Assembly (NCBI GenBank): GCA_046754125.1
Contig: JBHHVC010000001.1
Location: 1 to 45,073 of the forward strand
DNA length: 45,073 nucleotides
Reading direction: 5' to 3'
DNA from: Candidatus Zixiibacteriota bacterium
Lineage (GTDB): Bacteria; Zixibacteria; MSB-5A5; GN15; FEB-12
The notes below the pieces were generated by a model. The model had not been told where the DNA came from and searched no databases. It was given only the letters and a program-made list of their open reading frames with translations. Shown here in pieces: positions 1 to 45,073 of this stretch (positions are counted from its first letter, which is position 1; every line of letters begins with the position of its first letter). The position numbers were made by a program, and so were the translations under genes.

Positions 1-93
1 GCCGGTTGGGTAATTGTGTTGCCCGTACCGGAAACGGCGATGACGACGGCTGCGATTGCCCAAACCGGGTCTTGAGTATGATAGGATGAGGCG

Positions 94-1302
94 ATGCTGG
101 TCGAAGAGGATTTACGAGTGCGTGTTGAACGATGGCAGGTTGCTCCCCATGTAGTCGACCTCGAGACATCTATCATTCGGGAGATACTGAAGATATCTTC
201 TCAACCCGGCGTCATTTCCTTTGCCGGAGGACTTCCGGCACCCGAGTTGTTTCCATTGGACGAACTTAAAGTGATTGCTGTCCGTGTGCTCGATACCTAT
301 ATGTCGGATAGTCTCCAGTATTCCCTTTCACGAGGAATTACCCCTCTACGCGAATCAATTGCAACTCTGGCCAGTACCAGAGGCACGCCGACTTCTATCG
401 ACAACATACTGATAACCTGCGGCGCTCAGCAGGCAATCGAACTGGTCGCCCGTGCATTCATCGACCGAGGCGACTACATCCTGACCGAGTATCCAACATA
501 TGTCGGTGCCCTTCAGGCGTTCAACTACTACCAGGCGCGTTACGTAGCTGTCGAGATGGATAATGAAGGAATGATCGTCGATCAGGTCGAAGAAAAGCTG
601 CGGAAGTTCAGGCCGAAACTGATCTACACCGTTTCCAACTTCCAGAATCCTACTGGAATCACCATGTCTGAAGAGCGCCGCCGCCAATTGGTGGCAATTG
701 CCGCTCGATTTGATATCCCGATTGTCGACGATAATCCGTATGGTGACATACGCTTCGAGGGCGAACGGGTTCCCACCTTGAAGTCTTTGGGCGGGGACCA
801 GGTTATTGCAATTCGCACATTCTCCAAGGTATTGGCCCCCGGATTACGTGTCGGCTGGATGAACGGGCCGGTAGAGGTAATGCCCCAGTTTGAAAAGGTG
901 AAGCAATGCACAGACCTGCATACCAATACTTTTGCGCAGTATCTCATTTATGAATGGCTCAAGGATGGCAATCTAGATCCACACGTTGCTCGGCTGGCGG
1001 CAGACTATGGCGCAAAACGTGATCTGATGCTTGACTGTCTGGAAGAGCACTTCCCGCAGGAGGCTACTTGGACTCGGCCGGAGGGCGGTCTGTTTATCTG
1101 GATCGAGCTGCCAAAACACATTTCCGCCAAAGCACTCCTGCCACAGGCTGTGGAACGGAAAGTGGCCTATGTTTACGGTCAGCCGTTTTTCCCAGATGGT
1201 CAGGGGCTTAACTGCATGCGGCTGAACTTCTCCAATGCTTCACATGACGACGTCCGCACCGGTATAGCCCGGCTGGGCGAACTACTTAAAGAACAGATAT
1301 AG
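94..1302 (+). CDS. PLP-dependent aminotransferase, class I/II fold (ARO8/LysN/MocR-C-domain-like); probable aromatic or 2-aminoadipate aminotransferase
   Basis: 402-aa ORF. Carries the ISFAGGLPAPELFP motif and the TFSKVLAPGLRVGW PLP-lysine motif typical of this subfamily. SD-like AGGATGAGG lies just upstream of the ATG. First gene of the aromatic block. Confidence 0.85.
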   Translation: MLVEEDLRVRVERWQVAPHVVDLETSIIREILKISSQPGVISFAGGLPAPELFPLDELKVIAVRVLDTYMSDSLQYSLSRGITPLRESIATLASTRGTPTSIDNILITCGAQQAIELVARAFIDRGDYILTEYPTYVGALQAFNYYQARYVAVEMDNEGMIVDQVEEKLRKFRPKLIYTVSNFQNPTGITMSEERRRQLVAIAARFDIPIVDDNPYGDIRFEGERVPTLKSLGGDQVIAIRTFSKVLAPGLRVGWMNGPVEVMPQFEKVKQCTDLHTNTFAQYLIYEWLKDGNLDPHVARLAADYGAKRDLMLDCLEEHFPQEATWTRPEGGLFIWIELPKHISAKALLPQAVERKVAYVYGQPFFPDGQGLNCMRLNFSNASHDDVRTGIARLGELLKEQI

Positions 1303-1366
1303 CCCTTTCAGTGGCAGTACCCCTTTTTGCTTGCCGCAGCACTACTTTGGCGCGTATTCTCAGGCG

Positions 1367-2209
1367 ATGAACTTTTCCTTTGCCAAGTACCACGCCTTAC
1401 GTAATGATTTTATGGTAGTCGATGCCGGAAATAGAAGATTACCCAGACCCGCTCTATCCCGGCTGGCTATCGCGACTTGTGATCGTCGAGCGGGCATTGG
1501 TGCTGACGGACTACTCTATCTGTCATCGAGCAACAGAGCCGACCGCAAAATAGATGTCTTCAACGCTGACGGGAGCTGGGCCGAGAAATCTGGTAACGGC
1601 CTTCGTATAGGCGGAGTGCACTTGAAGCTGTCCGGACATAGGAAAAGAGTTGTCACTTTAGAATCAGCGGGCGCCATACACGATGTGAGAATTGACAGGC
1701 GCGTTGGCAATGCCTTCTCGGTGACAACCGACCTCGGCCCTCCAGTATTCGAGACTTCAGCGATTCCGGTCAAATCACGACATCGCTTTATGATCCACGG
1801 GCTGCTGAAGATAGGCGGCACAGAATTACCAATTACCTGTCTGTCGGTCGGTAACCCCCACGCGGTGCTGTTCGTAGACAGTTTCGACTTTGACTGGCGC
1901 ACTCTGGGTCACGACATCGAACACCACCCTTTCTTCACCGATCGTACCAACGTGGAATTTGTCAAGGTCATCAACAGTCGTCGGCTCAAAGTCGTTGACT
2001 GGGAGCGCGGGGTTGGTCCTACGCCATCTTCCGGTACCGGGGCCGCCGCCGCCTTAAGTGCCGCAGTGATGATGGGAATGGTCAAGCGTCGCTGCCGAGT
2101 AGTCTTTAACAGTGGAACAATCGAAGTCGAATGGGACGACGCGACAAATCGTATCAGCATCTGTGGACCGGTAGAGTTCATATGCAAGGGAGAGTTCCGG
2201 TGCCAGTGA
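1367..2209 (+). CDS. Diaminopimelate epimerase (DapF) family protein; atypical, with both catalytic Cys positions occupied by Ser
   Basis: DapF motifs present: HALRNDFMVVD, FNADGS, SGNGLR, VGNPHAV, WERGVGPT, SGTGAAAA. Start set to ATG 1367 (MNFSFAKYHALRNDF), which matches the usual DapF N-terminus, rather than TTG 1331 from the ORF track. Ser at 1589-1591 (TCT) and 2030-2032 (TCC) align with E. coli Cys73 and Cys217. Confidence 0.8.
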   Translation: MNFSFAKYHALRNDFMVVDAGNRRLPRPALSRLAIATCDRRAGIGADGLLYLSSSNRADRKIDVFNADGSWAEKSGNGLRIGGVHLKLSGHRKRVVTLESAGAIHDVRIDRRVGNAFSVTTDLGPPVFETSAIPVKSRHRFMIHGLLKIGGTELPITCLSVGNPHAVLFVDSFDFDWRTLGHDIEHHPFFTDRTNVEFVKVINSRRLKVVDWERGVGPTPSSGTGAAAALSAAVMMGMVKRRCRVVFNSGTIEVEWDDATNRISICGPVEFICKGEFRCQ

Positions 2210-3666
2210 CATCGTTCAACGAAGTAAAAAGACTCAATCAATCGGGCAATATCATACCATTGCATGAGCGGATCCCGGCCGACCTCGATACGCCCGTCGC
2301 TGCATACATGAAACTGGCCTCGCGATGCCGGGAATCATTCCTTCTGGAGTCGATTGAGGGAGGTGAGAAGCTGGCCAGGTACTCATTCATCGGCTTCAAT
2401 CCGTTCTTGGTTGTGGAAGGAAAGGCAGGTCAGGTCACATTGATTCAGGGACGCCGCCGCCAAGCCATCGAAGCTCACCCCCATGAATTCATGCGTGAAC
2501 TGTTCAGGCAATATCGACCGGTTCGTATTCCCGGACTTCCCAGGTTTACAGGCGGGGCCGTCGGATATTTTGGCTACGACACTATCCGTTGGGTTGAGCG
2601 TCTTCCGGACAACAATCCCGACGACATTGGCTTGCCCGAGATGCGATTCGCCTTATACAATCACGTTGTGGCCTTCGATCACCTGAAACAGGAGATCGTT
2701 ATCATTTCCAACATCCTGCACGACAGGGGAACGCCCGGCTTGCGAGCCAAATTCGACCGGGCAAAATCGCTGATCGAGACTATCGTCAACAAGCTGGCCC
2801 GAGGGCGCGTCGACCGAAAGGTCCAACGACCCGGTCGCGTCCGAGTTGTGCCTCACTATACTAAGGCTGAGTTCGAAAAGATGGTCCGGCGCGCCAAGTG
2901 GCATATCAAGGAGGGGAACGTTTTCCAGGTGGTGCTTTCCCAGCGGTGGCATGTCGATTCGGATCAGTCTGCTCTAAGTGTCTACCGTCGCCTGCGACGA
3001 ATAAATCCGTCGCCCTACATGTTTCTTCTCACATCCGGCAAAAACGCTGTGGTAGGCGCATCACCTGAGATGACCGTTCGGATAGAGCAGAATCGTATCG
3101 AGACCAGGCCTATCGCCGGTACCCGCCCGCGGGGGGGCAACGAGGCAGAGGATATTCGTCTTAGCAACGATCTTCTTTCCGATGAAAAAGAAATCGCCGA
3201 ACATACAATGCTGCTGGACCTCGGTCGAAACGACATCGGACGCGTGGCTGAACCGGGATCGGTACGTGTTGTCGACAATATGAAAATTGAAAAGTACTCG
3301 CATGTCATCCACATAGTGAGCTCAGTTGAGGGGCGGCTCAAGCGACGGACGGCCCCCATTGATGCCCATTTTGCCTGCTTTCCCGCCGGAACCGTTTCCG
3401 GTGCTCCCAAGATTCGAGCTATGCAGTTAATAGACGATCTGGAGAAAGAGCGGCGCGGAATCTACGCCGGGTCGATTGCCTACCTGGACTTCTGGGGGAA
3501 CCTTGATTCCTGCATAGCCATTCGAACTGTGGTGAAGCGCGGCAGAAGATACTATGTGCAGGCGGGCGCCGGTATTGTCGCCGATTCTAAACCTGCTCGA
3601 GAGTTTCGCGAGACCGAAGCCAAAGCGCACGCGCTTATGGAAGCGATAACCGGAGATTCAGCATAA
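2182..3666 (+). CDS. trpE: Anthranilate synthase component I
   Basis: Strong TrpE signature: DLDTPVAAYMKL, SPEMTVRIE, GTRPRG, LLDLGRNDIGRV, FPAGTVSGAPKIRAM, RGIYAGSIAYLDF. The ORF-track start at 2131 lies inside the dapF-like gene. Plausible starts are ATG 2182, GTG 2200 (GGGAGAG SD 5 nt upstream) or GTG 2206 (GTGA overlap with the upstream stop). Confidence 0.95.
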   Translation: MQGRVPVPVTSFNEVKRLNQSGNIIPLHERIPADLDTPVAAYMKLASRCRESFLLESIEGGEKLARYSFIGFNPFLVVEGKAGQVTLIQGRRRQAIEAHPHEFMRELFRQYRPVRIPGLPRFTGGAVGYFGYDTIRWVERLPDNNPDDIGLPEMRFALYNHVVAFDHLKQEIVIISNILHDRGTPGLRAKFDRAKSLIETIVNKLARGRVDRKVQRPGRVRVVPHYTKAEFEKMVRRAKWHIKEGNVFQVVLSQRWHVDSDQSALSVYRRLRRINPSPYMFLLTSGKNAVVGASPEMTVRIEQNRIETRPIAGTRPRGGNEAEDIRLSNDLLSDEKEIAEHTMLLDLGRNDIGRVAEPGSVRVVDNMKIEKYSHVIHIVSSVEGRLKRRTAPIDAHFACFPAGTVSGAPKIRAMQLIDDLEKERRGIYAGSIAYLDFWGNLDSCIAIRTVVKRGRRYYVQAGAGIVADSKPAREFRETEAKAHALMEAITGDSA

Positions 3667-4235
3667 TGATTCTCGTTCTGGACAATTACGATTCATTTAC
3701 CTACAATCTGGTGCAATACCTCGGTGAATTGGGGGCGGACGTTGCGGTCTGCCGTAATGACTCCCTGACCGTTGCTCAGGCTCTGAACATGGGTGCTGAT
3801 GGCCTGCTGCTCTCACCGGGGCCGGGCCGTCCGGACAAGGCGGGCATAATGAACGACCTGATTGCCGCAGCCATTGGCAAGCTGCCGATACTAGGGGTCT
3901 GCCTTGGTCATCAGGGAATCGCCGAAGTGCTTGGAGGCAGCATAACTTATGCGCAAACAATAATGCACGGCAAGACGTCGGAGATCAATCACGACGGCTC
4001 GACGCTCTTTCATAATATCACGTCGCCGTTTGTTGCAACTCGCTACCACTCGCTCGTCATAGATAGATCAAGTCTACCCGAGGAATTGGCGACGACGGCA
4101 TGGACCGAGGATGGCACAATTATGGGCATCCAGCATCGTGAATTACCCGTATATGGGCTGCAATTCCATCCCGAGTCAATTATGACTGCTGAAGGGAAGA
4201 GAATACTTGCGAACTTTCTTGGAGTGTTGACATGA
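3666..4235 (+). CDS. trpG: Anthranilate synthase component II (glutamine amidotransferase)
   Basis: 189 aa. MILVLDNYDSFTYNLVQYL, GVCLGHQ catalytic Cys motif, LQFHPES. TAATG overlap with the trpE stop. Confidence 0.95.
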   Translation: MILVLDNYDSFTYNLVQYLGELGADVAVCRNDSLTVAQALNMGADGLLLSPGPGRPDKAGIMNDLIAAAIGKLPILGVCLGHQGIAEVLGGSITYAQTIMHGKTSEINHDGSTLFHNITSPFVATRYHSLVIDRSSLPEELATTAWTEDGTIMGIQHRELPVYGLQFHPESIMTAEGKRILANFLGVLT

Positions 4236-5245
4236 TTCGAAAGGTATTAGAAAGCGTTTTGGCGGGCGAGCATCTCAGCGTTACCACCGCACATGCCGTA
4301 ATGAACTTCATAATGAACGGTGAGGCGACACCAGCGCAGATTGCTGCCTTCACTGTAGGGATGCGGATGAAAGGAGAGACCGTGATTGAAATCGCAGGCT
4401 TTGTGCGAGCCATGCGCGATCACATGGTCACCATATCAGTCGATGACCCCAACACCGTCGACGGATGCGGCACCGGTGGCGACGGTGCACATACTCTGAA
4501 CATCTCGACCGCCGCAGCAATCGTTGCTTCTGCTGCTGGCTGTACAGTGGCCAAACATGGCAACCGATCGGTCAGTTCAAAATGCGGATCGGCCGATTTG
4601 CTCGAGGCCTGTGGAGCCAATATCGACTCCGGCGTAGAAAGCGTTGAAAAGGTAATCAACCAGACCGGCTTCGGGTTCATGTTCGCACCACGCTTCCATC
4701 CCGCCATGAAATATGCTGCCGGTCCACGCAGGGAACTCGGTATACGGACGTTCTTCAACGTGCTGGGCCCCATGACCAATCCGGCCGGTGTGAAACGGCA
4801 GGTCATAGGTGTCTATGATCCACTGCTGATGGAACTGATGTCCGAGGTGTTACGCATGACCGGTTCAGAACATGTAATCGTTGCCCATTCACAAGACGGA
4901 CTCGACGAGTTCTCAGTATCAGGCCGTACTGACTATGTAGAGCTTAAGGATGGAAAACTACAGCGCGACAGCATTTCTGCCTGCGATGTCGGTCTGGCCG
5001 AGCATCCCCTCACAGAACTAATTGGAGGTGAGGCAGCCGAGAATCATAGACGTCTTCACACTCTGCTTGATGGCGAAACGGGCGCCTATCGTGATTGCGT
5101 CATCCTTAACGCGGCAGCCATGATCTACGTTGCAGGCAAGGCCGCATCTATAGCGGACGGCGTAGCTAAAGCGTCCGAGGCAATAGATTCCGGTGCGGGC
5201 AAGGATAAACTCGCGCATTGGATAGCGGCAACGTTACGCTCATAA
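4232..5245 (+). CDS. trpD: Anthranilate phosphoribosyltransferase
   Basis: 337 aa. GCGTGGDG, NISTAAA, KHGNRSVSSKCGSAD, and FFNVLGPMTNPA motifs. ATGA overlap with the trpG stop. Confidence 0.95.
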   Translation: MIRKVLESVLAGEHLSVTTAHAVMNFIMNGEATPAQIAAFTVGMRMKGETVIEIAGFVRAMRDHMVTISVDDPNTVDGCGTGGDGAHTLNISTAAAIVASAAGCTVAKHGNRSVSSKCGSADLLEACGANIDSGVESVEKVINQTGFGFMFAPRFHPAMKYAAGPRRELGIRTFFNVLGPMTNPAGVKRQVIGVYDPLLMELMSEVLRMTGSEHVIVAHSQDGLDEFSVSGRTDYVELKDGKLQRDSISACDVGLAEHPLTELIGGEAAENHRRLHTLLDGETGAYRDCVILNAAAMIYVAGKAASIADGVAKASEAIDSGAGKDKLAHWIAATLRS

Positions 5246-6570
5246 TGACTCTGCCCGAATCGACCTTGTCAGCGGCAACGGTTCAGACTCGCATACGAAA
5301 ACGCATTGTCTCCGCAATAGTCAATTATCTATCAAGCCTGCGTCAGTTCTCCCGCAATGCGAGGCTGTATCTGCTAGGCTCTTTCTTGATGGGAGTAAAC
5401 TTTCACACCTTTCAATTACTGCTCAATCTGTATCTCAAGGAGACCGGCCTTGCGGAAGGAGCGATCGGAAGTGTGATTTCGTCTCGTGCGGTCGGAATGA
5501 CTCTAATGGCTCTACCTGCAGCAATTGTCTTCAGTCGCACGCGCCTGAAGCCAGCTCTCGTGGTAGTATCACTCCTATTTGCATTATTCTCCCTCGGCCT
5601 AATCGCAGCCGATTCAGTGAATATGCTCCGACTGGCATCGGCCCTTACCGGAGGCGCTTTCGCATTCTTGTTCGTGGCATCCGGGCCGTTTTTCATGCGT
5701 AACTCTTCGAAAGTAGAGCGCACTCACCTGTTTGCGGCATCGTTTGGCGTTATGATACTCGCCGGTATGATCGGCTCGCTCGGCGCTGGAAACATGGTCG
5801 ATATGCTGGGCCGAATCGCCGGCAATGCGGCCGACGGCTATCGTTATACTATGGCAGGAGCTATTGGTCTGGGCCTGTTGTCCATAATTCCCTTTTCCCT
5901 GATAAAATCTTCGCGTCCCTCCAAAGAAGAATCGACAATCAGTCTCTCGCTGAAACAATTCCGCAGCCGTTGGCGCCACTATTTTCGCTTCAGCTTTGCG
6001 AACTTTCTGCTGGGAATGGGCGCAGGGTTGATAATCCCGTTTCTGAATCTCTATTTCAAGGATCGCTTCCACCAGTCGCCTTCGGAGATAGGCAGCTTCT
6101 ACTTTGCTGTCCAGTTCTCAATGCTGGCCGGCGCGATGGCCGGTCCTGTTCTGGCCGGACGTATGGGGCTGGTCCGCACAATAGTCTTTACCCAGCTTGC
6201 CTCAATCCCATTCATGCTTACCCTTTCGCACAGCTATATTCTCTGGCTTGCTGCTATAGCATTTGTTGTCCGTGGCGGCCTGATGAATCTGGGCGTGCCG
6301 ATTGTAACTAACTTTGCCATGGAAATGTCCGAAAAGCAGGAACAGGGGCTGATGAACGCCCTTCTAAAGATTTCCTGGACATCAGCCTGGATGATCTCTG
6401 CTGCCGTTGGCGGTCTGTGCATAGAGGCTTATGGCTATACGACAACGATGGATATTGCGGTTTTGCTTTACCTCGCCTCATCTGCAGTGTTCTTTGTGTT
6501 CTTCCGACAATCCGAAACAAAGGGAGATGGCGGCAGCGGTTGGACAATGATTCGACAGAACACGGTCTAA
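5245..6570 (+). CDS. MFS-type transporter (about 12 predicted TM segments), substrate unknown, embedded in the trp operon
   Basis: Hydrophobic ORF with repeated TM-like stretches and a central charged loop (KSSRPSKEES...RSRWRHY), typical of MFS 6+6 topology. Start taken at ATG 5245 (TAATG overlap with the trpD stop). Its stop overlaps the trpC ATG (TAATG at 6568-6572). Confidence 0.8.
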   Translation: MTLPESTLSAATVQTRIRKRIVSAIVNYLSSLRQFSRNARLYLLGSFLMGVNFHTFQLLLNLYLKETGLAEGAIGSVISSRAVGMTLMALPAAIVFSRTRLKPALVVVSLLFALFSLGLIAADSVNMLRLASALTGGAFAFLFVASGPFFMRNSSKVERTHLFAASFGVMILAGMIGSLGAGNMVDMLGRIAGNAADGYRYTMAGAIGLGLLSIIPFSLIKSSRPSKEESTISLSLKQFRSRWRHYFRFSFANFLLGMGAGLIIPFLNLYFKDRFHQSPSEIGSFYFAVQFSMLAGAMAGPVLAGRMGLVRTIVFTQLASIPFMLTLSHSYILWLAAIAFVVRGGLMNLGVPIVTNFAMEMSEKQEQGLMNALLKISWTSAWMISAAVGGLCIEAYGYTTTMDIAVLLYLASSAVFFVFFRQSETKGDGGSGWTMIRQNTV

Positions 6571-7346
6571 TGGATATCCTTAACGAGATAGTCAAAAAAA
6601 AACGCGAGGAAGTAAAGCTTCTCAAGAAAGAGCTGCCCCTGTCGCTTTTGCTGGAGCAAAGCAGCGATAGTCCCCAGCGTGGATTTCTCCGCGCTCTCTC
6701 GCAACCAGATGCTGTCAACATCATTGCCGAGATCAAGAAAGGTTCTCCCTCGCGGGGAATTATGATCGACAAATTCGATCCTCAAACGCTTGCGTGGCAA
6801 TACCAATCAGGCGGAGCCTGTTGTTTGTCTGTCCTGACCGACCAGAAGTACTTTTTCGGCCATGCCGACAACATTCGGCTGGCCAAAGAGAAAACCAGCC
6901 TCCCGGCTTTGTGCAAGGACTTCTTGCTTGAGCCGTATCAATTGCACTATGCCCATTACATTCAGGCAGATGCCGTCTTGCTCATAGCGCGACTGCACTC
7001 ACCGGGTAGTCTGGCCGAGATGTTGGCTACTGCCGATGACCTCGGTATGGACTCGCTGGTGGAAATACACGATGAATCAGAACTCGAACTGGCCATCGAA
7101 GCTGGCGCGACCATCATCGGGGTCAACAATCGCAACTTGAAAGACTTCACAGTGTCATTGGCAACAGCCGAACGGTTAGCCAAATCCATCCCGGAAAACG
7201 TTGTAAGAGTGGCCGAATCGGGAATCTTCACAAGGTCAGATATCGAACGGCTACAGCGGGCCGGATTCAACTGCTTTCTAATCGGCGAGGCGTTAGTGCG
7301 CTCCGCCGATCCGGTGGCTCTACTTAAGGAACTGCGTGGCGCATGA
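6570..7346 (+). CDS. trpC: Indole-3-glycerol phosphate synthase
   Basis: MDILNEIVKKKREEV N-terminus, IIAEIKKGSPSRG, LSVLTDQKYFFG, LCKDFLL, VEIHDE, IGVNNRNLKDF and SESGI motifs. Start ATG 6570, not the ORF-track 6417, which lies inside the MFS gene. Confidence 0.95.
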   Translation: MDILNEIVKKKREEVKLLKKELPLSLLLEQSSDSPQRGFLRALSQPDAVNIIAEIKKGSPSRGIMIDKFDPQTLAWQYQSGGACCLSVLTDQKYFFGHADNIRLAKEKTSLPALCKDFLLEPYQLHYAHYIQADAVLLIARLHSPGSLAEMLATADDLGMDSLVEIHDESELELAIEAGATIIGVNNRNLKDFTVSLATAERLAKSIPENVVRVAESGIFTRSDIERLQRAGFNCFLIGEALVRSADPVALLKELRGA

Positions 7347-7978
7347 GTGTTTTACGCATCAAAATCTGCGGGATAACCCGGCCCCGGGATGCTCGGTTGG
7401 CAGAACGACTCGGTGCGGATATGATCGGTCTTATATTTGCTCCCAAGTCCCCGCGTCGTGTTACCTTTTCTCGGGCGAGCGAGATCGTCCGCGACCTGTC
7501 GCCATTGCTGGCGCGAGTCGGAGTTTTTGTCGACGAAGAGCCTGACCGAATGATCGCAGCGGCAGATAGGTTTGGACTCGACTACATACAACTGCACGGC
7601 AGCGAGTCGGCCGTTGTCATCCGAACGCTTCAACGTCGCCGACTCAAGGTCATCAAGGCCTTCCAAATGCACAAGATCGGGGACGATTTGCCTTTGCGCA
7701 GGAGTCGGGCGGACATGGTCCTGCTCGATAATATCTCAGCCACACAACGAGGCGGCACCGGCCAAACGTTCGACTGGTCACTCGCCCCAAAAAAGACGAT
7801 TCCCAACCTTGTGTTGTCAGGAGGGCTTACTGCCGACAATCTCAGCGAGGGAGTGAAACGGTTCGCTCCGGCAATGGTCGATATCAATTCAGGGGTGGAG
7901 AGTTCTCCGGGGATAAAGTCCCCGTCAAAACTGAAGGCGTTGTTTGAGCGGTACAGGAAGATTCAGGATGCCAGCTAA
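7343..7978 (+). CDS. trpF: Phosphoribosylanthranilate isomerase
   Basis: 211 aa. [27 protein letters not shown] and DINSGVE motifs. ATGA overlap with trpC. Confidence 0.9.
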
Positions 7979-9173
7979 ACATAAAACATGGCCGGATCGG
8001 CGGGGACGATTCGGAGATTATGGCGGACGATACGTCCCTGAAACTGTTATGCACGCCCTGTCCGAGTTGGACGAGTGCTACCGTCGTATAAAACGTGATC
8101 GCACATTCCGACAGGAATTCGGCCAGTTCCTCCGCGACTACGTTGGCCGACCGACACCGCTCTATTTTGCCGAACGTCTCACCGAAAAACTCGGCGGCCC
8201 CCGTATCTTCTTCAAAAGAGAGGACCTCAACCATACCGGCGCGCACAAGATCAACAATACTGTCGGCCAGATTCTATTGGCCCGAAAGATGGGCAAAAAG
8301 CGTATCATAGCCGAAACCGGCGCGGGGCAGCACGGCCTGGCCACTGCCACTGTTTGCGCTCGATTTGGCCTGCCATGTATCATCTATATGGGAGCTGAGG
8401 ATATAGAACGACAAGCCCCCAATGTTGAAAAAATGAAACTACTTGGGGCCGAAATCCTCCCGGTCACATCCGGTTCACAAACGCTTAAAGATGCAACTTC
8501 CGAAGCCTTGCGCGACTGGGTGACAAACGTACGCACGACATTCTATATCATCGGATCGGTGGTCGGTCCCCATCCCTACCCAATGATCGTTCGCGATTTT
8601 CAATCGATTATCGGAAGAGAAACCCGCCGACAATCCAAACAGAAGCTCGGTCGCTCCCCGGACGCCATCATCGCCTGTGTAGGCGGAGGCTCAAACGCTA
8701 TCGGCATATTTCATCCGTTTATAGGCGACAAGGACGTGAAGCTGATTGGCGTCGAGGCTGCCGGGTTGGGGCTGAACAGCCCACACCATGCCGCCACTCT
8801 GGCGCGCGGCAAGCCCGGAGTGCTGCACGGCTCCTACAGTTACTTGATTTACGACGCCGACGGTCAGATTGTATTGCCGCATTCCATTTCAGCAGGCCTT
8901 GATTATCCGGGAATAGGACCGCAACACTCGCAACTGAAAGATACCGGGCGTGTCGAGTATGTCAGCGCCACCGACAAGCAAGCCGTCTCAGCATTCAAGC
9001 TAGTTTCCCGCCTCGAGGGGATCGTACCCGCCCTGGAATCGTCGCACGCCCTGGCCTACCTGATCACTCAGCGAAAACGGTTCGCCCGTACAAAAAATGT
9101 GGTCGTCTGCCTTTCAGGACGGGGAGACAAGGACATGAAGATTATCTCTGACTGGGACAAAAAGCCGGCATGA
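7968..9173 (+). CDS. trpB: Tryptophan synthase beta chain
   Basis: [28 protein letters not shown] (PLP lysine), ETGAGQHG and GGGSNAIG motifs. Start ATG 7968, with AGGAAG SD 7 nt upstream. Confidence 0.97.
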
Positions 9174-9961
9174 ACCGAATCGGTCAAACACTCTCTCTTC
9201 AGGCTACAGGGCATAAACTACTGGTGCCGTTTCTTACCGTCGGGTATCCGACAGTTGCTGCTTCACTTGATCTGGTGAAAGCTGCGGTCGATGCGGGCTC
9301 GGACTTTGTCGAGCTTGGCATGCCCTTTTCCGATCCGCTCGCCGACGGCCCCGAGATACAGCATTCTTCACAAGTGGCCCTCGGCAACGGTGTCCGGCTC
9401 CGCTCCATACTGCGCGAAACTGTTCCGTCGTTGCGGCAAAGCACCGACATTCCACTTATTCTGATGGGCTACTATAACCCACTTCTGTCGATGGGCGTTG
9501 AGTCGTTCATTCAGAGTGCTTATGACTGCGGAGTGGACGGATTGATTATACCTGACCTTCCATGCGATGAAGCTCTGACATTCACTCACTTGGCTCGCAT
9601 GGCGGATATCTCCACCGTTTTTCTTGTAGCGCCGACTTCCTCTCATGACCGAATTATGGCCATCGACCAGGCCAGTTCAGATTTTGTCTATGCTGTCACA
9701 GTGACGGGTGTAACCGGAGCCGGAAGGAAGTTCTCGAACGAGACTATTCAGTACCTGAGACAGCTTCGGTCATCTCTGAGCAAACCGTTTGTGGCCGGTT
9801 TTGGTGTGTCGTCAGCGTCGGATGCTCGCCGCCTGGCTCGCCACAGCGACGGAGTAGTCATAGGGTCGGCACTGATTCGCATTATTCGGTCCGCTCGTAC
9901 CAATAAATCAGCAGTGTCGCAAGTGTACCGCTTTCTGTCGAGTGTGCGAGAGGCAATCTGA
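9170..9961 (+). CDS. trpA: Tryptophan synthase alpha chain
   Basis: 263 aa. [32 protein letters not shown] and GFGVSS motifs. ATGA overlap with trpB. Confidence 0.95.
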
Positions 9962-10257
9962 TGAGCACCAAAAAGATGAAGAACATTCGGGGGCGTATCG
10001 ACGAAGTCGACACCCGATTGCTCTATCTTTTCAACCAGCGTGCTGAACTGGTGCTTGAAATGGCTCGTGCCAAAGTTTCGGAGGGTCGGAAACTGTATGA
10101 CCCAAAGCGCGAGCGTGATATTTTTGTCCGGATCACGGAGAAAAACCCCGGACCGCTGGCCCCCGAAGCGATTGTCCGTCTGTTTGAACGTATCATCGAC
10201 GAGTCGCGGCGATTGGAACGCACCGAGGTGTACGACAAAGCCCCGAAGAAATCTTGA
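9961..10257 (+). CDS. Chorismate mutase, monofunctional AroQ class
   Basis: 98 aa. IRGRIDEVDTRLLYLFNQRAELVLEMARAK...YDPKRERDI...IIDESRRLE matches the helical CM_2 pattern. TGATG overlap with the trpA stop. Confidence 0.85.
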   Translation: MSTKKMKNIRGRIDEVDTRLLYLFNQRAELVLEMARAKVSEGRKLYDPKRERDIFVRITEKNPGPLAPEAIVRLFERIIDESRRLERTEVYDKAPKKS

Positions 10258-10267
10258 GGAATAGAGC

Positions 10268-11281
10268 ATGATAATTGTCATGGACGAGCAGGCGACCGAG
10301 AACCAGGTACAGGCTATCATTGAGCATCTGGTCGACCGGGGGTTTGATATCCATAGATCATCCGGCCGTATGCAGGTTGTTCTCGGCGTCGTCGGCGACA
10401 CCCATCTGATCGATCCGCGCGACTTCGAAGTGCACAAAGGCGTGCACGAGGTCATTCGTATCACCGAGCCATATAAACTTGTTGGCCGAACATTCCGGCG
10501 GGAAGACTCTAAAATCAAAGTTGGTGAGGCGACATTTGGCGGCAAGAAACTCTGTTTGATTTCCGGTCCTTGCGCTGTTGAATCCCGCACGCAGATTAGG
10601 AAGATAGCTCGTCTGGTACGCGAAACCGGTACCCTCCTGCTCCGGGGAGGCGCCTACAAGCCCCGTTCGTCCCCCTATTCCTTTCAGGGGCTTGGCGAGG
10701 AAGGCCTCAAATACTTGAGAGAGGCGGCTGACGAAAACGGTATGGCCGTTGTGTCCGAAGTCATGGACCGCGTGGACATTATCCCTGTCCTCAAGTATGT
10801 AGACATGATTCAGGTCGGTGCCCGCAATATGCAAAACTTCGCACTGCTCAAGGAGTTGGGAAAGGTACAAAAGCCAATCTTACTCAAACGGGGTATGTCC
10901 GCAACTATCAAAGAACTCTTGATGGCTGCAGAATACATCATGGCCGGGGGAAATCATCAGGTCGTCTTATGCGAGCGGGGTATACGGACATTTGAAAATT
11001 ACACCCGTAACACCCTCGACATCTCAGCCATTCCGATCCTGAAAAAACTATCCCACCTGCCTGTTATAGCCGACCCTTCCCATGGAACCGGCATACGCGA
11101 CAAAGTCGCACCAATGGCACGGGCTGCCATAGCAGCAGGGGCCGATGGGCTTATCATCGAGTCCCACTACGATCCGGATTCTGCCCTTTCCGACGGCGCC
11201 CAGACTTTGTATATGGAGCAGTACGAAAAGCTGGTCGCCGAGCTCAGAATAATCGCGACTGCCGTCGACCGCACTTTATGA
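10268..11281 (+). CDS. aroF: 3-deoxy-7-phosphoheptulonate (DAHP) synthase, type I-beta, with an N-terminal ferredoxin-like/ACT-like regulatory domain (paralogue 1)
   Basis: 337 aa. Core motifs [50 protein letters not shown] and ADPSHGTG. About 70 aa N-terminal extension ([21 protein letters not shown]), as in Thermotoga-type enzymes. GAGGAA SD upstream. Confidence 0.9.
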
Positions 11282-11287
11282 GTTGAT

Positions 11288-11332
11288 CCCGTCTTCCATT
11301 CATAATACATTAATCAATTCGGAACAGACGGG
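11288..11332. other. Long stem-loop in the 103-bp aroF-argS spacer: GC stem with an AT-rich 23-nt loop
   Basis: CCCGTCT (11288-11294) pairs with AGACGGG (11326-11332). Extended by TCC/GGA across a 2-nt bulge. Loop is ATTCATAATACATTAATCAATTC. No trailing T-run. Confidence 0.5.
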
Positions 11333-11384
11333 CCTCTGAGCGACTCAGACCAACTTAGTCAACCTGATCTGTTCGGAGACAATA

Positions 11385-13202
11385 ATGATGGAAAAAGACA
11401 AATACAAACTCCAGTTTGCATCTGTTGTGTCGCAGGCATTTCGCGACCTTTTTTCGGATGCGTATAAGACAACCGGCGATAATCAGGTATTTGACCGGGA
11501 GTACGTCTACGAGCATCTGGACAAACCCAAAGATCCGGCTCTGGCACGATTTGCCTTCCCCGTATTTCGTTTTGGAAAACTGCTTGGAGACAAGCCTCCC
11601 AGCATCGCGGCCAGAGTCGCGGAGCACTGCAGCAAGCTTTTGAAGTCTGATCGAAACGGCGGACCATTGGTAACCGTCAGTTCGGCCAGCGGATTCCTGA
11701 ATGCCACCATTGATTCCAGGACGCTAGCCAGTGAAACACTCAGTCAAATCCTTTCATCAGAATCCGCCTACGCAGACTCCAATGTAGGCCAGGGCAGGAA
11801 AGTGCTGGTAGAATACTCCTCCGTGAACATTGCCAAGCCGTTTGGTATCGCACATCTGCGAACTACCATTCTTGGTAACTCGTTACGTCGTATCTTCAAG
11901 AAACTCGGATACGACGTTGTGGGAATCAACTTCATCGGCGACTGGGGAACGCAGTTTGGCAAGATGATTGTGGCCTACAAAAAATGGGGCGAGGGCGTTG
12001 ATCTCGACCAAAACCCGGTTGAACAACTCTACCGCCTCTACGTGCGGTTTCACGAGGAAGCCAAGTCAGACACCTCGCTCGATGACGAAGCACGCCGACA
12101 ATTCAAATTGCTCGAAGATGGCGATCAGGAAGCGGTCGATCTGTGGAGCCGATTCAGGGACTTGTCCCTACGCGAATTTGAAGCAATATATCAGCGACTT
12201 GGGATCGATTTCGATGTCATAACCGGTGAATCGACCCTCAACGACAAGATGGAGTCAGTAATTGAGCGATTCAGATCGGCCGGGCTGACCTCGATATCGG
12301 ATGGCGCCCTCATTGTCGAATTGCACGACGATCGCCTGCCCCCCTGCCTGCTACGAAAGGCGGATGGAGCCACCCTCTACGCAACTCGCGATCTGGCCGG
12401 TCTTGTTCACCGGTGGGAAGAATATCGCTTCCATGAATCCCTGTACGTCGTCGCGGTCTCGCAATCAGATCATTTTGCACAGGCCTTCAAAGCCATGCAG
12501 CTACTCGAGGAAGCGGAACAACTCCCTCCGGACAAACGCATGACCGGCCGAGTCAGGCACGTCGATTTTGGCTGGGTCAAGTTTGGCGACAAGGGGATGT
12601 CAACCCGTGCGGGAACAATCATTTTTCTTGAAGACGTCCTCAATAAGGCGACCGATCTTGCCCGCACAATCATTGTCGATAAGAATCCGGATCTCAAAGA
12701 GATCGATCGGACGGCCGAGATGATTGGAGTTGGTGCCGTACTGTTTTCACAAATGTCGGTCCGGCGCCAAAAAGATGTCAATTTCGTCTGGGAGCAAGTT
12801 CTCAGTTTCGAGGGCGAAACCGGCCCATATTTGCAGTACACTCATGCTCGCCTCTGCTCACTCTTGCGCAATTATGGCCGTGAAATCTCTTCCGAAATAG
12901 ATGCCGACTTGCTTGATGGCTCCGAGGAGAAGAGGCTGATTGAGCACCTGGCCGATTTCTCTGCTGCCGTTGTCGACGCCGGCAGGTTATACGACCCCAA
13001 CCTCATTACGACATATCTCCTGCGTTTAGCCTCCGGGTTCAACAAGCTGTACCAACGTAAAGACGATAACGGTCGCATTGACCGCATCATTTCCGAAGAT
13101 GCTAAACTTACTGCCGCCCGCATTGCGCTTGTGAAATCTGTGCAAATCGTACTACGAGAAGGACTGCGTCTGCTCGCCATCGAGGCGCCGCAGGAAATGT
13201 AA
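11385..13202 (+). CDS. argS: Arginine--tRNA ligase
   Basis: 605 aa. SSVNIAKPFGIAHLRTTILGN (HIGH region), ADGATLYATRDLA and C-terminal anticodon-binding (DALR-type) region YLQYTHARLCS. GGAGA SD 5 nt upstream. Confidence 0.95.
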   Translation: MMEKDKYKLQFASVVSQAFRDLFSDAYKTTGDNQVFDREYVYEHLDKPKDPALARFAFPVFRFGKLLGDKPPSIAARVAEHCSKLLKSDRNGGPLVTVSSASGFLNATIDSRTLASETLSQILSSESAYADSNVGQGRKVLVEYSSVNIAKPFGIAHLRTTILGNSLRRIFKKLGYDVVGINFIGDWGTQFGKMIVAYKKWGEGVDLDQNPVEQLYRLYVRFHEEAKSDTSLDDEARRQFKLLEDGDQEAVDLWSRFRDLSLREFEAIYQRLGIDFDVITGESTLNDKMESVIERFRSAGLTSISDGALIVELHDDRLPPCLLRKADGATLYATRDLAGLVHRWEEYRFHESLYVVAVSQSDHFAQAFKAMQLLEEAEQLPPDKRMTGRVRHVDFGWVKFGDKGMSTRAGTIIFLEDVLNKATDLARTIIVDKNPDLKEIDRTAEMIGVGAVLFSQMSVRRQKDVNFVWEQVLSFEGETGPYLQYTHARLCSLLRNYGREISSEIDADLLDGSEEKRLIEHLADFSAAVVDAGRLYDPNLITTYLLRLASGFNKLYQRKDDNGRIDRIISEDAKLTAARIALVKSVQIVLREGLRLLAIEAPQEM

Positions 13203-13203
13203 C

Positions 13204-14049
13204 ATGCCGGGGAATAAGCGAACAACAATTGCAATCTGCGGTTTTGGACTGATTGGTGGCAGTATGGCTTTGGACCTGCAACGTTCTCGCCGCAGCACCG
13301 CCATCTACGCCTGGGATAAACCCTCCGTTCTTGCACGTCTCAAACACGATAAGCGATTCCGCATCAAGAGCGAGCGTACATTTGCCGCAACAGTTGCAGG
13401 GCGGGACATCATTATTCTCTCGGCCAGCCACCGAGCCAACGAGATGCTCCTGAGGCGACTCGCTCGAATGAAAACTGTCGACAACGCCCTGATTCTGGAT
13501 ACGGGAGCTGTCAAACAGCCGATTGTACGAGTGGCAAACATGCTTAACTTGCACGGGAGCACACAATTTCTGCCCTCGCACCCGATGGCCGGACGAGAAA
13601 AAAAGGGATTCGCCAGTGCCGCAAAAGGGCTCTTTGCAGAACATGCCTGGTGCTTCGACGATCAAGTCACGCTAAACAACGTAAATAAGGCCAGACTTGA
13701 CTGGCTCGTTCGGTCTCTGAAGGCAACCCCTTTTGAGGTTGACGCCGCGCAGCACGACGAGATAATGGCCGAGATTTCCCACTTGCCGCAACTGGTGTCC
13801 ACTCTTCTCGGAGCACAGGTCAACGCGAATCTGATACCTCTCGCAGGACCGGGACTGAAATCAATGTTGAGACTGGCCGGATCACCATGGGAGGTCTGGT
13901 CGGAAATCGTTGCGGAGAATCGACAGGAAATCGTACAGTCATTGCGGCTCTTTGAGCGCAACCTGCGCCATGTTACAAAACTGATAGAAAATGAGCAGTC
14001 ACTCAGCGACATTTTCGCGGCTGCAGCCAGGAGTTATCGATGCTTATAG
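13204..14049 (+). CDS. tyrA: Prephenate (or arogenate) dehydrogenase
   Basis: 281 aa. Rossmann [22 protein letters not shown] and ISHLPQLVS motifs of the TyrA family. Confidence 0.85.
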
Positions 14050-15056
14050 TGATGGAGACCAGGGCCACTGAAAAAATGGTGACTAAGGTCTGTGCCGAGA
14101 TCAAACAAATGGGACTTACCGCTCACCCCATGCCGGGAGCGCAGCGTACAGCCATCGGAGTTACCGGCAACAAGGCACAGGTGGATGCCGATCGCATTCT
14201 CGCCCAGCCCGGCGTTCGTGAGATCATACACGTCACCAAACCATACAAGCTGGTCAGTAGGGAGTTCACCGCCGAGAACAGTATTATCGATGTCGATGGC
14301 GTCAAGTTTGGCGGCGATGAGTTTGTTGTTACAGCCGGACCCTGCTCGGTCGAGAGCCTTGAACAATGTATGACCATCGCTGAACAGGTAGCAAAGCACG
14401 GAGCCAAAGTGTTTCGCGGCGGTGCCTACAAGCCGCGCACCTCTCCCTACGCATTTCAGGGGTTGCACGAGGAAGGCCTCAAAATCCTTGCGCAAGTGCG
14501 TGAACGATTCGGGTTGCGGATTGTCACCGAAGCCATTGACACCGAAACTATCGATCTTGTTGCCGAGTACACCGACATCATCCAGATCGGCGCTCGCAAC
14601 ATGCAAAACTATTCACTGCTGCGAAAGGCCGGAAAAACCGACAGGGCGATCCTGCTCAAGAGGGGAATGTCGGCGACTCTTGAAGAGCTCCTCATGGCAG
14701 CCGAGTACATTATGGCCGAGGGAAACCGCCGCGTTATTTTGTGTGAACGAGGCGTGCGGACTTTTGCCGACCACACTCGCAACACCCTCGATCTGTCGGC
14801 CATACCGTACGTCAAGCGCATGAGCCATCTACCCATTATCTCCGATCCGTCGCATGGAACAGGTCGCCGCGACAAAGTAATCCCGTTGTCACGCGCTTCC
14901 ATTGCTGTTGGTGCCGATGGTTTGATTGTCGAAGTGCACAACGACCCCGCCAACGCGCTCTCCGATGGACCCCAGTCGATCACTCCAGATATGTTTGCAC
15001 AACTAATGCAGGAGATTCGCTCGCTCGCTCCTGCTGTTAACAGGACTTGTCCGTGA
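14040..15056 (+). CDS. aroF: 3-deoxy-7-phosphoheptulonate (DAHP) synthase, type I-beta, with an N-terminal regulatory domain (paralogue 2)
   Basis: 338 aa, colinear with 10268-11281: [50 protein letters not shown] and SDPSHGTG. The N-terminal approx 70 aa diverge from paralogue 1. Confidence 0.9.
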
Positions 15057-16396
15057 CCACAGCACTCTCGCCGATCAGGAGAGTGGGCGGCTCCGTCCGT
15101 GTACCCGGAGACAAGTCAATAGCACATCGCGCCGCCCTCTTGTCCATCCTGTCAAAGGGAGAAATCCGCGTCTCGAACTATCCCGATGGTCAGGATTGCC
15201 TGGCCTCGCTGAAGGCGGCCCAGACACTCGGCGTGGCTGTCAAACAGGATGATAATTCGATCCTCCTGACCCCTCCCGGTCACCAGGTCATAGACCCCGA
15301 CTGCGTCGTCGATTGCCAGAACTCCGGTACCACAGCCCGACTACTGGCAGGTATTGCGGCCGGATCGAACATGGAATTGACCCTAGTGGGAGATGAGTCG
15401 CTGAGCAACCGACCGATGAAGCGAATCATTGATCCTCTAACCGAGATGGGCGCCCAGTTGTTTGCTGATGATGCTCATCTGCCTATACGTGTTCGAGGCA
15501 CCAAATTGCTGCCCTTTGAGTACACTTTGCCGGTGGCATCGGCGCAGGTCAAGTCGGCCATACTTCTGGCCGGGCTGGCATCCTCCTGTTCGGTATCCCT
15601 TCGCGAAGAGACTGTAACCCGCGATCACACTGAACGAATGATTGCCGCTATTGGCTCTGGCCTCTCGGTACGGGAAATAAAGCCGCAGTTTGTCACCGAT
15701 CCCAACGATCCCCGCAAGAAGAAGCTCGAGATGCCCGAATCATTCAAGGTGGAAATCACCGTCTCCCCACAGGCTGCAATAGAAGGTGGGGAAATCGACA
15801 TCCCGGGTGATATGTCCACAGCCGCTTTCTTCTTTGCGACTGCAGCCATCTCTGGAAAGCCGGTGACTGTTGAACAGGTTGGTCTGAACCCGACCCGCAC
15901 CGCCTTCCTCGAATATCTTAAACTGATTGGATGCAAGGTTGAGATTAGCGGTCGGCACACTGTCAGCGATGAGCCAAGGGGAGACGTTACAGTCTCAGGC
16001 CGAGGTGATCGATCCAGAAAGATAGCCGGCGAAAAAACCGTCGGCCTGATAGACGAAATCCCTATAATCTCCATCATCGCCGCCTTCGCCAACGGAACAA
16101 CGGTTATTCGCGACGCTTCCGAACTAAAAGTGAAAGAATCAAACCGCCTGGAAGCAATTGCCGACAACCTGGAACGGATGGGTGTGAAGTGCGGGCGGCT
16201 CGATGATGGCCTGGCTATAGAAGGTAATCCGGAACCGGCGGGTGCCGACTTCATTTCCTATGGCGACCACCGCATTGCGATGGCATGCACGATTGCTTCA
16301 CTGTTTGCTGCCGGACCGTCAACACTCGACGACGATTCCTGTATCGCCGTGTCCTGTCCGGGGTTTTTCAACTTGCTCAGGCGGATAGCGCAATGA
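15047..16396 (+). CDS. aroA: 3-phosphoshikimate 1-carboxyvinyltransferase (EPSP synthase)
   Basis: [35 protein letters not shown] and RVKESNRL-like ([11 protein letters not shown]) motifs. Start is TTG 15047 or GTG 15053 (GTGA overlap with the aroF stop). Confidence 0.95.
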
Positions 16397-17244
16397 GTAG
16401 CAGCTTCAGATTTGGCCTTATCGGTAAGAACATTTCCTATTCCAAATCACCCGATATCTTTCAGACGATCTTCAAATTGACCGGCTGCGAAGGCAGTTTC
16501 GAAAACCTCAACCTCGACGGTCCACAGTTTCCGCAGCAATTAAAGCAGTTGGTCGATGACGGCTACCAGGGCCTGTCTGTCACCATTCCATACAAGCGGC
16601 TAGTCATCCCGCATCTGAATGCCGTCGATACTATTGCATCCGCGCTTGAGGCCGTCAACTCGATTGCCATCACACCCGATGGCCTGCATGGATTCAACAC
16701 AGACTGCTACGGGTTCGCGGTTCCATTGCACGAATATGCCGAACTGCTCAAACATGGCGACGCGCTTATCATCGGCTGCGGCGGTGGCGCCAAGGCTGTC
16801 GTCTACACGTTATACACAGATTTTGAAATCTCCCGATTCCGGGTGGTGGGGCGATCAGCAAGCCGCCTGAACGAATTCAAAGAGTCACTTGTCGGGCAGG
16901 TCAGCCGTATTGACCTCCAGACCAATTCAATAGACAGTCTGCAGCAGCAACCTGATCGGTCATACGCTATCACTGTCAACTGTACTCCCCTCGGTGGATG
17001 GAACCGTCCCGATGAGTCTCCGCTGCCGGAGAGTTTCAACTGGAAACAAACAAAGGTATACTACGATCTAAACTATAACACCAACAATCGAGCTATCCGC
17101 TCGGCGCAAAACGCTGGTGTTCGGGCAATCGACGGATCATCCATGCTGGTTGGGCAGGCCATCAGATCGTTTACGCTCTGGACGGGAAGGAAGGTCGATT
17201 TCGATCCTATATATCTACAAGTGTTCGGAAACGGAAGCGGCTGA
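16393..17244 (+). CDS. aroE: Shikimate dehydrogenase
   Basis: FGLIGKNISYSKSPDIF, LSVTIPYK, NTDCYGF and GCGGGAKA motifs. Start ATG 16393 (ATGA overlap with aroA), not the ORF-track 16285. Confidence 0.9.
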   Translation: MSSSFRFGLIGKNISYSKSPDIFQTIFKLTGCEGSFENLNLDGPQFPQQLKQLVDDGYQGLSVTIPYKRLVIPHLNAVDTIASALEAVNSIAITPDGLHGFNTDCYGFAVPLHEYAELLKHGDALIIGCGGGAKAVVYTLYTDFEISRFRVVGRSASRLNEFKESLVGQVSRIDLQTNSIDSLQQQPDRSYAITVNCTPLGGWNRPDESPLPESFNWKQTKVYYDLNYNTNNRAIRSAQNAGVRAIDGSSMLVGQAIRSFTLWTGRKVDFDPIYLQVFGNGSG

Positions 17245-17253
17245 GGTCCTGCC

Positions 17254-17838
17254 ATGTCCGTTAGTCAAATGCCAAACGACTGGCCACTTGTCTATCTTGT
17301 CGGATTCTCCGGAAGCGGCAAGTCCACTGTCGGACCTCTGCTGGCCCGGCGATTGCACGCCGATCTGTACGATATAGACCAGCTTGTAGAAAAGCGCGTA
17401 GGAATGCCAATTGTTGGTATCTTTGACCAACACGGCGAGCGTTACTTTCGAAAGTGCGAGAAAAAAACAATCGCTGAACTGATAAGTAGCATCAAATCTC
17501 CAGCCGTAGTTGTGCTGGGAGGAGGGGCCTTGCAGCATGCCAGCGTTCGTAAGCTGACAAGCGCGACAGGAATCGTCGTCTATTTACGCTGTGCTCTGCC
17601 AGAGCTCTTCAGGCGGCTCAAAACAGCAACGGATCGACCGCTGCTGAGTGTTCCCTCTCGCTCCGCACTGTCAAACCCCGGATCGCGCCGTCAACGAATG
17701 GCAGAACTGATGCGCAAGCGGCGCAGCAATTATGAGCGAGCCGACATCATATGCTCCACCACCAGTCTGACCCCCGCTCAAGCAGCCCGTCGCATTGAAA
17801 CTCAGGTAAGGAACTACTGTGCCAACAATTCGCGTTAA
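17254..17838 (+). CDS. aroK: Shikimate kinase
   Basis: 194 aa. P-loop GFSGSGKSTVG, FRKCEKK (E-x-E-like) and VVLGGGA motifs. Confidence 0.9.
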   Translation: MSVSQMPNDWPLVYLVGFSGSGKSTVGPLLARRLHADLYDIDQLVEKRVGMPIVGIFDQHGERYFRKCEKKTIAELISSIKSPAVVVLGGGALQHASVRKLTSATGIVVYLRCALPELFRRLKTATDRPLLSVPSRSALSNPGSRRQRMAELMRKRRSNYERADIICSTTSLTPAQAARRIETQVRNYCANNSR

Positions 17839-18919
17839 ACTGGGTTCACGGAGCTATCCGATAGTGGTCGGATCAGCTATCGAGGCGCGGCTGGGACAGC
17901 TCGTAAAACGCGCCCTGCGCTCTAACCGACTATTCGTCTGCTATGATGCCGGATTCTACGCATTGCATGGTGACCACGTGCAATCAATTCTGAAGCCGAC
18001 CGTTACAAGTATATTCGAACTGGTGATTCCCGGCGAGGAACGATCCAAATCACCCGCCACGCTCCAGAAAATATATCAATTCTTGCTCGATCACAGGATC
18101 GCTCGATCCGATTTCATTCTGGCTTGTGGTGGTGGGGTTCTGTCCGACCTGAGCGGCTTCGCCGCCGCAACTATCCTGCGAGGCATCCAATGGGCAGTCG
18201 TCCCGACAACTCTCCTCGGAATGGTCGATGCCGCTATCGGCGGGAAAACGGGCATCAACCACCGCACGGGAAAGAACCTCGTTGGCGCCTTCTGGCAGCC
18301 TTCATTCGTTTTGTGCGACTGTCATTGGTTGCAGACTTTGCCTGCCCGCCAACTGGTCTCTGGTTTGGGGGAGGTGCTAAAGTATGCGGGGCTTGTTGGA
18401 TCACCTGCGATGGAACAGCTCCAACGCTACCTGTCATTCAACGATATGTATCATTTACCCGGTCTGGTCCGCCTGGTAGGTTTGTCAGCACGCTACAAGG
18501 CCAGCATAGTTACTCGCGACGAGCGTGAAGGAAGACTCCGAATGCTCCTCAATCTCGGACACACCATCGGTCACGGGATTGAACATGCTACCGGATACGG
18601 TCGGCTCCTGCACGGCGAATCAGTCATCCTTGGATTGCACACTGCAATTGTGTTGAGCTCTCGATTGAATCCTGCTCGTACACGTCGTCTGGCCGAATAC
18701 CGCAGACTAGCCGAGCAGTGCATGACCTTGCTACCCAAACGTAAGATCGGGCAGGAAAAGATCATGAATGCGATCAAGCTAGATAAAAAGCGCTCAAGCA
18801 GCGGCAACACTTTTATCTTGCTCGATGCTCCCGGAAAACCGCTGATTGTCGATAGTATTAGCATGAATCAGGTCCGGAAAGCGCTTGCCGAAACGCTTTC
18901 GACTTATCAAGATTGCTGA
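17819..18919 (+). CDS. aroB: 3-dehydroquinate synthase
   Basis: 366 aa. ACGGGVLSDLSGFAAA, VPTTLLGMVDAAIGGKTGIN, KNLVGAFWQP, LNLGHTIGHGIE and HGESV motifs. GTG start overlaps the aroK end. Confidence 0.95.
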   Translation: MPTIRVKLGSRSYPIVVGSAIEARLGQLVKRALRSNRLFVCYDAGFYALHGDHVQSILKPTVTSIFELVIPGEERSKSPATLQKIYQFLLDHRIARSDFILACGGGVLSDLSGFAAATILRGIQWAVVPTTLLGMVDAAIGGKTGINHRTGKNLVGAFWQPSFVLCDCHWLQTLPARQLVSGLGEVLKYAGLVGSPAMEQLQRYLSFNDMYHLPGLVRLVGLSARYKASIVTRDEREGRLRMLLNLGHTIGHGIEHATGYGRLLHGESVILGLHTAIVLSSRLNPARTRRLAEYRRLAEQCMTLLPKRKIGQEKIMNAIKLDKKRSSSGNTFILLDAPGKPLIVDSISMNQVRKALAETLSTYQDC

Positions 18920-18926
18920 GGGAATA

Positions 18927-19373
18927 ATGCATCACATTCTGGTTGTAAACGGCCCAAATCTAAACCTGCTGGGAAGCCGCGAAGTTGAAATCTACGGCGC
19001 CGAGACTCTCGAAACTCTGAACGAAAGACTTGGTAAGCTGGCCGAGCAGTTGAAACTTCGGCTAAGCTCCTTTCAATCCAATTCCGAGGGCGAGTTGATC
19101 GACTTTCTGCATCGGGAAGGACCCGAAGCCGATGGCCTGATCATAAACCCGGGTGCCCTAACGCATTACAGCTACTCGCTGCGCGATGCCATTGCTGCAA
19201 TTGACATTGACGCCGTTGAAGTTCATCTTTCCAATGTTTACGCTCGAGAGAAGTTTCGCCGGCACTCAGTAATAGCGCCTGTGTGCACTGGTCACATTGT
19301 CGGGTTTGGCTACTACGGTTATGCTATGGCTTTGTCATATTTTGCCGATGTAGATGTAGAGGATGATGAATAA
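18927..19373 (+). CDS. aroQ: Type II 3-dehydroquinate dehydratase
   Basis: MHHILVVNGPNLNLLGSREVEIYG, QSNSEGELID, INPGALTHYS and VEVHLSNV motifs. Start ATG 18927. Confidence 0.95.
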   Translation: MHHILVVNGPNLNLLGSREVEIYGAETLETLNERLGKLAEQLKLRLSSFQSNSEGELIDFLHREGPEADGLIINPGALTHYSYSLRDAIAAIDIDAVEVHLSNVYAREKFRRHSVIAPVCTGHIVGFGYYGYAMALSYFADVDVEDDE

Positions 19374-20934
19374 AGCATTGAAATTGACATTGCTGACGTT
19401 GGCCCTGTCTATCGCGCTGCTCGCCGCCGCCGGTTGTCACAAGCAAAAGATTACTACCGGTCAGGTAGTAGCCACACTCGATACGCTCGAATCACGCCTT
19501 GCCTGGCTCGAGTATCGTCTGAACGAGGAGCGCTGGAGCGACGCTGTCTATGGTTCGTCCGACTCTCTGGGTTACTTCTATGGCCTGCGACAGTATACAC
19601 TATCAAATACGACCTATTTCGACGCGCTGAATACTGGCCGGCAACTAATTGGCGACAAAGTACAACTCCGGCGTTACAACCTGATCTTCCCCGACGTTTT
19701 ACTCTCGCGCGTTGAGCACGGATCGATGGTATCCCGATTGAGAGACTCACTCATGACAGTCACCAATGGCGGTATCCGGCCGGGTCAAGGACCATACCTG
19801 ACACAAAAGAGGTCGGCGATCGAGCGAGAACGTGCATACAGGATGTGGGCGGGAGAATCTCCACAGTTGGCCGACGCATTGCAGAGGCTCCTGAGGTTGC
19901 GACATCAAGCCGCCCGACAGGCCGGATATGGCAGCTATCTGTCGGTAGCGTTTGCATCCCGGAGTATGAACTTGCAGGACTCCCGTCGACTTTTGGAAAA
20001 CCTCAATGCTCAGAGTTCACAGGCATACACTGAACTGCTCGAACGACGGCGCCTCGATCTTGGCCGCAGGGATCTGTATCCGTGGGATATGTGGGCAATT
20101 GAAGCAGATGCCGATTTGCATGTCGATTCTTTCTTCCCTGTCGATTCTCAATGGACAATTGCCCGGAAAACGCTCGACGCGATCGGATTCGATGTTGACA
20201 AGCTGCCTTTGTATGTTCAGTTCCTGGACCCCGCAGAAGGCAGGGCGACTGTCGAAGTGTTCCCAATAGTAGCTGGGGAGGATGTGCGCATTGTCTGCCG
20301 CCTGAAAGACGGCGTAGATTCATTCCGTAAGCTTATCGGAGGTCTTGGCGTCGCGCTCACCATAATAGGCGTTCGTCAGGACAACCCCCTTTATGCAAAC
20401 GCAATCGACGATGCCTGGCTTGGGGGCATGAAAGCAATTCTGGTGCGACTAACGGACCTGCCGGACTGGTTGACCGAGTTCGCGCATGTTCCACCACCAA
20501 TGGCAAAGCGGTACCTTGAGGCCAGAAATGAGGCCTTGATGACAGCGCTGCGGTATAAGCTGGCTTCAGTCACATTTCAGCTTGACGCCTACTCCAATCC
20601 GCAGCGTGACCTGGGCCAGGTCTACTGGGATATCTTCCGCAGAATTACCGATCTTACTCCTCAGGATGATTTACATCCCTGGGTAGCAGAGATGACGGTG
20701 TCAGGCCCGCCCTTGTCGGCCCTGAACAATCTGCTGGGCGATCTGATCGCCGCTCAGACAATCGATTATCTCGTGCAATCTTATGGGGACGACTTCAAGA
20801 GTACCAGGCTCAAGTCATTTCTGGAACAGAACTACTTCCGCTTCGGCGCGCGCTACGACTGGCAGGAATTACTGCGGCGCGGTACCGACCGGCCACTAGA
20901 TGGCCAAAGCTATCTATCCTTATTGCAGTCCTGA
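19363..20934 (+). CDS. Lipoprotein of unknown function; possibly a degenerate M3-peptidase-like fold without a zinc site
   Basis: Signal peptide with lipobox (LLAAAGC). 523 aa, overlapping the aroQ stop by 11 nt. No HExxH motif anywhere in the sequence. The resemblance to the oligoendopeptidase-F architecture is by eye only. Confidence 0.55.
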   Translation: MMNKALKLTLLTLALSIALLAAAGCHKQKITTGQVVATLDTLESRLAWLEYRLNEERWSDAVYGSSDSLGYFYGLRQYTLSNTTYFDALNTGRQLIGDKVQLRRYNLIFPDVLLSRVEHGSMVSRLRDSLMTVTNGGIRPGQGPYLTQKRSAIERERAYRMWAGESPQLADALQRLLRLRHQAARQAGYGSYLSVAFASRSMNLQDSRRLLENLNAQSSQAYTELLERRRLDLGRRDLYPWDMWAIEADADLHVDSFFPVDSQWTIARKTLDAIGFDVDKLPLYVQFLDPAEGRATVEVFPIVAGEDVRIVCRLKDGVDSFRKLIGGLGVALTIIGVRQDNPLYANAIDDAWLGGMKAILVRLTDLPDWLTEFAHVPPPMAKRYLEARNEALMTALRYKLASVTFQLDAYSNPQRDLGQVYWDIFRRITDLTPQDDLHPWVAEMTVSGPPLSALNNLLGDLIAAQTIDYLVQSYGDDFKSTRLKSFLEQNYFRFGARYDWQELLRRGTDRPLDGQSYLSLLQS

Positions 20935-21215
20935 CTCGCCCATCACATTCGACCCGTTCAGCCCGGTGCCCCATTTTCGTGGGCGACCTCTCTTGGTCCG
21001 CCCGACGTCCCCTCTGCCGCCCCTCCACCCAAAACCTCTTGCGCGCAACCAGAACTCGAATACCTTACACCGAATCGTCGTTCCGTACTGACGCCGTACA
21101 CTGAAGTGAAGAAGAGCTGACACTGTCTGAATCCGCACACAAGAATGTCGACCGCGTAACTAGCGGACCTATCCTGAAGACTGTCGCCTCTCTGGCCGTT
21201 CCGGTAACTCTGGGC

Positions 21216-22481
21216 ATGCTAATGGAGTTTGCGCTGTCGAGTACCGACTACTTCTGGGTCGGTAAACTCGGACCTGTCGCGCAGGACGCCGTGACCTCAT
21301 CAATGGTCGTCATTTGGACCATGTTTGCATCGATATCGATCGTCAGCGTAGGAATCACCGCTCTGGTGTCGCGATACGTGGGCGCTCGCCAATTCGACCG
21401 AGCCATTTACTATATCCGTCAGGGGCTGGGTATGGCTCTCGCTCTGGGGTTAAGCTTTTCCATTGTCGGGTTTCTTTTGACGCCAGCAATAATCAATTTC
21501 ATGGACGCATCCCCATCAACATCAGATCTGGCCGTCCCGTACCTGCGCATCTTCTTCATGTCAACAGTGTTCTTTTTCGTTGCAGAAACCGGGTATGCAA
21601 TCTTTCGGGCCTCCGGCGATACCCGTACGCCCACCAAAATCGGTGTCATGGTTGTGGTGATAAACATGCTGCTGGACCCATTGTTCATCTTCGGTCTGGG
21701 ACCACTTCCGGCTTTCGGCGTACCCGGGGCCAGTCTGGCCACAGCGATTGCAATAGCTGCAGGGGCCGCTACAACGATAGCCCTCGTCTCACGTGGCAAG
21801 CTCGGCTTTTCGGTAGAACAACTGCATCGACTTGTGCCGCATATGTCCGCAGTACGGAAGATTGCTCGCATTGGAATACCGATGGCTGGCCAGCAGTTTG
21901 TCTTTGTCTATTGGTTCCTGATTAAGATCGTACACCAGTTTGGCGAAAATGCTGCCGCTGCTATGGGAATCGGAAACAGGATGGAGTCATTTTCGTATCT
22001 CACCTGCTACGGCATCTCTGTGGCAGCGTCGACTATGGTCGGCCAAAACCTCGGCGCCAAGCAACCCGAACGGGCTTCTCGTTGCGCCTGGGGGGCCACC
22101 GGCATCGCTCTGGGACTAACAGCCCTGACATCAGTGGTTTTTCTTACCATTCCCGATCTCATAGCAACTGTCTTCACCGACAATCCGGAGGTGAAGGCAA
22201 TTGCGGTCGACTACCTTATCATTCTGGGACTCTCGCAGACAGCGATGGCAATAGAGATCGTGCTCGAGGGCGCCTTTTCAGGAGCTGGCGACACTATTCC
22301 ACCGCTGGCTATCATGCTGCCGGGCTCGGCCATCAGAGTTCCTATGGCGTATTATCTTGCTTTCGATCTTGGATGGGGGATCAACGGTGTCTGGTGGACA
22401 CTCACAATGACTTCGATTCTGAAAGCGATTCTGCTTAGTTATTGGTTCAGCCGAGGCAAATGGAAGCTGAAACAAGTATAA
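21216..22481 (+). CDS. MATE family efflux transporter (5' end unresolved)
   Basis: 12-TM-like hydrophobic ORF with MATE hallmarks (FWVGKLG, RASGDTRTP, GVPGASLAT, SGAGDTIPP). The frame is open from 21105 and encodes the conserved N-terminus RVTSGPILKTVASLAVPVTLG upstream of the first ATG, but that stretch contains no in-frame ATG, GTG or TTG. Confidence 0.8.
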   Translation: MLMEFALSSTDYFWVGKLGPVAQDAVTSSMVVIWTMFASISIVSVGITALVSRYVGARQFDRAIYYIRQGLGMALALGLSFSIVGFLLTPAIINFMDASPSTSDLAVPYLRIFFMSTVFFFVAETGYAIFRASGDTRTPTKIGVMVVVINMLLDPLFIFGLGPLPAFGVPGASLATAIAIAAGAATTIALVSRGKLGFSVEQLHRLVPHMSAVRKIARIGIPMAGQQFVFVYWFLIKIVHQFGENAAAAMGIGNRMESFSYLTCYGISVAASTMVGQNLGAKQPERASRCAWGATGIALGLTALTSVVFLTIPDLIATVFTDNPEVKAIAVDYLIILGLSQTAMAIEIVLEGAFSGAGDTIPPLAIMLPGSAIRVPMAYYLAFDLGWGINGVWWTLTMTSILKAILLSYWFSRGKWKLKQV

Positions 22482-22616
22482 GCGGATTGCACAACCCACA
22501 TAACCGGCCCACTGCCAAACCTGCCGGACATTTTCGTTGATTCCAACTTCATAGCCGGTTTAATTGCCTTCCAATGACGAGCGCACCGGCGGAATTATCG
22601 CCAGTAAGGAAACTGT

Positions 22617-23399
22617 ATGGCTGAAGATGGTTTCAGGTTTATCCGCTTTATGAGCAGCGCCGACACTAGGCCATCATACGGCCTCTTGGAGGAAGACACT
22701 GTTACACAGCTGAGCGGACCTCCCTGGGAGGCCAGCGAGCGCACATCCGACAAATTCCCTGTCGGGAGAGTGAGGCTGCAGGCTCCGGTGGAGCCATCCA
22801 AAATTGTCTGTGTCGGACTCAATTACCGCGCCCATGTCGATGCCTCCCAATCGGCCGACAAACCTCCCGACCAGCCCCTGATTTTCCTAAAGCCACCATC
22901 TTCTATCATCGGTCCGGGTGATGACATATTCTATCCGCCGGCGTCAAGCCGAGTCGACTACGAGGCAGAGTTAGGTGTTGTTATTGGGCGGACTGCCCGC
23001 AAGGTTACTATTGATTCCGCGACTGAGTACATTTTTGGGTTTACCTGCGCCAACGACGTGACCGCTCGCGACCTGCAAAAGTCGGACGGTCAGTGGTCTC
23101 GGGCCAAAGGATTCGATACTTTCTGTCCGGTTGGCCCCTGGATTGTCCGGGAGCTAGCTTGGCAGGATACGCTCATCGAGGGGATTCATAATGACGAAAT
23201 CAGGCAGTCCGGGCGAACCAGTCAGATGATCTTCTCAGTGCCCTATCTGATAAGCTTCGTTTCATCCATTATGACGCTCAATCCGGGCGATCTGCTGATC
23301 ACTGGCACTCCTGCCGGCATTGCACCAATGAAGCCGGGTGATACTGTCGAGGTACGCATCGACGGGATCGGGCGACTGGTAAACAGGGTTGCCGGGTGA
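22617..23399 (+). CDS. Fumarylacetoacetate hydrolase (FAH) family protein
   Basis: 260 aa. VGLNYRAH, DYEAELGVVIG, FTCANDVTARDLQ, KGFDTFCPVGPW and LITGTPAG motifs. Confidence 0.9.
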   Translation: MAEDGFRFIRFMSSADTRPSYGLLEEDTVTQLSGPPWEASERTSDKFPVGRVRLQAPVEPSKIVCVGLNYRAHVDASQSADKPPDQPLIFLKPPSSIIGPGDDIFYPPASSRVDYEAELGVVIGRTARKVTIDSATEYIFGFTCANDVTARDLQKSDGQWSRAKGFDTFCPVGPWIVRELAWQDTLIEGIHNDEIRQSGRTSQMIFSVPYLISFVSSIMTLNPGDLLITGTPAGIAPMKPGDTVEVRIDGIGRLVNRVAG

Positions 23400-23512
23400 G
23401 GATAGAGAGCAACCATTTCACAAGCCTTTTCAATCCTGCCCCGATCCGATTGTGTACAAGCAAGTGAGTTAGAAACTGCAGTCAATCGACGGCTGCTGCT
23501 GAGGGAGAATCG

Positions 23513-24703
23513 TTGACGAAGCGACTGTATTATACGGACTGTTACCTGCTAACCTTCGACGCGACTATTACGGCTTCCAATCAATGCCAGGATCGGTGGC
23601 ATACCCGTCTGGACCGTTCGGCGTTCTATCCCACATCTGGCGGGCAACTGCACGATGCCGGAAAACTGAATGATGTCGCTGTCATAGACGTGATTGAATC
23701 CGACAACGGCGATGTTGTGCATATCAGCGATAGCCCGGTTGGAAAAGCAGGTGATCTGATAGAGGGCGAAGTAGACCCCTTGCGGCGGCGCCGAAACCGT
23801 CAGAAACACACTGCACAGCATATATTCAGCAGGGCAGCGGTTGACCTGTACGATTTTGCAACATTGTCTGTTCATCTAGGCGAGGAGTACGCCGCAGTAG
23901 AACTGGACGCTCCAACTCTGAGCGATGAACAACTTCGTTGTCTTGAAGAAGCCTCTAACGAAATCATCCGAGATAATCAGCCGGTGACGATTCTCCAAGT
24001 CGACGCCGACAAGGCGGCACAATTGCCACTGCGACGTAAACCGGCTCGTTCCGGCAGCCTTCGCATTATCAAGATTGGAGAGCGCGAATACTCGGCCTGC
24101 GGTGGCACCCACTGTTCCTGTACAGCCGAGGTCGGCCTGTTCAAAATCATCGGCGTTGAGAAGATTCGTAAACATGTTCTGGTGAAGTTCATCTGTGGAG
24201 ATCGGGCATCTGACGACTACCGCACTCGTTTCAAAGTCACCGATCAACTCTCCCGACAGTTCACCTGCAACGCTTCAGACCTGCCAGATAAGATTAGATT
24301 GCTGTCGGCCGAGCACAAGCAACTTCGAGCCGAAGTGACAAGAACCCTCTCCGATCAGTTACCGGAGCAGGCGGATAAGTTGGCCTCGCTGGTTTTCGTG
24401 TGCGGAACCCGTCAAATCGTAGCCGCACAGGTCGACAGTCGTTTCGACAAGCTGCTGCACAAGCTGGCTTCGGAAGTTGCCTCCAGAATCGGAGGTATTG
24501 CACTACTGGCAGCAGAAGAAAGGCTGGTTCTGGCCACCAGCAAAACAACCGGACTGCACGCCGGCAATCTGGCCCGCGATTTGGCCGACAGATTTGAATT
24601 AAAGGGCGGTGGGTCGGCAACTGCGGCTCAATTGGGAGGGGCCGATTCTGCTAAACTCAACCAGTATCGGGACGCTCTGATCGAGATGGCCACTAATGTT
24701 TAA
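23513..24703 (+). CDS. alaX: Alanyl-tRNA editing protein, AlaX-L type (AlaRS editing domain plus C-terminal DHHA1-like domain)
   Basis: 396 aa. RSAFYPTSGGQLHD, HTAQHIF (HxxxH), CGGTHC and C-terminal KGGGSATAAQLGG motifs. TTG start with GGGAGA SD 4 nt upstream. Confidence 0.85.
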   Translation: MTKRLYYTDCYLLTFDATITASNQCQDRWHTRLDRSAFYPTSGGQLHDAGKLNDVAVIDVIESDNGDVVHISDSPVGKAGDLIEGEVDPLRRRRNRQKHTAQHIFSRAAVDLYDFATLSVHLGEEYAAVELDAPTLSDEQLRCLEEASNEIIRDNQPVTILQVDADKAAQLPLRRKPARSGSLRIIKIGEREYSACGGTHCSCTAEVGLFKIIGVEKIRKHVLVKFICGDRASDDYRTRFKVTDQLSRQFTCNASDLPDKIRLLSAEHKQLRAEVTRTLSDQLPEQADKLASLVFVCGTRQIVAAQVDSRFDKLLHKLASEVASRIGGIALLAAEERLVLATSKTTGLHAGNLARDLADRFELKGGGSATAAQLGGADSAKLNQYRDALIEMATNV

Positions 24704-24769
24704 GAGCCTGTTGATAAAGTTCGTAAGTGGGATTCTTGCAGGTCGGGACCCCTGTGGTTCCGACGACGC

Positions 24770-24848
24770 GGTTCTTGTGGCTGGCAAACCTTCTGGTTTG
24801 CCCCTTGACATAATCCGTAGGGCGGGTCCGTCTTCGTACCCGCCACCG
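24770..24848 (+). repeat. Intergenic structured repeat, unit A (79 bp)
   Basis: GGTTCTTGTGGCTG, then hairpin GGCAAACC-TTCT-GGTTTGCC (24783-24802), then CCTTGACAT, then a second hairpin GGCGGGT(24821-24827)/ACCCGCC(24838-24844). Homologous by eye to units B, C and D. Confidence 0.8.
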
Positions 24849-24950
24849 GGTTCTTGTGGCTGGCAGACCTCCGGTCTGCTGCTTGACATCAGTCGTTCGT
24901 GGAACGCAAGAATCCTGACAGAGGGGCGGACGAGACGTCTGCCGCCCACG
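24849..24950 (+). repeat. Intergenic structured repeat, unit B (longer variant)
   Basis: GGTTCTTGTGGCTG, then hairpin GCAGACC-TCC-GGTCTGC (24863-24879), then TGCTTGACATCAG, then an insertion, then AATCC and the GC hairpin GGGCGG(24924-24929)/CCGCCC(24942-24947). Sits immediately upstream of the lptD start. Confidence 0.8.
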
Positions 24951-24959
24951 AAATCGAGA

Positions 24960-27900
24960 TTGTCACCAATCCGTAACGCGCTGGCCCGCATAATCACAGC
25001 CGCAGCTGTTGCGGCATTGATGTTCGCCGCAAACGTTCAGGCAGGGACAAACGCGGTCGATAGCCTGAAACTTCGTCACTCGGAACAATTCGAGTTCATG
25101 ATGGTCGATGGCCATCAGGTCTTCTACGTAGTGGGCAACGTAGATTTTGAAACATCGAGCGGACACATTTACTGCGATTCGGCCGTATGGCGCAAGGGGG
25201 AGATCGTACATCTCAAAGGAACTGTCGTCGTCGATGATTCTGCCTACTATCTCTCTGCCGATTCGGTCGATTATGATATGGTCACTGGCGACGCTGTGGC
25301 AAGAGGCGAGCGCGTCGAGTTGTGGTCATACAACGATTCACTCTATGCGGTCGGACACCACGCCGACTACTCGCGGACCGATAGTTCGTTTTTCATGGAA
25401 GAGCGGCCAATACTATTCCTGAGGTATCCCGACAGCGCCAATATGATCGAAGTGATAGCGGACAGGATCGATTATGACGCTAAGGTCCGTTACGCCGAGG
25501 CGCAGGGAGATGTCAAGATAACCTCCAGGGACATCTCCACCCATTCCGGATGCGCCATCATGCATTTGAGTACAAATACTCTGGACCTGTTCGATCAACC
25601 GACAGCGACCAGCAAGAAATCCAACATCAGCGGGCAGTTGATTTCAATCCTCTATGTCGACAAAGAGCTGCGAACTATCGATGTCCTCGACTCTGCCCAC
25701 GCCGAGTTTGAAGTGCCGACGGATTCGACAGAGACATATTTTGATCGGTCCGAGCTGTCGGGTCGCAGAATAATTCTGAGTTTTGTCGACGGCAACTTCG
25801 ACAACGTACTCTGCTACGGTCAAGCGTACTCATGGTACTACCCGTCCCCCAGGGGAGGCATCAAAACTGAAGAGAACACTGTCTCCGGTGATACCGTGCA
25901 TTTGCAGTTCGATCGGAGCGAGCTGTCGGCGGTGAAGGTAAACGGCGGAGCGGTCGGCATATATGTGACCACAAAAAAGTCAGTCTCCGATACCTCTTTC
26001 GTATCCCAGGTCGATACTGTCGATTACAAGTCCGAGTTTATCGACTACCGACTTCGCGATTCGGTTATAACTTTGACCAATGCGGCCGAGGTAACCTCCG
26101 GTGCAGCCTCGCTTAAAGCCCATCAGGTCCTCTTCGATACTCAGGAGCGTACCATTGAAGCGCTATCGGCAAAACTGGTATCAGACAGCGCCGCTCCGAA
26201 GGGAGAATTCGCGTCCAAGTTGCAGCCGAACGATATACCGGTACGGCTCCAGGACGGCAGCGATGTCATTCTGGGTGACTACCTGATCTATTCCATAGAC
26301 AGCGAAAAAGGAAGACTCGTCCAGACGAAATCCGACTACCAGGAAGGCGTCTACTATGGAGAGCGGCTGTACCGGGAACAAAAGGACATTTTCTACATCG
26401 ATGACGGACGTTACACCACATGCAGCAACGAGGAGCCACATTTCCACTTTCACTCGAACAACATGAAATTGATCGAGGGCGAAAAACTGATCGCCAAACC
26501 GGTAGTGTTCTACATCGAACGCCTGCCCATTCTGGCCCTGCCCTTCTACGTGTTTCCGCTCAAGAAGGGCAGGCACTCCGGGATTCTGCCCTTCCAGTTT
26601 GGCAAGTTTCAACGGGGTGATCGCTACGTGCAAAACGTCGGCTACTACTGGGCCGCGTCAGAATACTGGGATTTGCAAACATCGTTTGACTACTACGAGG
26701 TGCGCCGATCGCTGTCTTTCAATTCGGCCCTTCGCTTTAAGTCGCGATATCGCTTTGACGGCTCCATGAGCGGCAGCTATACACGCGAGACCAGTTTCAA
26801 CAGTAGTCAGGCAGTGGAATCAAACCGCAATCGCTGGGTTCTCAATGGTGCCTACAACCACACCGTAACGCCATCGTTTACTGTCAGAGCCTCGGGGCAC
26901 TTTCAGTCGGACAAAACATACTATCAGGACTTTTCGCAAAACCTGGACGATCGACTCAATCGCAACATCCGGTCCCAGGTATCGTTCAATAAGAAATTCG
27001 GCAGAAAGACATCCATTTCCGGCAAACTCATTCACGATGTAAACCTCGACACAGAATCGCGCACCGACCAGTTGCCGGTCTCGGTCTCGCTCCCCACAAT
27101 CTGGCCGTTTGGAAGCAGCAGCACTGACGAGAACGGGACAACAGTAACAAAATGGTACCAGTCGACAACCTTTCGTTACTCCCCAGGCATAACCAACTTC
27201 TCGAGCAGAGTGACGCAAGACTCGACCATTACCGACACGATTTCAGGCCTGACCGACACTGTCTCCTGGCGCAGCCGAAAGAAATACTCAAAGATAACCC
27301 ATAACCCGGCCATCACGCTGCCACGGATAACGCTGTTGAAGTACTTCAATTTTACGCCGCGCTTCAGCTACAGCGAGACATGGTATAAGATCTATCAGAC
27401 AGACCAGTCCGACGATGCGGGCATTGATGCCTCTACTACCTACCGCACGTTTTCCTACAATGGCGGTATCTCGGCCACCACCAAGCTCTATGGGACGCTC
27501 TCGCCGAACCTGTTCGGGCTGAGCGGGATTCGCCATGTCATCACGCCGACTGCAAACTACTCATGGTCGCCCGAATTTGATCGACATAAAGATATCCAGA
27601 GCTTTGCAGGCGGTGGGAACCGAAAGGGCAAAAGCTCGATACTTTCAGCCTCGCTGAGCCACCTATTTCAGGCTAAGATCAAGAATGGAGAGAGCGAGAA
27701 AACCCTCGATTTGTTTTCGGTGACCTCCTCCTTCAGCTACAATTTCGAGGACAAAGATAGCCCATTTTCGGATTTGGCGACATCTTTTCGCTCTGACGTA
27801 CTGCCGAAAATTCATCTGGACGGAAGTGTGAATCACACTTTTTACGATCCGGACCAGCCCGGTGAGAATGTCCTTAACTTCTGGTCTCCCTGGCTGACCT

Positions 27901-28370
27901 CCTTTCGGGTCAACGCCCGGATGACCCTGGCCGGGAAGTCATCCATTTTTGACAGCCCCGCTGTTCCCTATACTCCGTCTGGTGATTCGACAGATGGCTC
28001 CGCTACAGATGTTGCGCCGGTGAGAGGCGGGCGCGGGTGGAATCTGTCGCTTGTCTACAGCTATGCCGAATCCGGACGTAGAGAATCATGGAATAAGACC
28101 AGCACGCTCAGGGCCACTCTCACATTCAATCTAACCCCCACGACTTCGATCCGATATAACCAGCAATATGACATTGCTAACAGCAACACCGTTAATAATT
28201 CAGTTGATATTACTCGCACAATTCATTGCTGGACAGGCAATATCCACTGGATTCCGACTGGGTCAAATGCTGGCTTTGGCTTTCGCCTCAATGTTACGGC
28301 TCTACCGGAAATCAAACTGGACAACAACTACGATTCCTTCGTGAGCGGCCTCACCGACCGCTATAGATAA
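24960..28370 (+). CDS. lptD: LPS-assembly outer-membrane protein LptD (giant, LptD_2/OstA-like)
   Basis: Start proposed at TTG 24960, giving signal peptide MSPIRNALARIITAAAVAALMFAANVQA/G. N-terminal OstA-like repeats. FYIERLPILALPFYVFPLKKGRHSGILPFQFG resembles the LptD SGFLxP motif. Long beta-rich C-terminal barrel. The ORF-track start at 24696 would translate the repeat array. Confidence 0.75.
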   Translation: MSPIRNALARIITAAAVAALMFAANVQAGTNAVDSLKLRHSEQFEFMMVDGHQVFYVVGNVDFETSSGHIYCDSAVWRKGEIVHLKGTVVVDDSAYYLSADSVDYDMVTGDAVARGERVELWSYNDSLYAVGHHADYSRTDSSFFMEERPILFLRYPDSANMIEVIADRIDYDAKVRYAEAQGDVKITSRDISTHSGCAIMHLSTNTLDLFDQPTATSKKSNISGQLISILYVDKELRTIDVLDSAHAEFEVPTDSTETYFDRSELSGRRIILSFVDGNFDNVLCYGQAYSWYYPSPRGGIKTEENTVSGDTVHLQFDRSELSAVKVNGGAVGIYVTTKKSVSDTSFVSQVDTVDYKSEFIDYRLRDSVITLTNAAEVTSGAASLKAHQVLFDTQERTIEALSAKLVSDSAAPKGEFASKLQPNDIPVRLQDGSDVILGDYLIYSIDSEKGRLVQTKSDYQEGVYYGERLYREQKDIFYIDDGRYTTCSNEEPHFHFHSNNMKLIEGEKLIAKPVVFYIERLPILALPFYVFPLKKGRHSGILPFQFGKFQRGDRYVQNVGYYWAASEYWDLQTSFDYYEVRRSLSFNSALRFKSRYRFDGSMSGSYTRETSFNSSQAVESNRNRWVLNGAYNHTVTPSFTVRASGHFQSDKTYYQDFSQNLDDRLNRNIRSQVSFNKKFGRKTSISGKLIHDVNLDTESRTDQLPVSVSLPTIWPFGSSSTDENGTTVTKWYQSTTFRYSPGITNFSSRVTQDSTITDTISGLTDTVSWRSRKKYSKITHNPAITLPRITLLKYFNFTPRFSYSETWYKIYQTDQSDDAGIDASTTYRTFSYNGGISATTKLYGTLSPNLFGLSGIRHVITPTANYSWSPEFDRHKDIQSFAGGGNRKGKSSILSASLSHLFQAKIKNGESEKTLDLFSVTSSFSYNFEDKDSPFSDLATSFRSDVLPKIHLDGSVNHTFYDPDQPGENVLNFWSPWLTSFRVNARMTLAGKSSIFDSPAVPYTPSGDSTDGSATDVAPVRGGRGWNLSLVYSYAESGRRESWNKTSTLRATLTFNLTPTTSIRYNQQYDIANSNTVNNSVDITRTIHCWTGNIHWIPTGSNAGFGFRLNVTALPEIKLDNNYDSFVSGLTDRYR

Positions 28371-28501
28371 CTGCGATAACCTGAAAAAGCCCCGTTCTTA
28401 GCGGTTTTTGGCAAGTTTTATATTGACAGTGAGCCTTTTTGACGAGTTTATGAGCAATAGACGATGACTTGATAAACCCTCAAACGTCACGGAGGAAGAG
28501 G

Positions 28502-28777
28502 ATGACGAAGGAAGAAATGATCGCCATGATGGCTGCCGAATCCGGCATATCAAAGCGTCAGGCTGGCGATGCCCTGCAGGCCTTCATGGAAGGAATCACT
28601 ACCACGCTGACCAAAGGCAGCAAGGTGAGCTTTGCCGGTTTTGGGACGTTCAATGTTTCCAGTCGTAAGGCTCGGGCCGGACGCAACCCACAAACTGGAG
28701 CGACCATTCAGATCCCGGCTACCAAAGTGCCGGTATTCCGTGCCGGGAAACACCTGAAAGACGCGGTTCGGAAGTAG
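28502..28777 (+). CDS. hup: HU family DNA-binding protein
   Basis: 91 aa. MTKEEMIAMMA...SKRQAGDALQAF...GFGTF...RKARAGRNPQTG...IPATKVPVFRAGK. GGAGGAAGAGG SD upstream of ATG 28502. Confidence 0.95.
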   Translation: MTKEEMIAMMAAESGISKRQAGDALQAFMEGITTTLTKGSKVSFAGFGTFNVSSRKARAGRNPQTGATIQIPATKVPVFRAGKHLKDAVRK

Positions 28778-28797
28778 CCATCGCCAGGTTTACTATT

Positions 28798-28825
28798 AGG
28801 CAGGGCGCTTGCCCTGCCTTTTTTT
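28798..28825 (+). terminator. Rho-independent terminator of hup
   Basis: Perfect 9-bp stem AGGCAGGGC / GCCCTGCCT, GCTT loop, then a run of 7 T. Begins 21 nt after the hup stop. Confidence 0.9.
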
Positions 28826-28874
28826 GTCGCTGGCTGATGCCATCACATCGTATCTTGAACACGAGGTTCCGGTA

Positions 28875-31196
28875 ATGGCTCGCCGCAGGAAAAAGAAAGA
28901 TCATGTCCGAAAGAGGCGTGTGGTGCTCGGCATTGTCCTTGCGCTTGTCGGCGCATTCGTGCTGGTGGCACTTATTTCACACAGCTTTGTCGACGATGCC
29001 CGGATATCCGGCGAAGTCAACGCCGACACCAGTCCCTTCGATCAGCAGTATAATAGCAAGGCAGGGATGCTCGGTGCCTATCTGGCATATTCACTGTACT
29101 TGCTCATTGGCTGGCTGGCCTTTTTTGTACCTTTCGCTCTGTTTGTAGGAGCGTTCAAATGCTTTTCGTCGGAGGTTGCTGCCCGTGTGGGACCGGGTGG
29201 CTCGCTGGCTTTTGCCCTGGCCACACTCAGTACAATGGTCTACAACATTCATCTGCTCTCTCGTCCCCACTTGGAACTTGAAACCGGAGCAGGTGGAGGG
29301 TATGTAGGTGAAATGCTCACCGAATTGTGCCTCGGTCTGCTCGGTGATATCGGCTCATATATATTTCTGTCCGGCCTGGGGCTGACCATGCTGGTTCTGT
29401 ATACCTCGCTAACGCCTCTGCTGGCCGCAAGGCTTCAATTGCCCGACTTCGAGGTTATCTTGAGGTTGATTCGAACAGTTGGACGCGGGATCCGCGGAAT
29501 CTTTTCTCGCGGCGGTTGGATGGGGCAGCTTCTCTCGCGCCAGCAGGACGGCTCGATCGGCTCCGACCAACTACCGGCTGCTGATGCCGATTCCGGTGAA
29601 ATCAAATCGCGAGAGCATGAGGCGGCTTCCGATGGTTCAGAGGAGTCACCCGGCAGTGTTACATTTGTGGATCGACGAACCAGAGAACGTAGCAAAGGGG
29701 AGAAGCCGTTAAAGCGAATTCAGATCGAATCCTATGACTATCAATACCCGTCAGTGGATCTGCTGGGCAAAAACGACAGCGGTGAGCCATCGGTCAGCAA
29801 AGAAGAGTTGGCCTTCAACGCGCGCATGCTCCAGGACACTCTCGAAACCTTCAACGTCCGGATCGATGGTACAATCGAAACACATCCGGGTCCGGTAATC
29901 ACGCGCTATGAGTTTAAGCCGGCATCGGGAGTAAAGGTCAATCAAATTGTCAATTTATCAGACGACCTCGCTTTGGCCATGAAGGCGAAGCGGATTCGTA
30001 TCATTGCACCCATTCCGGGCAAGGCGGCGGTAGGTGTCGAAATCCCAAACCGTGAGCCTCAGATGGTTTATCTTCGCGATGTCATCGGATCACCCCTGTT
30101 CGCAAACGACAATGTTATTCTCCCTCTGGCACTCGGCAAGACGACTGCCGGAAATCCGTTTATTGCTGATCTGACCAAGATGCCCCATCTGCTTATCGCG
30201 GGAGCTACCGGATCGGGGAAATCTGTCTGTATGAATGTGCTGATAACATCTATGCTCTATCGGCTGCATCCCGCGCAGATTAGATTTGTGTTCATAGATC
30301 CAAAGATGCTGGAATTATCGGTTTATGCTGGTCTTCCCCATCTGGCCCGTCCCGTCATAACCAATTCACGGCGAGCGGAGCGAGTACTTGGCGATATGGT
30401 TGCCGAGATGGAGAACCGGTATCGTAAGTTGGCCAATGTGGGTGTAAGGAACATATCTGACTTTAATAAGAAACAGACCGATGTGGACAAGCGCCTGCCA
30501 TATATCGTTGTAGCCGTCGATGAACTGGCCGACCTAATGATCTCCGCCAGTTCATCCAAGACAGAGATGTTGATTACTCGGCTGGCCCAAATGTCCCGAG
30601 CGGTCGGGATTCATCTGATTCTGGCCACTCAGCGACCGTCGGTCGATGTCATAACCGGACTGATTAAGGCTAACTTCCCGGCCCGTATCGCTTTCCAAGT
30701 CTCCTCTAAAGTTGATTCAAGGACTATTATTGATGCCAACGGGGCCGAAAAACTCCTTGGGGCAGGTGACATGCTATACTTGGCCACCGCGCAGCCGGAG
30801 CCAATCAGGCTCCATGGCCCCTTCTTGTCCAACGACGAGACCGAGCGCATAGTGGAATCGATTACTGCTCAGGAATTGCCAGCACTCTCGCTTGATAATA
30901 TCTCTCAGGCCACAGGCGAGACGACAGAAACGGAAATCGATCTGGGCGATCCACTCTTTCGAGAGGCATGTGAAGTCGTGGTAAGGCACAAACAGGGCTC
31001 GGTGTCGCTGCTCCAACGGCGTCTCGGCATTGGCTATCAACGGGCAGCTCGCTTGATAGACAAACTAGAGCAGGCTGGAGTAGTGTCGACCTATGATGGG
31101 TCAAAGGCGAGGGAGGTGCTGGTCGATCGAGCTTTTCTGGAGAAATTGGTTGCACGGCGTGACCCCCCAATGCCTGAGCCAGTTGATTCCGAATAG
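28875..31196 (+). CDS. ftsK: DNA translocase FtsK/SpoIIIE
   Basis: N-terminal basic stretch plus 4 TM segments, then a Pro/Ser/Glu-rich linker. Motor domain has Walker A GATGSGKS and Walker B VVAVDELADLM. C-terminal gamma winged helix is SVSLLQRRLGIGYQRAARLID. Start ATG 28875, because the ORF-track start at 28809 lies inside the hup terminator. Confidence 0.95.
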   Translation: MARRRKKKDHVRKRRVVLGIVLALVGAFVLVALISHSFVDDARISGEVNADTSPFDQQYNSKAGMLGAYLAYSLYLLIGWLAFFVPFALFVGAFKCFSSEVAARVGPGGSLAFALATLSTMVYNIHLLSRPHLELETGAGGGYVGEMLTELCLGLLGDIGSYIFLSGLGLTMLVLYTSLTPLLAARLQLPDFEVILRLIRTVGRGIRGIFSRGGWMGQLLSRQQDGSIGSDQLPAADADSGEIKSREHEAASDGSEESPGSVTFVDRRTRERSKGEKPLKRIQIESYDYQYPSVDLLGKNDSGEPSVSKEELAFNARMLQDTLETFNVRIDGTIETHPGPVITRYEFKPASGVKVNQIVNLSDDLALAMKAKRIRIIAPIPGKAAVGVEIPNREPQMVYLRDVIGSPLFANDNVILPLALGKTTAGNPFIADLTKMPHLLIAGATGSGKSVCMNVLITSMLYRLHPAQIRFVFIDPKMLELSVYAGLPHLARPVITNSRRAERVLGDMVAEMENRYRKLANVGVRNISDFNKKQTDVDKRLPYIVVAVDELADLMISASSSKTEMLITRLAQMSRAVGIHLILATQRPSVDVITGLIKANFPARIAFQVSSKVDSRTIIDANGAEKLLGAGDMLYLATAQPEPIRLHGPFLSNDETERIVESITAQELPALSLDNISQATGETTETEIDLGDPLFREACEVVVRHKQGSVSLLQRRLGIGYQRAARLIDKLEQAGVVSTYDGSKAREVLVDRAFLEKLVARRDPPMPEPVDSE

Positions 31197-31232
31197 AAAC
31201 TGAGTGCTGGCGGCGGCGTATAACCGGTGACA

Positions 31233-31838
31233 ATGAAACGAGTTATTGTAGCATCATGCCTGTTGGCTTGTATATGTCCGGCGATGGCTGGCCCCGATTC
31301 GTTTGATCGGGTGAAAACTGATCTGTCGGATGCAGCCTGCATTCAACTGGTGTTCCTGAGCATTGTAGAGTCGGAGCTATTTAGCTCCGTCGACACTACA
31401 GCCGGAAGCGCCTGTCTCGCCCGCGACGGTCGCTACTCGGTCGAGATGGGTGCTGACACCTATCTGTTTGACCTGCACCACCTTTACAGCTATTCTGCTG
31501 AGAACAATCAGGTGGTTATTGAAAAAGTAGCGCCGGGGCAGATTGGCAGTTATGAGGTCTCCTATTTGGGCCATCTTGATGAGTTGTACCATACTAAGAC
31601 TATTGTGCCGGATAAACGTTTCCACTTGACTCGCCGCAAAGATGTCACAGGAGACATTCCGGATTCAATCGACGTAACGATAGGAGAAGAACCGGCGCGC
31701 CTGCTTAGCATGGAGTATTTTGATATCAACGAGGAGTTGAATCGAATAGTGATTCTTAAGCAAAATCTGGACAGTTTGTGTACAGAAGAGATGTTGATTC
31801 CTCAATTCCCCGATTCTGTAGAGCGCATAAAGTTGTAG
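31233..31838 (+). CDS. LolA-like outer-membrane lipoprotein carrier protein (putative)
   Basis: Signal peptide MKRVIVASCLLACICPAMA. Size about 200 aa. Pattern ...DGRYSVEMGADTYLFDLHHLYSYSAENNQVVIEKV and the C-terminal FPDSVERIKL resemble LolA. The conserved ftsK-lolA neighbourhood supports the call. GTG 31227 is an alternative start. Confidence 0.5.
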   Translation: MKRVIVASCLLACICPAMAGPDSFDRVKTDLSDAACIQLVFLSIVESELFSSVDTTAGSACLARDGRYSVEMGADTYLFDLHHLYSYSAENNQVVIEKVAPGQIGSYEVSYLGHLDELYHTKTIVPDKRFHLTRRKDVTGDIPDSIDVTIGEEPARLLSMEYFDINEELNRIVILKQNLDSLCTEEMLIPQFPDSVERIKL

Positions 31839-31842
31839 AGAG

Positions 31843-33171
31843 ATGAAGGTATTCGTTCACAAACTCGGCTGCCCCAAGAACGATGTGGATGCTGACTACA
31901 TCGCAGCCCGGCTGATTGCCGAAGGTCACGAACCGGTATCCCGCCCCGAAGATGCCGAGTCGATCATCGTCAATACCTGCGGATTCATTCTTCCGGCGAG
32001 GGAGGAATCGGTCGATGAAATACTTCGGCTGGGCCAGTTAAAGAAGAACGGGTTGCTCAAGACACTGTATGCGGCGGGCTGCCTGTCGCAGCGACACGGC
32101 GACGACCTGCTTCGCGAAATGCCGGAGCTTGACGGCGCCTTTGGCATTGGAGCCCTTGATTCACTGGCCTCGGCGGTTACAAAAAATCAGCATCTCGAAA
32201 GCGCAGTACGCCGCGACACGCGAAAACTTGGTTTTCTCGGCTGGAAGGATCGGTACATCAGCGATTCATTTCCCTGGGCCTACCTGAAAATCTCGGACGG
32301 ATGTGATAGGGCATGTAGCTACTGTTCGATCCCTTTGATGAGGGGGAAGTTTCGCAGCAGGCCGATCGAGTCGATCCGCAGAGAGGCAGAGTTTCTTGCT
32401 TCCAATGGCAAGCGAGAGTTGATACTGGTTTCGCAGGAGGCTACGATGTACGGGTACGGCCTGCCTGAGCGACCGTTGTTGATCGACCTGCTAAAGGACC
32501 TTGAAACTGTCGACGGTGTCCGCTGGATTCGTCTCTTGTACTTGCATCCCGCCGAGCTAGATCAGTCGCTTATAGACTATCTGGCTGCTGACAACAAGAC
32601 GGTCAACTACTACGACCTGCCGTTGCAGCATATTAGTGATCGGATACTAAGCGCCATGAACCGTCAGACCACATCGAAACAGATCAGGCAAAAACTGGAC
32701 TCGATTCGTTCGAGCAGCGACTCGGCAATCATTCGAACGACTTTCATGGTCGGATTTCCGGGTGAAACTGATGCCGAGTTTGAGGAGTTAATGGATTTCG
32801 TGAGCCAGCAGCGATTCGAACGGATGGGAACATTTGCCTTTTCCTGTGAAGAAGGGACGCTTGCCACAACTCTCCCCGGCGCGGTACAGGAGGAACTGGC
32901 ACATGAGCGTCTGGATCGCCTGATGACGACCCAGCGCGACATAGCGTTTGAGGCAAATAACTCCTTGATCGGTTCACAGGCCACGGTTATTATTGATGCC
33001 GTTGCCGAGGATGGGCAGGCTGAGGCGAGAACGCCCGGAGATACGCCCGAAATCGACCCGGTCGTGTTTGTTTACGGCGATAATCTAGGTATTGGTGATA
33101 TGTGTACGGTGCAAATCGAGTCCGCCGATGGTTACGATCTGCGGGGCAAAGTGAAAAGGAAACTGCCATGA
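31843..33171 (+). CDS. rimO: Ribosomal protein S12 methylthiotransferase RimO (radical SAM)
   Basis: KLGCPKNDVDADYIA (UPF0004 domain), radical-SAM CDRACSYCSIP, and a C-terminal TRAM domain. Confidence 0.9.
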   Translation: MKVFVHKLGCPKNDVDADYIAARLIAEGHEPVSRPEDAESIIVNTCGFILPAREESVDEILRLGQLKKNGLLKTLYAAGCLSQRHGDDLLREMPELDGAFGIGALDSLASAVTKNQHLESAVRRDTRKLGFLGWKDRYISDSFPWAYLKISDGCDRACSYCSIPLMRGKFRSRPIESIRREAEFLASNGKRELILVSQEATMYGYGLPERPLLIDLLKDLETVDGVRWIRLLYLHPAELDQSLIDYLAADNKTVNYYDLPLQHISDRILSAMNRQTTSKQIRQKLDSIRSSSDSAIIRTTFMVGFPGETDAEFEELMDFVSQQRFERMGTFAFSCEEGTLATTLPGAVQEELAHERLDRLMTTQRDIAFEANNSLIGSQATVIIDAVAEDGQAEARTPGDTPEIDPVVFVYGDNLGIGDMCTVQIESADGYDLRGKVKRKLP

Positions 33172-33812
33172 TACAGTTTGAAAAACTGGGGATATTCCTT
33201 TCCAAGCCGGTTGCAGTGTTGATGGTGTTCATTTACCTGTTGCAATCTGGCTTGCTCGTGTACCTCATCAAGGATAAGTATGACCTCGAGAAGCAGGTAT
33301 CATTTCAGCAGAACCGTATCAGCGAACTCGAAGAAAAGCTACAGATTTTCAAAGCAATCGATGATTTTCAGATCGGGTTCAGCGACGAGGAAGTAACTCG
33401 CCTCACAAGTGTCATTTACAAAGAGAGCAAGAAGTATCGGTATGATCCGATGTTCGTTGTTGCCATGATCATGACAGAATCGTCGTTTCGCAAAGGGCAG
33501 ACTTCCCGGGTTGGCGCACGGGGTCTGATGCAGGTCATGCCGTTTATCGGTGCCGATCTGGCTACTCGTATGCCGGTTGAATGGAATGGAACCGAAACGT
33601 TGTTTGAACCGGAAGCGAATATCAAGCTCGGCACACAGCATCTTTTTGAGCAGGTCCTGAAGTTTGGCGACATCAAGAAAGCCCTGGTGGCGTATAACAT
33701 GGGCGAGACCCGGCTGCGCAGCCTTTTACGCAAAGACGCCCCGCTACCCAGGAAGTATCTGGATCGGGTAATAGAGAACTATCGCATGCTTAAGGAGACA
33801 TATCGCACTTGA
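33168..33812 (+). CDS. Lytic transglycosylase (SLT domain), membrane anchored
   Basis: N-terminal TM helix. MIMTESSF (catalytic Glu), GARGLMQVMP and AYNMG motifs. ATGA overlap with rimO. Confidence 0.85.
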   Translation: MIQFEKLGIFLSKPVAVLMVFIYLLQSGLLVYLIKDKYDLEKQVSFQQNRISELEEKLQIFKAIDDFQIGFSDEEVTRLTSVIYKESKKYRYDPMFVVAMIMTESSFRKGQTSRVGARGLMQVMPFIGADLATRMPVEWNGTETLFEPEANIKLGTQHLFEQVLKFGDIKKALVAYNMGETRLRSLLRKDAPLPRKYLDRVIENYRMLKETYRT

Positions 33813-34747
33813 GATACACTCGTTACAAATCAACCCGCCTGATTGCCTTTCTGGTTGTGATAGTCGTTGCGACTTTCGGGTGCGGCGGAAGAGTTAATCT
33901 GTCCAATCTTACTGCTGACCAACTGTTTCAGCATGGTAAAGAGAAGTATCAGAAGAAGAAATACATCAGAGCGATTGAGGCATTTCAAGCTGTCGTTTAC
34001 AATTATCCCGGAGCGACCCTGGTCGACACTGCCCAGTACTATTTAGCACTGTCTTACTTTGGCCAGAAGGACTACATATTGGCAGGTGCCGAGTTCAATC
34101 GTCTCGCCAATAACTACCCGGCCTCAACCTATTTTGAGCATGCCCTTTTCATGCGGGCTGTTTGTTTTTTTGAAGGTACTCCGCACCACTACGGACTGGA
34201 CCAGACCGATCTGGAAACTGCTATCAGGCAATTCGAGGATTTTTTGATAGACTATCCTGAGTCGGAGTTGCTCCCGGACGCACAGAAATATCTGCTCGAA
34301 GCGAGGTCCAGAAAAGCGAAGAAGTTTTACAGCAATGGTGTAGTGTATGAGCACATGGGTGCGTATAATGCCGCTGAAGCGTATTTCCAGAAAGTGATCG
34401 ACGACTATACCGACACTGAATTTGGTCCCCGCGCGACATTCATGCGTGCGGAAATGCTCTTCAAATCACGCAAGTATGACAAGGCACGCGGGCGGTTTGC
34501 TGACTTCATCACTGTCTTTCCCGTGCACGAATGGGTACCTAAGGCAATTCAGCGACGGGAGGAGTCTACATTCAAGGCTGGTGAGGCGGCCGCGCGATCA
34601 GGCGATACGGCGCGAGCGCTTGAGCTTTTCGAGCTGTTTATCAACGAGTATCCCCAGAGCAAGCGATTCGACAAGGCCAACGAGCGCTTAGGTGAATTGA
34701 GACAACCGGCCGCAGCGAGCGGCGGCTCGGAAGATGCCGACTCCTGA
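33809..34747 (+). CDS. bamD: Outer membrane protein assembly factor BamD (TPR lipoprotein)
   Basis: Signal peptide ending in FGC. TPR-like repeats (QLFQHGKEKYQKKKYIRAIEAFQAVVYNYPG..., YYLALSYFGQKDYILA...) typical of YfiO/BamD. TTGA overlap with the slt stop. Confidence 0.75.
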   Translation: MRYTRYKSTRLIAFLVVIVVATFGCGGRVNLSNLTADQLFQHGKEKYQKKKYIRAIEAFQAVVYNYPGATLVDTAQYYLALSYFGQKDYILAGAEFNRLANNYPASTYFEHALFMRAVCFFEGTPHHYGLDQTDLETAIRQFEDFLIDYPESELLPDAQKYLLEARSRKAKKFYSNGVVYEHMGAYNAAEAYFQKVIDDYTDTEFGPRATFMRAEMLFKSRKYDKARGRFADFITVFPVHEWVPKAIQRREESTFKAGEAAARSGDTARALELFELFINEYPQSKRFDKANERLGELRQPAAASGGSEDADS

Positions 34748-35336
34748 CGATGGCGGTCTTTGGGGCGTTCTGGGTGGAACCTTCGACCCTGTCCATCGCG
34801 GCCACCTTTCTCTTGCTACAGAACTCCTGCGTGAATGCCGATTGGACGGCGTTTTGTTTGTCCCGGCATTTAACCACCCGCAGAAAAAGAAGCGGGCAAC
34901 AGCACCGCTGGAAGATCGGCTCACTATGCTTGAGTTGGCCGTCGGCGAGGAAGATCGGTTCCTAATTGACCGGATTGAGATCAGCGAGAAACTTTCTGGT
35001 TACAGTCTCGACACCGTTCGCGCGCTGAAGCAGACTTATCCAGAGGCAACGTTCGCATTCCTTGTGGGGCAGGACAACCTCTCCCAGTTATCACATTGGC
35101 ACAGTTCGGAGCAGCTACTGGCCGAGGTTCAGTTTATTGCCGGCGCTCGTCCGGGAAATTCTGCCGCAGATTCGAAGCATGTTTCCCAAGTGAAGCTTGT
35201 TTCCACCGTGTTAGTAGAAATTTCGTCGACACAGGTCAGGAAGTGTGTAGCCAATGGGGCGAGCGATAGCGAACTCGACCAGCTTGTCCCGCAATCGGTT
35301 CGTGAGTATATTCGGCATCGAGGACTGTACCAGTGA
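34734..35336 (+). CDS. nadD: Nicotinate-nucleotide adenylyltransferase
   Basis: 200 aa. GGTFDPVHRGH (HxGH), ISST-like EISSTQVR motif. Confidence 0.9.
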   Translation: MPTPDDGGLWGVLGGTFDPVHRGHLSLATELLRECRLDGVLFVPAFNHPQKKKRATAPLEDRLTMLELAVGEEDRFLIDRIEISEKLSGYSLDTVRALKQTYPEATFAFLVGQDNLSQLSHWHSSEQLLAEVQFIAGARPGNSAADSKHVSQVKLVSTVLVEISSTQVRKCVANGASDSELDQLVPQSVREYIRHRGLYQ

Positions 35337-38062
35337 ACACCAGAAAAACTCTCTATCTTGTCGACGGCTCGGCAGTGTTTTACCGAGCATACTTCGCCTT
35401 TATCCGCAATCCGCTGATTAATTCCAAAGGTGAAAACACCTCGGCTACGTACGGATTCGTTAATTCATTATTGAAGATAATCGACGACGAACGTCCGGAC
35501 TATCTGGCCATAGTATTTGATACAAAAGAACCGACTTTTCGACACAAGATGTACGCCGATTACAAGTCTACTCGTGCAAAAATGCCGGACGATCTGGTAA
35601 CGCAACTGCCCAGGATTCGGCAGGCAGTTATGGCATTGAATATCGTCAGTTATGAGATGCCGGGCTTCGAGGCGGACGACATAATCGGAACTATCGCGAC
35701 AAAGGCGGGAAAGGAGGGTTTCGAGGTCTGGTGTGTCACCGGCGATAAGGATTATTTTCAACTCGTCACCGACAATGTTCGCATTTACAACCCCAAGCCT
35801 GCCTCGGAAAAGCCGGAACGTATGGGGCCGCTCGAAGTGGAAAACAAGTTCGGCGTGCCTCCGACGAAAGTCATCGACAAGCTGGCTCTTATGGGTGACA
35901 GCTCGGACAATGTGCCGGGTATCCCGGGAATTGGTCCCAAGACCGCCGACAGTCTGCTTACTCAGTTTGGCTCACTCGACGCCATCCTGGAGAACCACGA
36001 ACAGATCAAGGCTAAGGGCGTGCGATCCAAAGTGGCAGAGAATATCGAACTTGCCCGACTATCGCGGACGCTGGTTACAATTGACACCGAAGTCCCGGTT
36101 TCATACGACATTGACGATATGCTTCGTCGTACAGCCGACTATGAGACATGCAAGTCGCTATTTCTTGAGCTTGAGTTCTCGGGCTTGTTCAAGCGGCTCT
36201 TTCGCGATGGTTACGGCGGCGGCGAAGATGTCGTGCAGGAAGAAGCTGTGTCGCCTCAGGCGTCCTACAGCGTCGTCGTCTCGCTCGAGCACCTGCGGAC
36301 AGTGCTCACACATCTGGCCGAACTCAAGGAAATAGCAGTCGATACTGAAACGACATCAGTGAATGCTCTTAAGGCCAAACTGGTCGGAGTTTCGCTTTGT
36401 GGCGAAGCAGGTGAGGCGTTCTATGTACCTCTTGCCCACTCGGCCGACAGCGAACGTAATTTGCCATTCGATGATGCGGTTGCCCTACTGAAAGACCTGC
36501 TGGAGAATCCAAAGGTCCAGAAGATAGGGCAGAATATCAAGTACGACTTGCACGTGCTAAGACGACACGGCATAAACGTCAATCCGATCTCTTTCGACAC
36601 TATGCTGGCATCGTATGTTCTCGATCCGTCATCGCGGCAGCATTCGCTCGACCTGCTGGCGCTAAAGCACTTCGATTATCAGATGCAGCCGATTACGGAT
36701 TTAATTGGCAAGGGGAAGAGCCAGCGAACTTTTGACACTGTTCCAATCGACCTGGCAACGCCTTACGCAGCCGAGGATGCGGATTTTACATACCGGTTGC
36801 GAGGTGTGCTGGCGCCGCAGCTTGAAGAGCACGATCTTGTCAACCTGTACTATAACTTCGAACTGCCTCTTGTCGAGGTTCTTGCCGCCATCGAGGAGGC
36901 CGGCATTCGAGTCGATACGTCGTATCTTGAAAGTATGTCAAAACAGATGGACAAGCAGCTCGAGCAATTACGTGCGGATATCTATGACATGGGTGGGGGA
37001 GAGTTCAACATTAATTCAACACAACAGTTGTCGCATATACTGTTTGATAAACTCGGTTTGCCGACCAAGGGCAGGACTGCGAAAAAGACCGGCTATGCCA
37101 CCGACGTGCGAGTGCTCGAGGAACTGTCCCAATTGCACGATTTCCCCAAGAGCATTCTCGACTATCGCCAACTGACCAAGCTGAAATCCACATATGTCGA
37201 TGCCATTCCAAAGTTGGTTGACGTGGCAACTTCTCGAGTACATACCTCTTTTAACCAGACGATCGCAGCTACGGGACGGCTTTCTTCGACCGATCCCAAT
37301 CTGCAGAATATCCCGATCCGGACCGAGGAGGGAAGGCTGATCCGAAAGGCGTTTGTCCCTCGCGATAATGATCATGTGCTGGTCGTTGCCGACTACTCGC
37401 AAATCGAGCTCCGTATTCTCGCCCATTATGCTGACGATCCCGGTTTGATCGAGGCCTTCAAAAAGGGCGAGGATATTCATATGCGGACTGCTGCCGAAGT
37501 GTTTGGTGCGGACTTCGACAAAGTTACACCTGAGCAGCGACGCTCGGCAAAAACGGCCAATTTCGCTGTAATATACGGGGTGTCTGCTTTCGGCCTGGCT
37601 CAGCAGACCGGCATGAACAGATCGGAGGCTCAGCAGTTTATTGACACTTACTTTGCGAGATATCCGGGTATAAGAAAGTATATGGATGAAACTATAGCTT
37701 TTGCCCGGGAGAACGGGTACGTTACCACGATGTTCAACCGCCGTCGTTACCTTCGGGAAATCAACGACCGTAATCATTCTGTTCGCCAATTTGCCGAACG
37801 GACAGCTATCAACACTCCGATTCAGGGTACCGCTGCTGATATGATAAAAAAGGCAATGATAGTCATTCAGAAAAAACTAGCCTCTTTCCGGTCGAGAATA
37901 GTATTACAGGTGCACGACGAATTGGTGTGCGACGTCTATAAACCGGAAAGGGAAGAAGTGGCAAAAATACTTAGGGACGGAATGGAAAAGGCGGTCAAGC
38001 TAAAGGTTCCGGTGACAGTAGATATAGGCGTTGGCGACAATTGGCTCGACGCCAAGGGGTGA
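35333..38062 (+). CDS. polA: DNA polymerase I (5'-3' exonuclease, 3'-5' exonuclease and polymerase domains)
   Basis: 909 aa. LVDGSAVFYRAYFA, GDSSDNVPGIPGIGPKTA, AVDTETTS (Exo I), DYSQIELRILAH, RRSAKTANFAVIYG and QVHDELV motifs. GTGA overlap with nadD. Confidence 0.97.
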   Translation: MNTRKTLYLVDGSAVFYRAYFAFIRNPLINSKGENTSATYGFVNSLLKIIDDERPDYLAIVFDTKEPTFRHKMYADYKSTRAKMPDDLVTQLPRIRQAVMALNIVSYEMPGFEADDIIGTIATKAGKEGFEVWCVTGDKDYFQLVTDNVRIYNPKPASEKPERMGPLEVENKFGVPPTKVIDKLALMGDSSDNVPGIPGIGPKTADSLLTQFGSLDAILENHEQIKAKGVRSKVAENIELARLSRTLVTIDTEVPVSYDIDDMLRRTADYETCKSLFLELEFSGLFKRLFRDGYGGGEDVVQEEAVSPQASYSVVVSLEHLRTVLTHLAELKEIAVDTETTSVNALKAKLVGVSLCGEAGEAFYVPLAHSADSERNLPFDDAVALLKDLLENPKVQKIGQNIKYDLHVLRRHGINVNPISFDTMLASYVLDPSSRQHSLDLLALKHFDYQMQPITDLIGKGKSQRTFDTVPIDLATPYAAEDADFTYRLRGVLAPQLEEHDLVNLYYNFELPLVEVLAAIEEAGIRVDTSYLESMSKQMDKQLEQLRADIYDMGGGEFNINSTQQLSHILFDKLGLPTKGRTAKKTGYATDVRVLEELSQLHDFPKSILDYRQLTKLKSTYVDAIPKLVDVATSRVHTSFNQTIAATGRLSSTDPNLQNIPIRTEEGRLIRKAFVPRDNDHVLVVADYSQIELRILAHYADDPGLIEAFKKGEDIHMRTAAEVFGADFDKVTPEQRRSAKTANFAVIYGVSAFGLAQQTGMNRSEAQQFIDTYFARYPGIRKYMDETIAFARENGYVTTMFNRRRYLREINDRNHSVRQFAERTAINTPIQGTAADMIKKAMIVIQKKLASFRSRIVLQVHDELVCDVYKPEREEVAKILRDGMEKAVKLKVPVTVDIGVGDNWLDAKG

Positions 38063-38078
38063 TGGCAGGTCAGTAGAG

Positions 38079-38720
38079 ATGACTGGGAAGTGGAGGAGGC
38101 TGATGTTACATGGGGCTACTCTTGCGCTGATATTGTGTGTGAGCTCGGCTAATGTGGCGGGTGAGAACGACTCAATCGTCTTTCGTGAGTCACCACAATC
38201 GACAACCGAGGCACATTTCGAGCACGCAATTGGTCTTTCCATCCGAAATGATTCCGACTTTTCTCGCGAAGGTTCGGCTGTTGAGGCAATGTACCGGCTT
38301 TACTACTACACAACAGGTGCCGCTGCGGCTGGTCTCAGTCTTGGAGTTACGCCGTCTACCAAAGACGAAAATGCCGACTATCGTACTTATGATCTGAGCG
38401 CGCTTTTGAGAATGCAGGCATTTTCCGGGACCATCCGACCGTTTGCCGAGACCGGCCTTTCATCCAAGTGGTACAAAGGCAAGGGAGCGGTCAGAGGTGT
38501 CAATGAGCAGCGATTTGGTATGGTCCTTGCATTCGGCATGGGAGGGCAGCTGAGCAAACGGATTGCGCTGGAGTTTTCACTACGTTTTGTCATCAATCAG
38601 ACTGAGAGACATAATTACGGGTCGTATTCTCCTGCCTTCGGTAATACCGTAACTCTTCCGTACGGTAGCGACCTATACAACCCAACGACTTTTGAAATGG
38701 TAGTGCGGTTTGACCCGTAG
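38079..38720 (+). CDS. Hypothetical outer-membrane beta-barrel protein
   Basis: Signal peptide MTGKWRRLMLHGATLALILCVSSANVAG. Alternating hydrophobic/polar beta-strand pattern. Aromatic residue near the C-terminus (VVRFDP). No specific family recognised. Confidence 0.4.
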   Translation: MTGKWRRLMLHGATLALILCVSSANVAGENDSIVFRESPQSTTEAHFEHAIGLSIRNDSDFSREGSAVEAMYRLYYYTTGAAAAGLSLGVTPSTKDENADYRTYDLSALLRMQAFSGTIRPFAETGLSSKWYKGKGAVRGVNEQRFGMVLAFGMGGQLSKRIALEFSLRFVINQTERHNYGSYSPAFGNTVTLPYGSDLYNPTTFEMVVRFDP

Positions 38721-38736
38721 CGGCTGCTGCTGATAC

Positions 38737-39342
38737 ATGATAATTGGCATCACCGGACAGATCGGCTCGGGTAAGTCTACGGCGGCGACGATCATGGCTT
38801 CGCTGGGCTACCGTGTTATCGACGCAGACCAGATCGGTCGACAAGTAGTCGACGGGTCATTAGCACTTCGCCGACAGCTGGCCAGCCAATTCGGCAAGGC
38901 TATTCTCACGAAAAAAGGGAACGTCCGGCGCAAGGAATTGGCCCGACGTGCTTTTGTTGATGGCGACTCGCAGGCGGCCTTGAACCGTATTGTTCATCCT
39001 TATCTGCTGCGCAGCATTCGTAGGGAGATGGCGGCATGTCGTCGGTCCAAAACGAACGCGGTTGTCGATGCCGCTCTCTTACTGGACTGGGACCTTGACA
39101 GAGAAGTTGACTTCACTCTGGTGATACATGCCGGACTTAAGCGGCGGCTCGAGAGACTGGTGGCCAAGGGATACACTCTGGCCGATGCCAGGGCGCGCCA
39201 GAGGCGCCAGCTATTCTATGCGGAGTATTGTCGTCGCGCCGATCGGGTCATTCTGAACTACGGCACTGTATCGGACCTGCGCCAAAAGATTGAGGCCTGG
39301 ACCCGGGCCATCTTGTCGGCTGCAGGGCAACATCCTCGCTGA
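38737..39342 (+). CDS. coaE: Dephospho-CoA kinase
   Basis: MIIGITGQIGSGKST P-loop, IDADQIG motif, about 200 aa. Typical position downstream of polA. Confidence 0.9.
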   Translation: MIIGITGQIGSGKSTAATIMASLGYRVIDADQIGRQVVDGSLALRRQLASQFGKAILTKKGNVRRKELARRAFVDGDSQAALNRIVHPYLLRSIRREMAACRRSKTNAVVDAALLLDWDLDREVDFTLVIHAGLKRRLERLVAKGYTLADARARQRRQLFYAEYCRRADRVILNYGTVSDLRQKIEAWTRAILSAAGQHPR

Positions 39343-39347
39343 ATGGT

Positions 39348-40346
39348 TCAGCCGAATATGTTCACAGTCTGCAAGTTGTATTTTTTGGCATCCTTGCTAA
39401 GCAACTTGTAAACATGCCATGCGGTCATCAGGTCTTGCACAGCCAGACCGGTGGAATCAAATATGGTGACATCGTCATCCGACTGTCGGACGCTCAGGTT
39501 TTTGGCGATTACCTGTCCCAGTTCGGCTGCAAGGTCGTTCTTAGTAAAGGTCCCCTGTGAGACGGCGACATTGATCTCACCGGAATGAGATGCCTGTATC
39601 CAGTCGTCAATCACCACTTTTGAGGACGAAAGTAGTTGGCCGGAGAGTTCTTGTTTGCCGATTGCATCTGCGCCGATTGCATTGATATGCGCGCCTGCCG
39701 GGACGTGTTCTTTCATAACGATCGGTTTACGAGTGGAGGTCGTACAGTTGATAATGTCTGCACCGTCGCATGCTGCCTTGATGGAATCCACGACAGTTGC
39801 TGTTAATCCGTGTTTGTCTGAACAATGTTTGGCGAAGGATTGTGCTTTATCTTTATCGAGATCACAGATTGAGACTTCGGAGATGCCCGGTTTGGCGACC
39901 ATCATTCCCGCCACCTGAGTTTCTGCCTGCATTCCGGCGCCGATAAAGGCTGCCTTTTTGCTGTTACTCTTTGCCAGATACTTTGAGGCGATGCCGCCTG
40001 CGGCGCCGGTGCGCATATTGGTAACATGAGTGCCGTCCATCACGGCGAGGGGGAATCCTGTCTTCGGATCGGTGAGCAGTATTGTTGCCATGACAGTGGG
40101 AAGGTGTTGGCTATGGTTGTTGGGATGCACATTCACCGCCTTGATTCCCGCGCCTTCGATTTCCGGTATGTAGGCCGGCATGCAGCGCAAGTCGCCGGAG
40201 TAGTCCTCGAAATAGAGATAGGACTTTGGAGGCATCTGCACTTTGTCCTCACCGTAAAGACGAAAGGCTTGCTCGGTGACCCTGACACAGTCCTCCATTG
40301 TCAGAACTTGTGCAACATCCGATTTCTTGATGAGAAATGTTTCCAC
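39348..40346 (-). CDS. Ornithine cyclodeaminase / mu-crystallin family protein (NAD-dependent)
   Basis: 332 aa. FIGAGMQAETQV Rossmann motif and overall OCD_Mu_crystall pattern. GTG start with GGAGGAA SD 6 nt upstream. Its stop is only 5 nt from the convergent coaE stop. Confidence 0.85.
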   Translation of the reverse strand: METFLIKKSDVAQVLTMEDCVRVTEQAFRLYGEDKVQMPPKSYLYFEDYSGDLRCMPAYIPEIEGAGIKAVNVHPNNHSQHLPTVMATILLTDPKTGFPLAVMDGTHVTNMRTGAAGGIASKYLAKSNSKKAAFIGAGMQAETQVAGMMVAKPGISEVSICDLDKDKAQSFAKHCSDKHGLTATVVDSIKAACDGADIINCTTSTRKPIVMKEHVPAGAHINAIGADAIGKQELSGQLLSSSKVVIDDWIQASHSGEINVAVSQGTFTKNDLAAELGQVIAKNLSVRQSDDDVTIFDSTGLAVQDLMTAWHVYKLLSKDAKKYNLQTVNIFG

Positions 40347-40496
40347 TATTATTCCTCCGCTAGTTATAGACAGTTTGTGAAAATCTTCTCAAGGAGGGTA
40401 AAAAACGATGGGCGACTTGTCAAACCATTCCTTGGGCCAGCCGAGCTTTGGTTACAGGGCTTTTTTATTGATTGGGTGCCGAGGCGAGTATAATAT

Positions 40497-41300
40497 GTGA
40501 AGGCTATGGAACGTGCATGGGTATCGGCATCGGTGCTTGACTTGTGGGGCAAACCCGCCTCTGAAAGTGGGCGGGTCAACCAGGCATTGTACGGCGAAAT
40601 TGTGCAAGTGGTTCGTCGGCAAGCGCTGTTTGCTCTGGTCGAGCAGGAGGACGGGTATCGAGGCTGGGCTGACAGGCGATTCCTGTCCCCCGTTTCCGTC
40701 GCAGTTTACCGGAGACTGAAGAAGGCGCGGTGGATGACGGTGGTGAGACAATCAGCCCGGTTGTTTGGAAATGACGGCCGAAAGGCGGTGCCTCCCTATC
40801 TCATGGTTTACGGGACTCGCTGTCCGGTAATGTCAGTCCGAGGTGAGCGAGTCCGAATTGCGACTCCGAATGAAAAAGCTATCTACGTGAAACGAAGCTG
40901 TCTTTTGCCGATACAAGACAAGAGGGGACGCGTAACCCCCGGAATGCTTGTTACGGAAGCAAGAAGGTTTCTGGGTGTGCCCTACCTGTGGGGTGGGACA
41001 ACGCCCTTAGGATTTGACTGCTCAGGGTTTGTGAGGGCTGTTTATGGACGGTTTGGATATGAATTGCCACGTGACACGAAAGACCAGATACGGTGCGGAC
41101 ATTCGATCGAAAGGGAATCAGTGAGACCAGCCGACCTGCTCTTTTTCGATCGCCACGTGGCGATAGCAATGAGTAGAGGAAAGTACGTGCATGCGTCTCG
41201 AGGAGGAGGCGGAGTCGCAATAAACTCATTCGAAGAAACCTCGCCTGACTTTCGGGCCGATCTGATGAAAGAACTTGCGACGATCAGGAGAATAGTATAG
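40497..41300 (+). CDS. NlpC/P60 family peptidase with N-terminal SH3b domains (YkfC-like gamma-D-glutamyl-L-diamino acid endopeptidase)
   Basis: GFDCSGFVRAVY (catalytic Cys), HVAIAM and YVHAS motifs. SH3b-like ALYGEIVQVV...GYRGWADRRFL. GTG 40497 has GAGG 8 nt upstream. ATG 40506 is an alternative start. Confidence 0.85.
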   Translation: MKAMERAWVSASVLDLWGKPASESGRVNQALYGEIVQVVRRQALFALVEQEDGYRGWADRRFLSPVSVAVYRRLKKARWMTVVRQSARLFGNDGRKAVPPYLMVYGTRCPVMSVRGERVRIATPNEKAIYVKRSCLLPIQDKRGRVTPGMLVTEARRFLGVPYLWGGTTPLGFDCSGFVRAVYGRFGYELPRDTKDQIRCGHSIERESVRPADLLFFDRHVAIAMSRGKYVHASRGGGGVAINSFEETSPDFRADLMKELATIRRIV

Positions 41301-42328
41301 TGCAGTTTGATGCTGTCAGGATTTCAATACCGCTAAAGCAGAGATTTAGTGTTTCCGGTGGAAGCACTGAAGTAAAAACCAACGTATTGACTGTTTTGAA
41401 TAATCGGTATTCAGGTGAGGCCTCCGGTTCCGTCTATTATGGGCCGAGCATCGATGCCATTGAAAGTGATATCCGGGCCGGTCTTGAACTTTTGCGTCAT
41501 GTGAAATCTATCAGTGTGGAGACACTGGCGGAAATCGACAAGTTTGACATTTTGCCTATTGCGCGATCGGCGTTGATAGGGATGACTCTCAACTATTTGT
41601 CCGGGGAGATGCGCAAATACCCATGGGAAGTGCTATCGCTCGGTACACCCGTTGGGATAAAGAGTTCGTGCACAATCAGCTTGCAAGAGCCGGTGCAGAT
41701 GCTCGAGGCTATTCGACAATCTGAGTTTCCTATTGTCAAGGTCAAGATGGGTGGTCAGTATGACCCGGAGATCCTAACCGGTCTTGAGTCGATAGGCGGG
41801 AAAGAAATTCGGGTAGACGCCAACGGCGGCTGGACATGCGACAGGGCGCAGGAAATGATTTTTCATCTCGCGCGATTGGGGATCACGATAATAGAGCAGC
41901 CGACCGATGTGGAGTTCCTGAGCGAGTGGCAGCATTTGAAAGGCAAGAATGATTCGGTCAGGTTGATTATGGACGAGGGTCTGAACAGTCTGGCCAATTA
42001 CGAAATGTACAGCGATTATTTCGACGGTATCAATATAAAGATGGAAAAATCCGGCGGAATACTGGAGGGCATTCGGCTGGCCGAACGAGCTCATGAAGAT
42101 GGCAAGCAGGTCATGCTTGGCTGTATGGTGGAATCGTCAATAGGTATCGCTCAGTCGGTCTATATGTCGTCACAGGCCGACTGTTTTGATCTCGACGGTC
42201 CATTGTTGCTGAAAGATGATCTAGCCGAAGGAATCCGTTACGACAGGGAGTCGATTGAGGTTGACAGGGAGATCATCGGAGGCCCCAAGCTCAAGCGGGA
42301 TGTTATCGAGAGATATACCACAGACTAG
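41300..42328 (+). CDS. L-Ala-D/L-Glu (dipeptide) epimerase, enolase superfamily (YkfB/YcjG-like)
   Basis: 342 aa. VKVKMG, RVDANGGW, IEQP, MDEGL and KMEKSGG motifs in the order expected for MLE-subgroup dipeptide epimerases. The TAGTG junction and AGGAG SD couple it to the endopeptidase gene. Confidence 0.8.
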   Translation: MQFDAVRISIPLKQRFSVSGGSTEVKTNVLTVLNNRYSGEASGSVYYGPSIDAIESDIRAGLELLRHVKSISVETLAEIDKFDILPIARSALIGMTLNYLSGEMRKYPWEVLSLGTPVGIKSSCTISLQEPVQMLEAIRQSEFPIVKVKMGGQYDPEILTGLESIGGKEIRVDANGGWTCDRAQEMIFHLARLGITIIEQPTDVEFLSEWQHLKGKNDSVRLIMDEGLNSLANYEMYSDYFDGINIKMEKSGGILEGIRLAERAHEDGKQVMLGCMVESSIGIAQSVYMSSQADCFDLDGPLLLKDDLAEGIRYDRESIEVDREIIGGPKLKRDVIERYTTD

Positions 42329-44306
42329 GCTCGTTTCGGTCCGGCCTCGCTGTGTCAACAAAGCGTGGGTTTGTCTGCTTCTGTTGCTTTTGCAGCTGTC
42401 TGCTGCGGAAGCTGCCGCTTCTGGCGAGTCGATTAAGGTCATTTATCCCAAACCGGGTCAGACTATTGGCGCGGTCGATTCCACGTTCATACTGGGCCAT
42501 CTGACTGTCGACAACCCGGCCGAATATGATTTAACCGTAAACGATCAGCCTGTGGCGGTGCACGAAGATGGTGGGTTTCTTGCGTTCCTGGCTATAGCGT
42601 CGGGCGAGTTTACGTTTTACCTGAAGGCCCGATCGGTCATTGACGTTGCAAGCGAACGTGCAGATGACGGCGCGCTGTCGACCCATCTCGATCCGGGGAT
42701 TTTGACTCTCAACCTGTCGGTGTCGGTGCCCCGACCGGGAATGCCCGTAGGAATTGACTCACTTGTGATTGTCGACGAGTACGATCGACCATCTGGTGAC
42801 CTGGCGCTTGCCACAGGAGATGTACTGCGGACGTCATTTTTGGGTACTCCCGGCTGTCGGGCATGGTTCAGTATTGGTGATGTAATTGACTCGGTGGCGA
42901 TGGCTGAGACTGGGCAGCAATTCCAGCCTTATTGGGGTAAGGCGGTGTTTGGTCGCGGAGCTGTGCCGGATTCACTAAAACTTAAGGGTGTTTATGCAGG
43001 TTTTCTTTCGGTAGCCGATTCTCTAGTCACTTCCCAGGACACGATCAGGTTTCATCTTGCGGCACCAGATAAGGCTGAGATTGTCTGCCGGTATCTTTTG
43101 CCACCATACGAGTTGATGGACTCGGTGGCGCTGAAGTATTTGCATCTGCCTGATACGGCCGTCAGCGTTCGATCTACTTACTCGGTATCGCTAAATGACC
43201 ATGCATATCCGTTCACGGTTCGATTTACGGATTCAGTGCAGATCGTTCGTCTTGGTCCGCGCAAGGGTTACTTGTCCATATTTCAGCCTGAGGGAGTTCA
43301 GGCGCTGGCGGTTGGTGCGGAGGGCGACTGGTACCGAGTCAGATTGTCGGCCACCCGCTTCGGCTGGGTGAACAAGAACTCGGTCAAGCGATTGCCTAAG
43401 GGCATCCTACCGCCACGGTCCTATGTGACATCAATCAGAACATATGACGAGCCGGATAGATTGCGCGTCGAAGTTGGCCTGAAAGGGCAACATCCCTTCC
43501 GGGTGATCGAGGAAACGCGACGGCGTGTTCGGATTCGGCTGTATGGGGTTACCAGCGACACCGACTGGATCCGATATGACGAGGCATCCGATTTGATCGA
43601 TCTGGTGACCTGGTCACAAATTGAGAACGACCTCTACGAATTGACGCTGAATCTGACAGAGAGTATCTGGGGGTACGATGCTTACTACGAAGGGAACTCG
43701 TTCTATTTCCAGCTGAATAAACCGCCCTCCAGTACCAGCAAGATAAAAGGAAAGCGGATTGTGATAGATGCCGGTCACTCAAGTGATCCCGGTTCCATAG
43801 GGCCGACCGGATACACCGAGGCGGAAGCAAATCTTGCAATTGCACTGGCGTTAGAGAAATATCTGCAATCCAAAGGTGCCCAAGTTGTTATGACCCGATC
43901 TGACACCAGTGATGTGCCTTTGTATGATCGCCCGGCAATTGCCAACCTACACGATGCCGACTTGTTCGTTTCCATTCACAACAATGCCCTGCCTGATGGC
44001 GTCAATCCGTTTGTCAACAACGGAACATCGGCGTACTATTACCATCCACACTCGATTGACCTGGCTCGGTCAATTCATGCCGAAATGGTGAAACACACAG
44101 GTCTTAGCGATCATGGTCTCTTTCACGGGAATCTTGCCGTTAATCGTCCGACTCAGTATCCGGCGGTATTGATAGAGTGCGCGTTCATGATTATTCCCGA
44201 GCAGGAGGCACTGCTCAAGACTGATCGGTTTCGTGACAGAGTGGCGCGTGCGATAGGCAAGGGAATCGAGAACTTCCTGAAAGAGTATGACAGTGGGCGA
44301 CGTTAA
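42300..44306 (+). CDS. N-acetylmuramoyl-L-alanine amidase (Amidase_3) with a long N-terminal region that includes an SH3b-like module
   Basis: C-terminal IVIDAGHSSDPGSIGPTGYTEAEANL, VSIHNNA and LIECAFM motifs. SH3b-like GDWYRVRLSATRFGWVNKNSV. Signal-like WVCLLLLLLQLSAAEAAA. Start ATG 42300 (ATG 42255 also possible), overlapping the epimerase end. Confidence 0.85.
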   Translation: MLSRDIPQTRLVSVRPRCVNKAWVCLLLLLLQLSAAEAAASGESIKVIYPKPGQTIGAVDSTFILGHLTVDNPAEYDLTVNDQPVAVHEDGGFLAFLAIASGEFTFYLKARSVIDVASERADDGALSTHLDPGILTLNLSVSVPRPGMPVGIDSLVIVDEYDRPSGDLALATGDVLRTSFLGTPGCRAWFSIGDVIDSVAMAETGQQFQPYWGKAVFGRGAVPDSLKLKGVYAGFLSVADSLVTSQDTIRFHLAAPDKAEIVCRYLLPPYELMDSVALKYLHLPDTAVSVRSTYSVSLNDHAYPFTVRFTDSVQIVRLGPRKGYLSIFQPEGVQALAVGAEGDWYRVRLSATRFGWVNKNSVKRLPKGILPPRSYVTSIRTYDEPDRLRVEVGLKGQHPFRVIEETRRRVRIRLYGVTSDTDWIRYDEASDLIDLVTWSQIENDLYELTLNLTESIWGYDAYYEGNSFYFQLNKPPSSTSKIKGKRIVIDAGHSSDPGSIGPTGYTEAEANLAIALALEKYLQSKGAQVVMTRSDTSDVPLYDRPAIANLHDADLFVSIHNNALPDGVNPFVNNGTSAYYYHPHSIDLARSIHAEMVKHTGLSDHGLFHGNLAVNRPTQYPAVLIECAFMIIPEQEALLKTDRFRDRVARAIGKGIENFLKEYDSGRR

Positions 44307-44322
44307 GTCACGAGGGGGACAT

Positions 44323-44544
44323 GTGTCCCGACGTCTCTGGCTCATCTATGTCGCCATGCTTCTGGCTGGCGTCATGGTGCTCGCTCATTCGTTTGGATGG
44401 ACAGGCCTGGATCGCTGGACGGCGCGGCTCGGTATCGCGCTCGTGTACTCTGCGCTTGCTCTGTCAGCGGGCAGGGGGAAATGGGTGGGGAGTGTCGCGA
44501 CCGGGATAATCTGGCTGCCGACAGTTGTTTTCTTGCTAGTGTAA
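44323..44544 (+). CDS. Small hypothetical membrane protein (about 3 TM segments)
   Basis: Three hydrophobic stretches. GTG 44323 is preceded by GAGGGGGA 4 nt upstream. The ORF-track ATG 44287 would overlap the amidase end. No family recognised. Confidence 0.35.
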   Translation: MSRRLWLIYVAMLLAGVMVLAHSFGWTGLDRWTARLGIALVYSALALSAGRGKWVGSVATGIIWLPTVVFLLV

Positions 44545-44953
44545 GTTGTGCCATAGTCAGCCGATAGCCAGACTGCCTGCAGCATCGCAGAGTCAGATCG
44601 ATCCCTATTCTTCACTTCAATACTGGAGTATTACCATCTTGTATGGCCACGATTTCGCTTGACCTCCGATTGTCCGGTTTATAGATTTTGGTACAGTAGA
44701 TCGGTTACGATCCGACTGGAGGGAATGTTATCGAGAATACTAAGAGAAAGCCTTTCTTGGCTTACTTGCAGGCTCATGCTCTGCACTTGGCTGTCATGCC
44801 GGTTCTGCGCGCTATAAAGCGGCCATTGGTCGACAAGCACGCGGCTTCCAATCGCCGTCACTCTGCGGAGATGCCGCAAAGACATCGTTGACGCTGTTAG
44901 TTGAGACTGCTGGCGGGTTCGAGGACGGACGCTGCCTACAAAGATGGTTGGCG

Positions 44954-45018
44954 GAACTGTTGGAGCGGGTCGAATGACGCCTGATGTCATGCAGCAGACC
45001 GTGAGGTCTGCCAGCCAC
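44954..45018 (-). repeat. Intergenic structured repeat, unit C (65 bp; same family as units A/B, opposite strand)
   Basis: Its reverse complement GTGGCTGGCAGACCTCACGGTCTGCTGCATGACATCAGGCGT matches unit B at about 39 of 42 aligned positions by eye. Hairpin GCAGACC(44994-45000)-GTGA-GGTCTGC(45005-45011). Confidence 0.85.
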
Positions 45019-45073
45019 GAACTGTTGGAGCGGGTCGAATGACGCCTGATGTCATGCAGCAGACCGTGAGGTC
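45019..45073 (-). repeat. Intergenic structured repeat, unit D (identical to unit C, truncated by the window end)
   Basis: 45019-45073 is identical to 44954-45008 (55 of 55), giving a 65-bp tandem period. The window ends inside the hairpin. Confidence 0.85.

Follow-up and report, generated by a model that had tools for sequence, protein, structure and literature searches.

Gene content of the locus

The window, which is the whole 45,073-nt stretch of Candidatus Zixiibacteriota DNA analyzed here, carries a dapF ortholog located between an aminotransferase gene and trpE (Table 1). Both flanking genes had been proposed by an earlier sequence-only reading, and profile matches confirmed them. The same reading had reported that the dapF stop codon overlaps a trpE start, and the TGA was indeed found to overlap the two in-frame GTG candidates, by 4-10 nt.

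Table 1. Features of the dapF region of the window
Feature	Position	Strand	Evidence or remarks
Class I/II PLP aminotransferase, KAT-II / LysN (2-aminoadipate) / ARO8 subgroup	94-1302	+	PF00155, 1.1e-30
dapF ortholog, Ser/Ser replacing catalytic Cys/Cys	1367-2209	+	280 aa, ATG start; profile scores, alignment, AF2 model
Codon TCT, Ser75, aligned to Cys73 of H. influenzae DapF (first catalytic residue)	1589-1591	+	
Codon TCC, Ser222, aligned to Cys217 (second catalytic residue)	2030-2032	+	
dapF/trpE junction	2188-2209	+	SD-like GGGAGAG 2188-2194; in-frame GTG at 2200 and 2206; dapF stop TGA 2207-2209
trpE (to 3666), trpG (3666-4235), trpD (4232-5245)	2200-5245	+	TIGR00564, 550.9 bits
MFS transporter, start codon uncertain	5218-6570	+	PF07690
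argS (arginyl-tRNA synthetase)	11385-13202	+	tblastn matches in relatives

The best solved relatives of the aminotransferase were PH0207 and MsAT (about 1e-105), followed by Thermus LysN (1e-85). Its assignment as DapL was considered and rejected, because its NF006756 score of 82 bits is below the cut-off (507) and the nearest solved relatives were of the KAT-II/LysN type. No terminator-like site was found between the aminotransferase gene, dapF and trpE in the window, and no lysine riboswitch or other RNA element was found upstream of the aminotransferase-dapF pair in eight Zixibacteria-type loci. An alternative TTG start of dapF lies at 1331, upstream of the ATG; the homologues are 279-283 aa long. 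In the window, the inserted trp genes and a DAHP synthase gene come between dapF and argS.

A DapF fold with a conserved diaminopimelate pocket

The encoded protein matched PF01678 (DAP_epimerase) in two stretches with an E value of 1.6e-41 and 141.6 bits (Pfam cut-off 34.7), and it scored 201.8 bits against the NCBIfam model TIGR00652 (DapF), whose cut-off is 114.65. A phmmer search aligned it end to end with solved DapFs (9mro, 9e-48; 3ejx, 1e-44), and all of the DapF scaffold motifs named by the sequence-only reading were present. The AF2 model has a pLDDT of 96.3, and its best structural matches were the closed, aziDAP-bound DapF structures 9mro and 3ejx (TM 0.91, rmsd 2.0 Å), with 33-34% identity to solved DapFs in the structural comparison. 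No match to PF02567 was found at E <= 0.01, which places the protein outside the PhzF family.

The DAP-binding residues known from the C. glutamicum DapF complex (PMC5296763) have equivalents in the window protein: N13, N66, G76, N77, N163, N195, E213, R214, G223 and T224 correspond to N11, N64, G74, N75, N157, N190, E208, R209, G218 and S/T219 in the numbering of H. influenzae DapF. We compared these positions, in the latter numbering, across 270 Ser/Ser proteins (127 from the Zixibacteria clade and 143 others). The equivalents of N11, N64, G74, N75, N190, E208 and R209 were 100% conserved, and those of N157, H159, G218 and S/T219 were conserved in at least 95%. By domain and score, by fold and placement of the helix starts, and by its DAP residues the protein is a DapF; the Cys73/Cys217 thiol pair is absent.

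Serines occupy both catalytic positions

The sequence-only reading had placed serine at both catalytic positions, and every approach agreed with it. In the phmmer alignments, 'eksgng' of the query was paired with 'emcgng' and 'pssgtg' with 'lacgtg' of solved DapFs, all of which have the cysteine pair where the window protein has Ser75 and Ser222. An alignment numbered on H. influenzae DapF, with the reference sequence verified against 1GQZ, and the codons themselves gave the same assignment, and in the AF2 model the two serines directly precede helices 76-88 and 223-235. The catalytic cysteine pair of DapF lies at the N-termini of two central helices (PMC11602996). Alignment to solved DapFs, one of the suggested checks, put no cysteine at either catalytic position. 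The residue before Ser222 is also serine (Ser221) and corresponds to Ala in Cys/Cys DapFs. Serine is a good helix N-cap, and its conservation could be structural.

Each serine codon is one substitution from a cysteine codon, as might be expected of a sequencing or assembly error or of a decaying pseudogene. However, 126 of 127 clade relatives, which come from independent assemblies, are Ser/Ser, and the Ser75 equivalent is serine in all 127. The ORF is intact, the GC content is uniform (51-55%) and the binding residues are invariant. The earlier judgment that sequencing error is unlikely was borne out, because among the 120 closest homologues (51-57% identity) 119 have the Ser/Ser pair and the remaining protein has Ser/Cys. 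We therefore consider that an artefact has a negligible probability.

We compared conserved positions for a residue that might replace the lost thiols, and no new general base common to the Ser/Ser clades was found. The Zixibacteria clade and a subgroup using AGY serine codons have Lys74, and the position is Leu, Met or Ile in Acidobacteriota. A relocated compensating cysteine was also considered and rejected: Cys243 is found only in the Zixibacteria clade and not in the Acidobacteriota Ser/Ser clade, so it offers no common solution, and no cysteine was found that is conserved across the Ser/Ser clades but not in Cys/Cys DapFs. Several positions set the Ser/Ser clades apart, among them A216S, L242F/T and V206D/E or F; an aromatic residue is also inserted at position 117 of the window protein.

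Spread and origin of the thiol-free variant

The motif with serine at the first site was found in at least 590 GTDB species; Acidobacteriota, Aminicenantes, Rokubacteria and Aquificota are among the groups represented. Of the 72 loci that were parsed, 70 were Ser/Ser. Naturally Ser/Ser DapF orthologs are therefore a large group, all of which are automatically annotated as 'diaminopimelate epimerase'; our literature search found no report on natural Ser variants of DapF. Both serines were invariant in all 270 Ser/Ser-clade proteins, and neither was replaced by Ala, Gly, Thr or Asn in any of them. The serine codons at site 1 are TCN in most members and AGY in one subgroup, and the use of both suggests that the change from a TGY cysteine codon arose more than once. 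Cys/Ser DapFs make up a clade of 38 clusters. Of the 83 Cys/Cys proteins nearest to the Cys/Ser DapF of Zixibacteria, none was labelled Zixibacteria or came from a contig of the same length as that of a Ser/Ser gene. With at most 10 kb read around each gene, this is weak evidence against a second, Cys/Cys dapF, and such a gene or one for a meso-DAP dehydrogenase may lie elsewhere in the same genomes.

Conserved gene order in relatives

An aminotransferase gene lies upstream of dapF in every locus of the clade or synteny group that has upstream DNA (the window, L001, L002, L003/L004, L089, L090, L092, L093, L108, L111/L112, L113 and L114). An MFS gene directly follows dapF in L001, L002, L090, L108, L113 and L114, and the order dapF-MFS-argS was seen in L001, L002, L090, L108, L113 and L071; the L114 contig ends before argS. 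In L111 and L112, argS directly follows dapF. The argS genes were matched by tblastn at 43-61% in L001, L002, L090, L108, L111, L112, L071 and L095, and that of L113 was recognised by its Pfam domains. The full aminotransferase-dapF-MFS-argS order is present in L108 and L113, and the other shared-backbone loci show the parts covered by their contigs. Gene order thus indicates that the conserved backbone is aminotransferase-dapF-(MFS)-argS, with the MFS gene as the ancestral downstream neighbor of dapF.

L111, also a Zixibacteria locus, has the window backbone in the same order (aminotransferase-dapF-argS-x-MatE-x-FAH-...-LptD), encodes a Cys/Ser DapF and has no trp or aro genes nearby. Together with L113 and L114, it represents the Cys/Ser loci of a second Zixibacteria lineage with the same backbone as the window, and other Ser/Ser-type loci (L071, L095 and L108) are on this backbone as well. 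Cys/Ser and Ser/Ser DapFs are encoded at the same syntenic position. Between the window and L111, identity was 40% for dapF, 32% for LptD, 44% for argS, 45% for MatE, 51% for the aminotransferase and 56% for FAH; the divergence of dapF falls within the range of its housekeeping neighbors and gives no sign, at the sequence level, of relaxed constraint.

The neighbors differ in the Acidobacteriota relatives, which are without the aminotransferase and MFS genes. In 11 Terriglobales loci, an LD-carboxypeptidase gene (ldcA) follows the Ser/Ser dapF, and mpl follows it in 10 loci, i.e., nine of these 11 and L061 (TIGR01081, 446 bits; cut-off 388.7). Among Pyrinomonadaceae and related Acidobacteriota MAGs, 13 loci have a PBP4-type DD-carboxypeptidase gene upstream of dapF. 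The products of ldcA and mpl recycle meso-DAP peptidoglycan. Genes for meso-DAP peptidoglycan (ldcA, mpl and DD-carboxypeptidase) thus adjoin the Acidobacteriota Ser/Ser loci, and aromatic genes never do.

The sequence-only reading had proposed a repurposed DapF-fold protein of the tryptophan or aromatic pathway, whose substrate would be an intermediate derived from chorismate or anthranilate. In the window, dapF follows an ARO8-type aminotransferase gene, overlaps trpE and heads a trp/aro supraoperon, and L003/L004 and L094 are arranged in this way as well, with an ATGA overlap of dapF and trpE and a GGAG upstream in L003. However, these are the only loci besides the window in which trpE directly follows dapF, which answers the suggested check for co-localisation in Ser/Ser relatives. 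The trpEGD block separates dapF from the MFS gene in some Zixibacteria only, and trp/aro adjacency is missing in L001, L002, L090, L108, L111, L113, L114 and all Acidobacteriota loci, where peptidoglycan genes are found instead. Because the collinear L111 has no trp or aro genes, the aromatic blocks are later insertions, and gene order indicates that trpEGD downstream of dapF is a lineage-specific one. The trpE overlap gives co-expression, not a shared pathway, and the tryptophan link is operon happenstance. The pocket also speaks against a chorismate-derived substrate, as it is of the DAP type and not the PhzF type, with 95-100% conservation of the DAP residues, a TM of 0.91 to DapF, 13% identity to PhzF and no PF02567 match. 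A PhzF-like or aromatic-substrate function was rejected because the pocket residues, the ranking of fold matches and the lack of conserved synteny all speak against it, and we regard the aromatic-pathway proposal as very improbable.

Proposed function and alternatives

The ORF is the Zixibacteria lineage's own dapF, inherited at its conserved position, and on balance we favor the view that its product still converts LL-DAP to meso-DAP. Judged from the sequences and the model, it is probably a slower, oxidation-insensitive epimerase acting on diaminopimelate. Both thiols have given way to serine hydroxyls, and the fold and the diaminopimelate-binding pocket are retained in full. From this pocket we infer that the protein binds DAP, with Ser75 and Ser222 serving as the acid/base pair inside a closed, water-free cavity: Ser75 would take the alpha-proton, as an alkoxide or via a proton relay, and the hydroxyl of Ser222 would protonate the carbanion. 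Such an enzyme would probably be slower than the thiol enzymes but immune to inactivation by disulfide formation, and its product, meso-DAP, would be used for lysine and peptidoglycan. Some activity remains in DapFs with a single engineered Cys-to-Ser change, and E. coli survives mutation of dapF, so even a slow enzyme could suffice. Counting against this, a thiolate is a far better base at neutral pH than the hydroxyl of serine. Cys-to-Ser mutation is also reported to impair catalysis in enzymes of this class (PMC11602996, PMC12039745). More tentatively, and with somewhat less conviction, we propose that Ser/Ser and Cys/Ser DapFs may be fully functional, may have arisen multiple times and may serve entire lineages as their only DapF (Zixibacteria, much of Acidobacteriota, Aminicenantes). 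The LysN-like aminotransferase could possibly be a non-orthologous LL-DAP aminotransferase, in which case the aminotransferase-dapF pair would form a two-gene route from tetrahydrodipicolinate to meso-DAP.

The protein might instead be a catalytically dead DapF, i.e., a DAP-binding pseudoenzyme acting as a sensor, regulator or partner, with meso-DAP made by another enzyme. Loss of both thiols with retention of the binding residues is the usual signature of a pseudoenzyme, and serine is favorable as a helix N-cap. E. coli DapF moonlights as an activator of RppH, and the RppH-DapF complexes 6d13 and 6vck were among the structure matches. The reported hindrance of catalysis by Cys-to-Ser changes (PMC11602996, PMC12039745) would also fit. 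However, the variant holds ordinary housekeeping positions in its many species and the ancestral dapF position in Zixibacteria, neither serine drifts to other small residues, and the stable Cys/Ser intermediates fit gradual functional replacement better than loss. Furthermore, no second dapF was seen, although this is weak evidence drawn from at most 10 kb around each gene and the labels of the nearest Cys/Cys proteins. We therefore consider a dead enzyme rather unlikely. Another explanation is altered chemistry or an altered substrate on the DapF scaffold. The protein might then isomerise in one direction only, catalyse a dehydratase-type reaction or racemise some other dicarboxylic or diamino acid, as part of a salvage or catabolic module that also includes the LysN-like aminotransferase and the MFS transporter. 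The constancy of the aminotransferase-dapF pair, the MFS gene after dapF in most loci and the clade-distinguishing positions listed above, including the insertion, speak for it. So does the precedent of the proline-racemase superfamily (6r76 and 4k7g were among the structural matches), in which loss of one cysteine turns epimerases into 3-hydroxyproline dehydratases. However, the residues that recognize both ends of DAP are unchanged, whereas in family members with other substrates (HisR, DcsC and PddB) the DAP-recognition residues differ and the Cys pair is retained; two such members, 7vdy and 9cr1, were among the sequence and structure matches. The module's other two genes are also missing beside the Acidobacteriota relatives, and altered chemistry seems to us improbable.

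DapF is the textbook two-thiol, cofactor-independent epimerase and an antibiotic target, whose covalent inhibitors (aziDAP) alkylate the catalytic cysteines. If the window protein is functional, it would invert the alpha-carbon without a cofactor by a hydroxyl/alkoxide instead of the hallmark thiol/thiolate pair. An active form would thus be a redox-insensitive, hydroxyl-based epimerase resistant to thiol-directed inhibitors, and the chemistry would be more flexible than assumed. If it is inactive, lysine and peptidoglycan reconstructions for Zixibacteria, Acidobacteriota and other phyla would rest on a dead enzyme, and another route to meso-DAP would await discovery. Either way, the natural series of Cys/Cys, Cys/Ser and Ser/Ser forms provides ready material for mechanistic work.

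Comparison with known systems

The window protein resembles canonical DapF (EC 5.1.1.7; 1GQZ/2GKE, 3EJX, 9MRO, 5M47) in its length, two-domain pseudosymmetric fold, closed conformation, 28-34% identity, DAP-binding residues, GNG and GTG helix-start motifs and above-cut-off score. However, it has Ser at both catalytic Cys positions and Ser in place of Ala216, and in the Zixibacteria clade two conserved helix cysteines are also gone (Cys79 is Ile and Cys222 is Ala), whereas Trp71, Lys74 and Asp63 are new. Engineered H. influenzae DapF C73S and C217S (2Q9H and 2Q9J, both among the structural matches of the model) and the Cys-to-Ser mutants of HisR and CntK likewise have Ser in an intact DapF-type pocket. 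Such laboratory mutants carry single substitutions and show slow catalysis (PMC11602996, PMC12039745). In contrast, the window protein has Ser at both positions, belongs to a natural lineage under long-term purifying selection and has stable natural Cys/Ser relatives.

The trans-3-hydroxy-L-proline dehydratases (Cys/Thr or Ser/Cys; 6R76, 4K7G) share the fold superfamily and a natural change from thiol to hydroxyl at a catalytic helix start, but they have only 12-14% identity to the window protein. They keep one thiol and have changed substrate and reaction, whereas the window protein has lost both thiols with its pocket unchanged. PhzF, the isomerase of phenazine biosynthesis (Glu45/Asp208), has a DapF-like fold with catalytic residues other than cysteine; however, it matched with an E value of about 1e-15, compared with about 1e-31 for DapF, and the pocket of the window protein is of the DapF type.

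Both catalytic cysteines of DapF are replaced by serine

The window dapF encodes a protein with two Pfam DAP_epimerase domains, which scores 201.8 bits against TIGR00652, the NCBIfam DapF equivalog (cut-off 114.65). All solved DapFs aligned with it end to end in phmmer (top match 9mro, 9e-48), with 'EKSGNG' of the window protein opposite 'EMCGNG' and 'PSSGTG' opposite 'LACGTG'. With the H. influenzae DapF sequence, identical to 1GQZ, as the numbering ruler, Cys73 and Cys217 align with Ser75 and Ser222. Together with the codons, this bears out the sequence-only reading that serine occupies both catalytic positions (hereafter Ser/Ser, for sites 1 and 2). An AlphaFold2 model calculated from an alignment of 50 sequences had a mean pLDDT of 96.3. 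Ser75 and Ser222 directly precede helices 76-88 and 223-235 in the model, matching the catalytic cysteines of DapF-fold enzymes, which stand where the two central helices begin (PMC11602996). The closest structures were the closed, inhibitor-bound DapFs 9mro and 3ejx (TM 0.91, rmsd 2.0 Å), whereas PhzF structures ranked far lower, with 13% identity. Because the serines stand ahead of both central helices and the best matches are closed DapFs, the structure-based check, which the sequence-only reading had listed among its possible refutations, confirmed the Ser/Ser assignment.

Features of the window and of one related locus
Feature	Position	Strand	Remark
dapF	1367-2209	+	280 codons, intact
Ser75 codon	1589-1591	+	TCT (codon read-out)
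Ser222 codon	2030-2032	+	TCC (codon read-out)
trpE GTG codons	2200 and 2206		in frame; overlapped by dapF stop
MFS transporter gene	5218-6570	+	inside trp operon, between trpD and trpC
DAHP synthase genes (two paralogues)	10268-11281 and 14040-15056	+	each product with N-terminal ferredoxin-like FXD domain
Ornithine cyclodeaminase/mu-crystallin family gene	39348-40346	-	TIGR02371 (archaeal-type alanine dehydrogenase) 396 bits, just below 409-bit cut-off
Three consecutive genes	40497-44306	+	NlpC/P60 endopeptidase with SH3 domain; enolase-superfamily racemase (nearest N-acetyl-D-Glu racemase DgcA and L-Ala-D/L-Glu epimerase, both below cut-off); amidase_3 N-acetylmuramoyl-L-alanine amidase
PYLIS_3 match, Zixibacteria genome CP070777.1 (locus L001)	3354-3453		Rfam, 39.9 bits (gathering 38)

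Distribution and origins of the variant

The 120 closest database proteins share 51-57% identity with the window DapF, and all named ones are labelled Zixibacteria. Ser/Ser was found in 119 of them and Ser/Cys in one, which excludes a sequencing error, already judged unlikely in the sequence-only reading; GC content is flat across the region (51-55%). The best 150 matches among 1.84 billion representatives clustered at 50% identity comprised 103 Cys/Cys, 37 Ser/Ser and 7 mixed proteins, plus 4 fragments in which site 2 is Ser. Acidobacteriota (Blastocatellia, Aminicenantes/Saccharicenans) and some Acidimicrobiia account for a second large Ser/Ser clade. When GTDB was scanned, one genome per species, for the peptide pattern DG[ST][EG]A[EG]xSGN, at least 590 of at least 600 matching stretches encoded DapF relatives. 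The best 80 of these came from Terriglobia, Bryobacterales, Pyrinomonadaceae, Aminicenantes, Rokubacteria, Methylomirabilota, Chloroflexi, Aquificota, Ignavibacteria, Dadabacteria, a Clostridium isolate and others, and the 72 parsed loci divided into 70 Ser/Ser and two Ser/Cys. Ser/Ser DapF is far broader than a reading of a single window could reveal. RefSeq labels such proteins 'diaminopimelate epimerase' (e.g., WP_008424085.1 and WP_297886955.1), and we found no natural Ser variants of DapF in the literature.

The site 1 codon is TCN in most lineages and AGY in the 'EAEKSGNG...ASGSS' subgroup. Because TCN and AGY are each one step from TGY and two steps from each other, the Cys-to-Ser change probably happened more than once. 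The count of origins is based on codon families and synteny, since the tree, a quick neighbour-joining one with long branches, is not robust. The wider 'EAEKSGNG...ASG[ST]S' subgroup (Aquificota, the Clostridium isolate (WP_008424085.1), Rokubacteria, Methylomirabilota, Firestonebacteria and Dadabacteria) mostly uses AGY (loci L049, L070, L075, L081, L083, L085 and L087), with TCN in L060 and L086. It has a lysine right before the first serine in common with the Zixibacteria clade, which may be convergent. A further Ser/Ser subgroup, of Pyrinomonadaceae and others, carries 'EAG[LF]SGNGTRC' and 'SSGTC' (L028, L036, L045, L048, L066, L077, L100, L101 and L106). His159 of GNPH is replaced by Val, Asn or Ala there, and this more diverged subgroup may have a different function.

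Mixed forms were also found. The closest non-Ser/Ser representative, P0127 of a Zixibacteria MAG protein cluster (NIP44679.1), is Cys/Ser ('EAEMCGNG'/'MASGTG'); as a query it retrieved 38 Cys/Ser clusters forming one clade and, next after them, ordinary Cys/Cys DapFs from Firmicutes and Margulisbacteria. This stable Cys/Ser clade ('EAEMCGNG'/'ASGTG'; L111-L114, P0424-P0459) comes from a second Zixibacteria lineage, where the gene keeps the syntenic position seen in the window. Within the Zixibacteria clade, a single protein (P0090) is Ser/Cys.

Conservation of the substrate pocket

We compared 127 Zixibacteria-clade, 143 other Ser/Ser and 96 Cys/Cys proteins at the DAP-binding residues of the C. 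glutamicum DapF complex (PMC5296763). Their H. influenzae equivalents (N11, N64, G74, N75, N157, N190, E208, R209, G218 and S/T219) and H159 are 95-100% kept in both Ser/Ser groups, in which both catalytic-position serines are invariant. Four columns set these groups apart from the Cys/Cys enzymes: A216 to S, L242 to F or T, V206 to D/E or F, and an aromatic residue inserted at window position 117. Beyond these, W71, K74, D63 and H85 are found only in the Zixibacteria clade, which also lacks both conserved non-catalytic helix cysteines. The column comparison revealed no new candidate base or relocated cysteine common to all Ser/Ser clades.

Gene context

The window gene order is a KAT-II/LysN/ARO8-type aminotransferase gene (AT), dapF, trpE-G-D, MFS, trpC-F-B-A, DAHP synthase, argS, tyrA, DAHP synthase and aroA-E-K-B-Q, followed by housekeeping genes, with no second dapF within the 45 kb. 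As the sequence-only reading had noted, the dapF stop overlaps candidate trpE starts. Given this overlap, an SD-like GGGAGAG upstream and no terminator-like site seen between AT, dapF and trpE, co-transcription and translational coupling are plausible here. The paralogous DAHP synthases flank argS and the prephenate dehydrogenase gene inside the aromatic supraoperon. Elsewhere in the window, the cyclodeaminase-family gene is among the few large minus-strand ORFs with a protein-family match, and the three consecutive genes at 40497-44306 look like a peptidoglycan-peptide recycling module.

Among Zixibacteria-type relatives, the AT lies upstream of dapF in every locus with upstream DNA; the window, L003/L004 and L094 are the only ones with trpE directly downstream. 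L001, L002 and L090 have the order dapF-MFS-argS. In its backbone the P0127 locus, L111, is collinear with the window (identities: AT 51%, dapF 40%, argS 44%, MatE 45%, FAH 56%, LptD 32%) and contains no trp or aro genes; the divergence of dapF is comparable to that of neighbouring housekeeping genes. The Cys/Ser loci L113 (AT-dapF-MFS-argS) and L114 (AT-dapF-MFS, then the contig end) share this backbone, as do L071, L095 and L108, of other Ser/Ser types, as far as their contigs extend. By position, the window dapF is therefore orthologous to a DapF that retains one cysteine. The ancestral core is AT-dapF-MFS-argS, and the trp and aro blocks around it are later insertions; because MFS adjoins dapF in relatives without trp genes, trpEGD and trpCFBA look like separate insertions either side of it. 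In L001, the match to PYLIS_3, the pyrrolysine insertion sequence of mttB, lies inside a gene with an MTTB domain and hints at a pyrrolysine-containing methyltransferase.

In Acidobacteriota loci, the Ser/Ser gene has no AT or aromatic neighbours. An LD-carboxypeptidase gene lies downstream in 11 Terriglobales loci and mpl in 10 (TIGR01081 446 bits, cut-off 388.7), nine of them shared. Thirteen loci, from Pyrinomonadaceae and related Acidobacteriota MAGs, have a PBP4-type DD-carboxypeptidase gene upstream, and HtrA and PBP1A genes lie nearby in Aminicenantes. These neighbours are meso-DAP peptidoglycan turnover genes.

Function and alternative explanations

The analysis established orthology, the DapF fold and pocket, and long-term purifying selection on both serines. 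These point to a window DapF that still recognises diaminopimelate and fills the dapF role in the genomes of its lineage. That it is instead a DAP-binding pseudoenzyme is unlikely: the loss of both thiols would suit such a protein, but it accords less well with how widespread the variant is, with its place at the ancestral locus and with the Cys/Ser intermediates. Somewhat less likely still is a changed reaction or substrate, linked to the LysN-like AT and the MFS transporter, which is conceivable for the Zixibacteria clade with its conserved AT; however, the pocket is unchanged and the Acidobacteriota contexts give no support. The tryptophan/aromatic-pathway role proposed in the sequence-only reading is very improbable, as the survey of relatives found no conserved link between Ser/Ser dapF and trpE, and an artefact is hardly credible.

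We infer that the Ser/Ser enzyme is catalytic and probably slower. In the LL-to-meso direction, the physiological one, the residue on the Cys73 side reportedly takes the alpha-proton and that on the Cys217 side donates one in the H. influenzae enzyme. A serine hydroxyl is an adequate proton donor to the carbanion, and the stable Cys/Ser clade, which retains the base but has lost the original acid to serine, fits serine as donor. Ser75 in Ser/Ser enzymes would then have to act as an alkoxide or through a proton relay within the closed, desolvated pocket, which is chemically possible, an alkoxide being a stronger base at lower population. The serine pair would bring a clear benefit: disulfide formation, which is documented to inactivate C. 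glutamicum DapF (PMC5296763), could not disable it.

Within a known enzyme family, the window gene represents a new natural form, and Ser/Ser DapF is of real interest both to mechanistic enzymology and to the annotation of pathways in several little-studied phyla. In recent papers on this enzyme class, the thiolate is still described as obligatory, and Cys-to-Ser replacement as a way of slowing the enzyme (PMC12039745, PMC11602996).

Follow-up and report, generated by a model that had tools for sequence, protein, structure and literature searches.

The spacer between the alaX and lptD genes of an uncultivated hydrothermal-vent Zixibacterium is most likely a BIME-like cluster of REP-type units, members of a family of about 100 copies. 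This reading draws on the anatomy of the units, their copy number, the homology between two of them in inverted orientation, the conservation of their hairpins, the presence of one unit in a distant Zixibacterium and the polymorphism of the whole block between the window and a sister strain. The window analyzed here is an entire 45,073-bp contig from a hydrothermal-vent metagenome. Its alaX-lptD spacer (24704-24959, 256 nt) contains five hairpin units, and a related cluster closes the right end of the contig (Table 1). REPs are defined by a conserved 5' GT[A/G]G tetranucleotide, sometimes followed by 2-3 nt, and then a palindrome (PMC3686654, PMC3479197). A REPIN consists of two inverted REPs with a variable spacer, and tandem REPIN arrays are known (PMC3337134). 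Several roles for the spacer had been proposed in an earlier note on this DNA; a REP/BIME-like element, the first of them, is the role that the evidence backs, and the other suggestions are unsupported.

Hairpin units of the spacer and of the right end of the window

The motifs listed in the earlier note were all located in 24704-24959 by a sequence check. Folding of the spacer as sense RNA gave -115.3 kcal/mol (z -4.25), and as DNA z -4.27; in both cases none of 200 shuffles equaled the native sequence. The antisense RNA reached z -2.6 only. The 45-kb window contains 22 distinct perfect hairpins with stems of at least 7 bp, and three of them fall inside these 256 nt.

Table 1. Features of the alaX-lptD region and of the right end of the window
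Feature	Position	Strand	Description
alaX	23513..24703	+	alaX-type gene (AlaX-L-like tRNA editing protein); Pfam tRNA_SAD, DHHA1, tRNA-synt_2c; synteny with relatives
Polymorphic block	24679..24951	+	273 nt; in the window, missing from the sister strain; boundary ambiguous by 2 nt
Left junction copy	24680..24703	+	ATCGAGATGGCCACTAATGTTTAA; leftover ATG 24696 overlaps the alaX stop
Hairpin h1	24742..24764	+	9-bp stem with one G-T pair; preceded by TTCTTGCAG; folds
REP-type unit A, diverged core	24777..24811	+	GTGG-CTG-GGCAAACC-TTCT-GGTTTGCC-CCTTGACAT; GTGG 24777-80; stem GGCAAACC 24783-90 / GGTTTGCC 24795-802; TTGACA 24805-10; depth ~1.8x flanks only
Hairpin h2	24817..24846	+	GTAG-GGCGGGT-(10-nt loop)-ACCCGCC-AC; GTAG 24817-20; arms 24821-27 / 24838-44; low-copy type
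REP-type unit B, high-copy core	24856..24892	+	GTGG-CTG-GCAGACC-TCC-GGTCTGC-TGCTTG(ACATCAG); GTGG 24856-59; stem GCAGACC 24863-69 / GGTCTGC 24873-79, 3-nt loop TCC; TTGACA 24883-88
B-h3 linker	24893..24920	+	unique sequence, 28 nt versus the usual ~10 nt; small palindrome CGTTCGTGGAACG plus GCAAGAATCC; depth 15, equal to flanks
REP-type unit h3, high-copy, inverted	24921..24950	-	minus strand GTGG-GCG-GCAGACG-TCT-CGTCCGC-CCCT; GTGG 24946-49
Right junction copy	24953..24976	+	ATCGAGATTGTCACCAATCCGTAA; holds the lptD start; ortholog of the sister strain's single junction
lptD	24960..28370	+	1,136 aa; TTG start; signal peptide MSPIRNALARIITAAAVAALMFAANVQA; Pfam LptD_2, LptD_N
h2-type unit	44908..44941	-	GTAG-GCAGCGT...ACCCGCC; adjoins the terminal core array; folds poorly, looks decayed; depth ~2x flanks
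Tandem array, 65-nt unit	44954..45073	-	core C GTGGCTGGCAGACCTCACGGTCTGCTGCATGACATCAG plus 27-nt spacer; GTGG 45015-18; contig ends within

A REP tetranucleotide is present in units A, B and h3 and in the right-end array in the form GTGG, and in h2 as GTAG. The palindromes of the family have stems of 7-8 bp that are kept by compensatory changes (8 units). TTGACAT belongs to the tail of the unit, which is less conserved. Four units (h1, A, h2, B) are in forward orientation, and the fifth (h3) is inverted. Hairpin h1, which lies upstream of unit A, is an addition to the earlier parsing; it is a low-copy element (depth ~2x flanks) that adjoins cores at other loci, as seen from contig joints 24764>24851 and 24892>24738. 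Folded together, h2 and unit A gave z -5.2.

The spacer had been divided in the earlier note into two homologous units of two hairpins each. The second hairpins of A and B, however, show no detectable mutual homology. The sole relative of h2 is the unit at 44908-44941, to which it is identical at 24 of 29 positions. Unit h3 resembles the core when reverse-complemented (p 0.001 with core C and p 0.015 with core B; 0.15-0.25 in direct orientation). Because the resemblance is confined to the reverse complement, core B and h3 can be read, as far as sequence goes, as a REPIN-like inverted doublet, and the spacer as a BIME-like cluster. The high-copy replicating unit is thus better read as core B plus inverted h3, with h2 as a separate low-copy type. 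The match between the first hairpins did stand: an A-T versus G-C difference at the equivalent stem position was confirmed (alignment columns 17/30). In a DNA fold of the B-h3 doublet two local hairpins were favored, and one long REPIN hairpin was obtained solely in the RNA minimum-energy fold.

The spacer also contains an exact 10-bp inverted repeat, GGATTCTTGC (24730-39) and GCAAGAATCC (24906-15); by our estimate, a random stretch of 256 nt would contain ~0.03 such pairs. It had been taken to bracket most of the array. We found no support for it as an element boundary; the indel boundaries revealed by the sister strain are at 24679 and 24951.

At the right end of the window the units recur in inverted orientation, as had been noticed. 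Two copies of a 65-nt unit are present there, identical over the 55 nt of the second copy that the window holds before its end cuts it. The word depth at the array junction was 17-57 against 14-16 in the flanks, which suggests an array of ~2-5 units. A CRISPR array was considered and rejected, since the right-end units are identical including their spacer and units occur singly and inverted at many loci; no cas genes were found among the scanned window genes.

A scan of the spacer revealed no sigma-70-like promoter. The earlier remark that TTGACA is not followed by a usable -10 element proved correct, and a sigma-70 reading of this hexamer was rejected for that reason. A sigma-54 reading of TGGCA...TTGC was rejected because of wrong spacing. 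GC-rich hairpins followed by a T/U tract, characteristic of intrinsic terminators, were absent from 24704-24959. Canonical terminators do exist in this organism, for example at 28798-28825. A search against Rfam returned 0 matches at gathering score over the whole window. A structured 5' leader, sRNA or terminator, also on the earlier list, does not agree with the lack of Rfam matches and terminator-like sites, with the ~100 copies, or with the absence of the block from the sister strain.

Copy number, relatives and conservation of the hairpins

Copy number was taken from summed Logan assembler word depth. In the run from the source sample (X1) the flanks had a depth of 15, while 24856-24880 reached 1,481-1,641 and 24922-24949 reached 1,377-1,418; run X2 was similar. 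In run X5, which contains the sister strain, the depth was 1,289 versus 20 in the flanks. The ratio to flanks is therefore ~95-110x in X1 and X2 and ~65x in X5, values that describe a metagenome and not a finished genome, so that some copies may belong to co-occurring strains. Depth rises exactly at GTGG 24856 and drops right after CCAC 24949, which is GTGG on the other strand; 24707-24743 and linker positions 24896-24915 are single-copy by depth. Between 84 and 96 Logan contigs per run aligned to the region. Contigs of 2-15 kb with a genome-like depth of 13-18 end in or contain the core, and at least 10 of them carry it. The proposal of a dispersed family is borne out by a word depth ~100x that of the flanks, and a family of ~100 copies appears to be spread through the genome.

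Loose ends of contigs made it possible to describe the usual copy elsewhere: the core ...TTGACATCAG is followed by AAAC and a few bases, and then by GGGGCAGACG. One recovered linker of the usual 10-nt length is AAACTCTTGA. The core and h3 are homologous when inverted, similar in copy number and typically separated by ~10 nt; the probable doublet has halves of different subtypes. At another locus direct tandem cores with a 22-nt spacer were found.

Further copies were sought with the pattern GTGGCTGGCNNNCCNNNNGGNNNGCNNNNTGACAT in genome and metagenome contig collections, which do not include this organism, and chance matches only were obtained; since the pattern demanded a 4-nt loop, it would miss the dominant form with a 3-nt loop. 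Three of the matches (L001-L003) were rejected as one and the same coding site, and a partial resemblance in a high-GC contig (L004) was judged to be due to chance. A scan of viral contigs gave no match. A six-frame peptide search with the translated repeat found no protein at E <= 10. Extension past the last gene of the contig yielded just a 998-bp Logan contig.

The GTGGGCGGCAGACG unit of the window also occurs in a distant Zixibacterial contig (L009), whose LptD is 56% identical to that of the window. This contig contains three GGGGCAGACG-loop-CGTCTGCCGCCCAC units and one variant. The head and 5' arm of h3 are identical to the L009 units at 14 of 14 nt, and CGTCTGCCGCCCAC is identical as well. 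All four h3-type units of L009 are intergenic, and the two window loci likewise lie outside genes. Further GTAG- or GTGG-headed palindromes are present in L009, and another related locus (L006) contains a GTAG-headed inverted doublet. Four other related loci showed no such units above chance; the families are therefore patchy among relatives.

No per-position variants at a 2% share were found in the contig tables of the core region, and covariation was therefore assessed with 8 units from two genomes. In the alignment of these units the 8-bp stem is paired in 95% of cells, compared to 31-46% in slid controls. Compensatory double changes were observed at three of the eight stem pairs (G-C/A-U, C-G/U-A and C-G/G-C). 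The covariation score was reached by 0 of 500 shuffles, a result obtained with 8 sequences only. Within the limits of this small sample, covariation supports the earlier suggestion that selection acts on the structure and not on the sequence alone.

REP-type units are expected to be served by a single-copy Y1 HUH transposase gene (Pfam PF01797) that the same REPs flank. A Y1 transposase Pfam family was detected neither among the scanned window genes nor among the genes listed for ~160 kb of related loci. A REP-flanked gene for a 180-aa protein in L006 was rejected as a RAYT, since its product belongs to the UDG family and has no Y1 transposase domain.

The alaX-lptD junction in the window and in a sister strain

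An open reading frame running through the repeats joins them to lptD, and the earlier note had argued that this stretch is not an N-terminal extension of LptD. We agree. The gene caller's product (P0001) is an LptD of 1,136 aa, i.e. starting at TTG 24960, and ~120 LptD homologues of 1,090-1,232 aa (those named are from Zixibacteria, which identifies the organism as a Zixibacterium; the closest is only 58% identical) align from the same codon. A signal peptide follows TTG 24960, and the upstream stretch is absent from the sister strain. Thus, lptD starts at TTG 24960 and not at ATG 24696.

Relatives share the gene order FAA-hydrolase, alaX, lptD, HU, ftsK. In five cases (L006; L007 and L008, which share one LptD protein; L010; L011; L012) alaX and lptD overlap by 8-14 nt in an ATGnnTAA arrangement; a 32-nt gap separates the two genes in L013, and L009 lacks alaX. 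In the window the overlap region is duplicated. The left copy finishes alaX (...IEMATNV-stop), whose last five codons (MATNV-stop) sit within it, and the right copy has the working lptD start. The copies ATCGAGATGGCCACTAATGTTTAA and ATCGAGATTGTCACCAATCCGTAA are identical at 18 of 24 positions, with the first 8 exact and the stop codons in register. The exact part, ATCGAGAT at 24680-87 and 24953-60, forms an 8-nt direct repeat that flanks the 273-nt block. The two copies differ at 6 of 24 positions, which suggests that the duplication is old. Nucleotide comparison with six relatives did not single out a donor for the left copy, such as a foreign alaX-lptD junction.

A sister strain, ~91.5-92% identical to the window in the flanks, lacks the block. 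Its contigs join 24678 directly to 24952 in runs X5 (2,655 bp, depth 19.8) and X6 (470 bp). In this strain alaX ends with ...IEIVTNP-stop at TAA 24974-76, and its lptD, which starts with TTG, shares 17 nt with alaX. A difference from the window was also seen in the right-end cluster of this strain, beyond 44909. The block is thus polymorphic by presence and absence, as expected of a mobile sequence, but it is composite. It includes ~60 nt of unique sequence and so does not represent a single clean REPIN insertion. The difference may be due either to a gain by the window strain or to a loss by the sister strain through recombination between repeats.

Known repeat families, rival explanations and significance

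The window family shares many features with the REP/REPIN systems of Pseudomonas, Stenotrophomonas and Enterobacteria, which are served by Y1 transposases (RAYT/TnpA-REP). These features are a 5' GT[A/G]G and, 1-3 nt downstream, a short imperfect palindrome rich in GC (the P. fluorescens REP GTGGCGAGGGGGCTTGCCCCCG is comparable to GTGGCTGGCAGACCTCCGGTCTGC in the window), ~10^2 copies, extragenic location wherever visible, probable inverted doublets with a variable linker alongside singlets and tandem arrays, presence/absence polymorphism between close strains, and persistence of the same unit across diverged lineages. In contrast to known systems, the host phylum here is Zixibacteria (FCB group). 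Classical REPINs pair near-identical REPs, whereas the halves of the window doublet are distinct subtypes that differ by a flipped closing pair and are ~67% alike; hybrid doublets were reported absent from P. fluorescens SBW25. Unlike REPINs, the window doublet is not predicted to fold as one long DNA hairpin, and in this family a single core can form direct tandem arrays, with spacers of 22-27 nt. The degree of likeness between the halves, the two local DNA hairpins and the composite block all argue against a clean REPIN, and a cognate RAYT is putative.

E. coli BIMEs likewise combine REP-type units of several subtypes and mixed orientation with short linkers in one operon spacer; the window units, however, are unrelated to the Y and Z REPs and do not strictly alternate in orientation. 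Correia/NEMIS elements of Neisseria, ERIC, RUP and BOX are similarly short, non-coding, high-copy, modular, hairpin-forming, co-transcribable and strain-polymorphic, but have longer terminal inverted repeats, defined target duplications (TA for Correia) or unrelated modules, and no GT[AG]G-plus-palindrome. The ends of IS200/IS605 elements and of their miniature derivatives, PATEs, resemble the window units in having subterminal imperfect hairpins with a 5' guide tetranucleotide; in IS200/IS605 a Y1 HUH transposase recognizes them as single-stranded DNA, and the same would hold for the window units. IS200/IS605 elements have the hairpins of both their ends on one strand, whereas the two high-copy units in the window are mutually inverted. 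RAYTs are themselves relatives of IS200/IS605 transposases (PMC3479197).

If the spacer is a REP/BIME cluster, the multiplying unit is most likely the doublet of ~80-100 nt, composed of forward GTGG-CTG-GCAGACC-loop-GGTCTGC-TGCTTG, a linker and an inverted unit ending in ...CGTCTGCCGCCCAC. A RAYT-type Y1 (HUH) transposase, encoded by a single-copy gene elsewhere in the genome, would act in trans on its single-stranded hairpins with the GTGG foot, recognizing, cutting and copying them. The cluster would have grown at this site by insertion and local duplication. With the two genes overlapping in this lineage, an insertion would have been tolerated, and alaX and lptD both left intact, only if it also duplicated their overlap, now visible as the 24-nt imperfect direct repeat.

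The main rival of this reading, because the doublet ends resemble inverted repeats, is a MITE derived from an IS with a DDE transposase. Its terminal inverted repeats would be the two GTGGSYGGCAGAC ends, and each move, cut-and-paste or copy-paste, would duplicate the target site. At the two ends of doublet B-h3 there are indeed imperfect inverted repeats, which match at ~14 of 17 positions (TTCGTGGCTGGCAGAC versus TTCGTGGGCGGCAGAC), a length of 80-100 nt and the copy number would fit, and the exact 8-nt direct repeat ATCGAGAT surrounds the 273-nt block. That repeat, however, continues into the ~24-nt duplication of the gene overlap, whereas a duplication made by a transposase would be shorter and less diverged, and no direct repeat surrounds either doublet, A-h2 or B-h3. 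Moreover, both ends are palindromic in themselves and have a GT[AG]G foot, the signature of a REP; single units, direct tandem arrays and mixed clusters occur, as in REP/BIME families; and several differing GT[AG]G-headed palindromes coexist in relatives. We consider a MITE unlikely. Even less can be said for a host-serving cis element of lptD, be it a 5' leader, an attenuator, an mRNA-stability element or a protein-binding array of GCAGAC-N5-GTCTGC sites. E. coli REP/BIME elements bind IHF and gyrase and stabilize upstream mRNA; in the window the more strongly structured strand is the sense one (z -4.25 against -2.6 for antisense), the half-sites GCAGAC/GTCTGC are common to both high-copy hairpins, and the sequence is conserved across distant Zixibacteria. 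Yet ~100 near-identical copies lie at unrelated loci, neither an Rfam family nor a terminator-like or promoter-like site was found, and the sister strain and nearly all relatives examined do without the element and keep the alaX-lptD overlap (the exceptions are the relative that lacks alaX and the one with a 32-nt gap), making a dedicated function in lptD expression quite improbable.

Least credible is a coding role, in which translation of LptD would begin at ATG 24696 and run through the repeats, adding 88 residues at the N-terminus, comparable to Rickettsia palindromic elements that lie inside genes. The overlap of this ATG with the alaX stop is exactly that seen for the lptD start of relatives, and the 264 nt that separate it from TTG 24960 are in frame and stop-free, with a chance expectation of ~0.05 times one third for the frame. 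Two reverse frames, however, lack stops as well, so that poverty in stops is a general trait of this GC-rich sequence. TTG 24960 was the gene caller's choice and is where all listed homologues start, the complete signal peptide at 24960 would become internal, the stretch is missing in the sister strain, and the six-frame peptide search gave no protein with the repeat. We regard translation of the repeats as part of LptD as highly improbable.

Returning to the REP/BIME cluster, an unlikely extension concerns the h3-type REP unit GTGG-GCG-GCAGACG...CGTCTGCC, nearly unchanged between Zixibacterial lineages with LptD proteins 56% identical and joined in hetero-doublets to a second, distinct subtype. 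It would reflect either an unusually ancient REPIN-RAYT partnership inherited vertically, or a conserved host protein acting on GCAGAC-N5-GTCTGC. With such a host protein, the element would be a domesticated genome-structuring or operon-tuning signal and not a mere parasite, and the alaX/lptD expression ratio would be set here, possibly with ribosomes from ATG 24696 reading the in-frame repeats.

Locally, lptD with its TTG 24960 start loses the presumed translational coupling to alaX and is preceded by 256 nt of transcript with strong structure; changes in the expression of lptD or alaX, if any, would be a by-product. The sister strains with and without the 273-nt structured block provide a natural experiment inside an overlapping and presumably translationally coupled gene pair. 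For annotation, the case shows that an ORF extended far upstream may in this genome consist of a repeat cluster, here in front of lptD, an essential outer-membrane gene. The family also matters for binning and finishing of Zixibacterial MAGs, since its high copy number is the reason why contigs of this organism break and why the 45-kb contig stops inside an array. REPs in Zixibacteria were not reported in the literature that we searched. The cluster extends a known kind of selfish intragenomic replicator, REP/REPIN, so far studied mainly in Proteobacteria, to an uncultivated phylum. Should a cognate RAYT come to light, the age of REPIN-RAYT partnerships could be estimated with the help of this deeply conserved unit.

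The alaX junction and the right end of the window

The C-terminus of AlaX reads ...IEMATNV in the window strain versus ...IEIVTNP in its approximately 92% identical sister strain (window 24688-24703 compared with 24961-24976). The ends differ because the alaX-lptD junction is duplicated in the window strain, and the final five residues of AlaX are encoded in the two strains by different copies of one ancestral sequence.

The window contig stops within the terminal repeat array; therefore, the assembly broke on the repeat. Comparison over 44400-44909 showed that the sister-strain contig (run X5) tracks the window to 44909 and then continues with 375 nt of unlike sequence. Thus, the two strains also differ in the repeat cluster at the right end. 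Approximately 400 nt (44545-44953) separate a membrane-like ORF without family assignment from the array; neither a convincing ORF nor an Rfam match was found in this interval.

Other window features

A canonical intrinsic terminator directly follows the HU gene, so the organism uses U-tract terminators. Unlike this terminator, the REP hairpins have no U-tract.

Two DAHP synthase paralogues, 3.8 kb apart, lie within an aromatic amino-acid gene cluster and are 77% identical over a common 74-nt stretch.

Features of the window and of related contig L006
Feature	Contig	Position	Remarks
DAHP synthase gene 1	window	10268-11281	DAHP_synth_1 + ferredoxin-like domain
DAHP synthase gene 2	window	14040-15056	DAHP_synth_1 + ferredoxin-like domain
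Intrinsic terminator	window	28798-28825	AGGCAGGGCGCTTGCCCTGCCT then TTTTTT
ORF, 85 aa	window	44287-44544	
GTAG-headed doublet	L006	5546-5610	one flank of UDG-family gene
UDG-family gene	L006	5613-6155	minus strand; AT-rich
GTAG-headed singlet	L006	6247-6274	other flank

Similar units in other contigs

A high-GC soil-metagenome contig, L004, carries at 213-290 the string GTGGCTGGCACCCC..GGGTGGC..TGACATCAG followed by a palindrome, AAGGATTCTTcAAGAATCCTT, which recalls GGATTCTTGC/GCAAGAATCC of the window. We judged this a chance resemblance, a distant relationship being possible.

In the related contig L006, GTAG-headed palindromic units in inverted orientation flank a UDG-family gene on both sides (5546-6274). 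This unit-gene-unit layout is that expected of RAYT, the Y1 (HUH) transposase type associated with REP/REPIN elements, but the cargo differs. The syntenic place in the window is a gap of only 282 nt (20935-21215). In L009, a contig of a related Zixibacterium, two long intergenic spacers (13480-14010 and 17325-17713) are crowded with several distinct GTAG- or GTGG-headed palindromes, and one of these spacers lies directly downstream of its lptD. The vicinity of lptD is thus a recurrent location of REP-like clusters in this phylum.
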